This document shows, piece by piece, positions 1 through 64,000 of a DNA stretch of 64,000 bases. Where the stretch lies: assembly GCF_006345805.1 (NCBI RefSeq), contig NC_043006.1, forward strand, positions 28,272,001 through 28,336,000, given 5' to 3'. The DNA comes from Octopus sinensis (taxonomy: Eukaryota). Under the pieces are notes generated by a model that worked only from the letters and a program-made list of their open reading frames with translations, was not told the origin of the DNA and made no database searches. A program made the position numbers and the translations under genes. The number at the start of each line of letters is the position of its first letter. Within the stretch, counting starts at the first letter, position 1.

Positions 1-316
1 CGGTGGCACGTAAAAAGCACCATCCGATCGTGGTTGTTGCCAGCCTCGCCTGGCCCATGTACCGGTGGCACGTAAAAAGCACTATCTGACCGTGGCTGTT
101 CGCCAGTCCCGTCTGGCACCTGTGCCGGCGGCACTTAAAAAGCACCCACTACACTCACGGAGTGGTTGGCGTTAGGAAGGGCATCCAGCCGTAGAAACAT
201 TGCCAGATCAGACTGGAGCCTGGTGCAGCCTCCTGGCTTCCCAGACCCCGGTCGAACCGTCCAACCCATGCTAGCATGGAAAGCGGACGCTAAATGATGA
301 TGATGATGATGATGAT
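1..316 (+). mobile_element. VNTR-containing retroposon family, 3' part
   Basis: About 60-bp ggcacgtaaaaagcaccatccg units, then the conserved ggttggcgttaggaagggcatccagc...ccatgctagcatggaaagcggacg end and a (GAT)n tail. Other copies approx. 3075-3350(-), 22017-23105(+), 29330-29560(-), 31225-31725(+), 32730-32945(+), 33000-33270(-), 48600-48940(+), 52150-52385(+), 55660-56180(+), 56880-57060(+), 62405-62610(-). Confidence 0.8.
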
Positions 317-599
317 ATATTATGGCATTAAAGTATCAGACATGTTGAAGGTGTAATGTAAGTAAATGGATAAAGTTGTTCTTTCCAATGTTTGTATATC
401 ATACTATAACAAATATTGATGCAAGCAAATTTATAAGTGGGCCTGAATAAATTGATACACCAGATTTATTCATGTATAATATGCACTTAAAGTACACTTT
501 TGAATTTGAGCAAAGAAATCTCAGAAAAAAACAATCTATTGTGTGAAGAATGAAATAATGTGGAAGATTTCTCATAATGTGAAGAGAGAATTAATGAGT

Positions 600-786
600 T
601 ATTCATTCCTTTATTTACATTTGAAGGATATTTGTCCTCATCCTGTTTGTTGTTAACACAACGTTTCAACTGATATACCCTCCAGCCTTCATCAGGTGTC
701 TTGGGGAAATTTCAGACCTGGGTTCTCATTTCTAAGGTATTTTTCGATGTTACTTAGGAATGAGAACCCAGGTTCAAAATTTTCCC
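600..786 (-). mobile_element. Penelope-like element terminal (pLTR) fragment with partial inverted duplication
   Basis: Carries the hammerhead motif; 703-736 is repeated inverted at 753-786. Confidence 0.45.
655..700 (-). ncRNA. Minimal type-I hammerhead ribozyme fold (Penelope-type)
   Basis: Minus strand reads GACAC-CUGAUGA-A-GGCUG-(10 nt)-CAGUU-GAAAC-GUU-GUGUU: intact core, stem I GACAC/GUGUU, stem II GGCUG/CAGUU, palindromic ACGU in place of stem III. Confidence 0.6.
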
Positions 787-1993
787 AAAAAACTGTCCCT
801 CGATCATAAATGTAGATACATTCAATACGATAAAAATTTAAATAAATAACATTAATTTAACTTGTTATTCATCATTCCTATTTCTTAACTTTCTTTACAT
901 ATTCAAAAAATTCCAGCACAATCATCTTTGATTGTAAACAAAGACAGCCAGTATCAACATGTTAATATATGTAAACATATGTAAATATGTTGACTGACAC
1001 CAGGTTGACTTTGATTACTAAAGATGGTTGTGTTGGATTTTCTAAGAGAGTTAAGCAAATAGAATAATGGAGAAAAGTTCAACTGATGTTATTTGTTTTT
1101 GTTTTGTTGTATATGTATTTAGTAAAATATATAGTTTATCTTTAATGTACTAAATGTATGTATATCTAAGATATGATAATTTTCACAACAAAATATGTAT
1201 TACGAAACTTTTTAATGTTTACATTCTTTTACAGTTCTGTGACAAGTAATTAGAGATGTCAATATCTGTTTATAGAAAAAAAAATATTCACTCCGTTCTA
1301 CAATGACAACATTTATGTTGATAACAAAATTAAAGTTGATAGTGACAAAATCTCGAGATAGGCAACAATATAACTGAGATTGACATTAGCAAAACTGTGG
1401 CTGGAGATGACAAATTTGAGGACAATGTTGAGATTCAAATTTGAGAAGACTTTGTTTATCCTCCTCCCCTCCTAATCTTCCTTTTCCTGCTCCTCCTCCT
1501 CTCCCCATCTGTCTCCTGTCTACCCTCTTCTTCCCTTCCTATATCCCCTTTCATTGCCCCACCTCTACTTTTTCTTCCCCTCCTCCTCCTCATCATTTTA
1601 AAGTCTATTTTTCCATGCTGGCATGGGTCAGATGAGACTACATTGGAATAGAATTTTCTTCAGTTGGATCCCCTTTCTGATGCCAACCCTCAACTTTTTC
1701 CAAGCAAGGTAAAAATCTTTCCATGTAATGAACAACAAACTTAGACATGGTAAGGCAGAGAAATGGAAACAAATAACACTATTTGAAAGAGTATATTTTT
1801 TTTATAAAGCTGGTACAATATGTTAGGACATCTGGATATGATTTCTTGGTGGATTACAAGTAAATGACTGTGAGACTGTTGTTTACAACCAGTGAACACA
1901 CAATAAGATGAGGGAGATACAAATTCAGCTGTACAAACACAGACACATATATATGTAGAGAGAGAATGACAAATATGTACCAAACTTGATGTA

Positions 1994-2655
1994 TGAGGGG
2001 AAGTCAAAAATTATCTGCACTTTTACCATAACTTATCTTTATTATTGCCATACTGCCTTCTGTGCACACGTGCTTATAGCTGGTACTATTGTCGTTACAT
2101 GATCGAAGTTTGAACCTGATGAAGCCATTTTTCTTTCTGGCTTTACAGTGTAAGCATGGCCACTCCACTAGCAATGTGCACCAAAGAAGGACAAAGTGCA
2201 ATGATCAGAGAGATGGTAATGGTAAACCAGTTCCCCATTACCATCTCTTGAGCTTACTGAATCTTCTCATCAGTGGTGGGGGTTGATGGGCGTCCTGCTC
2301 CCACTTTGTGCATCACTCTTGCCTGGCCACTTTTAAACTTCTTGATCCACTCATACATACTTCTACATGGTAGTGCACAGTCCCTGTATTGTTCTGAAAG
2401 CCTCCGATGAATTTCGGCACCTGAAACACCTTCCGACCAGAGAAATCAAATCACAGCTCTTGGTTCTTCTTTGGAGTACATTGCTAGTGGAGCACATTGC
2501 TAGTGTAAGCCATGCTTACACTGTAAATCCAGATAGAAAAATGGTGCAATCAGGCTCAAAATTCGATCACATGACCACAATTGCGCAGAAGGCAGTGTGA
2601 CAATAATAAAAGATATGTTATGGTTAAAGTGCAGATAATTTTTGATCTCTCCTTG
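1994..2655. mobile_element. Non-autonomous mariner derivative built from two inverted left ends
   Basis: TA at both ends; arms of about 210 bp inverted; minus arm encodes a degenerate mariner N-terminal HTH (FLWSEGVSGAEIHRRLSEQY...YEWIKKFKSG...GRP). Confidence 0.8.
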
Positions 2656-3765
2656 TATATACACCACTGAAAGGTATGATGCCTTGCTTTTGTCTGAGAA
2701 AAAATTTCTTTACAAACATGTTGTGTTAAAAACACAGAGTATATTGGGGTGAGTTGAACATCATCTCAGCAGTAGCTAAATCAGATTTCTGATTTCTATA
2801 AACAAAAGCCAATACTCTTGTTTGATTCATTGGTACAGGGTAGCTTTGACTGAGAAGACAAAATAAAGTTGAAGTAACTGTGGTATTACAAAATCACCTT
2901 ACATCAATGAATCATGTTTATTACATCATTTACATGGAGATGTTCTCTGATGGTGAAATATGAACAAGTGATCAGCATACTCATGTTTGAATTTGCCAGA
3001 ATGTATTAAGAACAATTAGATACATTCTTATTTGGATCCTCACAATTCTGCATGTGCCTCATGAAATATGTAAGCTACATCATCATTGTTTAGCGTCCGC
3101 TTTCCATGCTGGCATGGGTTGGACGGTTCAACTGGGGTCTGGGAAGCCAGAAGGCTGCACCAGGCCCAGTCTGATCTGGCAATGTTTCTACAGCTGGATG
3201 CCCTTCCTAACGACAACCAATCTGTGAGTGTAGTGGGTGCTTTTTACGTGCCACCGGCACAGGTGCCAGACGAGGCTGGCAAACGGCCACGATCGGATGG
3301 TGCTTTTTACGTGCCACCGGCACGGAAGCCAGGTGAGGCTGGCGTAGTTAAAATGTGTAGACAGGCAAAATTATGAAGAATTATATCAGTAACAGAAAAT
3401 GGCAATTTAATTTTTTCTTATTTCTCCAATATCACAATTAGCAGAAATTTAGACGTTCATTTCATTAAGAAAGTTTTGCCATTAAACGTTCTTGATTATA
3501 TTTCTGAATATAATACTGATTACAAATTTTGGCACAAGGCCAGAAATTTTGGGGGAGGGCATAAGTCAATTAAATTGACCCCAGTGTTCAACTGGTACTT
3601 ATTTCATTGACCCCAAAAGGATGAAAGGCAAAGTCAACCTTGGTGGAATTTGAACTGAGAACATAAAGAGATAAAATGCCACCAGGCATTTTCCTGACAT
3701 GCTAACAATTCTGCAAGCTTACTGCTTTATTTCTGAATATAATATTAAGTAGTTTTATATTACAA

Positions 3766-4129
3766 CTAACACTTTGACCCAGCAACGCCGGGTCATAGTG
3801 CTAATGCATGTATATACAGCTGTATGCGTGTGCACATACACGCGAGTACTGTCCAAATCTCCAACCAATCACATACAGCTAGCTGGCATTTAATTGGCGT
3901 ATCAAGTTTCGGGCATTTTGATTGGGTTTTGGATAGAAAATTCACAAAGAAGTCACTTCTATTGATTTTTTAATGGCTTTGTTGGGTGACTGGGGAAATG
4001 TAAAGATGTGCACGACCACCCTTGGACGGCTTTGAATGACCATAGAAAGTGTGAGCTCTCTAACTGAAAAATTGTGGATTTATATAAAGGATACACACGC
4101 AGACATTTTGCCGTTTATTTCTATAGAGA
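3766..4129 (-). mobile_element. Non-autonomous Helitron, family H1
   Basis: 5' TC(TCTATA), subterminal GC hairpin, CTAG-like 3' end (one mismatch); homologous to 16189-16561 and 49938-50275. Confidence 0.8.
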
Positions 4130-4737
4130 TGTTAAATAGTTTTATATCAAAATATTATATAGTTTTATATTATAAAAATTAAAGGTAAAATAAGCATCAG
4201 AGATGTTTTGCTCTACACAGAAATTGCAAGAACTAACCAGAAATATCGCAAGCTCTTCTGGTAGTGACTGAAGTCATCACAATGATAGAAATTCTTCCAT
4301 ATCATCAACAAGTATTTCAGAGCCACAAGTGTTTAGCTTCTTTAGCCTGTAATTTTTGGTCAAGCAGGGCAGTGAGGACTATATTAGCCTTTAGCTGGTT
4401 GCAGAAAGGTACCATCTGTGGTCCCTTGTCAACCACAACCATCTTGAACTGGTTTCAGCTGCCAGGGTAGTGTTCTTCAATTGTTTGTATTCCAAACCAA
4501 TCTTATGCTGGTAAACTGAGGCAGCAAGCTTTAATAAGAAATGGGGCAGTGTGCTCCAATGTGACAAGAGCTTCATTAAAATGTCCTGACACTTGGCTTT
4601 TTATAGTTGGTGAGAAATGTCAGGTTTGCCTTCTCTATGGTACTATAAGTTCGGCTACGATTATTGCTGGATAGCATGAACATATTATATTAGCTTTATA
4701 TTATAATATCAAAAAGTTTATATTTTGTTATAATAGA

Positions 4738-4947
4738 TGCAGGCGTCGATGTGTGGTAAGAAGTTTACTTCCCAACGACATGGTTCTGGGTTCAGTTCCA
4801 CTGCTTGGCACCTTGGACGAGTGTCTTCTACTATGGCTTCGGGCCAACCAAAATCTTGTGAGTGGATTTAGAAGATAAAAACTTAAAAAAGACCCGTGGT
4901 ACGTACATATATACATACATATACACATACATACATACATACTTACG

Positions 4948-4978
<31 letters not shown>

Positions 4979-5198
4979 GTGTGTGTGCGCGTTTGTCCTC
5001 CATCAACGCTTGACAACCGGTGTTGGTGTGTTTACGCTCCCTTACCATAGCTGTTCTGCAAAAGAGACCAATAGAATGAGCACCGGATTTTTAAAATGAC
5101 TAATGATTGAGAGGTCGATTGGTTCGACCAAAATTCTTCGAAGTGGTGTCCCAGCATGGCCGCAGTCCAATGACTGACACAAGTAAAAAATAAAAGAT
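4738..5198 (+). mobile_element. tRNA-derived CORE-like SINE with internal microsatellite
   Basis: Box A/B-like head (tgtgtggtaag...gggttcagttcc), ccttggacgagtgtctt CORE-like block, internal (CATA)n, shared 3' body ending cagcatggccgcagt...gaaacaagtaaaa. Confidence 0.8.
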
Positions 5199-5289
5199 AA
5201 ATATCAAATAGTTTTATAATACTGATTTCAAATTTCGGAAAAGAAATGACCCCAGCAACTTTGGAGGACGGAGTAAGTCTATACAACTG

Positions 5290-6200
5290 GTACTTATTTT
5301 ATCGGTCCCGAAAGGATGGAAGACGATGTTGACATCATAGTTTGAAATTTTGGCGAAGTTTAGTCCGATGAGAGTTATCCCCCCTTTTGCTGGGTGTGTC
5401 TCAGAAGTTACCCTGCTTCAGGTATTGTCTCATTTTACAAGTAAACCCCAATTTTTATTTTTATTCCTCCTAAACTGTTCATAGTCTGAATTGCTTTAAA
5501 ATTAACATCACATTTTGTTTCTTCATTATATATCTAAAAAAATATATATATATAAAAAAAATTGCGAATTCTGTCTTTATTACAAAGCTATTAATTTTGT
5601 AAACAAACCTTCGAATAAAATAATCTTGTTAGGTTCTGTTATAATTCTATTTCCATATATACATATATTGTGCATTATACCGATATAACTCGACCCTACT
5701 TTAGTTTATTGATGATACCCCCAGAAAAACGAAAAGCAAAGTTGTCCTCGCCCGGATTAGAATTCAAAACGTAAATTTCGCCGATCCAAAACATCGAAAT
5801 TTTTTCGAATATTTTTTGAAAACGAAAACGTTAAATCAGTTCCTTTATTACTGTTTCATATTCAGTTTTAGTGTAGAAGCTGTAGTCCCACGCAGTTATC
5901 TAATTCGAGTATACATGTTTCTTTGTTCTGTTCATCTTTCACTTGGCGCTAACGCCAAAACGAAGATTACTTTAAGCTGGGAACCTATAATATAGGTACC
6001 ATGATCAATGCTTTTCTCATTAAAAGGCTATTTTCATCTTTATGCATGCAGAACTAATGTTAGTAATAATTATTACTATTATTTATTTCTTACATTAACG
6101 CAATGTCGTTACAATCTTGGAATAGCAACTATAAAGTGATGAGGCTAACTTCAGTGCTGGACTAAAACATCAATAAAATGAAAGGCAATTTGCTTGCGCC
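5290..6200. promoter_or_regulatory. Candidate promoter / non-coding first-exon region of FGGY
   Basis: Non-repeat sequence that retains CpG by eye, unlike the CpG-depleted gene body; donor-like cttcag|GTATTG at 5421/5422; an upstream exon is required by the acceptor at 10090. Confidence 0.35.
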
Positions 6201-6525
6201 GGGCAAAAAGTCTAGAGACTTAGATAAGTTCTGTGAAGTATTTTGTCCTGTTCTCTACTTATTTCGCTTTCCATCACCCTCTTTTAGTTACTTCTATTTA
6301 TGTTTTGAGAACAAATTAGCCGATGTCACGTTAACATTGCCTTCGTCCATCAAGAACCTATGAAACAATCGACTCACATCCAATCTTGGCTTTGTATTAA
6401 CGTTATGAATTATTATTATTATTATTATTATTATAATCATGTGTGTCAGCCCTTGTGGCCAATAAAAAGAATTAATTATCATCATCATCATCATCATCAT
6501 CATTATTATTATTATTATTATTATT

Positions 6526-6562
<37 letters not shown>

Positions 6563-6576
6563 TAATATTAATAATA

Positions 6577-7510
6577 AAGCAGTGAGCTGGCAGAATCGTA
6601 AGCACTCCAGGCAAAATGCTTTGCGGTATTTCGTCTGCCGCTACGTTCTGAGTTCAAATTCCGCCGAGGTCGACTTTGCCTTTCATCCTTTCGGGGTCGA
6701 TTAAGTATGTACCAGTTACGCACTGGGGTCGATGTAATCGACTTAATCCTTTCCCCCAAATCTGAGGCCTTTGTGCTTCCAGTAGAAAGGATTAAAAAAA
6801 TATTTTAAATTTATTCTATTAGTCTTCTTTACACGCGAAACCCTCACAACTACACACACTCACATCCACATGCATTTTTTTTTGTCCTGTGCTAATATTT
6901 TTCTTCCTGTAAACCCTTGCGGTTAATGAAGAAATCATCATCATCATCATCATTATAATTAAGGTCGACTTAGCCTTTAATCGTTTCAGGGTTGATAAAT
7001 TAAGTACCAGTGGAGTACTGGGGTCGATGTGATCGACTGTCCACTCCCCACAAAATCCATGCTTGTGGCTATAATAGAAAGGATTATTAGGCAGAATTGA
7101 TAGCACGCCAGGCGAAATACTTAGTGATATTTCGTCTGTCCTTATGTTCTGAGCTCAAATTCCACCAACACCAACATTGTCTTTCATCCTTTCAGGGTTG
7201 ATAAATTGAGTACCAGTGAAACACTGGTGTTGGTCTAATCGACTGGTCCCCTCCCTCAAAATTTCAGGCCTTGTGCCTATAGCAGAAAGGCTAATTATTA
7301 AGGTAGTGAGCTGGTAGAATTGTTAGCACCCCAGACAAAATGCTTAGCAGCATTTCTTCTACCTTTATGTCCTGAGTTCAAATTCTTCCAACGTTGACTT
7401 TGCCTTTCACCCTTTTGAGGTTAATAGATTAAGTACCAGTGAAACACTAGGGTCGGTCAATTTAATTCACTAGTCCCCTCCCCAAAATTCCTGGCCTTGT
7501 GTAGAAAGGA
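6577..7510 (+). mobile_element. Head-to-tail cluster of the about 215-bp tRNA-derived SINE (family S1)
   Basis: Repeated aaggcagtgagctggcagaa...gagttcaaattcc...gactttgcctttcatcctttcggggtcgataaattaagtaccag...gtagaaaggatt units separated by (ATT)n. More than 30 copies or fragments by eye across the window (e.g. 8428-8845, 11522-11912, 21587-22012, 23123-23512, 37425-38680(-), 42490-42880). Confidence 0.85.
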
Positions 7511-7760
7511 ATATTAATTTTATTATATGTTTGACATTTGCTTTGTATTTGTACAAGTCTCACTCAGAGACAACAGGTTAGAAGTGCATGCTGGTGTTAT
7601 GCCTCGGGTGTCATATATTCGGTTTTGTACATAGTATTGTTCTAGAGAATATTTATGAAAACAAGAAAATTATGAGTTTGTTTTAAAATTTGAGATTACA
7701 GTATCTTACGTAGGATATGGGCAGTTCCCATGAGCACTATCTTTTGAATTTCTACCATAT
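7510..7760 (-). mobile_element. R4/Dong-like non-LTR retrotransposon 3' end
   Basis: Minus strand encodes EIQKIVLMGTAHILRKIL*, a typical ORF C-terminus of the clade, followed by a 3' UTR. Confidence 0.65.
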
Positions 7761-7782
7761 TATTATTATTATTATTATTATT

Positions 7783-8365
7783 TTGTCTATTATGAAAGAC
7801 TCTTAGATAGTTCTTAATTACCAGTTATTCTTTACTTGAAAGCAGGCAATAACAAATCACCAAAGGTTTCAAGTAGTGGCTGGTATTTCTCAATCTTTTC
7901 TGTTTCCTTACATTTCACCCTTGAATTACCTGGTATTGCAACGTCTGTTATCTTTACTTCTTTTCCATCTTTATGGATGATCACAATATCTGGTCATCTC
8001 GCCTCTATGATTTGGTCACACTGCATGTTTAAATCCCAGTGTATTTTGTAATGTTCATTTTCCATTACTCCCTCTGGCTTGTGTTCATACCATTGTTTGG
8101 CTCTCTCGATACTGCACAACAGCCAGTGGACATATCTGGTCACATTATCATGTCTCTTTTTGTATTTGCATTGTGTGAGCTTACAGCACTCACTAACAAT
8201 ATGGCTTATACTTTCTCCTTTCTCACAGCACATCTTATACTGTGGCGAGTCAGTGCCTTTATTAATGTGATATTTGGAGTAGTTTGTTCTGAGAGCTTGA
8301 TCTTGAGTGCTGTGCACTAATGCCTCAGTGGCCCTTTTAAGTCTCCTTTCTGCAGCCATTCTTAG
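7783..8365 (-). mobile_element. R4/Dong-like non-LTR retrotransposon fragment (CCHC knuckle + restriction-like endonuclease)
   Basis: QDQALRTNY...KMCCEKGESISHIVSEC...KKRHDNV...HW, continuing past a stop as PDIVII...ITDVAIP...KETEKIEKY (PD-(D/E)xK); flanked by (ATT)n on both sides. Confidence 0.85.
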
Positions 8366-9449
8366 GTTCTATTCCAGTCAATCTCATCAATTATCATCAT
8401 TATTATTTTTATCATTATTATTATTATTAAGGCAGCAAGCTGGAAGAATCGTTAGCGTGCTGGACAAAATGCTTAGCTTTATTTCACCCAGCGCTATATT
8501 CTGAGTTCAAATTCTGCCACGGTTGACTTTGCCTTTCATCCTTTCGGGATCAATAAATTAAGTACCAGTGAAACACTGGGGTCAATAAAATCCCCACAAA
8601 TTTCAGGCATTCCCTACAGCTGTTGTTGTTGTTGTTAAGGCAGTGAGCTGGCAGAATTGTTAGCATGCTGAGTGAAATGCTTAGTGGTATTTTGCCTGCT
8701 GCTACATTCTGAGTTCAAATTCTGCCGAGGTCGACTTTGCCTTTCATCCTTTCGAGGTCAATGAAATAAGTACCAGTTCCGTACTGAGGTCGATGTAATC
8801 AACTAGCCCTCTCCCCCAAATTTCAGGTCTTGTGCCTATAGTAGTGTTGTAGTGAAAATAGTACTCCTCTTCCCACTATAAAGTCAGACAGTCAGTAGTT
8901 GTAGCAGGTCAGTAGTAGTAGAGTCATTGTATGAGTTCTCATTTGGAGTTAGTTACATGATAGTTACGAGTTACCGTCAAGGTAGATGTTTCAAAGTCAT
9001 TGTCTTGTAGAGCTATCAGTGATAGCACGATAACAGACAAGTCAAAGATAATAAGATGTGGAATACTGCCACAACATAGTAGAGACAAGAAAGAATATTA
9101 CAATAACATACAAGTGGATGAGGATCCACATTATAAAGTGGTGATAAGAATATAAATGATTCACATGGACAACATTGAGAAAATGTGGATAGTATGTACA
9201 AAACTTTCAAGCTGCTTCTCATTTGTTGCATAAACCTTTATATCATCCATGAAAAAAAAAAATGCTTGGTTCTATTATAGGAGTCTTTGAACAGATTCTA
9301 TTTGAAACCCAAACTATCTGTTTACACAAATTCTCATTCGTCACCCAATCCTGAACTACTATACAAACTTACCCAAATTTTCAAATTTTACAATGTAAAT
9401 GTTTCAAGGAGTAGGATAAAGAGAAGTGGGTGGAGTAGAAAACCTTTAA

Positions 9450-9669
9450 CCCTTTTGTTACCAACCCAGCTGAAACCGGCTCTGGATCTGAGTACAAATG
9501 TCTTGTTTTCATAAGTTTTGAATTAAAATCTTCCACCAAACCTTAGTCACAATTTATGTTCCTAACACTAGCTTAATGATAACTAAGTTATTTTACTAAA
9601 TTCTTTGTTATATTTAAAGTAATTGAAAGAAACACAGAGCATCTCAAAATAAATACAGTAATGAAAGGG
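9450..9669. mobile_element. piggyBac-like MITE
   Basis: TTAA|CCCTTT...AAAGGG|TTAA with about 12-bp imperfect TIRs. Confidence 0.75.
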
Positions 9670-10109
9670 TTAATGGATATCAATGTGAATGATAAATTCT
9701 TTGTTGAAGTTGCCAACAGTACTTATTCTGTTTTATTTTTACATATGTGATTTGAACAGCTCTCACAAAATTATTTATTCACTCGAAGCTTTTTTTACTG
9801 TTCACCAAACTTTCTTTAAATGAACAAGTGCAAGCTGTATTTTTTCCTTTTAATCTTTATTTTGAACTTTTTTCTAGAAAAAATATTAACCAATGAAGTT
9901 CACTTGTATTCTGCACTGAATTTCTTACAATACTTGGTATTGTACTTTTTACTCAATCCCTTAATTGGAAGATTCTGTGATATCTCCTCTTATAAAATAA
10001 TCCTGTAATTTGTTTCTGGAAATTCTTCAACTTTCTTCACACTAACATTACCGTTATTTAATTTTCTCTATTGACGTCTATTTTTAACAGGATTCTGATT
10101 GTTAAGAAA

Positions 10110-10292
10110 ATGTATGGTGATCTTTATATTGGCATTGATGTAGGAACTGGAAGTGTAAGGGCAGCACTTTTCCAAAATAATGGAACACTGATTGCCAAAC
10201 ATGTCAGTAAAATCTCCATTCACAATCCACTACCAGATTATTATGAGCAGTCAACAGAGAACATTTGGGCTGCTGTTATTTGTTCTGTCAAG
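10110..10292 (+). CDS. FGGY: FGGY coding exon 1 ([20 protein letters not shown]...ICSVK)
   Basis: AAAATG start at 10110; phosphate-1 motif DVGTGSVRA; donor AAG|GTAGGG; upstream acceptor tttttaacag| at 10090 implies a non-coding upstream exon. Confidence 0.95.
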
Positions 10293-11911
10293 GTAGGGGC
10301 AACAACATGATATTTCTCTCTGTAACTGTTTGATGTTTCACTGTTTTTTTTTTTTGATGTTCCTCTCTTTTGTTTTATGTTTCTCTTGTTTGTTTGATGC
10401 TTTTAAAAAAGATTTTCAATCATATACAATTAAAATTATATCTAATTGAAATATTTTAATTAATCATACCCATGCTAGCATGGAAAGCGGACACTTAACG
10501 ATGATGATGATTTTGATACCTGCTAGCAATAATAACCAAATCTGAAATACAGAATTCTTCTGTGAAACTTTGATTCAGTGTTATTTTATCTATAAAGTTG
10601 TAAAATGGTTGAAAACATGGTTTAGTAAGTGTGGTCACTAATTTAGCATGAGTGCTCTGTGATTTAATGTATGAAGAATATTTGTGTGAGAATCCATTCC
10701 AGTGTGCTTTTGATAAGCATGTACAAAGAATGTCAGAAGGCAGTTCATTTCTAATGAAATATTGAAAACTTTATTTAAATAAAACAAGTACTGGCAAGTT
10801 GTAACAATAATTAATCTGCATCTGTATGCGAATCGTCTACATGCGTATGTGAGACAGGAAAAATCTCATAATTTACTTTTTGCACTAAAGGGTTATGTGG
10901 AAGCCATTGTAAGCTAATAGGAACAAGAATGTACTACTCATTTTGAGGCAGGGTTGTAGCTGATGTCATTCAAGTAAGTTGCATGAAGTTGGTGGTGAAC
11001 ACAAAAACTGTGGCTTATCAAAGGAAGAGATGTTACTTCAAGGCCATCTTTTCACCAACTGATATGAAAGTGCCACTTCACTGCTTAAGCAGATCACTGC
11101 CATTTGTATTCATACATAGCCAGCCCTGATTGGCTGGAGTCTGCCACAACACAACTGAACTATGCTATGACAATAAAATAGATCTTTCCTAACTTGCTAA
11201 AAGGGTATCTTACTGTCATATAATGTTTACTACATCATTTGGTATTTATCTATTGCTTTGAGTTGTCTACTGGCTGATTATATACAATGTGTACAAAAGA
11301 AATTTGAGCCTGGTAATTTTTTTAAGATTTTGCCATAAATAAAATATTCGATTTTACCAAACATTTTGGATGTCAAAGAATTAATGAACTCTTATAATAA
11401 AATAACAATTACATGGCCATTAATCAAATATAGCAACTTTATGACCATTGGGGTCCCCTTTTTTAATCATTATCATTGTTGTTGTCATCGTCGTCGTCAT
11501 CATCATCATCATCATCATTATTAAGGCAGTGAGCTAGCAGAATTGTTAACATGCTGGGCAAAATGCTTGGTAACATTTCATCTGTCTTTATGTTCAAGTT
11601 CATACTTTCGGAGTCGATAAATTAAATACCAGTGAAATGCTGGGGTTGATGTGAGTGACTATCCTCCTCCCCCTCAAATTGCAGGCCTTGTGCCAATAGT
11701 AGAAAGGATTATTATTATTATTATTATTATTAAGGGGGCAAGCTAGTGAGTGGGACAGAATGCTTTCTTCTGGTTTTACATTCCAAATTCAAACTCATCT
11801 GAGGTTGACTTTGCCTTTGATCCTCTCTGGGTACCACTTGAACACTGGGGTTGATGTAACCAATCAGCCCCCTCCCTCCAAATTTCAGGCTTTGTGCTTA
11901 CAGTAGAAAGG

Positions 11912-11950
<39 letters not shown>

Positions 11951-13434
11951 GTATCCTGTTCACTATTCTGAGGACATCACACATATTAAATGTAATGATG
12001 ACATCTGCTGTTACGAAAATTTTAATCCTTTAGCATTTAAACAGGCCTTACCCGGCACAAATATTCTACCAATTTTATGTTCAAACTGGCCAGATCCAGC
12101 CTCTCACGCCTACCTTACAATATCATTCTAAAAATAAGCAATCACATCTTTGAAATTTCAAAGCTACATGATAATGCAGGATTAATTTTTAGAAAATGTG
12201 AATAACAAGCATTATTATGTTTGGCAAAGTAATCTAGATGTCAAAGAGTTAAAATGTGTATCTAATCTTTAGTGGTTTTAACATTAATATTCTATGGTTT
12301 AGTTAATATCAGTTTCCTTGAAACTTTTTCTTTAGGGAATAATGTCTTCTAGTCAAGTAAAACCCAAGGATGTCAAAGGTATTGGATTCGACGCAACATG
12401 TTCACTTGCAGTTCTAGATGCAAATGGTCAGCCTTTAACTGTTAGTCCTTCAGGTCAGTAATATATTTTTCATGTTTTCTTTGTTAACAATCAATTAACC
12501 CTTTTTATACCAACTCGTCTAAGACCCCCCCCCTCACTAGTCCTTTGATATAATACTCCTTTTTGAACACTTCAGCATTTAAACTGGCCATATCAGGCCT
12601 AAATATTCTAATTGTTTTATGTTTAAGCTAGCCAGATCCAGCCTTTCACACCTATCCTACAATGTCATTCTAAAAATAAACTGTCACGTCATCAAAATTT
12701 TAAAGCTACAAGATAGTGAATGATTAATTCAAAATAACAAGAATAAATAAACAATTGCAGCGTGGAAGGTGTTTGTAAGCCATTTAAGAAACACAGAAAA
12801 GCCGTTCGATTCACTTCAACATTTAAGTTTAATTTGTCAAAATATTTTGTCACTTTAAGACCGTGACCTGTTCATGGATTTTTGTCAGTGAACAGGTTGC
12901 GGTCTTAAAGCGACGAAAATATTTTGACAAATTAAACTCAAATTTTTTATGTGTTTCTTAAATGGCTTACAAACACCTTCCACGCTGCAATTGCTTTCAT
13001 TTCAGCACACGATCTCAGATCAAATCACTTGCTATGCAAGTACATCTCCGTAAAAAGAATAAATAAGCATTACATTTGACAGAGTAATATGAATGCTAAA
13101 GGGTTAAAGTGATCTAAATAAAAAAAAATTTGCATCAAAATTTTATGTTAATTTATGTTCCAAACATCAGCTTAATGGTGACAAAGTTATTTGACTAAAT
13201 TCTTCATTATTTTCACAATTAATTGAAACAAAGGCTGTGTATTTCAGTAGAAATATGGTAACCCATCTAGAACTATTAGCTTAGTCTGTATAATAATATC
13301 CTCACAATGTACAAAAAATTGTATGCATATCTGTTTCATTGAGCTCCTTCACAAGACACTTTCCCTTGTACATTATTGCCCATCCTAATATCTTCATTTT
13401 TGTAAAGAATTGTTCCTTATCTTCATTCCTCTTG

Positions 13435-13470
<36 letters not shown>

Positions 13471-16400
13471 CTGTGACTGGTGAAATATCACTATTTCTGT
13501 AATGATTTGTACTGGATGAAGGACCAATTTTGTAAAGTAAACTGTAATTTTGTATTAAACACACACACAAAGTACTATACATATGTGCATATACATAAAT
13601 AGAAACAATCTTACATCCAGATTTTCCAACCCATACCAACACGAGGAATCAAACATTGGACAAGGATGATAATGATGATAATAAATCCAGACAATTTTTT
13701 TCAAAAGTAACTTTTATTAACCAACTTGTCATCTTCTATGGAAAGAACTGAACAGCTGTATAGATGTAAACACAATTTTTTTTTCTTCCTTTCCTTCTCT
13801 TTTCCATTGCCACTCCTTTCAGATACACAGGCACACATACACACACACACACACTCTCTCTCACTGGACAATGATGATGACAATGATAATAAAGCCAGAC
13901 AATTTTTTGAAAAATAACTTTTATCAAAACAAGACCTCCCTTAGAATAGCCACCTGGTTTTGCCATTTTTAAAGGCCAAGAATCAACTCATCACTTTCTA
14001 TTGAAAGAACTGACCAGCTGTATAGATGTAAATACATTTTTTTCTTCTTTTTTTCCTTCTCTTTTCCTTTGACACTCATTTCAGATACATAGGCACACAC
14101 ACACACACACTCAAAAACACACTTTCTCCCCATTCCTCATCCTCTTTTACTATCCTGTATCTCTCTCCACCCCTACACACTCAATAATACTATAAAAAGA
14201 GACGAATCCCCTCAAAAAATTCAAATCAAGAAATCTTGTCCGTCACGAAAACCGAATCTCTCTATGATCAGCAATCAAAAGGTTGAATAAAATACAATTG
14301 TCCTTTAAAATGATTTTAGACTCATCTTTCTGGTTTTTCAGGAAAAAACGAGTGGAATGTAATTATGTGGATGGATCATCGTGCTAAAGATCAAGCTGAT
14401 AGGATTAGTGAGACTAAACATGATGTTCTCAAGTATTTAGGGGGCTCTATGTTTCTTGAAATGCAGACACCCAAACTTCTCTGGCTAAAGGAGGTAAGAA
14501 AACTTCATTTGCATTTCTATCTTTTGTATATGAAAGCCTAAATAGAAAGGCTTCCAACTTTTGAAGCTCTCTGTTGCAGGAAGCTAATGAGAAAGATTCT
14601 GTTCATATTGTAACTGTTAACTTTTTTGTAAATCAACGAAGTAAAGTGACAAGGTATATTAAAAGCATATATACCTTAAGATAGATAAAGCAAAAATAAT
14701 GGTGTCTTTATGTAATAATAGCCAATGTAAATTTTGGTTGATGCTCCAGTCATGCTTTATGTTATGTTATGTTGTGTTGTGTTGTGTTGTGTTGTGTTGT
14801 GTTGTGTTTATTATGTTTATTATATTATATTATATTATATTATATTATATTATATTATATTATATATTATATTATATTATATATTATATTATATTGATAG
14901 AGACAGACAGACAGACTAACAAAGACATACAAAGAGAGTGGCAAATATTTATCATATAACTATTTTGATAATGTTTTTAGTAAAGCAATAAATCCTGTAT
15001 GAGGAGTCATTACTATTAGCATTTAATTTTATCTCCAAGCTCTGCAGAAGCTATTTATTGGCTTGGTCTTGAGGAAGGGGTATTGAAGAGACCCTCTGAG
15101 GAAGGGGTTGTGTTAATGGATATTGCAGACCTTCTGAGGAAGGATTTGTCTCCATGCCTATCACAGACTTCTGGGGAAGGGACTGTGCCCATAGCCATTA
15201 GCTAACCCTTTGAAGGAGGAGCTACAAGTATTGAAAAGTGGACATTAAAACAATAACAAGGATAATAATGAAATCTTTGTGTGTGTGTGTTCGTATATAC
15301 TAGTGTAAAATGACATGTTAAGTTGCATACCTTTATGACAAAAGGTAACTTTAGTCATTCAATAAGCAGAGATTGATAAACTAGATAACAAACTGAAATT
15401 GTACTGTACTTGGTTTGAAGGAGGTACTCCAGCTTCACTAAAGTTCAATGACTGAAACCAGTAAAAGAATAAATATTGATCTTCTAAAGAAAACATTTCT
15501 TTATTATAAAATTGCAATATAATTTATTATAATTTATTAAAATGTATAATTTATTCTAATTTATTATGTTTTTTTTTCTAGAATCTTTCAGATACATGGC
15601 AAACAGCTGGATCTTTTTATGATTTACCAGATTTTCTTACCTGGAGAGCAACTGGCCATGATTCTAGGTATGTGTTCAACATTGCATCATTTTCATTAAA
15701 TTGATTTAAAGACGTTTTATGAGGTAGATTTTGAAGAATAAAAGCTTGGTATCCAAATGGATTAAGTGCTGATAGAAGGGAGAGAAGTGTGAGTAATCCA
15801 AATAATGGGAGAAGAAGGGGCTATCAGTATGTTCTTGTTGTAGCTTTTGCTGAGTAGGCTGTCACTAATGGTTGTTTTGTCGTTATTGCTGTTATCATTG
15901 TTGGGTAAGCAGATGTAGCATTGATTGATTATTGTTGTTGCTTAGCCCCAAGTCAGATTTGTAATCAGACATTTCCAACTGTGATCACCCTGTCTTTTTA
16001 CATAATCTAAAACTACCTAATAGAGTGTCTTGTGTGTTTTTTTAAGAAAGAAGTGATTTGATGAAATTTGGCTGCTATTTCTAACAGAACCGTCCCAAGT
16101 TGAGAAGTTCCATATTGGGTGACAGTATACAAAAATGTTATTCTTCTCAACATAGAGCTACTGATATTTGACATGATTTAGTTTTAAACTAGCACTATGA
16201 CCTGGCAACGCCGGGTCATAGTGCTAGTGCATGCATATACAGCTGTGTACGTGCACACATACACGCTAGTATGTCCAAATCTCTGACCAATCACATACAG
16301 CTAGCTGGCATTCAATTGGCGTATCAAGTTTTGGGCATTTTGATTGGGTTTTGGATGGAAAATTCACAAAAAAGTCACTTCAATTAATTTTTTAATGGCT

Positions 16401-19400
16401 TTGCGGGGTCACTGGGGAAATGTAAAGATATGCACAACCACCCTTGGACGGTTTTGAATGACCATAGAAAGTGCGAGCCCTCTAACTGAAAAATTGTGGA
16501 TTTGTATAAAGGACACGCACACACACACACAGAGACATTTTGCCATTTATATATATAGAGATGTGATATGTTAATAAAATAGGAGTATTTATATCAATGA
16601 AGATTGAAAAAACAAGGAAGGATATAAGCTCAGTGTTACGCCAACGTTGTGCAAGTGTTGTATCAGTATCTTATCAGTTATGTATCAATGTTATACCAGT
16701 GTTGAATTGGTGCTGTATCAGTGTTGAACCTGTATTGTGCCAATGTTTTAACTGTGCTGTACTAGTGTTGTATTAGTGTTACACCACTAATCACCTGAAG
16801 CACTAAAAGAATGGATACATTTCGTATTTTGTTTTCTGGAAACAAGAAACCTCCTCTGGAAGAACTGTGTTTACATCTGTACTGATATGGCATCATCAAT
16901 GGTTAAGCTCTGTCACAAGTTTTGCTTCTCTTGTAAAACAAGAAAATGCAAATATTGTCTCAACACATTGCTTTCTTTATGGAAAGGGGCAATTTCCTCT
17001 CAGAGATGAACTACAAATCATTTTTAATGGTGCTACAAAAATAGTCATCTTTATTAAACTAAGACAATTAATTTCAGAATGTTTAAAAAGTTGTATAGGA
17101 ACTAGGACAAAGAGCTCATAAATCTTTTACTACATACAAGATTCCAGTGATTAAGCACAGGAAGAATTCTAAATATGGTCTTTGGACTAAAAGATGATGA
17201 GAATACATTCAAGAAAACAATAAGCTAGAGTTTGACAAGTTCTTTGAAGATTACAAATGGTTGTAGAGGTTAGTCTTCTTAGCAGACATGTTTGACCAGA
17301 TAAATCAGCTGGACAAATCGTTGCAAGACTCTGGAGAAGAAATATCTGACAATAAGTGATAAAATTCTTGGATTTAAAAGAAGACTGAATCTTTGAAAAA
17401 ACATCATAAAAAGAATTCTTGAAATATTTCAACTACTGCTGGATCTTAAGAGTGAAGAAGGATATCAATATATTTCACACCATTTTGGAACCCACATAGA
17501 TGAGCTGTTGGTCACAAGGGAACATTATTTTCCATTTCTTTTAACAGGAGTTTATAATTGGGTAAAGGATCTATATTGGGTATATCCTGCTCCTTCTAAG
17601 AACTTGGTTTTCAGAGAAGAGGAAGAACTTTGTGAACTGGTGCTTGATTGTACACTCAAAATGAGATTTACTGACCTGTATTTGCAAAGTTGAGTGTCTA
17701 TGAAAGAGGAGTATCTGGCCAATAATAAGAAGCAATTAAAGGCAGCGAGCTGGCAGAAACGTTAGCATGCCTAGTAAAATGCTTAGCATTATTTCGTCTG
17801 CCGTTATGTTCTGAGTTCAAATTCCGCCGAGGTCGACTTTGCCTTTCATACTTTTGGGGTCGATAAATTAAGTACCAGTTATGCATTGGGGTCGATATAA
17901 TCGACTCAATACCTATGAATGTCCTTGTTTGTCCCTTCTATGTTTAGCCCCTTGTGGGTAATAAAGAAATAAGTATATTATTGTAGTTTTTAATTTCTTA
18001 CATGTAAACTTTGTTTCTTCTTTAACAATTATTAAGAGTAAAGACAGAAATCATCTACTTTCAGTTGAAGATAACATCTGTATGTTTATCTAAAGTTTGA
18101 CCTGCATGAAACATTTGTCTATCAAATTACAGAGGCAAGTGTCGTTATCTAAATTGGATTAATATTAGTATGGTCATTATGAATGTAACACGTAACCCAC
18201 TAAATGTTATCTACCAATGTTATCTAACCCTGATACCACACTAAAAGTTATTGTTTTGCATAAACCAATTATCAGAAAAGCATATAATGTTTTTTACGGA
18301 CATGAACTTGCATAGCAAGTGATTTGATCTGAGATTGTGTGCTGAAACAAGAACAATTGCAGTGTGGAGGATGTTTGTAAGCCATTTAAGAACACACAAA
18401 AACCGTTAGTTTCACTTTAACATTTAAATTCAATTTGTGTCAAAATATTTTTGTCATTTTGAAACTGTGACCTGTTCACTGACACAAAGTTTTGTCAGTG
18501 AACTGGTTGTAGTTTCAAAGCGACAAAAATATTTTGACACAAATTAAATTTACTGTTTGTCTTATGAAATTTAACCTTATGAAAGAAAGAGAGGGTAAAA
18601 TGATTAATAAAGATATATAATAATATTTATATAGGGGTTTTCAAAGATGCTGCATTAATTTCAAGGGTTCTTCAAGAGTAAAAAGGTTGGGATGTACCAA
18701 GTTAAATAATCTCATTAATTTAACAAATGTGCTATGTTACATTAATTAAATAATCATATTCTATGACATCAGTTATCTGATTAGGTCATATTATATTAGT
18801 TAAATGAACTCATACATACATTTGTGTATGCACAAGCATAACTCTGTGGTTGAGAAGTTCACGTTGCAACCCTCTGGTTTCATATTTAGTCCCACTGCTT
18901 GGTAGTTTCAGCAGGTGTTTTCTGCAATGGCCCTAGACTGAGCAGTGCCTTGAGGGTGGGTTTGGTGGATGGATACGCACACACACACACACTGATGCAA
19001 ATAAATAAAACCATTTGGGTTTGATATACAAAATATACAGTGCCCCAGCATGGCCACAGCCTCAAGGCTGAAACATATAAAAGAATAAAAGAACATGTAT
19101 ACATTTAAGCGTTTTCTATATTGAGCATCTCTGGATCTCATCTGTTGACTCACTCTTTTTCATCTCTATTTTCCTCTCTCTTTATATATATATATATATA
19201 TATACACTTTTTCAAGATCAGTGACGAAAGGTCACTGGAAAAAGGATATATGTATTTGCATTGGGACCCTTCCATCGAAAACCGGTGATTGTCATGCGCT
19301 GATGACGGGTCAATACCCAGAAACTGCAGTCCGTGCATATCACTTAGGTTGATGAGGGAAGGATGACCTTCCTTTGCAAATACCGATAGAGCACAGAAAG

Positions 19401-21557
19401 TGTGCCAATAGCCAGCTGGAGATGTTCTCCTGGGGCTACAAGCTACAGTAACATCCACCCTTAGTAGTTAGCCATATTTAGATGGCAAATATACTTCACA
19501 TATATATATATATAATTGTTATCACCATATTAATATGGCAGTCTTATAGATATAAGACTAAAGCTGTCGCTGATTAGCTCCATGAGGCCATCGCCTTAAG
19601 CTAGCTATTTGACACATAAATATATATATGAAGTAGTTTTGGTGAAGCATTGTGTGGTATTTTTCTTGTTGTGTAAGGTCCTTTTCTCATTGTTCTGGCC
19701 ATGCACAACAAATCCCTTATATATATATATATATGTTAGTTAGTTAGTTAGTTAATTTGGCTCAAAAGCAAATAGCAAGGCCATGTAGGGGGACATGGAG
19801 TTAAGTACAGGGTGGTGTTCATGTAAAGAGTTCAGGCCACTTGAGGTCCAGGGAGGCTTTGAACAAAGCGGTCGTCGGCATCTTCACCATCTCATCTGGC
19901 AGCTTGTTCCACGGATCCGCAACCCGGTCGGAGAAAGCTCCTCTCCTTCGATTGAGATGAAATCGTCGCAGGTAGAGCTTTTCGGAATGACCCCGCAGCC
20001 GACGCTCTGGAGCAGGAGTGAAGAACAGCTCTTTCGAGAGGTTACACTTCCCGCTTATGATGTTGTGGGCGAGAATGAGATCACCACGGCGGCGGCGTTT
20101 TTCAAGAGAATAAAGGTCGAGCGTCCTCAGCCTTTCTTCGTAGGACAAATTTTTGAGACCATGAACCAGGCGGGTAGCCAGCCTCTGGACTCTTTCGAGG
20201 TGCTGTATGTCTTTGAGGAGATAAGGAGAAGAGGCTTGAATCCCATACTCCAATATGGGTCTCACCAGCATGACATAGAGTGGCAGGAATATGGCTGCTG
20301 TGAGCACTCCGAATGACCGTCGAATCAAAAACAGAATTCCACGCGCTTTGTTGGCAGCATGGACGCACAGGGCCGAAGGCGAAAAGGAGGAATCCACCAA
20401 GATACCCAGGTCCTTTACCTGATCGATCCTCTCCATATATATCAAACCTGGGCACCAAACCATTAATCTGTTAATCGTTAATTGATGAAGTTAAGATTTT
20501 TGTTAGTGATTTAACTTTTAAGTTAACTTTGAAAATCCTTTTCGGACTAATTAACTTCTGTTACATTTAACTTCTGTTAACTCAAGTTGCTGTGACAATC
20601 TTTAGGCTCAAGGACTTGAAGTCCAATGGCCTTGTCTACTGCAGCCCCTTGGTCGATGCACTTTTGGCAGGCATTGACAAAAGTTTAGGACCTTCCTGGA
20701 GGTTGGGGAAAGCCAGCTGGCTGCTGCCTTCTACAGTAGGTTTCACCTCATTTGGTTAATAAGTATGACAACACCAAGGTCGCCAAGGTGAGGAAAAGCA
20801 TGGAGAGTAAGGTCGAAGAGGCCATGTGGCAGCAGTCTGATGAACTGAGCAGCAACAATGAGGAGGAGGAGGAGGATGACTTCTTCAGTGGCATCACCCA
20901 GCCACAAGAGAGCAACAGGAGCCACAGGTCACTCAATGACAAGGCCCAGAATTTGGTAAAGACCAGGCTGGAGACCAACTCCAAGGACTTACTGACAAAT
21001 GCTGACTTCTTGGGTGAGCAAGTGCTGGTGGACTTGTTCATCATGTTCAACACAGCCATCCCCTCCAGTGCTGCAGTGGAGCATTTGTTCTGTATGAACA
21101 AGGACATCTTGATGGCCAAGAGATCATTTCTATCTGATGAAAACTTTGACATGCTAATTTTCATGAAGGGCAACATGCATCTCGTGAACAAAACAGAGGA
21201 GAAGAAGAGGAAAAATTAAATTATGTATATATCGTTTTTCATTTAAAAAATTTTTTATTTTTTTACTGCACTTTATCAATAAACTTTTTTTTTAGTTTAA
21301 TTCTAATATTGTGTTTCATTTGGTTTTGTTTTTTTTTACCCTTTTCTAGCTTTAAAAGCCTTTAAAAACCTAAAATAGGGCCAAAACTATGGAATCACCC
21401 ATTTTTTTAGGTCTTTTAAAAGTTAACACTACAAAATCAGCATTTTTTAACTCTAAAGCAAAAAAAAAAAAACTATAGTTTTGGGGTTCTAAAGCCCTTA
21501 AAAAGGCTGATTTCATAATTTTGTCACTTTTTAAAGGTGTTTTTAGAGCAAAAATTG

Positions 21558-21589
<32 letters not shown>

Positions 21590-23917
21590 GGTGGTGAGCC
21601 AGTAGAACCGTTAGCATGCTGGATGAAATGCTTAGCAGTATTTTGCCCATTGCTACATTCTGAATTCAAATTCCGCTGAAGTAAACTTTGCCTTTCATCC
21701 TTTTGGGATTGATAAATCAAGTACTGGTGAAATTCTGGGGTCAATGTAATCGACAAGTCCCCTCCCTCAAAACTTCGGGCCTTGTGTCTATGATAGAAAG
21801 GATTATTATTATCATTAAGGTAGTGAGCAGACAGAATCATTAGCATGCTGGGCAAAATGCCTAGCAGCATTTCTTTTGGCTTTACGTTCTGAGTTCAAAT
21901 TCCACCAAGGTTGACTGTCTTTCATCTGTTCAGGTTCAATAAAATAAGTACCAGTTAAACTCCGGGGTTGATGTAATCGATTTACCCCCTCCCATGAAGT
22001 TGCTGGCCTTGTGACAACCTGTGCATACCTTCCTTCTTATGACACTTGTGAAGACCTGTTGAGGCAAGTGCTAATCAAATCAAATGACACTTGTGAAGAC
22101 CTGTTGAGGCAAGTGCTAATCTAATCAAATCAAATGACACTTGTGAAGACCTGTTGAGGCAAGTGATAATAATAATAATAATAATAATAATCATAATCAT
22201 AATAATCATAATCATAATCAAATCCAATCAAAACAAATCAAAATAGATGAACATCAATGGAATTTGTATCTTTGTGGTACCAATGCCGGTGGCACACAAG
22301 AAAACCATCCGAACGTGGCGGTAGCCAGTACCACATCGTGCTGTGGGCACGTAACAAACACCATCTGATCGTGGCCGTTCGCCAGCCTCATCTGGCACCT
22401 GTGTTGGTGGCACATAAAAACACCATCCAAAGACCCGGCAAGACTAGTCAGGCCATAACCCGTGGCCCCTACCTGGGACGTAGTCAGTCTACCTGTGCAT
22501 ACCTTCCTTCTTATGACACTTGTGAAGACCTGTTGAGGCAAGTATGTGACACTTGTGAAGACCTGTTGAGGCAAGTGAAAATCAAACCAAATCAAAATAG
22601 ATGAACATCAATGGAATTTGTATCTTTGTGGTACCAGTGCCGGTGGCACACAAGAAAACCATCCGAACGTGGCCGTAGCCAGTACCGCATCGACTGGCCT
22701 CCGTGCTGTGGGCACGTAACAAACACCATCCGGGCACATAACAAACACCATCCGATCGTGGCCGTTCGCCAGCCTCATCTGGCACTTGTGTCGGTGGCAC
22801 ATAAAAACACCATCCGAGCGTGGCCGTCTGCCAGCCTCGTCTGGCACCTGTGTCGGTGGCACATAAAAAAAAAGACACCATCCGAGCGTGGCCGTTCGCC
22901 AGCCTCGTCTGGCACCTGTGTCGGTGGCACATAAAATCACCCACTACACTCTCGGAGTGGTTGGCGTTAGGAAGGGCATCCAGCTGTAGAAACACTGCCA
23001 GATCTGACTGGCCTGGTGCAGCCTTCGGGCTCCCCAGACTCCAGTTGAACCGTCCAACCCATGCTAGCATGGAAAGCGGACGTTAAATGAGGATGATGAT
23101 GATGATTATTATTATTATTATTTAAGGCGATGAGCTGGTAGAATTGTTACCATGCTGGATGAAATGCTTTGCAGTATTTTGTTTTTCGCTACATTCTAAG
23201 ATCAAATTTCACCTAGGTTGACTTTGCCTTTCTTCCTTTCAGTGTCAATAAACACTGAGGTCAAATTTTTAGGCCCTGTGCCTTTAATGAAAAGAATTAT
23301 TATTATTAAGGTGGTGAGCTGGCAGAATCATTAGCACATCAGACAAAATACTTAGCAGCGTTTCTTCTGGCTTTCATCCTGAGTTCAAATTCCGCTGAGT
23401 TTGACTTTGTCTTTCACCATTTTGAAGTCAATGAAATAAGTGCCAATGTAATTGACTAGACCACTCTCTCAAAATTTTAGGTCTTGTGCCTATAGTAGAG
23501 AGGATTATTACTATTAATAGTAGTACTAGATGCAGATAAAGTGTTCTGGGTTTTAAACATCAAACTCAAAATTTCTGACATCTATTTAGAAGAATGTAAA
23601 TACAAGCAGAAATAGTTGTAATTCTATTCAACAGACTGTTCTTCCTGAAGCTGTAGCAGTAATTAATCAATTTATCTATTCTTTTTATAGACTTGTCCTT
23701 ATGTAATTCTTTCTATCTCTTTTGTTTCTAGATCATTATGTTCAGTAACATGTAAATGGACTTACCAATCATCTGAGAATGGTCAAGGAAATTGGAACAG
23801 TCAGTTTTTTGATTTAATTGGATTGCAAAAACTAGCAGAAAATGATTTTGCTAAAATTGGTAAGGTATATACATACATGCATATATAAGATATATGAATA
23901 TATAAGGTACAGGAATG

Positions 23918-23956
<39 letters not shown>

Positions 23957-26813
23957 CAGATAAGACAAAATCAAATCAAATAAATATATAAACCATTCTC
24001 AGTATGGGCAAGTAAAAGAGCAAAATGGAATTAAAAGCAAGTAAATAAGTGAGTAAGTGTGATAACTAAAATAATAGGACTAAGGGAAGAGGATCCTAAG
24101 GGACAGCATAAGAAAAGTAAAAGAGTATAAACATATGAAGATATAAAACATATATCTATCTATCAGGGGAATCTACTGTATATGATTAAATGTAATATAG
24201 GAGCTGGATAGGGGGTTCATTGTTGTCATGACTAGGGACAAAAGTGGACCGGACTGGAAGGGTAGTGGTTGTTTGTTTTGCTAACTTATAATTATTCAGT
24301 GCTAAAACTTATACTAGTAAAATATAGAATATTAGATATAAAGTATTAGAGAAATGGCACTGTGCTATAGTATTAAATTATTAAGTTAAGTGTTTTATTT
24401 AAAAGGGTAGTTTGAAGAAAATGTTTACATGGATTGCAGAACGACCTGCTGTACTTACCTTGGATCGTAAGGTGACCTGCCATGCCTGAGGAGACCTATT
24501 GAGTCAAGTACATCAATATCAGTATTGATTAATTTCATGCTAATGCTAATTATTTAATTTCATGTTAACACTAATGTTTCATAAAACTGTTTGTGTTCTA
24601 CTTTTATAACAGGTAAAGAAATAAAATCTCCGGGAGAAAATGTCTGTTCAACTGGTCTTTCTGTCGCAGCAGCTGCTGAATTAGGTCTTTCTCCAGGAAC
24701 AACTGTTGCTACATCCATCATTGATGCTCATGCTGGAACACTTGGTAAGAATTCATCGATATGTTGAATATGAGAGACTACTAAGTCTGATCTGAAAGAT
24801 ATGTTAGCCTGATGTTAAGATAATTGTGGTAGAAACAAATGGATGATATATTTATATTAGAACATTTTGTAAACAAAGTTATAAGCACCAAGTGTGTTGG
24901 TATTCTACAGAAAATATAGGAATTCTCAAATGTAGTACTGTGCTGACCTCATCAACAGAATTCATATATTTTTCATCCAAATGATTTTGAAAACTGAGGA
25001 ATAAATGATAATCAGATGGGGCAATGTCCAGTGAATATGGTGAATATTCCCATTCAAACTGCTCCAGCCTTTGGAATGTCATCCTCACTGTATGTGGCCA
25101 AGCATTATCCTGATGGAAGACCACTTTTCATCTTCAAACCAAAGATGGTCATTTTTCTTCTAGTGCTCACTTAAGCCACTCAAGCTGCTCACAGTGGATC
25201 TCCTTTGTTATAATTTGGTTTGGGTTTAAAGTTCAAAGTGGACTAAACCTTTCATATCCCACAAAGCAGATAATAACACCTTACATGGGTGAAGACCTCC
25301 TTTCCCTATCCACTGTCTTGGGTGCTTGACATTTTTAGAGAGAACTCATTTCTTGTCACCAGTCACTATTCAGTCCAAAAAAGGTTCATTCGTGAGATGT
25401 AATAGCAAAGAAGAACACACATTCACTCTCTGCATGTGATTAAACTTGGAAAGTTTGTGAGGAATCCATTGACCCAACTTGTTGACTTTTCTGATGGCAT
25501 GCACGTATCGATGAATGGTTGAATGACCATATCCAAGCTTCTCTGCTAGTTCCTCAACAGTTATGATAGGATTTTTTTCCACCAGAGTTTGCAGGATGCC
25601 CTCGTCAAGTTCTATAGATCTTCCAGGATGAAGCTTATCTTCTAGGCTGTAGTTTCCAGCTATGAATTTCTAGAGCCACCATTGACACTGGCTTATGTTT
25701 AATGCCCATTCCCCATTTACTGCATTAATATTCCTTGCACTTTCCATTGCGCTGTTGCCTTTATTGAACTCATAAAGCAAAATATGCCGAATATGCTCCT
25801 TTGTCACTTCCATTATAGCTTTGGAAAAATAACTGTTAAAATAGAACTGCACCCTTCAAAACTTGTACTAAGAATAAGACCAAGGTAAAATTGCTACATG
25901 CTTTTTTAGCAAGTTGATGCAGGTAGTTTATCCTGTCCCCCTCCAACTTTTAGCTTATGCAATTGAAAAATCTGCATTATTTATGGGATGACCCAGTGCA
26001 CACACACACAACACACACAACGCACACACACACATGCATTTGTTTTTATATCAAGTAATATGTAGAACCAATTTAATCTTAAAGGATTACTCAATACTTT
26101 TTAGCGGAGTACATGTTTATTAACTTTTACAAGGAAAAGGTTGACAACAACTTTGAAGTTTGGCTTGCTCACCTTCATCAGTTTGATGACAGCAAGCTAG
26201 CTGAAACTTTGATGTCATCATCGACACTTTCCTTGTGAGAGAAAGAAAGAAAGAGATAAATAGATAGAGAGAGAGAGAGAAGTGATGTAATTGCTAGAGC
26301 TGTAATTAGATAATGTTGAGGATTTTATTGAAACAACAAAGAAAACGATAAGATTTCAACAAATAAATGAACTGCTAGGAAATGGATAAATGATATTAAA
26401 ATTAAGGTAAGCTGGCAGGACTGTTGGCATGCCAGACAGTTGCTTTGCAGTATTTCATCAATCTTTATGTTCTGAGTTCAAATTTCACTAAGGTCAACTT
26501 TGCCTTTCATCCTTTCGAGGTTGATAAATATCAGTTTAGTACTGGAGTTGATTTAATTGGCTAGCCCTCTCCCACAAACTTCCAGACCCTGTGTTTACAG
26601 TAGGAAAGGGTATTAAAATAAAAATATTGGGGAATAAATTAAAGATAGGCGCAGGAGTGGCTGTGTGGTAAGTAGATTGTTTACCAACCACATGGTTCCG
26701 GGTTCAGTCCCACTGCGTGGCACCTTGGGCAAGTGTCTTCTACTATAGCCTCGGGCCGACCAAAACCTTGTGAGTGAATTTTGTAGACGGAAACTGAAAA
26801 GAAGCCCGTTGTA

Positions 26814-26844
<31 letters not shown>

Positions 26845-29800
26845 GCATGTGTGTGTTTGTCCCCTTAGCATTGCTTGACAACCAATGCTGGTGTGTTTAT
26901 GTCCCCGTTACTTAGCAGTTCGGCAAAAGAGACCGATAGAATAAGTACTGGGCTTACAAAAGAATAAGTCCCGGGGTCGAGTTGCTCGATTAAAGGTGGT
27001 GCTCTAGCATGTCTGCAGTCAAATGACTGAAACAAGTAAAGAGTATATTCAGTGGGTAACTAAGTTTTAACAGTGCAAGAAGATTTTTAATATACAAAAA
27101 TTAACTGAAGAATTAACTGTAGTACAACACTGGTCTAAAATTGTTCTACATGTTTGAGTGGAATTTTATATAAACATACATAATCTTTAACAGATCTTGA
27201 AGAAATCCATGGAACATAAGGGAAAACTAATTGATGGAAACTTGTTATTTTTGTTGTTTAACACTAGGTCAGTCTCTACTGAGTAAGACCTATGATCATC
27301 CTCTTAAGCACTACATATGTATTTCTTTAATATACAAAGCCCTTCTTGTCAAAATGTCAGGGTGTGATATAAGGAGATGTTGTTACTATTTCTAGCAGGT
27401 CAAATGACCACATAGAGGCTTCCTTGAGTTGAATCCTGGATGGTGTGTGGTAATTTTCATTCATTTTCCTCGTCTTCTCTTCTTTCTTTCAGACACTTTT
27501 TCTTTCTTCTTTCAGGTTCTTTAAATTGCAAACCAAGAGGAATGGTGTCACCACCGCTGCTTAATCGGATGTCACTAATTAGCGGCACCTCAAACTGTCA
27601 TATAGTGGTATTGTTACTTTTGCATTAATAGGGTTTTAAAATACAATCGTTGTCATTGTCATCACTACCACCACCACCACTACTGTGTCATGAACACTAT
27701 CACTGTTTTCCCACCACCACCATCACAATTGTTATCATCACCACCATAATGACCAACATCTCTACCACCAGACCACCATTGCCACCACCATCACCATCAA
27801 TAACAGTGGAGGCGCAATGGCCTAATGATTAGGGCAGCGGACTCGCAGTCGGAGGATCGCGGTTTCGATTCCCAGACCGGGCGTTGTGTGTGTTTATTGA
27901 GTGAAAACACCTAAAGCTCCACGAGGCTCTGGCAGGGGGTAGTGGTGACCCCTGTTGTACTCTTTCGCTCCAACTTTCTCTCACTCTTTCTTCCTGTTTC
28001 TTGTCCCCGACTTCCTACGCAACCGCTGAGCCTGGATGCGCATTCAGCCATCCATCAATGCTCTCGGTGTCGGGGGTTGACCTGCTTTCTCTTCTGCAGG
28101 TCTTACGAATAGCAAAGGACTATGTTTCGGACTTCTTCCATCTTGCGAGCTCTGGGACGAAGACCGCTCGCTCAACAGCAACAGCCATCAACAACAACAC
28201 TATGCTATTACAACACTATGTAACCACTACCATTGAGTCTCCATCACCATGCTTCTACCACTACCACCAACTCCATCATCACCATTGTTTCTAATGTTAT
28301 CACCAGCTGAACACAATATATTGGCAGAATTAGAATATTTGATAAAAAAAAAGACCATAAATGGTCCTTTACAGTCTGAAGAATCATTAGAGCACTGGAA
28401 AAAATGTTAAGCATATTTGTTCCTGCTCTTTACATTTTGAGTTCAAATCCAGCTAAGGTGAAGTTTATTTTTCATCGCGCTGGGATCAATGAAATATAGT
28501 ACCAATCAAATATTGGGGTTGATATAACTGTCAGCTCCTCTCTGCACTAAATGTCAGTCCTTGTGCCTTGCCAGAAAGATTCTGGTGTTGAACAAATGCC
28601 TTGCATTCTTTGTTCCAGCTCTTTGCATCCTGAGTTTGACCTTTTTCTGGGAGCACTTAAATAAAGTACCTTTTCAGTTGTAGGGTTTAATTAGATTTGT
28701 AGCATTGTACCTATTTTAGAAATTATTATTTCCCTTTCTTTTCTCCTGTATGTTTTAGCACTGGGTGCCTTTACTGCAAAGAATGGAGAATGTGAGGGGT
28801 ATCCTACTTGCAGATGGTCACAGGAGAGTCATGTCAGCATACATGATCAATGTTGCTGTTATGGTGTTGGACTCTTTCCATATGGAAGTGATTGATGCTA
28901 TACTGAAATAGTACCAGGTATATACAGGAGCACATATAAACTGGGACAACTCGATGGACTTGCAACTAGTCACCTATAGAGGCAAGTCTATATTGGTCAG
29001 AAACAAGTCTATGTTGGTCACAAACAGGACTATCTATGTTGGTTAAGATTTTAATGTCGGTGATATTAAACATTATATACAGATTTTCTTTTTATTTAAA
29101 AATTAATTTATGTGAAGTATACATTGTTGAATGAATTACATTTTCCTTTCTTCTTTCTCTAAAGTTAAGCTCATCTGCCAAATTTGTACCTGGAGTGTGG
29201 GGTCCTTATTACTCATCAATTCTTCCCCATCTTTGGTCAACTGAAGGTGGTCAAAGTGCTGCAGGTGACCTGGTATGTATTCTCTTTCTTCAGTATAATC
29301 ATGATTGTTTATGGATGCACATCGTCATCATTATCATCCTTTAACGTCTGTTTTCCATGGTGGCATGGGTTGGACGGTTTAACCAGAGCTAGGAAGCTGG
29401 AGAGCTGCACCAGGTTCCAGTATGATTTGGCTTGGTTTCTACAGCTGGATGCTTTTCCAAACGCCAAGTACTTTACTGTGTGTGTTGAGTGCTATTAATG
29501 TGGCACCAGCATGTGCACTCTTACATGATGCCAGCACGAGTGCTTTTCACATGGTACTGACCAGGACTCTTGCAAACCAATCTTTTTCACCAGAGGGAGT
29601 AGTCTTAACACTTCTGCTGTGGAGGACAGGTCTTCTTGATTACCACAGAATGGTAATCTCTTAGTAAGACAAATTCATAATTCACTTTTAGTCCTTGGTT
29701 AGGAGTTCTTATATTTCACTTAGACTCTCATCATCTGGTATAAAGTCATCTCCCTCTCTGTTTAAATCCCACCAGGTCTCAAGGCTTTTCCCTTTGCCTT

Positions 29801-31163
29801 ACAAGTTACTTGGTGATCTCACTTGTTCAATTACAAAATCAGTCTGTGTTCTCATTACATATTATGCTCTTCTAATTCTGCATTATTATTATGAGTTTTT
29901 TTTCTTCAATTTTGTTGTCTTTTCTAGCCAAGTGTTTTCCCAACTCCTATGGCAAAGAAACTCACTATATACATTGATAAGACATTAAACTAAACACACC
30001 AGAAGTTATATGAAAAAAAATAATAATAAATAAAAATGAATTAAAATACATGAGTAGCAGTCGTTCTCACATTGACAATAGTACAGTTAAAACAATCTTT
30101 TGCACTTCTTGCAGGTATGGTGAGCCAGAGATTGTTCTCAAATAATTTTCAGTGCTTCAGTGCTCTGACTCCTTGTCTGTCTGGAAGTCAAAGTCCCAGA
30201 GGATCTTTTCCTTCTCATTTTCGTCCATTACCTTTTCTGGTATATGTTGATTCTAAGCACCTGTTATCTCATATCCACATTTACGGCATAGTAGCCAGTG
30301 AAGGTTTTGATCTACCTTGTCGTGTCTGCACTTGTACTCTTTCTATGCAAGACTTTCACTAGCTCTAACAATGTGAATCATGCTTTCAACCTTCTTCCCA
30401 CACATTCTACAGAGGTTTGTTGCATATGTGTTTTATATATCCCTTTTCCCTTAGTTGGTATTCAATGCCTGATCCTGGGCAACGAAGATTAGGCTTTCAG
30501 TCTTCTTTTTAGGGTCACCTTTGCTGAGTCATGTCATGATGCTTCTTGACCTTTTAAGTTGTTAGTTTCGCGGTGGAACTGACCATGCAATTCTATGCAG
30601 AATAGTGTTTCTTCTCTTTCATTGGCTATTCACAATCAGAATTCATTAGTACTCTCTATTCTATTGGTAAAATCCTTCTGCCTTAGCAAATTATTATTAT
30701 TATTATTATTATCATCATTATTTTTCTTTTTATTTCAGGTTTTGTTGTAACTCTTTGTGTCTTGCATGTGTAGCGGGCTTGCTTCCTGCAGTCTATAGTA
30801 TCATGCTCTCTGTTCTTTTCAACTATCTAATACTTTCCTGATTATCCTCCTCCTCCTCCTCCTCCTTCTTCTTCTTCTTCTTCTTCTTCTTCTTCTTCTT
30901 CTTCTTCTTCTTCTTCTTCTTCTTGAAGTGAACTGGTGGAATCCTTAGCATACTGGGTAAAATGCTTAGCAACATTCCGTCTGTGTTTACATTCTGAGAT
31001 CAAATTCCACTGAGATCAACTTTGTCTTTCATCTTTGTGGGGTCAATGAAAGAAGTACCAGTGAAACACTGTGGTTGATATCAACTTCTTTCTCTCCTCA
31101 AAAATTACTTGCCCTGTGCCAAAATTTGAAAACATTATTATTTTTATCATCATCATCATCATT

Positions 31164-31214
<51 letters not shown>

Positions 31215-32471
31215 GTGCTGTGGGCACGTATTATTATTATTATTATTGTGCTGTGGGCACGTATTATTATTATTATTATTATGCTGTGGGCACGTAACAA
31301 ACACCATCCAATCGTGGCCGTTCGCCAGCCTCGTCTGGCACCTGTGTCGGTGGCACATAAAAAACACCATCCGAGCGTGGCTGTTCGCCAGCCTCGTCTG
31401 GCACCTGTGTCGGTGGCACATAAAAAACACCATCCGAGCGTGGCCGTTCGCCAGCCTCGTCTGGCACCTGTGTCGGTGGCACATAAAAAACACCATCCGA
31501 GCGTGGCCGTTCGCCAGCCTCGTCTGGCACCTGTGTCGGTGGCACATAAAATCACCCACTACACTCTCGGAGTGGTTGGCGTTAGGAAGGGCATCCAGCT
31601 GTAGAAACACTGCCAGATCTGACTGGCCTGGTGCGGCCTTTGGGCTTCCCAGATCCCAGTTGAACCGTCCAACCCATGCTAGCATGGAAAGCGGACGTTA
31701 AACGATGATGATGATGATGATGATTATGGTTGGCAGGATCATTAGCACTCCAGGAAAAATGCTTAGCGGTATTTCATCTATCTTTGAAGTCTATGTTCAA
31801 ATTCCACTGAGTTCAACTTTATCTTTCATTCTTTCAGGGTCGATAAATTAAGTACCAGTGAAAGACTGGGTTCGATGTAATCAACTAGTCCCCTCCCCCC
31901 AAATTTCAGGCTTAGTGCCTTTAATAGAAAGGATTATTATTATTATTATCATTATTATTATTATTATTATTATGATTATGATTATTATTATGATGATGAT
32001 GATGATGATGATGGCAGAATTGTTGGTATGCCAGACAAAATACTTAAGTAGCATTTCGTTCAATATGTTCTGAGATCAAATTCTGCCAAGACTGACTTTG
32101 CCTTTCATCCTTTAAGGATTGTTGAAATAAGTACCAGTTGAGCACCGGGGTTGATGTAATAAACTATCCCCAGCTCCCATAATTTCAGGCCTTGTGCCTA
32201 TAGGCCTATAGTTGAAAGAATTATTATAAATTTTCTCTTATTCTTTTTTCTCGTCTATCATTACCATAATTGTTGAACTCAGAATTTCGGTTTCATTTGT
32301 TTGTTTTTTGTGTGAAATGTCAATTATCATGTTGTCAGTTATCATATAATCAATTATCATGTCTAATGCTTCTTCAAATGAATTCCTGTATTTTCTAGCT
32401 TGACCATATTGTGAAGAATCATGCTGCATTTCCAGCTATTAAAGAAAAAGCAGAAAAGAGGTAAGGATTAA

Positions 32472-32502
<31 letters not shown>

Positions 32503-35500
32503 TGTATGTGTGTGTGTGTGTGTGTGTGTATGTGTGTATATATGTATGTATGTATGTATGTACATACGTATGTATGTACGTATGTACATACATACATGCA
32601 TACATACAATATGTGTGTGTGTACTCCCATCCACCTTTATATAATGTGGGATTGTCATGTAGCTTGTCTATAGCAAGACATCTCTGCTTGTCCCTGGTAT
32701 AAAGCCACCTCTCCATCCTCTCAGATATTCCCACTCACCCTTCTTGCAACCTCACAAGTGTCAGTAGTGTGACAAAAGTACCCAGTGCACACTGTAAAGT
32801 GGTTGGTGTTAGGAACGGCATCCAGCAATAGAAACCATCCCAAAGCTGACATGGAGCATGATACAGCCTTGCAGCTCACTAGATCCTTTTTAAACCATCC
32901 AACCCATGCCAGTAAGGAATATAGATGATTTATGATGATGATGATAAATGATGATAGTAAATATGCATGTTTATATAAGAAAATTTAGACTTCCATTATA
33001 TGTATCATTATCATCACCATCTTCATCTAACATTCATTTTCTATGCTGGTATGGGTTGGATGGCCAGAAAGCTGCACAAGACTCCAATTGTCTGTTTTGG
33101 CATGGTATCTATGGCTGGATGCTCTTCCTAATACCAACCACTCTACAGAGTGTACTGGGTGCTTTTTATATAGCATCAGCATGAGTGCTTTGTTTGTGGC
33201 ATCAGCATGGGTATTTTATATGTGACACCAGCATGGGTGCTTTTTTACGTGGCTCCAGCATGGGCATAGCACTAGTACAGTGTGTGTGTACATAATACAT
33301 ATATAGTGTTAGATAATCATAAGTATGCATGTATATATAAGAAAATATGTACTTAACACACTCTGATACTTTGTCACAACCTCAATATCTTCATTACAGA
33401 TATTCTTAGCCACGTTTCTCCTCTATAGCAAGATACCTGTGCCTGTCCCTCTGCCATACTGTGTTTAATGAGTTTAATTCCTCTGTATCTAACAGTAACA
33501 CTATAAAACATTCGCTGGTATCACAGAAGCTTGTACCATGAATCTGTGGCAAGACAATTCCTCAACATCATGCTTTCTAATGATGTGTGAGTCATTTAGT
33601 GTGATGTACCAATGATAATTTTAAAACCACTGCTGTTTCAATTGCATACACTGAGTTTTTTCAACAGCCCAGCAAGTTTTTTGCAATATCTGAATATTTT
33701 ATTCATCGTTTCCTATATATTAAGGCATACATTGCATTTAAACTAGTGACATTCTGGTGCATGGTATTGAAAAGCTTCAGCATTTATCGCTCTCATGAGT
33801 CACTGCGGCAATTATCTTCATCTCACTTTGATAGATATTGTATTTTTAACACATCAAGTATATGAAGAGATTTCATTTCAGACAATTTCACAGCATTATG
33901 TTTTCAGTCAGTGTTTATACATTTGGAATGATACACAGATTTTAATTCATGCTGTTTCATGTGCATACATCAGTTTGTAGGAAAACATACATTGGAAATG
34001 TAGCTTCTTAATTACAGACATGAATATATATATATATGTGTGTGAGAGTATGTGTGTGTGTGTGTGTGCATGCACTTATATGTGTGTTTTGTGAACAAAA
34101 GAAAGTAGCACTCAATGCATTTGGCAAGAGTTACACATATTTTTAATGAAAATTTGATTCAGCTCCACATGACTTGTTTCTTGGGCATGTTGAACAACCC
34201 CATCTCATCAGATGCTAGGAGAGTGAAAGTTTTGACAGAAATTCAGGATGGCTTCTGGATGTTAAGCCTCTATTGGTCAACTCAGGTCATGTAGTATAAA
34301 AACTATGAAAGGGACACCAACTATTTCCTTTATTTTCAAGGTCACATGTTTGGACATGATGTTGGCAGCTAGCTGGCACCACTTTGACAGCAGGTTGTGC
34401 AATAACGTATTCAGTGATAGCAGTTCCTTGTAATGGATACCACATTATGGTGGGGTGGGATGTTGGCGCTAGTCAATAGCTCAATTGTTGTGCAGTGGTG
34501 TATGAACACATCAGCAACATCAGTCTTTACATAAGGGTAACTAGATTTAATGGAGTCAGGTTATAATTGAGGTTGATCGACCAATATGGATTAGTTGTAG
34601 TCTATATGGGCAGTAAAGATTAAATATTCTGCCCTTGTGTGTGGGACAGCTAGGCCTAGTTGGGGTATATCTGGGTTGTCAGCAGTCAGTGGTTTGAAGT
34701 TCATTAAGAGGGAATACCTTGGGTGGCAACAATAAAATAGTTTGTTCTTCCTGTTAATGGATACTGCAGGTTAGAGGAGTGTATGTAGTCTCCTGCAGGG
34801 ACAGAATTAGCAGTTGTGAGTGCCAGATTTGTAAAGTCCCTGATGATGAAACTCTACTTGAAGTTATTTTAATGGTTATGGATTCTCCATATGAAGTGGG
34901 ACTTGTTGATTACATCAACTACAGTGCTCAGCTGGTACTTATTTTATGGACATCAAAAGAATGAAAGGCAAAGTTCACTTGGCAGAATTCAAACTCAGAA
35001 CGTAAAAAGGGACAAAATACCACTAAGCATCTTGTCCAGCATGCTGACAATCCTACCCAATCAATAGTAACAATAAGGGTTTCAAATTTTGGCACAAGGC
35101 AAGCAGTTTGATGGGGAAGGTTAAGTTGATTAAATCAACCTCAATGCTCAACTGGTACTTATTTTATTGACCTTGAAAGGATGAAAGACAAAGTTCACCC
35201 TGCTGGAATTTGAACTCAGATCATAAAAAGAGATGAAATGACACTAAGCATTTTGCCCGGCATGCTAATGATTCTGCCACCTCAATAATGTTAATTCTTT
35301 TTTAATTGACCACAAGAGCCCTGAAGAATATTTAGGACAATACACTGGCAAAAAAACTGGGGATTTACAGGGTATTTAGGCTAAATTTGATATTTTTTAT
35401 GTCCCCCTTTTTTCAGGAACTGCTTGATGTATTGGTGAACAGTCAATGGTGTTGGAGAGTATAAAGATTAAAGTTGTAGTTGAGAAAAAGTTAGCTGACA

Positions 35501-38429
35501 TGGAGGGCTGGAAGCTATCTAAATATTAGAAAAGAGTTACATGTATCATAATATTTGTCCTTGGTATCAAAATGCCAGCATCATTTCTGCTACTCAATGC
35601 TCTGTGAACACTGTAAAGGCTGTAAGATGTAACATGGACAGCTGCAATTGAGACTATGAAGCTGTAGCCAGCAGGAAGGGCCACGGCAGGTGTTCTGGCT
35701 GTTTAATTCATTAAACAGCTGCAAAACAAGGTGATGGCAGATCCAATAAAGGAATTAAGGATCAAAAGAGATGGATGTTGAAGTTGCCTCTATAAAGCTA
35801 ACCCTGAGGACCTTTGCTACCACTCATATAAGAGGCATGAGCAAAATGCCCCCTGTCCAATGGATGGTGCTGAGTTGTCAAACATTTAAACCAAATTTTC
35901 TCAAAACAACTTGTCCGACCATCCCATAGGCCTCCCCTTTGAGAAACACTGATTTAACCTAAATTTGAGACACCAGTAAAAGAAGAAATAAAGATAGGCA
36001 TTTTTTCTATTCCAAAGAAAAACGATTTTATTCACACAAATATGCAACCGAGGAGTTTAAAGTACCAGTAATGATAAGGCTGTTGACTTGGAGAACGGCT
36101 TTATCGATCGCATTCTCACCTGGAATCGATTTTTGTAATTTTTTCAAGACTTATACACGCCCTGAGACCGTCAGTATCTACATATCAAATTTGAGCGCAA
36201 TCGGATGGCGGATGCCCGAGATCCTAGAAAACACACACACAGACACACAGAATGGATTTTATATAGATAAGGGACAAATTCTGACAGCCAAAGCCAAGGA
36301 GAATCACTTGATGAAGGCAAAGAAGCTCCTGATCTAGCTGTTAAACCAGAGATGATCTAGTTCTTCCCAGATGAAAAAAACTACTGCCACGACCAGTCGC
36401 AACACACCCAGAACAGGTGGTTTGCCTATAATCCATGTGATGTCACATGTATCATGCAAATCAAGTTCCCCCAAATTGTGATGACCTTTGGGTGTGTCTG
36501 CATCTATGAACAGGGCCTTAGACTCAATTGAGATAGCTATATGAAACTGCTGGAGATCGTGGAGGAATGCATGTGCCATGTTCTGGAGCTGTCTTTAGGT
36601 AGTGGTTGAAGCTGAGGACAGCTACTTTGAGTACCTCCCAGTCATAATCTAGTTGAAGTCTTTTGATTCTTTAAAAAATACCCTTATTTTTTTATGGGAT
36701 ATTGTGTTTTCTTTTCCTTTTATGCAAACTGTCAAATTTTAGCACAGACACCCTGTACATAGAAAACATAAACAATAAAAAGTCATAACAATTAACAGAA
36801 TAATTTCTGCTAATTTCTGCCACCCTGTCTACCAGGTATACCATGGCAAGTTCTTCTCTCTCCTTAGTCCCCACCCTTCAGGTTCTAGTTCAGAATAGGC
36901 CCATTCATTCAAGCTGTCCTTGCCACATCCATCCACCTTTCAATGAATTTACTGGAGTAGAAATACATTCCTCTCAGCCCTCACCTTCCTTTTTAAATGT
37001 AATTTAAAGAAGTTGATGAAGTCTTGACCAACGAGAAAATTGTTTGCCTTCAGTGCTTTCAGTCTCATCCACCACACAACCTCTTTTGCTATAGCTGTCA
37101 GACACAGAAAAACTGCCTGCTCTTTCTGTTCAAAAGAAGGTGACAGAGCAGTCTTTTCAATGAAGTTGGCCAATTGTCAAATTGATCCTACATGTGATAT
37201 CAGCTGTTCAACATAACTCCACAGATTATCAATGCTCATCGCTGTACAAGCGCATGCAGGACAGTGTCAGTGCTCTGCACTCCTCATAATCAAGTGAGGC
37301 CTGAAGCCACTATTTTGCCTGTAGAGTTTATCCCACATTGGCAATGCCTCCCAGTAGCACTGCCAGGGTAGGGATTTTAGGAAATTATCCATGGGCCCTG
37401 ACTTGAAAGTCTTCCACTAGGCCAGCGATTTTAGGGGTAGTCAATTACACTGACCCTAGTGCTCAACTGGGATTTATTCTATTGTCCCCAAAGAGATGAA
37501 AGGCAAATTCAAACTCGGTAGTATTTGAACTCAGAACATAAAGCTGGAAGAAATGCTGCTAAGAATTTTGTCAGCTCACCACTTAAATAATAATAATAAT
37601 CCTTTGTACTAAAGGCACAAGGCCTGAAATTTTGGGGAAGGGCCTAGACAATTACATCAATACCAGTGTTTCACTGGTACTTAATTTATTGACCCTGAAA
37701 AGATGAAAGGCAAAGTCAACCTTAGCAGAATATAATACTAATAATAAGGGTTTCAAATTTTGCCACAAGGGCAGAAATTTGGAGGGAGGGGATAATTCAA
37801 TTATATTGACCCCAGTGTTTCACTGATATTTAATTTATTTGCCCCAAAAGGATAAAAGGCAAGCCGACCTTGGCAGAATTTGAACTCAGAGCACTATGAC
37901 AGACAAAATACTGCTAAGTATATTGCCTGTCATGCTGACAATTCTGCCAGCTCGCTGCAACAACAACAACAACAACAATAATAATAATAATAACAACAAC
38001 AACAAAAACACCAGGACTTACAAACACATATAACATACAGAAAATTGCACTACTAGGCACTGCACGCATCCTACGCAGAACACTTTCCATACAATAACCA
38101 TCAGAGCATCACAACAAATCACAGCACATACCCAAGGCACACAGAGCTGCGCTCGGTAGTGAAGTGAAAGCACGCTATAAAAATAAAACTACTGAATAAT
38201 AATAATAATAATAATAATGGTTTCAAATTTAGGCACAAGGCCAGCAAATTCAGGGGAGGAAATAAGTCGATTGCATTGACTCCAGTGTTCAAATGGTACT
38301 TATTTTATCAACCTCAAAAAGATGAGAGGCCAAGTTGACCCCTAAGAACTCAGAATGTAAAGACAGCTGAATGTAAATGCCACAAAGCATTTTGCTTGAC
38401 GTGCTAACGATTCTGTCTGCTCGCAGCCC

Positions 38430-38475
<46 letters not shown>

Positions 38476-41400
38476 TCTCTAATTACTTTGGCACAAGGCC
38501 GGAAATTTTGAGGGTTGGGTGGATCTTTGTACTTGACTGGTATTTTATTGACACCAGAAGAATGAAAGGTAAATTTCTCCTTCGGCACAATTTGAAATTA
38601 GAACAGGCAGTAAAATGTTAGAACAAATACCACAAGGCACTTTGTCCAACGCACGAACGATTTTGCCATTGCACTGTCAATAGGCTCCATTAGGCTTCCT
38701 TGCTTTGTCTTTATAACTATTAGGAATTGTTTTCGTTTCGTTTCTAAAACATTTATTGATTATCACTACCAAATTAACGCCTTTGACATTGCATGCAGTG
38801 TCATTGCTTTTCCGGTAATTTGTCATAGAGCAATTGATAACGTCACAATTGTAATTAACAATTGCAAATACTGCTTTTGTGTGTGTGTATGTGTGCGCGC
38901 GCGTGTGTGTGTGTTACGAATATGAATGTGTGAGTATAGGAGTATAGTTGTATACGCGCGTGCATATCAGTCATATTTCAGTATTGTTTCATATGTCACT
39001 GCCGAAAGTTATTATTCGAAGCCAAGTTAACAAACCTATGTTTTTAAACACACGTTATACCTTATAAACAATTCCAAGTTTTATTTAGAAAATGAATAGA
39101 TCTTTACATGGCGACGAGCCATCGAAACATCCCTCTAAATCTAACTTGACCCAACGTGAAGCCAACTACTTGTATCCCTCTAATCTTCCAGGCACAGTTT
39201 TAAATGACGATGAAATTGGTCAGGAAGCAGACCATTCTCACCAACAAAGATGTTCCGATATGAATTTAGATTCTAGAAATAAAAGACCGAAAATAGAATC
39301 TCAGTATTCAAATATGGATGTCATCGAAATACCGTTTCCTTTTTTACAGCGAGGAGCGAAATTAAAATTACAGAAACCAATTTTGAAAAAAAACATGTTA
39401 GTCTATCCGTTGTTATATATTAGCGTACCTTTCAGAGGTTCCGAGAGGCCTGAAAATGTACGCATTCAGAGACCCCGCCATAGGAAAAAAAGCACTACTG
39501 AGAAAACATTAAGATCTTTCCGAAGTCGATTTTACGCTGGTTTAAGAAGGTTTTACTCATCTTTCATATCGTGTGTGACCGACAATTTTACTTTAGACGA
39601 TCTTGACAGCACTCAAGACGTTTCCGACTCGAAAAGAAGACGTGATTACAGAAGCAGTAATTTAAGACATAGATACTAATATAATACCATAAGAATTTGG
39701 TGTGAATATTTCGTACTTAACAACGAACATTTGTTTCATTTCTTTGAACTATTATTTATTTCTTTAAGTCATAGAATCGATATCGATACAAATACAAAAG
39801 GATACATGAAAGAAAGAAGTGAACTTTCGATTCTCATATGTTATATTCTTATTTATATACATCTGTTTTACGTTTAATGCTAGATTAGTCGTAATAATAA
39901 AAAAAGTATTCCCGATATGGGGTCACAAAATTTGTGTATATTTAATGGTTAAGTAGTCGATTATCTGGACCCTAACGCTCAATGCTTGGCTTGTATTTAT
40001 TTTATCAATCCCAGAGGATGTGATAGATAAATTTATATCAGAGGGATTTGAACTCAGAACGTAAAAAGGTGTGATTGAATACTTCGGCTCTACTCTTTCT
40101 ACCATTCCAGCCTTGACCATCCCCCATCTTTGAGGGGTATCTAGTTTTAACCAATGTGTCTTTACGTTTTTTTAATGGCACGGTGAAACTAAGGGAATGC
40201 TCGAGTGCTTTTTCTAGCAGGATGATTGACCGAGGGTCTTCCCACTGTTGTAGAAGTTTGTTTTATTAATTTTAAAATGAAGTACATGAAACAGCTGCTG
40301 AAATCTTAAAGTGAATCTGAAGTTGGAATGGAATGTCAAATTTCAGATTCTTATTGAATAATGCAATAAAAATTAATTGCATATTCGTGTAACCCCGAAA
40401 AGACCCATCGAGGGTCTTTGGCGTGTCGCTACAACCCCCAAAGCCATTCTTATTTATACAATCATCTCATTGCTCGCATTTACAACCAGGTAGATTGTTT
40501 AACTCCATTCAACCGAATCAATGTAACTTCATTCAACTTTTACACGCACAGAATCGCCAACGCATGGAATAAATTACCTGCACCTGTTATTAACCGCCAG
40601 AACACAGCATCCTTTAAAAATTCCACGCTTCTCGAAATTCAGCAACTTTTCCTCTTTGTGGATCTTGCTGATCACGTTTCTGTGTTTCATTCTGTCTATT
40701 GTGCACGTACTTCTAGCTTTCATTGCTGTCTTTGTATGACTTCTGTCTGTTCTCTGTTCCATCTTTTAATCTTTCCTGACGAGTTGTGGTGCATCTTAGC
40801 ATGTATACAATCTCAATATTATTACTTATCAGCTTCATACAACCGAGACTGTCACTTCATTCCATTCGATTTTTTAGTTGATTTATTTCGATAAGAATAA
40901 AACTTATGATTGAGAGTCCGTGATGAATGCCAGAATTGACGATTGTCAGCAGCTCCTTTGTCGGTTTTATAACTAAAATATTTTTCAAGGAAGTACGATA
41001 TTACGTTGGTGATAGGATACAAACTGGTACTTGGAGTAATCATTCCCATACTAGATTTAATTCGTCACCCGGTTTAAAGCCACCACATGATCGTTGGATG
41101 TTTTTCACAGATTTACAATCTGTAACTAGCATTTAGTTTTTTCGCATGAGGAGAACTTGTTCCTGCCAGTTACAGAGACTCAAAAAAGGATCATAGTTCT
41201 TGCCCTAAGCCACTTATTTAAAAAAATGCTTGTAGGCTTGCAGTAGTAAAAATTTAGTCGTCTGCAAATGACAATGAAAATTTAAAGAAACATTGCAGTT
41301 TTGTCTCATATTTAGTAAAGGTTGTTCTTTTCTAAATGAATTAATTTTTACTAATAAAGTTATTTTACAAATTATTGATACATTCGTCATCTTTAAAGTT

Positions 41401-44289
41401 AAGTTTTTAGTTTGAAAAAAAAAATTGCAAATATATGCCAATGTAAGTGTGACAGTAAAAATTTGTAACGGTAGAAGTTAAATTTTTGTATAACGATAAT
41501 ATGAGACATCGATAGTTGATATACAGCAGGATGGATGTAATCAGTTTGTAAGGACTGGTTCTTCGTTTCTTCCTTTCATCATCCTGTTCGCAATATGTTC
41601 ACGCCCTATGCCAAGTTCTTCCTACCAAGAATATCATCTCTATGGAATCCCCTCATATATTTCTGCTGCAGACTCACTGGTTTCGGAGGACATCTGGAGG
41701 TCATAGATACATCTCCTTCCTTGACCAATTCTATAGAAAAGAAATTAGTTCACCCTTTGATTCAGAATGTTTGTCACTAAAATGTTTGGCTTTCTTACAG
41801 CGTTATCTACATTTCAAAGTCAGTACCAGTTTTGCACGTCAACAGAAGGTGACTTTTTGAGAAATTGTAAAGCTTTCGTTCTTATATATAATGGTTTATA
41901 ATTTAGGCTCAAGGTAGGCAATTTTGATCGAGGGAGGTGAGTTAAATCGGCCCTAGTATTTGACTAGTACTTTATTTTTGTTGACTCTGGAGGAGTGAAA
42001 GGCAAAATTGATTGGAATTCAGATCAGAGAAGACCACAACGAACACCACAAGGCATTTTGTCCACCACTTTTACTAAATATTAAAAATGGATCTAAGTTT
42101 TATCTCTATTGTCAACTTGAAAAGCTATCATTGCTACAAGGTGAAACAAACCATGTGGTTCGTAAGCCAGCTACTTACCACACAGCCACTCCTACGAGGA
42201 ATGAACCTCTAGAAAGGTTCTAACTACGATCACCTGTTGGTCTCTCAACAGCCATGTTATCTCCTTGGTGGCTTTCTTCAGATGTTTGGTTTTCAAACCA
42301 ATCTTTTGCAGGAAATACCATATTGATCATGCTGGGTAGTCGCAGCAACCTACTTCAAATGGAATGAGGCTGCATTTCATCTTTTGACATCAAAGGTTGT
42401 AATAAAAGTAGATATCTCTTAATGTACGCCTCTTATTTTACATAATCTGTGACATATGAAATATTCTATAAGATGGTCGAAGATTCGAGCAAAGTATTGG
42501 CAGAGTCGTTAGAGCACCTGGAAAATGCTTTCCAGTATTTCATTTGATTCTTTACATTTTCTGTTCAAATCCCTGTGAGGTCAGCTTTATCTTTCACCCT
42601 TTCGGGGTCGACCTGTCTAGTACTGGAGTCAATGTAACCGACTAGCCCCCTCCTCCAAAAATTGCTGACCTTTTGCCAAAATTTGAAATAACAAGGTGGC
42701 GAACGAGCAGAACACTTAGCGCACCAGACAAAATGCTTCGCTGCATTTTTTCGACCGCTATGATCAAATTCCGTCGAGGTTGACTTGCCCTCTCTATGCC
42801 AATGAAATAAGTACCAGTTGAATTATGGGGTCGATGTAATCCTAAAATTACTGGCCTGTGCCTGAAATGGAAACCATTTTTATTATTAAAGTTAGTATAT
42901 TATAATAATACATTATTATATTATTACTATTAAAAGTCATATAGTCTCGTGGCGCGTAACTTAGTGGTTAGGGTGTTGGACTCACGATCGCAAGACTGTG
43001 ATTTCAATTCCTGGACTGGACGATGCGTTGTGTTCTTGAGCAAACCACTTCACGTTGTTCCACTCCACTCAGCTGTAGAAATGAGTGGCACTAATGGAGG
43101 CGCGTTGCTTAGTGGTTAGGGTGTTGGATTCACTTCAGTATGATTGTGGTTTTGATCCCTGGACCGGGCGATCCGTTGTGTTCTTGAGCAAAACACTTCA
43201 TTTCAAGTTGCTTTGGTTCCCTCAGCTGTAGACATGAGTTTAGCCTGGAGAGGGATGGTACCCCACCAGGCTTTCTCGCCCTAGATACGCTGTAGCGTTC
43301 CACCCCCCCCCCCCAAGGAGTTAAGGGACATGTCAATATAGTCTCATGAAGGAAATAGCCGTTCAGCGAAACAAATTACAAATCTATACAAGTAGTTTTG
43401 TAGAACCATTTCCACACATCTCGTACGAACCGTATTAAGGTGTCTAGGGACATCAATGTTTTTCAAAATGTAAATTGCGAATAGCCACCTTGATAATTCT
43501 CACTTCATCATCTTTGGAATCAGTCAATATTTCCTTTGGTGTTCTGTATAAGACTGACAAGTTAACTTGAGTTTTTAACCCTCGGCGATGGAGTAATGGG
43601 TCACTGAGGAAGATTAATCAAATCTGAAACCATTGATAATATGATTCCATCTTGCTTGCCGTAGCGAGCTTGTCTCTTTTGTCAGTTGTACTCTCACGTG
43701 GCTAAGAATTGTCTTGACTCGTATTTCTAGCAATGTTGGTGCTGACTAGAACATTCGGTTACTTTAGTGACGAGTAGTTGCCTTTCGGTTGTAAATGGCG
43801 AATAGTCAATAATGTAGGTAGGTAGGTAGGTAGGTAGGTAGGTAGGTAGGTAGGTAGGTAGGTAGGTAGGTAGGTAGGTAGGTAGGTAGGTAGGAGGTAG
43901 GTAGGTAGGTAGGTAGGTAGGTAGGTAGGTAGGTAGGTAGGTAGGTAGGTAGGTAGGTAGGTAGGTAGGTAGGTAGGTAGGTAGGTAGGTAGGTAGGTAG
44001 GTAGGTAGGTAGGTAGGTAGGTAGGTAGGTAGTAGGTAGGTAGGTAGGTAGGTAGGTAGGTAGGTAGGTAGGTAGGTAGGTAGGTAGGTAGGTAGTAGGT
44101 AGGTAGGTAGGTAGGTAGGTAGGTAGGTAGGTGGTAGGTAGGTAGGTAGGTAGGTAGGTAGGTAGGTAGGTAGGTAGGTAGGTAGGTAGGTAGGTAGGTA
44201 GGTAGGTAGGTAGGTAGGTAGGTAGGTAGGTAGGTAGGTAGGTAGGTAGGTAGGTAGGTAGGTAGGTAGGTAGGTAGGTAGGTAGGTAG

Positions 44290-44358
<69 letters not shown>

Positions 44359-47300
44359 AGTATGTATGTATGTATGTATGTATGTATGTATGTATGTATG
44401 TATGTTGTATGTATGTACGTACGTACGTAGTACGTACGTATGTATGTACGTATGTATGTATGTACGTACGTATGTATCTTTAGCTGGGCTAAAAAGTCAC
44501 ATTCGATCACAGCACTAGTAACAGTTAAGCTTCGTGCAATGGCCATACTCGATAACGAGGGGGCAGCCATAAATATATGTACGTACGTATGTACGTATGT
44601 ATGTATGTACGTACGTATGTATGTACGTACGTATGTATGTATGTATGTACGTATGTATGTACGTATGTATGTACGTGCGTGCGAGCGAGCGTGCGTACGT
44701 ATTTGTTCTCCACCACCGCTTGACAACCGGTGCTGGTGTGTTTACGACCCCGTAACATTAGCGGTTCGGTCAAAGAGAAGGATAGAATAAGTTCTAGGCT
44801 TTAAGAAATAAGTCCTAAGGTGAATTTGTTCAACTAAAACCCTTCAAGGCGGTACCCCAGCATGGCCGCAGCCATGTAGAAACAAAAGTGCATTTTGCAC
44901 CACAAAAGCCAATATGAAAGTTTCTCTCATAAAGTTTGTTTTTATAGAACACCCACATTTAAGTGGGGGATAAATACTACCTCACAGAACATTTAATCCA
45001 GTTACAGGCAACCTGTGGCCTGCACGACTTTGTGAATGACCAGCATAATGAAAAATTATCATGAATCTTTTTAATGCGAGCAATGAGATTGCTAGATTGA
45101 TGAACCATGTGTCATATGGTTCACTTCTCAAAAAAAGGTTGCCCATGCCTGCTCCAACCAGTCACTCAACCCACTAAAAATACAGCCAAATCTCCATTCA
45201 CTGACCTCTACTATCCTAACAAGAAAAGGACTTATTGGACAATGTAGGGATCTTTTCGATTTGAATGGCAGTTTTTAACATAATTTCTAGGTAACTAAAA
45301 AATTTTAAACTTCGTATACTAGTAGAATGTGTTTATAAAACATCATTTTCTCTTGGCTTTCTTGAGAAAATTCTGTAGTTTATAACATATTTCGTCTTTA
45401 ATTTCTTGCATTTCGGCAATTTCAACCAATCAATGACTGTCTATTGAGGTGAAAGCATTCTGTGCCCTATGAATATGTCCCTCATTTAAGAAACGGGATA
45501 GGGCAATCCCAGACTCCGAATCAGTGTGTGACTTGGGAAGCCCCAAGAATAATTATGCAACATTACATGTGCATATTACCAAGTTGGTAATACTGTGTAG
45601 GGGAGTAGCTGGATGGATTCTGAGATCATTCAGAACCAGGAAAAGGGATACCATGCTATTCCTGTGGAGAACAATTTTTGTTCTCAGTTGTCTGAATTAC
45701 ATCTCCCAATCGTGGTCACTGCAGAGCGTCAAGCTGATGGCAAAACTTGAGGCAAGCCAACACCACTATACTAAGAAGATTCTTTTCTACTCTAGGCACA
45801 AGGCTCAAAATTTTGGGGGAGGGGTCCAGCCAATTAGATCAATCCCTGTATGCAACTGGTACTTAATTTACCGACCCGGAAAGGATGAAAGGCAAAGTCA
45901 ATCTCAGTGGAATTTGAACTCAGAACATAAAGACAGACAAAATACTGCTAAGCATTTCGCCCGGCATGCTAATGTTTCTACCAGCTCGCCGCCTTAACTA
46001 TACTAAGAAGATTGAGCAACAGATGAGTTACTGGGAGAGGCTAAGAGAACTGAAGCTCTACCCCTTTGAGAGAGGGTATGAAAGATATACAATGATATAC
46101 AAATGGAAGATTTTGGAAGATCTAGTTCCCAAATTTGAAACTGAAAGCTATATCAACTGGACAGTACTGACTGATACCAAAAATCCTGTTTTCTCCATCT
46201 AGGATTAGGACACCATACTGTAACAGCTTGGGTTTCAAAGGTTCACAACTATTCAATATTCTACTAAACAGACTCAGAGATTTGTGAGGTATAAATGCGA
46301 AGGTCTTTAAAGAATGCCTGAGATACCAGATAAGCCCACATGGCAGCAGGAGACACAAAGGAGAGTAGCTCTGCCCAACTTGCTACTTCACCTGAAACAA
46401 TACAGGAAATAAATCTAATCACATTGAAAGGTGGTGCCCCAAAATGTCCTCAGTTTCTGGCTGAAACTAATAAAACAATAACTGTTTTCCAATTGTATGT
46501 AAATATTTTTGAGATGAAGTGGTTTAAGCCACATGTGTTGTACATGTGAATTTAACCATTAAAGAGAGAGAATCCCCTCTCGGTAACTTTTGTGTGTGAG
46601 TTGTTGTTCATATCTCCATGGGCTTTACCTAGCACCAAACAATTCAATGAAGTAAAACACGATCCCATAGTCTGCTGACTTTTTGAATATTGCCGGACCA
46701 TCCTGTCCATGCGAACATAGAAAACAAACTCAAAATTATCATGACTATGATATGGTATCAAAACTGAAAAAGAATATAATTTTCTTTCATAAACAAAAAA
46801 ATCTCAAATTTTGTGGAGAAGGAACAACCGATTATATGACTTTAGTAATTGACTAGCATTTTATTTTATCAACAACCCTCATAAGGATGAATGACAAAGT
46901 TGTCCTTGTCAAAATTTCAACTCAGAATGTAAAGAGCCCGAAAAATACCACAAATACCACAAATTATTTTGTGGCACTAAATCGATTTTGAGAATCCACT
47001 TGGTGAAAAAATGAGAAACATGCAAAAGTGAAAAATGTAAAACAGAAATGATGTAAGAAATAGAAACTTAAGGCAGACCAATACATCAAGCAACAGGAAA
47101 GGGGATAGTGAATTTATTAGTAGGAGAGGGAAAAGGGTAAGTTGGTGATGATGATAATAATGTTTTTATTCTTTTTGTAGATCAGTGCATTCTTTCAGCA
47201 TTCTAAATGAAGCACTTGAAGATTTAAGACAGCAAAATAAACTATCATCTGTAGCTTTGCTCACATTGAAGTTACATATGTGGCCAGATTTCCATGGTAA

Positions 47301-47843
47301 TCGTTCACCACTTGCAGATCCTACACTACGAGGAATGGTATGTTTTATTCTTTTACACGTTTCAGCCTTAAGGCTGTGGCCATGCTGGAGCACTGCCAGT
47401 GAATACATTTTTAGTATTTTTTTTTTGTGTGATAACCACTTGAAAGTGGTTTTATAACTATACAAGTGAAGTTGTACTGTTAGTAAAGACACTTAATTCT
47501 CAATGAGCTAGTGAATCAATCAGAAGGGGAAAGATACATTAATCCAGAGCATGAAGAGAGAAGGAGGAGTTTGCTTCTATTTGCTGGGCACTCCTTTAAA
47601 AGAAAAAAAAAAAGGGAAGCTCTACATCCTTGAAATTTGAATGAGCACCCTCCATCCTGGAGTCACAAAGTAGTTTTGTTCTACCTTGTCAAATTTCTCT
47701 TGGAGGCCCTGTTAACAAGCAGGGTTGTGTGGTAGAGAAGTTCATTTCCAAACCATGTGATTTCAGGTTCAGTCCCACAGTATCACGCCTTTGGAAATTG
47801 TCTTCTACTATAGCCGTGTGCTATATATATTCATATATGTATG

Positions 47844-47879
<36 letters not shown>

Positions 47880-50800
47880 CATGTATGTCTTTGTTTTGAC
47901 ATTGTGTGATAGATGTAAAAGAGCACAACTGTCATACCAGTGAGCTTGTTCATTCCCAGCCACGGAAATATATTACCTTGCTTGGAAGCAGGTGAGAGTC
48001 GGTGATAGGCAGAGGTGACTTAAATAAAAGGGCTATGTCCCTTTGTCTAGTTTGAATTCTGTATGGCAAAAAAAAACTGAAAGAAATCCCCAGCAAAAAC
48101 ACAAGCATATCTATAAACACACATAAAATCATACATGCATGCTTGCATGTGTATGTGTGTGTGTATATATTCTTTTATTCTTTTACTTGTTTCAATCATT
48201 TGACTATGGCCATGCTGGAGCACCGGCTTTTAGTTGAACAAATTGACCCCAGGATTTATTTCTTAAGCCTAGTACTTATTTCATTGGTCTGTTTTGCTGA
48301 ACTGCTAAGTTACAGGGATGTAAACAGACCAACATAGGTTGTCAAACTGTGATGGAAGGACACAAAAACACACACACACACACACGCACATGCACACTCA
48401 CGCACGCACACACACACACACACACACACAGAGGTTGGGTAACCATGTATCTCCTTTATGGCAGCACACCTGTTTCTGTCCGTATTCCTGATCTCTCTCT
48501 CTCTCTCGCTAGGTAACCTTGTACCTCCTCTACAGCAAGACACCTGTTTCTATCTCCTGTTTTGCTATAACCTTTCATCATCTGACACAAAATCACCTCT
48601 TCCAATGACCCTTCCTCTCTCAAAGGATTTTTGTCTTGCAAGTTACTTGGTGACCATGTCAGTGCAGGTGCCACATAAAAAGCATCCAGTCCACACTGTA
48701 AAGTGGTTGGCATTTGGAAGGGCATCTAGCTGTAAAAACCTTGCCAAAACTGACCGCACCTGTGCTTGTGTCACACAAAAAGCATTCAGTCCATTCTGCT
48801 GGCTGGTTGTGTTAGGTAGGGCATCCAGTTGTAAAAATCCTGCCAAAACAGATACAGTAGTCTGGTGCAGGCTTCTGCCTAGCCGGCTTCTGTCAAACCA
48901 TTCCACCCATGCCAGCATGGGAGGTAGACGTTAAACAATTATATATATATATATATATACATGACAGCTTTCTTTCAATTTCCATCTACCAAATCCACTC
49001 ATAAGGCTTTGGTCAGCTCGAGGCTATAGTAGAAGACACTTGCCCAAGGTGCCATGCATTGGGATGGGACCTGGAACCATGTGGTTGGGAAGCAAGCTTC
49101 TTATTTCTTTATTGCCCACATGGGGCTAAACACAGAGGGGATAAATAAGGACAGACAAAGGGATTAAGTCGATTACATCAACCCCAGTGTGTAACTGGTA
49201 CTTAATTTATCAACCTCAAAAGGATGAAAGGCAAAGTCGACCTCGGCAGAATTTGAACTCAGAACGTAGCAGCAGATGAAATACCGCTAGGCATTTCACC
49301 CGGCATACTAATGTTTCTGCCAGCTCACCGCAAGATGTGACTGTCAAGTCTGGAGATGTGTATTATTATTTGTTTTTTTTTTTTACATATATATACATGC
49401 ATGCTTACATACATACATACATACATACATACATGCTCACGCACGCACACACACACACACATACACACGCTCACACATACACATATTTGTCAACACCTGT
49501 TGAGAGCAACATTTGTTATATATTGTAGATTCAAGCGTATATATATAGTTGAACATCAGCAATGTAACATCAATGCAGGGTCAGTTAAAATATTCTAACT
49601 ATGAGGTATTCACATTGAAATTTTGTCGTTGTATTTACAGATTTCTGGATTGAGGCTGTCATCTTCTCAGAAAGAATTGTGTTTGCATTATTTAGCTACA
49701 GTACAAGCCCTTGCTGTGAGTATTCTGCTAATTATATGATCTTTGTTATGACTGACAAATTTTAAGCCTACAATTATGATTGTGATAAAAGGAATAAATC
49801 ATTTTTCTGTTAAAATATTCAACATGTCATGGAAGATCCTCTACTGAATCTTGCTTCAGATATTAAACATTGCTTCTTTTCACAAAAAAAATTATGTATT
49901 ATATATTAAGAATATTGTTTGTACTTTTTATTGTTGACTAGTGCATGCATATACAGCTGTGTGCGTGTGCACATACACGCGAGTACTGTCCAAATCTCCG
50001 ACCAATCACATACGGCTAGCTGGCATTCAATTGGTGTATCAAGTTTCGGGCATTTTGATTGGGTTTTTGATAGAAAATTCACAAAAAAGTCACTTCTATT
50101 GATTTTTTAATGGCTTTGCAGGGTGACTGGGGAAATGTAAAGATGTGCACGACCACCCTTGGACGGTTTTGAATGACCATAGAAAGTGTGAGCCCTCTAA
50201 CTGAAAAATTATGGATTTGTATAAAGGAAACACGCACACACATACAGACATTTTTGCCGTTTATATATATAGAGATACAATCACTGATTCCCTTAGATAT
50301 ACTATGAGGGTGGGTGTTGGAAAGAACTGTAACTGAAATCCATAGAACATCTCACTTTCTAAATAACTTTTCTGAGTTCAAATGCTGATGTTGTCCATTT
50401 TACTTTGCATCAATTTGGTATTAGTTTATCTTGGATTATATTACCCAGTGTGTTTTTCCTTCTTTTTTAAAGTGCAATTTACTAGAAATTTAGCTAGTAT
50501 TTCCAGCAGATCAAGGACACATAGAATAAATACCAGTAGTCTTTTTTCTTAATTATTTCTTAATGCCATAATATAACTGTTTGTCCATCTTTTATCTTTA
50601 GATGTGTGTGTTTGTGTGTGTGTGTGTGTGTATATGTACTAACACCACCTGAGCTGTGCTAACATTTATCTGTATCCCATCTTACCAATATGTCCTGTAA
50701 ATTACCCGTTCAACATAGGAAGATGTGGCCATCAGCAAGAACGTCAGGCCATCATTGAAAACTACCCCTTGAAGTCTTATGTAACCTATGTCAGCTTGGA

Positions 50801-53800
50801 AAGGAGCAGACATAAAAACAATTATGATGATGATGATTAATAATAAGAAAGTTTGATATTTTACTAAATCCTATTTTCATGTTTCAAAATTAATTAAAGC
50901 CCATAGGAAATGTATTTTGTTGTAAATATAGCCATGAAAGGGTTAAGATACTTTCTACACACAAATCTCTTATTTCAAAAATAACTCTCACTGAAATCTT
51001 ATTGCTTGGATTTTTGTTTTTCAGTATGGCACCAAACACATCATCCAAGAACTTGAAAAATATGGGCACAATATCAATGTGGTGCATATGTGTGGAGGTC
51101 TGAGGAATAATTCCTTGCTAGTGCAAACCTTTGCAGATGTTGTTGGTAAGTTTGCACACCACATTTGGCACCTCTTATGTCCAATTTTTCTCTCAACACA
51201 TTTGTACTTTATCGTGTATGCATGCTGACATTGCACATCTAGCAGGGCATGCTAGCTTCATTTCTTTCCAGTCTTCACATATCATCTGCATTTACAACCA
51301 TGTAGCATTAGGGTTCATAAACAAGCATGCCCTTCATTTCAAGAGATAAGCCTTTTGTTACCAAGAAAGTTAATTGCTCTCTGAACTTTCTCCAGCCAGT
51401 TCTTACTCTAGCAACTATACTCTCAGTATGTCCTCCTCCACTACTAATTACATCTCCTAGGTAACAGAAACTATCTGCTACCTCTGGGGATCTTCCTGGG
51501 CTTTCCAGAAAACCTATTTCCTATGCACTGTAAATGTTTATTTCACCTACACATCTGCCACAAACTAAGTCTGCATTCTCTGTTAATCTTCCTCTGATTC
51601 CACTGCACTTCTTAAGTGTCCACCGTTTGCACTGAGTACACTGTATGGAATTTATACCATTCCTCTTCCACATATCAGACTTTTATTTGAATGGATTAGC
51701 ATACTGTCTGTTTTCCTGCAAACTGGAACTTTTTTTATCTTTGCTAAGTTAACATTAAGACCCTTTGATGACAGGTTTTGCTTCGACACATGGAATTTTA
51801 GTTCTAATTCTGCTACAGCTTCAGGTGTAAGATCAAGATCATCATCATGGAAGAGTTCTTATGGGAAGCCAATCTTAAATTCCTTTGGTATGGCCTGGGG
51901 GACAATGATAAATAGGAGGGAACTGATAATCAAAACCCTGATGAACTACCTGCACACTAAATTCATCACTGAACTCATTGCTACTTTCACTTTACTGACA
52001 GCATCCCTGTACATGGCTTGAATGGCCCTCAAAAGCCATTCATCTACTCTTAGTTTCTGCAGGAGCCCTGTCAAAGGTTTTTCTCCAAGTCAACAAATGC
52101 CAAGTACAGTGGTTTATTTTTAATTAAATACTTCTAAAGTTGCTTTATAATAGGTAAAAGCACCAACCGATTGTGACCGTTTGTCAACCTGCTCTGGCCC
52201 CTGTGCCGGTGGCATGTAAAAAACACCCACTAAACTCACAGAGTGGTTGGCGTTAGGAAGAGCATCCAGCTGTAGAAACACTGCCAAATCAGACTGGAGC
52301 CTGGTGCAGCCTCCATGGCTTACCAGACCCTGGTCAAACTGTCCAACCCATGCTAGCATGGAAAACGGACGTTAAATGATGATCATTGTGATAATGAAAG
52401 CATTAATGGCACTTCCTCCTGACATGAATCCAAACTGCATCTCATCTACATTACTATTTTTTGTAATTGAACTATGACTCTTTCTGTGACTTTGATGAAC
52501 TGGTCCAGCAATTTGATACATCTGTAATTACTACTCTGTAAGGCATCTCCTTTACCTTTTTAAAGGCATCTCCTTTACCTCCGATGCTGCTATATCAGTT
52601 GCTGAGTATAATACTTTCCTGTATTATGTGATTGACTTTATGGATGACTAGGTTGTATCCCACTCTGCTAGATATTTGAAGTATCTTAGCAGTGATTCGT
52701 GATGGACTAAGGGCTTTCCCTTTCTTTATATCCTTAACTGTAACTGTCTATCACACTGGTGTCAATAAGAATGGCTGGGTCCTCTCCTGGGTTCATAGTA
52801 GGAAGACTGTCTTTCTTCCATTTATTTTTCACTTTGGCAAATGATGATAGTGATGATGATGATGGTGGTGGTGGTGGTGGCATTGTGGCAGCTGAAGCAA
52901 TGATGACAACAACAATGATGTATCCCTCATATAAAGAATGAGCTGATTTCTAGCAAAGTGACAAAGTTCTGTCACCCAGTGTTACCAATTTAGCATATTT
53001 TATGCTAGATCTAACAGTTTTTTTCAGCATTTAGCAGGGGAAATAGCAAGCTTAAAATTTTCTTTAGCATTTTTTAGCAATTTATTCTGATCATGACATT
53101 TCCAACATAGTTACCCCCTTTTTCTTCTTTTTACTCCTTTTCTACTTTCGTTAAAGTATCTTACAGCCAAATTTTAGTACTATTGGCTATTGTTGAATTT
53201 TTCTTTCACTTACATGAAACTTCAAATGAAAGTTATCCAAAGGAAATTTATCAAGTCATGAACTTTTCCAGCTCCCTCCCCACCACTTGGATACAGAGCG
53301 CTGCTTGGGGGGGGGGGAGATAATTCATGTCAGCACCTGAACTCACTACACAATAATGTAAATATGTTACAAAGAATGAAGGCATGGAAATTCGTCCTAA
53401 CAGTGCTTTATTCTGTAGTGATGAGTTTTTATCATGATAAGTTGACTGATTTACTTTCAGTTTGACTGTTTGAAAATAGGCCTGTGTTTTTTCATGCTAG
53501 CATAAGAATTGTTCACGACAAAATGAAAGAATTGTTAACAGCAAATGAAAGAATTGTTAGCTGCAAACTGATAAGTTGTATTTTCAATTTTATATTTTTA
53601 TTAATCATTCAATTTATTTCTTGCTTCCCACTACATTATAATGAGCAAAGAAAAAACAAAGTTGTACCAGTAAGAATTCCGAAAGGAATGGCTTAAGATG
53701 CCAGCATTTACTAAGTGGTTGTGTGAAGTCCCTAGTGACCAATCTAAAGCACATTGCAGAGATTGTAGATGGAATATGTTGGCAAAATATTCTCTTTTAG

Positions 53801-56800
53801 TAAGCCACTGTGAAGGAAAGAAACATAAGGCATCAACTCCACAGCAAATGATTCCTCTTACCAATTTTATTAAAGCCAAAAATGATAAGACATCTATGCT
53901 TGAAGCAAATTTAGCAATGTTTATTTGTTGCCATTCATCATTTGATAGCTGTGATCGCTTAATAGAGTTATGTAAGAATTATATGTCTGATAGTGATATT
54001 ATGTCCAAAGTGAAGTTGCATCATACAAAATGTGCAAATATTGTGAGAAATGTTGTAGCTCCATATTTTGATGGAGATTTGATTTCTGATATAAGAGATA
54101 GAAAATTTAGCCTTTTATTAGATGAATCCAAATGATATATTGATAAACAAGTTGTTAGGAATTGTCATCATATGTTACAGTGACACTCACAAAGAAGTGA
54201 TACATACATATCTCAATATGTGATGCAAATGGCATTGTAGGTGCCTTAAAAATTGAATTAGCGAAAAAGAAATTAGATATAAAAAATTTACTGGGTATAG
54301 GAACTGACAATGCTAGAGTAATGACAGGAGTCAACAATGGTGTTTTCCAGAAATAACTTGTGCTGAATGCTTGCCCATTAATTTAGAATTTTTAGTATCC
54401 GAAACCTATAAATGGTTCTCTCATTCTTCAACAAGACAAAGTGCCTACAAACAACTTTACCTTGCTATCAATGATAAAGAGCCTTTGAAGATTGTGAATT
54501 CTTGTACAACTAGGTGGCTGTCAACAGAATCAGCTGTAAATAGAATTTTAAGCCAATGATTTGAATTGCAAACTCACTTCCAAACTACAACTGCAAAAGA
54601 AAAATGCTTTACAGCACAAATGTTACTTGAAATGCCTTGTGATTCTAGGAATGAACTTTACCTTTTATTTGTGCATCCAATTTTAAAACATGTTCAGAAA
54701 GTGAATAAACTGTTTGAATCAAACACTGTCGACAAAACAAAATTACTTGAAGATCTTTCAAATTTGATCAAATCTGTTGCTAATATGATAGTGTTGCCAA
54801 CATGTAGAATTGATCTTCTTGATCCTGATGCTTCTATTGAAAAATTTCTGGATCCTAAACCAAATTTAGGCTACAGGTTTGAGAGAAAGATTATCAAGAA
54901 GACTAACAGCCACTGAAGAAAATAATATTCACAAAAGAGCACAACAAAGGCAGAGTAAAAATTACTCTGCCTTTATAAAGAGCTCAAGCACCATTTGCCA
55001 GAAAATATTAATATACTGAGAAATATCAAATGTTTTTCAGTAGAGAATATTTTGCAGCATTTCAAAGAGCCAATTTTACCTGTCTTAGAAGTAATGCATT
55101 TAAATGAAGAAAAAATTGCTTCAATTGAAATTCAGTTTAATAACATTCATTTAGTTAAATGGACAAATACATCTAATACTGAGGCATTCTGGCTGGAAGT
55201 CTTGGAATATAAAGATGCTACTGGAGGAAATCCTTTTAGAGATGTTGCAAATTTTGCCATTAATCTACTGACATTGCCAAACTCAACTGCAGAAGTTGAA
55301 TGGTTGTTCAGTAGTATGGGTGTAATCAAATCAAAATTGAAAAACAAAATGTATCTTCCATAGGAAGATCAATACTGTCTATAAGATATGGCAAATCTTT
55401 GAAAAATTTTGATATTCCAAAACACATAATTAACAAGATTGGGACCTTGAATGTATACAGAAGTCAAGACCTAGGCACTGCAGTTGAAAGTGATCAAATC
55501 AGCGAAATTCAAGAAATTATTTCTCAATGCTGAATATAATTAAAGAAAGTAAATAAAAATTAAGCATTAGCATTTTTTTGGTATTTTTCTACTGAAATTT
55601 AGCATAAAATTGTGATTTTAAGTTGGCAATACTGCTGTCACCAGAGAGTTAACCACCATGAAGGCAATGGCAAGTGATCAAGACCTTTGGCAATATACTA
55701 TGTTTGAGAAGACCTGCCAAGCCAAGTGAGATCGTAGCTGTGGCCAATGCCAGTGTCATGTAACTGGCTCTTTAAAAGCACCGTTCAAACATTGGGTGAT
55801 ATGCTGTCCTTGTGAAGACCTTTCGGGCCAAGTGAAATCACAATCATGGCTAAAGTCAGTGCCATCTAATTGGCACCCATGCTGGTGACACATAAAAAGC
55901 ACCATTCAAGTGTTGGGTCTCATGGAGGCAGGTGACAGACCTTTGGCGATATACCATGCAGTGTAGACCTGTCATGCCAAGTGAGACCATAGTTGTGGCC
56001 AGTGGTACGTAAAAACCACCCACTACACTTTTGGAATGGTTGGCATTAGGAAGGGCATCCAGCCGTAGAAGCCATGCCAAATCAGATTGGAACCTGGTGC
56101 ATCTCCCCGGCTTACCAGTTTTCAGTTAAACTGTCCAACCCTTGCCAGCATGGAAAACGGATGTTAAATGATGATGATGATGACAACATTGAACTGTTAC
56201 TAGTGAACTTTCTTTGGCTGAAAATGCCAGCCTTTCATGATTACTGCTTAAGACATTCACTAACATAACCTAATAGTTTGTATGCATGTGTGTTAGCTAT
56301 CACTTTATCATTGTTTCAAGGCAGCCAAGGAAGAATGGTTATTAGAAACTAGGAATTCTTATTCAACACAATTAATTACCAAGTGTTACAATTTCAAGAA
56401 CTAACAGTTTATCGAATTTTCTGAAACAAAGCAAAGAATTATTAAAATACATTCTTCTGACTGATACTAACAGTTCTTTGAGAAAAAGATGTTCATTAAA
56501 ATAATATGAATTATTTGTAATGTTCTTAAGTCTTTGACAGTAACATGTATCTTTTTTGTGCAGGAATACCATTTGTTCTTCCTGATATGGATGAATCAGT
56601 GTTGCTAGGAGCAGCTATTCTTGGTGCATTTGCCAGTGGAAATTACTCTAGCATTCAGGTTAGTGACCAAGTAGTTTGTTAAAAATCTACTTATAGATTG
56701 TTGTCATTTGAAGCCATACTGATGTGTGATTATTCTTGAATATTTATATGCTTCTGTAACTTATGTACCCTGATGAAATACAGATCTTTCACCAGTTCCG

Positions 56801-59800
56801 GAGTCACTTATCTGTCTTAACATATATTGAAATATTTTGTCAAAAAAAGAAAAGAAATGTTCCTATTTGCTATATTTAGTAACTAGCACCCATGCTGGTG
56901 ATACATAAAAAATACCCATTACACTCTTGGAGTGGTTAGTGTTAGGAAGTGCATTCAGCCAAAACCATGCCAAATCAGACTGGAACCTAGTGCAGCTCTC
57001 CAGTCAAATTGTCTAGCCCATGCTAACATGGAAAGCAGATGCTAAATGATGATGATGATGATAATTCTCAATCACTAATCTTAGGGAAGTTTCAAAAAAT
57101 CAATTGGAAGAGGAATTTACATGAAGATGAAAATGAAATCCCATCATGAACTGCACCACATGTTCTGAAGTCTAAGAATACATATCGGGGATTAGTCTCC
57201 AATATGTAACACATGCTGGAGGTTAGCCACATTATGATATATGTGAGAGGATGGTCTCTGTAATGCATGTAAGAAGTTGGTCTCTTTCTACAATACAAGT
57301 GGGAAATTGGTCTGTGTGGCTCAGTAGTTAGATCATCAGGCTCACAACCATAAGGTAGTGAGTTTGATTCCTGGACTGGGCTGCATGTTGTGTTCTTGAG
57401 CAAGACTTTATTTCATGTTGCTCCAGTTCACTCAGCTGTAGAAATGAGTTGCGGTGCCACTGGTGCCAAGCTGTATTGACCTTTGCCTTTCCCTTGGATA
57501 ACCTCAGTGGTGTGGAGAGGGGAGGCTGGTATGCATGGGTGACTGCTGGTCTTCTATAAAAACAACTTTGCTCAAACTTGTGCCTCAATAGGAACTTTCT
57601 AAGTGCAGTCCTATGGTCATTCATGGCCAAAAGAGGTCTTTACCCTAATACATGTGGGCAATTAGTTTGTCTATAATACATGTGGGAGATTAGTTTCCTT
57701 GATATATATATGTGGGAAGTTGGTCTCTATAATATGTGAGACAGTGATCTCTCTATAATACATACACATGTAAGAGGCTGGTTTTTATTGTACATGCGGA
57801 AGGTTTGTCTTACTACAATACATGTAGGAGGTTCGTTTCTGTAATACACACAAAAGGTTGGTCTTGCTAGTTATACTGATCAGCAGATGAAGTGTTTGGA
57901 AGAAGAAAGAAGAAACTCAAAGACAGTGAGGGAATAAAAAGGAGGAGGAGGAGGAGGTAGAAAAGAAGACTGCTGCTCCTGCTGAAGGTGGTGTTGTGTT
58001 AAAATAGTAAATCTCTTTTAGAAACTAGATGAAAAGAAAAAAAATCTTTTATCATTTTTCTTGACCAGTTTAACTAGTTTGTATACACTATATACTACCA
58101 ATATGTGGAGGCACAATGGCCCAGTGGTTAGGGCAGTGGACTCGTGGTTTCAATTCCCAGACCGAGCGTTGTGAGAATTTATTGAGCGAAAACACCTAAA
58201 GCTCCACAAGGCTCCGGCAGGGGGTGGTGGCGATCCCTGCTGTACTCTTTCGCCACAACTTTCTCTCACTCTTGTATAACACTCGTCATTTGAAGGCTAA
58301 AACAATGCGAAGTACATTGTGACCAGCGATGTGTAGCAACATCTGATAGCCTGGTCGGTCATGGTGATCACGGTGATATACTACCAATATATCCATGGAT
58401 AGAAGATGGGTATTGTTCCTCTGACTAAGTTTCAAGACCAGCAACTAGTCTCATCAATCTCATTTTTTTCTGTCCATAGAAAGACAAAAACCCGTGGTGT
58501 AACTATTTAGTTTACTTTTGACACTGAGGCTAAAATTATTTGCATAGTATAAAAAAGTAAAGCTTACATTTTGTTTTAAATTATTAATAGTTATTTTTTG
58601 TCAGAAAATAAACATTTATAATAATATGAGTCATCGATTTGACTTCATAACCAATTTAACTTTTATTTCAATAACAGGAAGCTATGGAAGCAATGGGTGG
58701 AGAAGGCTCTGTTGTCATGCCAAATAAACAGGACTTCAGGTAATTTTTATAAAATTTATACATCTTTATATATAAAAGAGAGGTTGTGTGTCTGTCTCCT
58801 ACGATTTAGATTCCTAACTACTCCCACATTTTGTGGTGCAGTTTAACCAAAACCGGGTATCTTATAGTTGTGATCCATATCGAGCCCTTCTGGGTATTAG
58901 CACGCGTCTACGATAAGTCTATGATTTAAAAAAAATTTACCATCATTTTTTTCCATTTTAATGCATTTTTTCGCTATTATATCAGGGAAGTAACTCTCTA
59001 AAAATGTCTACGATGAGTCAACGATTTAAAAAAGAATTTACCATCATTTTTTTCCATTTTTTTGCTATAACTCTCTAAAAATGCTTATATAGTTATTTCC
59101 CTTACAAACCCGAGCAACGCCGGGTGATACTGCTAGTTAATAAAATAAATAAAATAAAAATTCCCAGCTATACAGACACTGAACCTCCTGAAAACTGTGA
59201 AGAGGTATATTCTGCTTACCTCCATCTATGTCATTAATATTCACTTAAGTGATAGAATGAAGGAGAGGTAGAGTGACAGACTCCCATAACTTTGGTTTTC
59301 TCCCTCTGGCTTCATGCTTTTGCTTGATGGGGCTAGGATCATTCCAAGTTAGTGGTCCCAGAGGTGTCCCCATGCATAGAGCCGACCAGTTCCACCAGAG
59401 CTCACCATCACTGGTGGTTTTGTGCCAGTCCTTCTGCATCCTCCAAAGTGACATTTAACCTCATGTCCAGCCAGCTGCTGCACTGAATGAGAGTAAAGCC
59501 TTAGTAAGATGATCTAGTGGGAGATGTAGGACATGTCCATACCATCACATGCAACAGATGACTATGAGGTAGGAGGCTGTGGGCTGATGTGTGTGTACAC
59601 GCAGTTCTTTATTGGGAATGTGATGGCTCAGTTCTTTGTTGGCACCATGGTGGTTCCATCTAATGTTCTCAATAGTTCTCTGGGCTCTGCTATCAAAACC
59701 ATTGATTCTCTTTGTCAGAGTCTTCAAGAGGGCCACATTTTTGCTCCATAGAGACCAATGCATTGTAGACTCATTTATCACCACTACTCAGGCCCCTGAT

Positions 59801-59985
59801 TGAATATAGTGAAATTGTTATTGTTTAGCTGCTTGTCAAAGGCATATATACATTAAGTATGATACATAGATGGTTATATTAATTTGCTAATGTTTCTGTG
59901 TTTCAGTTACCATGAAAAGAAGTACAGAGTATTTCTCCAGATGTTAGATGATCAGAAAGCTTACCAAACCATAATGGAATCATAG
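10110..59985 (+). CDS. FGGY: FGGY carbohydrate kinase domain-containing protein (D-ribulokinase type), spliced CDS of 15 coding exons, 549 aa
   Basis: join(10110-10292,12336-12453,14342-14493,15582-15667,23732-23859,24613-24744,27516-27607,29165-29272,32399-32460,47181-47337,49641-49715,51025-51145,56564-56658,58678-58739,59907-59985). All introns GT-AG, phases compatible, 1650 nt with no internal stop. Family motifs: [100 protein letters not shown]. Confidence 0.97.
12026..12248. mobile_element. piggyBac-like MITE (second family)
   Basis: TTAA flanks, degenerate CCCTTT/AAAGGG ends; homologous to the 12499-13103 copy. Confidence 0.65.
12336..12453 (+). CDS. FGGY: FGGY coding exon 2 ([40 protein letters not shown])
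   Basis: tttag| acceptor, CAG|GTCAGT donor, [10 protein letters not shown] motif. Confidence 0.96.
12499..13103. mobile_element. piggyBac-like MITE with a nested foldback MITE
   Basis: TTAA|CCCTTT...AAAGGG|TTAA; internal insertion approx. 12752-13052. Confidence 0.7.
12752..13052. mobile_element. Palindromic (foldback) MITE
   Basis: caattgcagcgtggaaggtgtttgtaagccatttaagaaacac is repeated inverted, ending near 12992; inner arms also invert; a related partial copy at approx. 18295-18550 supplies the missing outer left arm. Confidence 0.8.
13665..14310 (+). repeat. Two tandem diverged copies of an about 200-bp interspersed repeat with (CA)n
   Basis: aataaatccagacaatttttt...gaaagaactgaacagctgtatagatgtaaa...cagatacacaggcacac occurs near 13680 and again near 13890. 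Confidence 0.7.
14342..14493 (+). CDS. FGGY: FGGY coding exon 3 ([17 protein letters not shown]...[12 protein letters not shown])
   Basis: ttttcag| acceptor, GAG|GTAAGA donor, [10 protein letters not shown] motif. Confidence 0.97.
14755..14897. repeat. Compound pentanucleotide microsatellite (GTGTT)n/(ATATT)n
   Basis: Directly visible. Confidence 0.95.
15582..15667 (+). CDS. FGGY: FGGY coding exon 4 ([29 protein letters not shown])
   Basis: ttttctag| acceptor, TAG|GTATGT donor, [12 protein letters not shown] motif. Confidence 0.96.
16189..16561 (-). mobile_element. Non-autonomous Helitron, family H1 (most complete copy)
   Basis: On the minus strand A|TCTCTATA ... 39-bp hairpin ... CTAG|T. 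Confidence 0.85.
16631..16785. repeat. Degenerate 11-bp minisatellite (consensus about CAGTGTTGTAT)
   Basis: Repeated cagtgtt/gtgttgtatca variants. Confidence 0.7.
16890..17735 (+). mobile_element. Degenerate hAT transposase fragment (Charlie/Buster, ZBED5-like)
   Basis: Frameshifted translation: [19 protein letters not shown]...[16 protein letters not shown]...[13 protein letters not shown]...EHYFP...YNWVKD...[18 protein letters not shown]. Confidence 0.8.
19735..20434 (-). mobile_element. 5'-truncated, young CR1-clade LINE
   Basis: Intact ORF2 C-terminus (VKDLGILVD...[12 protein letters not shown]...[11 protein letters not shown]...[23 protein letters not shown]...WNKLP), 3' UTR, (TAAC)n tail, (TA)n on both flanks. 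Confidence 0.92.
20444..21560 (+). mobile_element. Internally deleted hAT element (C-terminal dimerisation domain)
   Basis: ORF 20752-21219 contains [15 protein letters not shown]...[19 protein letters not shown]; upstream [10 protein letters not shown]; GTTAA-rich subterminal-like block at 20461-20600; right TIR not found. Confidence 0.8.
22017..23105 (+). mobile_element. VNTR-containing retroposon, longest copy
   Basis: About 480-bp unit duplicated in tandem, 29-bp and 60-bp sub-repeats, conserved 3' end with (GAT)n tail. Confidence 0.85.
23732..23859 (+). CDS. FGGY: FGGY coding exon 5 ([11 protein letters not shown]...NDFAKIG)
   Basis: gtttctag| acceptor, TTG|GTAAGG donor, [11 protein letters not shown] motif. 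Confidence 0.96.
24613..24744 (+). CDS. FGGY: FGGY coding exon 6 ([10 protein letters not shown]...[11 protein letters not shown])
   Basis: ataacag| acceptor, TTG|GTAAGA donor, IDAHAG motif. Confidence 0.96.
24890..25996 (-). mobile_element. Degenerate mariner transposon (5' end + most of the transposase)
   Basis: [16 protein letters not shown]...HTH; [10 protein letters not shown] (WVPHEL-like); [12 protein letters not shown] and APSDYHLF catalytic motifs; one TIR-like end tgggtcatcccataaataatgcag. Confidence 0.9.
26647..27043 (+). mobile_element. Full-length tRNA-derived CORE-like SINE with internal (TA)n/(TG)n
   Basis: ggcgcaggagtggctgtgtggtaag...gggttcagtccc head, ccttgggcaagtgtctt CORE-like block. 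Other copies approx. 18830-19100, 47720-48130, 48135-48400(-), 48950-49110(-), 61675-62080. Confidence 0.85.
27516..27607 (+). CDS. FGGY: FGGY coding exon 7 ([30 protein letters not shown])
   Basis: Long pyrimidine tract + ttcag|, GTG|GTATTG donor, GTSxCH motif. Confidence 0.93.
27808..28200 (+). mobile_element. tRNA-derived SINE (third family)
   Basis: ggaggcgcaatggcctaatgattagggc...ggtttcgattcccagacc head; second copy at approx. 58106-58275. Confidence 0.75.
28750..29010 (+). mobile_element. Degenerate Tx1/L1-like RT fragment
   Basis: [11 protein letters not shown]...[10 protein letters not shown] (YADD-derived)...[11 protein letters not shown]. Confidence 0.55.
29165..29272 (+). CDS. FGGY: FGGY coding exon 8 ([36 protein letters not shown])
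   Basis: ctctaaag| acceptor, CTG|GTATGT donor, FVPGVWGPY and EGGQS motifs. Confidence 0.96.
30070..30700 (-). mobile_element. Degenerate R4/Dong-like LINE fragment
   Basis: [15 protein letters not shown]...[15 protein letters not shown]...[10 protein letters not shown]...LHW...[11 protein letters not shown]...VQKIVL; adjacent (ATT)n. Confidence 0.8.
30843..30925. repeat. (TCC)n(TTC)n microsatellite
   Basis: Directly visible. Confidence 0.95.
31225..31725 (+). mobile_element. VNTR-containing retroposon with four near-identical 60-bp units
   Basis: aaacaccatccgagcgtggccgttcgccagcctcgtctggcacctgtgtcggtggcacata x4, then the conserved 3' end and (GAT)n. Confidence 0.9.
32399..32460 (+). CDS. 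FGGY: FGGY coding exon 9 ([21 protein letters not shown])
   Basis: ttttctag| acceptor, GAG|GTAAGG donor, DHxVxxHAAFP motif. Confidence 0.93.
32475..32610. repeat. Compound (TATG)n/(TG)n/(CATA)n microsatellite
   Basis: Directly visible, starting 14 nt after the exon 9 donor. Confidence 0.95.
35368..36755 (+). mobile_element. Degenerate Tc1/mariner-superfamily transposon with TIRs and TA TSD
   Basis: TA|CAGGGTATTTAGGCTAAATTTGA ... TCAAATTTTAGCACAGACACCCTG|TA; decayed transposase ([31 protein letters not shown]...[12 protein letters not shown]...GLRLN). Confidence 0.8.
35838..36267 (-). mobile_element. Helitron-like non-autonomous insertion (family H2)
   Basis: Inserted between A and T of the mariner ORF; 5' TCTATATAAAA, internal (CA)n, CpG retained; 3' end is not a canonical CTRR. 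Confidence 0.55.
36840..37400 (-). mobile_element. Tx1/L1-like LINE C-terminal fragment
   Basis: TVLHALVQ (zinc-knuckle remnant)...LWSYVEQL...[20 protein letters not shown]...[14 protein letters not shown]. Confidence 0.6.
38008..38220 (+). mobile_element. R4/Dong-like LINE 3' end
   Basis: [21 protein letters not shown], 3' UTR, (AAT)n tail; CpG intact. Confidence 0.75.
39092..39679 (+). CDS. Uncharacterised 195-aa ORF nested in FGGY intron 9 (candidate orphan gene)
   Basis: Uninterrupted non-repetitive ORF; ttttatttag|AAAATG context; AATAAA at 39896-39901; lies in a CpG-retaining island; no transposase or RT motif recognised. Confidence 0.55.
   Translation: MNRSLHGDEPSKHPSKSNLTQREANYLYPSNLPGTVLNDDEIGQEADHSHQQRCSDMNLDSRNKRPKIESQYSNMDVIEIPFPFLQRGAKLKLQKPILKKNMLVYPLLYISVPFRGSERPENVRIQRPRHRKKSTTEKTLRSFRSRFYAGLRRFYSSFISCVTDNFTLDDLDSTQDVSDSKRRRDYRSSNLRHRY
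40430..40830 (+). mobile_element. Old CR1-like LINE 3' fragment
   Basis: [18 protein letters not shown]...TASFK; 3' UTR similar to the 60395-61020 copy (agttgtggtgca...gcatgtatacaat). Confidence 0.7.
42945..43240 (+). mobile_element. Two tandem tRNA-derived SINE 5' halves (fourth family)
   Basis: ggcgcgt..cttagtggttagggtgttgga...ttcctggac...gttgtgttcttgagcaa twice; longer copy at 57313-57645. Confidence 0.75.
43815..44290. repeat. Long (TAGG)n tetranucleotide microsatellite
   Basis: About 475 bp, only a few interruptions. Confidence 0.98.
44291..44875 (+). repeat. (GT)n/(GTAT)n/(GTAC)n compound microsatellite running into a CORE-like SINE 3' body
   Basis: Visible repeats; 44700-44875 matches the SINE 3' half; a non-repeat insert at approx. 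44478-44572. Confidence 0.85.
45530..46330 (+). mobile_element. Degenerate CR1/L2-group LINE fragment split by a SINE
   Basis: [19 protein letters not shown]...WS...[43 protein letters not shown]. Confidence 0.8.
45782..45996 (-). mobile_element. S1 SINE with 17-bp target-site duplication
   Basis: ACTATACTAAGAAGATT at 45765-45781 and 45997-46013. Confidence 0.92.
47181..47337 (+). CDS. FGGY: FGGY coding exon 10 ([10 protein letters not shown]...[22 protein letters not shown])
   Basis: tttttgtag| acceptor, ATG|GTATGT donor, [13 protein letters not shown] motif. Confidence 0.97.
49641..49715 (+). CDS. FGGY: FGGY coding exon 11 ([25 protein letters not shown])
   Basis: atttacag| acceptor, GCT|GTGAGT donor, YLATVQALA motif. 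Confidence 0.95.
49938..50275 (-). mobile_element. Non-autonomous Helitron, family H1, hairpin-less copy
   Basis: Same body as 16189-16561; ends at the first CTAG. Confidence 0.85.
51025..51145 (+). CDS. FGGY: FGGY coding exon 12 ([41 protein letters not shown])
   Basis: ttttcag| acceptor, TTG|GTAAGT donor, YGTxHII and CGGL motifs. Confidence 0.96.
51310..52745 (-). mobile_element. Degenerate RTE-X-like LINE (RT core + Cys-rich insert), interrupted by a VNTR retroposon
   Basis: KKGKA...[13 protein letters not shown]...QFGFM...DLEKTFDR...YRDA.SKV...QG...PLLFIIV...FHDDDL...C.ICRKG...CTQCKRW...KCSGI...CGRC...FCYLGD...WRKF. Confidence 0.8.
52977..55634 (+). mobile_element. Near full-length, inactivated hAT transposon
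   Basis: 15-bp imperfect TIRs (CAGTGTTACCAATTT / reverse complement CAGTATTGCCAACTT), perfect 8-bp TSD CTGTCACC; transposase remnants from ATG 53641 with a zinc finger (CRDC...H...KKH), [32 protein letters not shown]; multiple stops and frameshifts. Confidence 0.95.
56564..56658 (+). CDS. FGGY: FGGY coding exon 13 ([31 protein letters not shown])
   Basis: tttgtgcag| acceptor, CAG|GTTAGT donor, [12 protein letters not shown] motif. Confidence 0.96.
57175..57870. repeat. Degenerate about 28-30-bp minisatellite interrupted by a SINE (57313-57645)
   Basis: taatacatgtgggaggttggtctct-like units on both sides of the SINE. Confidence 0.65.
58678..58739 (+). CDS. FGGY: FGGY coding exon 14 ([21 protein letters not shown])
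   Basis: ataacag| acceptor, CAG|GTAATT donor, phase fits both neighbours. Confidence 0.92.
58763..59136 (+). mobile_element. Non-autonomous Helitron (family H3)
   Basis: A|TCTTTATATATA ... cccgagcaacgccggg hairpin ... CTAG|T; starts 24 nt after the exon 14 donor. Confidence 0.85.
59330..59800 (-). mobile_element. Degenerate RTE-like LINE 3' fragment
   Basis: [22 protein letters not shown]...NKELR...WYGHVL. Confidence 0.6.
59907..59985 (+). CDS. FGGY: FGGY last coding exon ([25 protein letters not shown])
   Basis: tgtttcag| acceptor, YHxKKYxVFLxM motif, TAG stop at 59983-59985. Confidence 0.95.
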
Positions 59986-60080
59986 AAAGAATATCCTAGA
60001 TACAAATATCTCTTACAATTTATAACAATTGTTCCAGGAATATTGAATTTCCAACCATTGATTTCTTTCACAAAATTTAT

Positions 60081-60242
60081 ATCATGGCTGATGGAAATTA
60101 TTTTCAGATCCTAAATGAATAAGTAATTAGTGCTTTAATATTATCATAATTAAATGTCAAAGAGTATACATCATAACTGATGGAAACTATTTTCAGATCC
60201 TAAATGAATAGGTAATTAGTGATTCAATATAATCATGATTAA
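60081..60242 (+). repeat. 89-bp-period tandem duplication in the FGGY 3' UTR
   Basis: atcat..ctgatggaaa.tattttcagatcctaaatgaata.gtaattagtg at 60081 and 60170. Confidence 0.9.
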
Positions 60243-60256
60243 GATTTTGAAAATTT

Positions 60257-60262
60257 AATAAA
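60257..60262 (+). promoter_or_regulatory. Candidate FGGY polyadenylation signal AATAAA
   Basis: First canonical AATAAA I found after the stop, about 270 nt downstream, followed by T/GT-rich sequence. Confidence 0.55.
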
Positions 60263-60394
60263 AATGGATATTTTTTTAAAAACTTTGAGTGCTCAATGTT
60301 TTTTGGTAAAGAAGTAATATATAAATACTGGCATTTTCAGATTGAAAGAGTTTCAGTTGATTATGTTATAGAGATGTTGTACTCCTGATCATAA

Positions 60395-61020
60395 TAATGA
60401 TAATAATAATAATAATAATGAAATTATTGTATACAGTGCTCAGGTGCACCACAACTTGTCAAAAGTGCGTATAAAGCATATGCAGTAATGTACAAATGTC
60501 TGGAAAGTGAACAGTGTATGAGTCAGATACATGCTTGTGAGTGTATGGAGGGGAGAAAATCAGGTGTAGTGTTGGCGAATCTCAGGAAGCATGGAAATTT
60601 TCAAGGATGCAGTACTCCGACAACTAACAACTGATGCCAGCAGCTTGTTCCATGCTTCAGCAACTCTTAGTGTGCAAAAATGTTTCCGAAAGTCATGGGA
60701 GCTGTGCTGTTTTCTGACTTTGTAAACATGTCCACGGGTGTTAGACAGGTGGAGTTTGAAAAGTGCTCAGAGTTATTGTTTGTAAGATGGTTAATAATTT
60801 TATGGGTGTCTGCCAAGTCAGCTGCCAGACGTCGGAGTTTCAATGCGTCCAGGCCCAGGGAAGTAAGGCGTTCAGAATATGGCAAATGCCTGATGGAGGG
60901 TATTCTCTTGGTTTCACGTCGCTGAACGGTTTCCAGACGATTAATATCCTGGCCAAGATAGCAGTTCCAGACCGGTGATGCAAATTCCAAGTGAGGCTGC
61001 ACCATAGCTATATAAAGCCT
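60395..61020 (-). mobile_element. 5'-truncated CR1-like LINE
   Basis: MVQPHLEFASPVWN...LETVQRR...LPYSERLTSLGL...RVAEAWNKL; 3' UTR; (ATT)n tail on its sense strand. Confidence 0.9.
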
Positions 61021-62092
61021 TAGATAGACTTTATACTCCTCATGGATGTGATACTACTGACCATGTTATAGAAATATCATATTCTTGGCTGTGAATAGAT
61101 ATATCATGGGGAAGAATAGTTCACCTCTGTAAAAACTGGAGGCATTGTAAAATACCAACAGCACACACACACATGTATGAGTTGCAGGGCTTGACTGAAC
61201 TGAAAACTTCAGGTTGTTAATTAATAACCCCAACTCATTCCACTGATCTCTATCTACAGCAACAAATGAACTACAATGATAAACTTTCAATTTACTTAGG
61301 ACGTAAATGAGTATCACACACTCCTGTTTTCTCAAATGATTTGCACCTTTATATAGAAAAATCAATATTGTGATTGGATTAAATACACCCCCTTACATAA
61401 TAACAAGGTACCTGATTTAAAGGTAAGAAAATAAATTCCCCCTATTTTTGTTCATGCATTTCCAAAACTATTGATTTCTATCAAATGGTATAAGACTAAG
61501 GGAGTATGATCCATTCACTTAGTTCTACCCAAGTACATGACTGGTATTGATTGGCCATGGCAAGATTTGAACATAGAGAGACTGTAAACAGACATACCTA
61601 AATATTGCATTACATTTTATCTAGTACTGTATGATATTGGTGACCTTTTTTTAATGTTGGTCTGAGATGCTAATGCAGCCACGGTTGTGTGGTTGAGAAC
61701 TTCCTAACTACATTGTTTTAAGTTCAGTCCCATTGTGTGGAACCTTGGACAAGTGTCTTCTACTATAGCCCCAGATTGTCCTAAGTTTTGTGAATAGATT
61801 TGGTAGATGAAACTAAAAGAAACTCATTCTATATGCATTTGTGTGTGTGTTTGTGTGGAATGCGTGTATGTCTTTGTGTCTGTGTTGACACCCCCCCACT
61901 CACACACTGCTTGACAACTGGTATTGGTATGTTTACATCCACATAACTTCAATAAACAATACCAAGAGAAGAAGTACTGAAGTACTGGGCTTGCTTCATT
62001 CAACTAAAAATTCTTCAAGGTGGTGCCTCAGCATAGCTGCACTCTAATGACTGAAACAAGTAAAAGATAAAAAATAAAAGATATATATATAT

Positions 62093-62280
62093 ATCAAAAT
62101 AAGCAACAAGTATATCCAAGGTAATGTGGTACGATCGTTTCATGTTACTTCATTTTATTAAACGCTGTAAGCATTACATGAGTTTTAAAACTGATGTAAT
62201 GCTTACAGTGTTTAATAAAATGAAGTAGCATGAAACAATTGTACCACATTACCTCGGATATACTTGTTGCTTATTTTGAT
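62093..62280. repeat. 188-bp spacer-less palindrome (foldback MITE-like)
   Basis: 94-bp arms centred on TTTT|AAAA at 62186/62187, about six mismatches. Confidence 0.95.
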
Positions 62281-62376
62281 TGTAATCACCCCATGGATTT
62301 ATATGGATAATACCATACAAAATTCTGGTGCCTTTGATTTAAGTACCATATTCATCTGAATCTAAATTTTGCTGAA

Positions 62377-62409
<33 letters not shown>

Positions 62410-63134
62410 TCATTTAACCACTGTTTTTCATGCTGTCATGGGTTGAATGGTGAGATCAGAGGGGGGGGGTGCACTAGACTAGTCTGATTTGGAATGGTTT
62501 TTACAGCTGGATGCCCTTCCTAAAGCTAATCGCTTTACAGAGTGTGCATGATGCTTTTATGTAGCACCAGAAGGGTGCTTTTATGTGTCATTGCATAGGT
62601 GCTTTTAGCATGGAAAAAATGGATGACAAGGTATATATCTTTCTTCTACTTAATCATGTTTAACAACTTAAAAACATGAGGATTTCTAACGAAGAGAGAG
62701 TGAGAGAAATGATGGCTTTAATATACAAATTAGAAGAATTGGGATGTGGAGTCAGTGGGAAGTAATAGCAGTTGTGAAGGGATATAAAGTAAAATAGCTT
62801 TAACTCAGAACGTCATGTATGTGATTTGCAAGGGGCTATGTCAAACGTAAACCACAACAGTAATATACTGAAGGAAAAACAGAGAAAAAAGTAGGAAAAG
62901 GAGACTTATATGTCTTTATTTTGTACATGTGTGTGAGTATATATTTATGTGTAAGTATGTATGTATGTATGTATATATAAATACAGTCTCACACACACAT
63001 ATATATTATAATTTACATATATGTGTGTGTGTGTGTATGTTTATAAAATATTTGTACTGTGCATAAACATGGAAATATGCAATAGATAAATATATATATA
63101 TATATTGGTAAAACGGTAAGATAACAAAAGATAT

Positions 63135-63385
63135 ATATATATATATATATATATTTCCTTACTGCCCACAAGGGGCTAAACATAGATGGGACAAACAAGG
63201 ACAGACAAAGGGATTAAGCCGATTACATCGACCCCAGTGCAAACTGGTACTTTATTTATCAACCCCGAAAGGATGAAAGGCAAAGTCAACCTTGGTGGAA
63301 TTTGAACTCAGAACGTAACGGCAGACGAAATACAACTACGCATTTCGCCCGGCGTGCTAATGTGTCTGCCAGCTCGCCGACCTTA
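63135..63385 (-). mobile_element. S1 SINE, alternative-tail subfamily
   Basis: Same head and centre as S1 but tail ...aatccctttgtctgtccttgtttgtccc..tatgtttagccccttgtgggcagtaa; also 17739-17973(+) and 49100-49332(-). Confidence 0.85.
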
Positions 63386-63951
63386 TACATATGTTATATG
63401 TATATAACATATACATATATATAAACTATATGTATCATATACATGGAAATATATCATATACACAAACATACACACACACACATAGTATACAGATATATAA
63501 TAGATATGTATGTTTTTAAATAATAAAATTGAGTACATTTATATGTAATGCATCTGTATATACTCAAACATAGAAGGGTGTTGTTTGACTGGACACAAGG
63601 ATTAAATATAAACGTACACAGTTTATTTTAACCATTGTGGCTTAGTGTGCCTTTGATTAAAGAATGTTTTTGTACTTTGAGAGGATAATTTGGCCAATAA
63701 AAACACATGCACTAGTTGTATTTCACTTTTTATTATTATAAGTCAATTAACAGATTGATTGAACAAATTATTGTTAAAAACAATTAAGTAGTTTATTAGT
63801 TAATTAATTAGCTAGTTGACTGATAATAATAATGATAAAATTGATATACAACCAGTGCATGTACTTTTGCTGGTAAAATGATCCTCCCCAAGTATGTCAA
63901 CATCTGTTTCAACACAATTTGATATCAAGAATCTTGCAAAACAAATACAAG

Positions 63952-64000
<49 letters not shown>

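Follow-up and report, generated by a model that had tools for sequence, protein, structure and literature searches.

A reading frame conserved among octopods within intron 9 of FGGY, probably a lineage-specific nested protein gene

The FGGY locus and the reading frame in intron 9

We have analyzed a stretch of 64,000 nt of Octopus sinensis DNA (CM016868.1), referred to here as the window, that contains the FGGY gene and, within the ninth intron of that gene, an open reading frame (ORF) of 195 codons at positions 39092-39679. The 15 coding exons of FGGY, mapped by tblastn, are all on the + strand. Since exon 9 occupies 32399-32460 and exon 10 begins at 47181, the ORF lies within intron 9 and on the same strand as FGGY. 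The ORF together with its flanking signals, 3'UTR and poly(A) signal (38990-39901) is contained entirely in this intron, as is also the case in O. bimaculoides and Argonauta. The features of the locus are as follows.

32399-32460, + strand: FGGY exon 9, from tblastn with O. sinensis FGGY isoform X3 (aa 334-354 at 100% identity)
32461-47180, + strand: FGGY intron 9, the 14.7-kb host intron, from exon mapping
38990-39091, + strand: conserved 5' flank, holding CCTTATAAAC (39060-39069) and the acceptor-like TTTTATTTAG (39079-39088), then AAA and ATG
39092-39679, + strand: 195-aa ORF including the stop, putative coding exon of the nested gene, ATG start and TAA stop
39680-39901, + strand: conserved 3'UTR ending in the AATAAA poly(A) signal (39896-39901), from comparisons with O. 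bimaculoides and Argonauta
47181-47376, + strand: FGGY exon 10, the usual splice partner of exon 9, from exon mapping

The original prediction had singled out this ORF as the longest in the window that is not explained by FGGY, a transposable element (TE) or a simple repeat, and this proved correct, as the other ORFs of at least 195 aa can be accounted for: 43806-44570 is a (GTAG)n microsatellite, 31098-31685 is a 63-nt tandem repeat, and 19819-20463, which has no Pfam match, we take from its motifs to be a remnant of the C-terminus of a LINE reverse transcriptase. In dinucleotide-preserving shuffles of the window (n=200) the longest ORF averaged 124 aa, with a maximum of 185 aa. A length of 195 aa was reached in none of the 200, which excludes a chance origin of the ORF; the analytic expectation of an equally long open run is ~0.009 per window. 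No protein gene is annotated in intron 9 in the existing gene calls for O. sinensis, O. bimaculoides (v2) or Argonauta.

The last two bases of FGGY exon 9 belong to an incomplete codon (AAG AG|gtaagg), so that splicing to the candidate acceptor ahead of the ORF would read AGA-AAA-TGA. Reading the boundary in the sequence thus upholds the earlier view that the ORF is no in-frame exon of FGGY: joined to AAAATGA, exon 9 gives R-K-stop both in Octopus, where it ends in AG|, and in Argonauta, where it ends in CG|, and the FGGY frame is neither extended nor replaced. Because the phase of exon 9 is equal in Octopus and Argonauta, the AGA/CGA-AAA-TGA reading is conserved, and with it the ATGA in which stop and start overlap. 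In all six annotated FGGY isoforms (O. sinensis, O. vulgaris, O. bimaculoides) exon 9 is spliced to exon 10, and none of them contains intron-9 sequence. A literature search returned nothing relevant on FGGY in octopus.

The signals that had been noted around the ORF were all found again on inspection. The acceptor-like TTTTATTTAG is followed by AAA and ATG, the AAAATG start context is shared with FGGY (whose start is at 10110), and the AATAAA lies 217 nt past the stop. A donor-like GTGAGT is likewise present, at 38930-38935, but it is not conserved: the closest relative available reads GTGTGT there and has a 10-nt deletion. That relative, an octopodid represented by contig L001, is 100% identical to O. 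sinensis over 39002-39061 and 81-85% identical further upstream. The 5' flank aligns weakly to Argonauta (z=3.9); in the four-species alignment TACC(T/A)TA(T/A)AA and YAG|AAAATGA are retained there. In Octopus, the L001 octopodid and Argonauta alike, the YAG precedes the ATG by 3 nt; the polypyrimidine tract of Argonauta is weak. The element CCTTATAAAC could be a branch point or a TATA-like element, and the conserved 5' block as a whole would suit a promoter no less than a branch point with its acceptor.

The 3' side is conserved as well. The 3'UTR is 99.5% identical to that of O. bimaculoides, against ~93-95% for the surrounding intron, and its local alignment to Argonauta extends to the AATAAA with z=11.7, a score reached by none of 300 shuffles. 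The AATAAA that terminates the conserved 3'UTR is kept in all four species compared. For structured RNA or miRNA in the 3'UTR or the intron, Rfam gave no match and folding gave no stable structure (z=-0.17). We also considered a cassette or poison exon of FGGY within the ORF, bounded by the strong acceptor-like tttccttttttacag (39336-39349) and a GTTAGT at 39397. This candidate was rejected: it is 47 nt long and out of frame, the CAG of tttccttttttacag is not conserved in Argonauta, and the pyrimidine run in tttccttttttacag is present because the codons there specify PFPF.

Orthologs in octopods and selection on the frame

Orthologs of the ORF are kept within the clade, in O. sinensis, O. bimaculoides, the L001 octopodid (SRR11869391) and Argonauta hians. 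The O. bimaculoides ortholog (L005 45822-46409) is intact, 195 aa long and 96% identical in amino acid sequence, and occupies the same place in FGGY intron 9; it corresponds to UniProt A0A0L8GWB1 (A0A0L8GWB1_OCTBM), which is named 'Uncharacterized protein' in UniRef. The ORF of the L001 octopodid (L001 198-782) is also intact, with 78% amino acid identity. In Argonauta hians an intact ORF of 191 aa is found inside FGGY intron 9 (L002 21810-22385), with ~35% amino acid identity (tblastn E=1e-33). Each species has one such ORF; neither the window nor the 67-75-kb loci contain another. What the four species share at this point of the intron is the ORF with its frame and length (191-195 aa), the YAG|AAAATGA, the 3'UTR and the AATAAA. 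The L001 contig, the only one obtained from a sequencing run, is collinear with genomic sequence beyond the poly(A) signal and so does not demonstrate an mRNA, and exact-protein look-ups with the O. sinensis, O. bimaculoides and Argonauta proteins gave no matching contigs.

Across intron 9, strong and collinear alignments between Octopus and Argonauta come from the nested ORF only; over this distance the remainder of the intron has diverged beyond alignment. By tblastx the frame of the ORF scores 142 bits versus 53 and 45 for other frames, and the same comparison of intron 9 disclosed no additional conserved exon, coding or non-coding, upstream. The distribution of indels follows the frame as well: between O. 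sinensis and O. bimaculoides there are none in the ORF, and between O. sinensis and the L001 octopodid there is one in-frame indel of 3 nt in the ORF, versus 8 in the flanks.

Selection was assessed with a codon model. The whole ORF has an omega of 0.66, significantly below 1 (p=0.024), and a core of 39 residues (aa 75-113) has an omega of 0.19 (p=2e-4), although the latter value is biased downward, since the core was picked partly for its conservation, and the whole-ORF test alone is free of this bias. Differences in the core are distributed 8/5/17 over the three codon positions, a third-position excess, and their dN/dS is 0.2. The tails of the protein, which make up about two-thirds of it, are neutral-like (omega=1.05), still in an open frame. 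Pairwise values vary: O. sinensis versus O. bimaculoides gives dN/dS of 0.28-0.38, with a dS of 0.05-0.07 that equals intron divergence, and O. sinensis versus the L001 octopodid gives 1.2-1.8 without a third-position excess, that is, no constraint in this pair, for which frame survival taken alone is not significant either (P=0.10).

At least 257 nucleotide differences were counted among the orthologous ORFs, and 5.9% of the single changes possible in the ORF would create a stop. From these two figures we infer that the probability of the frame surviving under neutrality would be ~1e-7 or less, and survival of the ORF thus appears not to be neutral. The original prediction had named findings that would tell against a nested gene, among them a frame disrupted in close relatives with a dN/dS near 1, and a match to a TE; the frame is intact in four species, the whole-tree dN/dS is <1, and a TE match is absent.

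Features of the predicted protein and the search for relatives

The predicted product has a mass of ~23 kDa and a pI of ~10, and is hydrophilic and mostly disordered. All four orthologs have a pI of ~10, lack a transmembrane segment, and carry the kinase site and the helix described below at equal places. The following segments can be distinguished.

39173-39193, + strand: N-terminal motif Y-P-x-x-x-P-G, aa 28-34, with Y28, P29, P33 and G34 invariant in the four-species alignment
39314-39430, + strand: constrained core, aa 75-113, with predicted short beta strands (alignment, codon model, AF2)
39470-39496, + strand: basic cluster, aa 127-135, containing an [RK][RK]x[ST] site of basophilic-kinase type (four-species alignment)
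39512-39595, + strand: amphipathic helix, basic and aromatic, aa 141-168, in which Cys161 is conserved (alignment, hydrophobic moment, AF2)

The N-terminal tail around the Y-P-x-x-x-P-G motif is fast-evolving and predicted to be disordered (pLDDT <50). In the core, 26 of the 39 residues are the same in Octopus and Argonauta, and only one residue differs between O. sinensis and the L001 octopodid where 8.2 differences would be expected (P=4e-4); AlphaFold2 (AF2) places strands within aa 77-111, with pLDDT of ~56-73. Three basic clusters resembling nuclear localization signals had been described in the protein. The central one (aa 127-135) is conserved in the four species; the other two are not. 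Within it, [RK][RK]x[ST] is found at aa 131-135 in all four orthologs, directly before the helix. The helix region has 14 of 28 residues in common between Octopus and Argonauta, is the site of the maximum hydrophobic moment (0.55-0.58) in every ortholog, and is predicted by AF2 to extend over aa 136-162. Overall, the AF2 model has a mean pLDDT of 48.8 and is too poor for a meaningful comparison of folds. Known short motifs were also checked by eye (PP1 SILK or RVxF, the PCNA PIP box, calcineurin PxIxIT or LxVP, ERK FxFP, 14-3-3 mode 1 and calmodulin 1-8-14); for none of these is a strict match conserved.

The protein had initially been assigned to no recognised family, and the searches agree with this. 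Pfam gave no family for the 195-aa protein, and the best match in a PDB sequence profile search had E=0.46. Foldseek comparison of the AF2 model to the PDB gave no match with E<0.7 and no TM-score >0.16. Word-index searches of 5.8 billion protein clusters, made both with the single sequence and with a profile of the four species, recovered orthologs only, and a full HMMER scan of 1.84 billion representatives gave one match, an ortholog. The comparison of range covered octopods and the bivalve Pinctada, with the genomes of squid, cuttlefish, Vampyroteuthis and Nautilus outside the search. At the Pinctada FGGY locus a homolog is absent and intron 9 is ~445 nt long; a short bivalve intron without the ORF indicates that the sequence arrived or arose later. 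As known so far, the gene is confined to incirrate octopods (Octopus, Argonauta).

The unit does not have the appearance of a TE or viral ORF, being single copy in the window and the loci, with no Pfam domain and no other protein matches. Neither terminal inverted repeats nor long terminal repeats nor a target-site duplication were found around it, only independent SINE-like copies; a 17-nt inverted match of 82% that flanks it is probably due to chance.

Interpretation and comparison with known systems

Orthologous ORFs, conservation of the frame, selection on the core and the lack of relatives outside the clade support what was first proposed for this locus, a lineage-specific protein-coding gene nested in FGGY intron 9. 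We think it likely that 39092-39679 is a translated gene maintained by selection. The ORF would be the single coding exon of a protein gene in sense orientation within the intron, and the codon and alignment evidence shows that both the 39-residue core and the basic amphipathic helix are under purifying selection. The transcription unit would run up to the conserved AATAAA, with its end near 39,900-39,930. Its transcript probably begins within intron 9, at a local start site or with a non-coding 5' exon that is joined to the AG at 39088. The gene would have arisen, or diverged beyond recognition, after cephalopods and bivalves separated.

Any assignment of function is tentative, and because the structure model is so poor it is a guess from sequence features only. 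The protein might be an intracellular adaptor or regulator, in which the small beta-rich core would bind a partner and the helix an acidic surface, for which nucleic acid, a membrane or a calmodulin-like protein are candidates. Phosphorylation of the conserved [RK][RK]x[ST] site just upstream would control binding by the helix.

Of the alternatives, the least improbable is that the exon serves mainly as an alternative 3' end of FGGY produced by intronic polyadenylation, with exon 9 spliced to the AG at 39088 and the transcript ending at the AATAAA. The product would be a 356-aa FGGY, closed by R-K-stop and truncated early in the C-terminal half, and the ORF would lie downstream on the mRNA, either untranslated or re-initiated at the overlapping stop and start of ATGA. 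The sense orientation of the exon, an acceptor-like YAG exactly 3 nt 5' of the ATG in all three lineages, the shared exon 9 phase, the conserved poly(A) signal and the lack of a conserved upstream exon in intron 9 all accord with such a model. We nevertheless judge it unlikely. None of the six annotated FGGY isoforms uses intron 9, and a preserved frame of 191-195 codons with a core omega of 0.2 is left without explanation unless the ORF is translated. Translation by this route would depend on re-initiation behind a 355-codon ORF, which is very inefficient in eukaryotes. The AAA before the ATG and the A after it are also to be expected from a good start context in an AT-rich genome, and in Argonauta the polypyrimidine tract is weak. 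A related proposal, that the nested ORF is promoterless and depends on FGGY pre-mRNA, is more doubtful still. Here one mRNA ending in a conserved alternative last exon would serve for two products, a truncated sugar kinase and, after termination and re-initiation, the orphan protein, the TGA of the truncated FGGY overlapping the ATG of the ORF (ATGA, in Octopus and Argonauta). A milder reading, likewise doubtful, is that the gene was born de novo in the intron of an octopod or cephalopod ancestor and gained its constrained folded core later.

We regard it as highly improbable that the unit is a conserved non-coding element, such as an intronic enhancer or an lncRNA exon, of which the ORF would be an untranslated by-product. 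Such an element would account for flanks whose conservation between close species equals or exceeds that of the ORF (5' block 100%, 3'UTR 99.5%, ORF 97.1%), for a 94-nt stretch within the ORF that is also without synonymous change, for the species pair with dN/dS >=1, and for the lack of a protein gene at the locus in the reference annotations. It would not account for a frame that is intact in four of four species, Argonauta included, for conservation specific to that frame, for the third-position excess and omega of 0.19 in the core, or for indels that are absent or in frame in the ORF and many in the flanks; nor does the unit have an Rfam family or a stable fold. Just as improbable is an origin from a TE or virus that entered intron 9 in an octopod ancestor and left a remnant or a domesticated accessory ORF: the intron is rich in SINE and LINE fragments, with SINE-like copies on both sides of the unit, the protein is basic like many nucleic-acid-binding TE and viral proteins, and the bivalve intron lacks the ORF, but the sequence is single-copy both in the loci and among the protein clusters and representatives searched, and has neither a Pfam domain nor terminal repeats.

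A nested protein gene at this locus overturns no existing knowledge. It would, however, be a conserved protein gene that is missing from the gene calls of two Octopus reference genomes and of Argonauta, and synteny-anchored comparison of introns can recover such uncalled genes. It would also offer a clean example of a single-copy, clade-restricted protein with a small constrained module within fast-evolving disordered tails, and hence a tractable case for the origin and role of lineage-specific genes. The ORF shares the strand of its host and lies between a conserved acceptor-like site and a conserved poly(A) signal, an arrangement that raises the testable question of interference or coupling with FGGY expression; if the promoterless reading were true, it would mean operon-like, host-coupled expression of a lineage-specific gene in an animal.

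The nearest known counterpart of the nested gene is A0A0L8GWB1_OCTBM, the direct ortholog already described. It exists only as a computational model, unnamed and lacking family, domain and function, and stands outside the O. bimaculoides v2 gene calls; the nested position of A0A0L8GWB1 and its conservation in Argonauta are new here. Isoforms made by intronic polyadenylation resemble the locus in having a sense acceptor-like site and a conserved AATAAA in the intron, use of which would truncate FGGY; they differ in that here the host frame runs for only two more codons before a stop, and the conserved coding signal belongs to an independent ORF. As in metazoan nested genes, the ORF lies within one intron of an unrelated, larger host, and the 3'UTR and poly(A) signal are its own. 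In most nested genes the strand is opposite to that of the host, whereas the octopod ORF is on the same strand, with a splice-acceptor-like AG 3 nt ahead of its ATG. A further context is given by the taxonomically restricted ('orphan') genes of cephalopods (PMC6386654, PMC6158316). The ORF is like these in having no homolog outside the clade while being conserved within it, and in being short and largely disordered with fast-evolving tails. It differs in that its core is constrained across the whole distance between Octopus and Argonauta, which argues that the nested ORF is not a very young de novo ORF.

Position and length of the nested ORF

FGGY exon 1 was located through its DxGTxSxR motif and used as a search seed, which recovered the Octopus sinensis FGGY protein at 100% identity; by tblastn the gene has 15 coding exons, all on the + strand. 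Exon 9 ends at 32460 and exon 10 starts at 47181, so the nested ORF lies within intron 9 on the FGGY strand. Over 61,985 nt the window matches O. sinensis CM016868.1 at 100% identity, and it corresponds to 28,272,001-28,336,000 of that record.

Features of the window
39092-39679, + strand: nested ORF, 195 codons, ATG start to TAA stop
32399-32460, + strand: FGGY exon 9 (tblastn)
47181 (start), + strand: FGGY exon 10 (tblastn)
43806-44570: (GTAG)n microsatellite ORF, 254 aa, longest in the window
43814-44290: (GTAG)n tract, ~120 units, 98% pure, then (GTGT)n and (TATG)n tracts
19819-20463, - strand: LINE-like ORF, 214 aa, C-terminal …LSYEERL…WNKLP
31098-31685, - strand: 195-aa pseudo-ORF of a 63-nt tandem repeat
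22582-23070, - strand: second repeat pseudo-ORF, 162 aa, with the same N-terminus as the 31098-31685 ORF

The G+C content of the window is 37%. Across 200 dinucleotide-preserving shuffles the longest ORF had a mean length of 124 aa and in no case was longer than 185 aa; analytically, an open run of this length is expected ~0.009 times per window. Three further ORFs equal or exceed it in length, and all three are accounted for, as a microsatellite, a LINE-like remnant and a 63-nt tandem repeat; the original prediction was thus right to call this the longest ORF without another explanation. The 254-aa ORF is produced by the (GTAG)n microsatellite. The motifs at 19819-20463, which we take to be typical of LINE ORF2, presumably mark a C-terminal reverse-transcriptase remnant. 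Pfam has no match to it at E below 0.01, and 40418-40894 (+) holds a fragment resembling it. The pseudo-ORFs of 162 and 195 aa result from 62-63-nt tandem arrays inside a repeat element present in two copies (22733-22941 and 31289-31551).

The nested ORF is not a transposable element. It is single-copy in the window, the fetched loci and the protein collections, Pfam detected no transposon domain in it, and no terminal repeats were found bounding the conserved unit, whose flanks hold independent SINE-like copies and a (TG)n tract. Several direct copies of the SINE-like element, with the common motif ATTTGAACTCAGAAC, flank the unit at 37514-38513 and 39990-40066, and relatives are dispersed across Octopus and Argonauta introns. 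Elsewhere in FGGY, a 145-aa ORF in intron 12 (53698-54135, +) has a Cys/His-rich N-terminus (…SHCEGKKH…) and no Pfam match; it may derive from a zinc-finger-type transposase.

Orthologs and coding constraint

A search of 5.8 billion protein clusters matched the nested protein to two sequences only. The O. bimaculoides entry A0A0L8GWB1 ('Uncharacterized protein') is 96% identical, and a 194-aa ORF on a 1,325-nt contig (L001) of a further octopodid, from a public sequencing run and collinear with the genome, is 78% identical. Whole FGGY loci of other species were retrieved via their FGGY proteins. The O. bimaculoides ortholog lies at 45822-46409 of its locus (L005). In Argonauta hians (L002), the 5.8-kb intron 9 holds an intact 191-aa ORF at 21810-22385, on the FGGY strand, with ~35% identity over 172 residues (tblastn E=1e-33). 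The corresponding intron of the bivalve Pinctada (L004) is ~445 nt, and no homolog was present across the full locus. Intron 12 of the Pinctada imbricata gene contains, at 13364-14431 and upstream of the true exon 13, about ten tandem exon-13-like copies spaced roughly 109 nt apart, with 59-62% amino acid identity to FGGY aa 467-495. A four-species profile (O. sinensis, O. bimaculoides, the L001 species and A. hians) found nothing beyond the known orthologs in a word-index search or when all 1.84 billion representatives were scanned with HMMER; PDB yielded nothing further, and no Pfam family matched.

Strong collinear nucleotide alignments between the Octopus and Argonauta introns are confined to two stretches, both within the nested ORF. 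In tblastx its frame reaches 142 bits across 153 codons, as against 53 and 45 bits for the other two frames, and no other conserved coding piece was detected across intron 9. Since the two sequences differ at no fewer than 257 nucleotides (at least 257 differences) over the ORF, and 5.9% of possible single changes create a stop, neutral survival of the frame would have a probability of ~1e-7 or less. A single 4-residue in-frame gap suffices to align the Octopus and Argonauta proteins.

Codon models for four species (p against omega=1)
Whole ORF: 195 codons, omega 0.66, p=0.024
Core, aa 75-113: 39 codons, omega 0.19 (biased downward), p=2e-4
Core plus helix (aa 141-168): 67 codons, omega 0.38, p=0.003
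Tails (remainder): 128 codons, omega 1.05, p=0.82

The core omega is biased downward because the core bounds were set by conservation; this bias affects neither the test on the whole ORF nor the survival of the frame in Argonauta. Octopus-Argonauta differences in the core fall 8/5/17 at codon positions 1/2/3. Constraint acts on about one-third of the protein; the remainder is selected only for an open frame, as disordered regions usually are.

Between O. sinensis and O. bimaculoides, dN/dS is 0.28-0.38, and the ORF dS (0.05-0.07) equals the divergence of the surrounding intron (about 5-7%). O. bimaculoides carries ~3 kb extra 700-900 nt upstream of the ORF, near window position 38162-38461, and the stretch 42062-43560 essentially does not align between the two species. 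Relative to the dN/dS of ~0.3 in that pair, amino acid change is strongly accelerated along the L001-species branch: O. sinensis and the L001 species (39092-39679 and 198-782) show dN/dS of 1.2-1.8, with 41 amino acid differences, no excess of third-position changes and, for this pair alone, non-significant frame survival (P=0.10). The changes concentrate in the C-terminal tail (dN 0.176 vs dS 0.049), and the acceleration could reflect positive selection or relaxed constraint. The core has one amino acid change in this pair where 8.2 are expected (P=4e-4), and the ORF has one indel, in frame, against eight in the flanks.

Overall, the nested ORF is very probably a translated gene under selection. 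Intact orthologs as far as Argonauta, frame-specific conservation and the core omega of 0.19 support the proposal of a lineage-specific nested gene of its own.

Transcription unit and protein

The proposed acceptor-like ttttatttag is present at 39079-39088, with AAA between it and the ATG, and FGGY likewise starts in an AAAATG context; AATAAA is found at 39896-39901, 217 nt past the stop. The donor-like GTGAGT exists at 38930, but comparison between species showed no conservation of it as a donor. Because exon 9 stops two bases into a codon, splicing it to the AG at 39088 gives AGA-AAA-TGA, as had been stated. None of six annotated FGGY isoforms (O. sinensis, O. vulgaris, O. bimaculoides) uses intron 9 sequence, and the recorded gene calls for these Octopus assemblies and Argonauta contain no protein gene there. 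A 558-aa LRR-repeat protein gene is called in the 5' part of annotated O. sinensis FGGY, upstream of the window (2488-4164 of record L006); it is apparently single-exon, since 558 aa span 1,677 nt, and would give FGGY another nested gene on its own strand.

Between O. sinensis and O. bimaculoides, conservation peaks in the 3'UTR (99.5%, vs 97.1% for the ORF and ~93-95% for ordinary intron), which also aligns significantly with Argonauta (z=11.7) up to a common AATAAA. Folding revealed no stable RNA structure in the 3'UTR, and the intron matches nothing in Rfam. Some 100 nt 5' of the ATG are highly conserved across three octopodids, and TACC(T/A)TA(T/A)AA and YAG|AAAATGA are still discernible in Argonauta. 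The AG at 39088 may serve as an acceptor, paired with the donor of either a non-coding intronic exon or FGGY exon 9; alternatively, transcription may begin a short way upstream of it.

The four orthologs are basic (22-23 kDa, pI 9.9-10.4) and hydrophilic (GRAVY -0.8 to -1.1); none of the four has a membrane-spanning hydrophobic segment, and no hydrophobic N-terminal signal sequence was seen by eye.

Conserved protein features
aa 28-34: Y-P-x-x-x-P-G (ortholog alignment)
aa 75-113: core, E-I-P-F-P…G-A-K-L-x-L-Q-K-P-I-L-K-x-N-M-L-V-Y-P-L-x-Y-I-x-x-P
aa 131-135: basic cluster with [RK][RK]x[ST] site
aa 141-168: amphipathic, basic, aromatic helix with invariant Cys

Only the central one of three suggested NLS-like clusters is conserved in the ortholog alignment. 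AlphaFold2 on the four-sequence alignment gave a poor model (mean pLDDT 48.8), in which residues 77-111 form short strands (pLDDT ~56-73) and 136-162 a helix; Foldseek with this model found nothing. One possibility is an adaptor protein that is disordered, carries a small binding module and has a phospho-gated basic helix.

Relation to known genes

Its conservation as far as Argonauta, constrained core and conserved 3'UTR are new, as are its absence from gene calls on record and the conserved same-strand arrangement of acceptor and ATGA relative to FGGY exon 9. Taxonomically restricted genes that sit inside an intron are a category already known, and this gene belongs to it; its nearest described counterpart is the O. 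bimaculoides ortholog, present in UniProt as an unnamed model.
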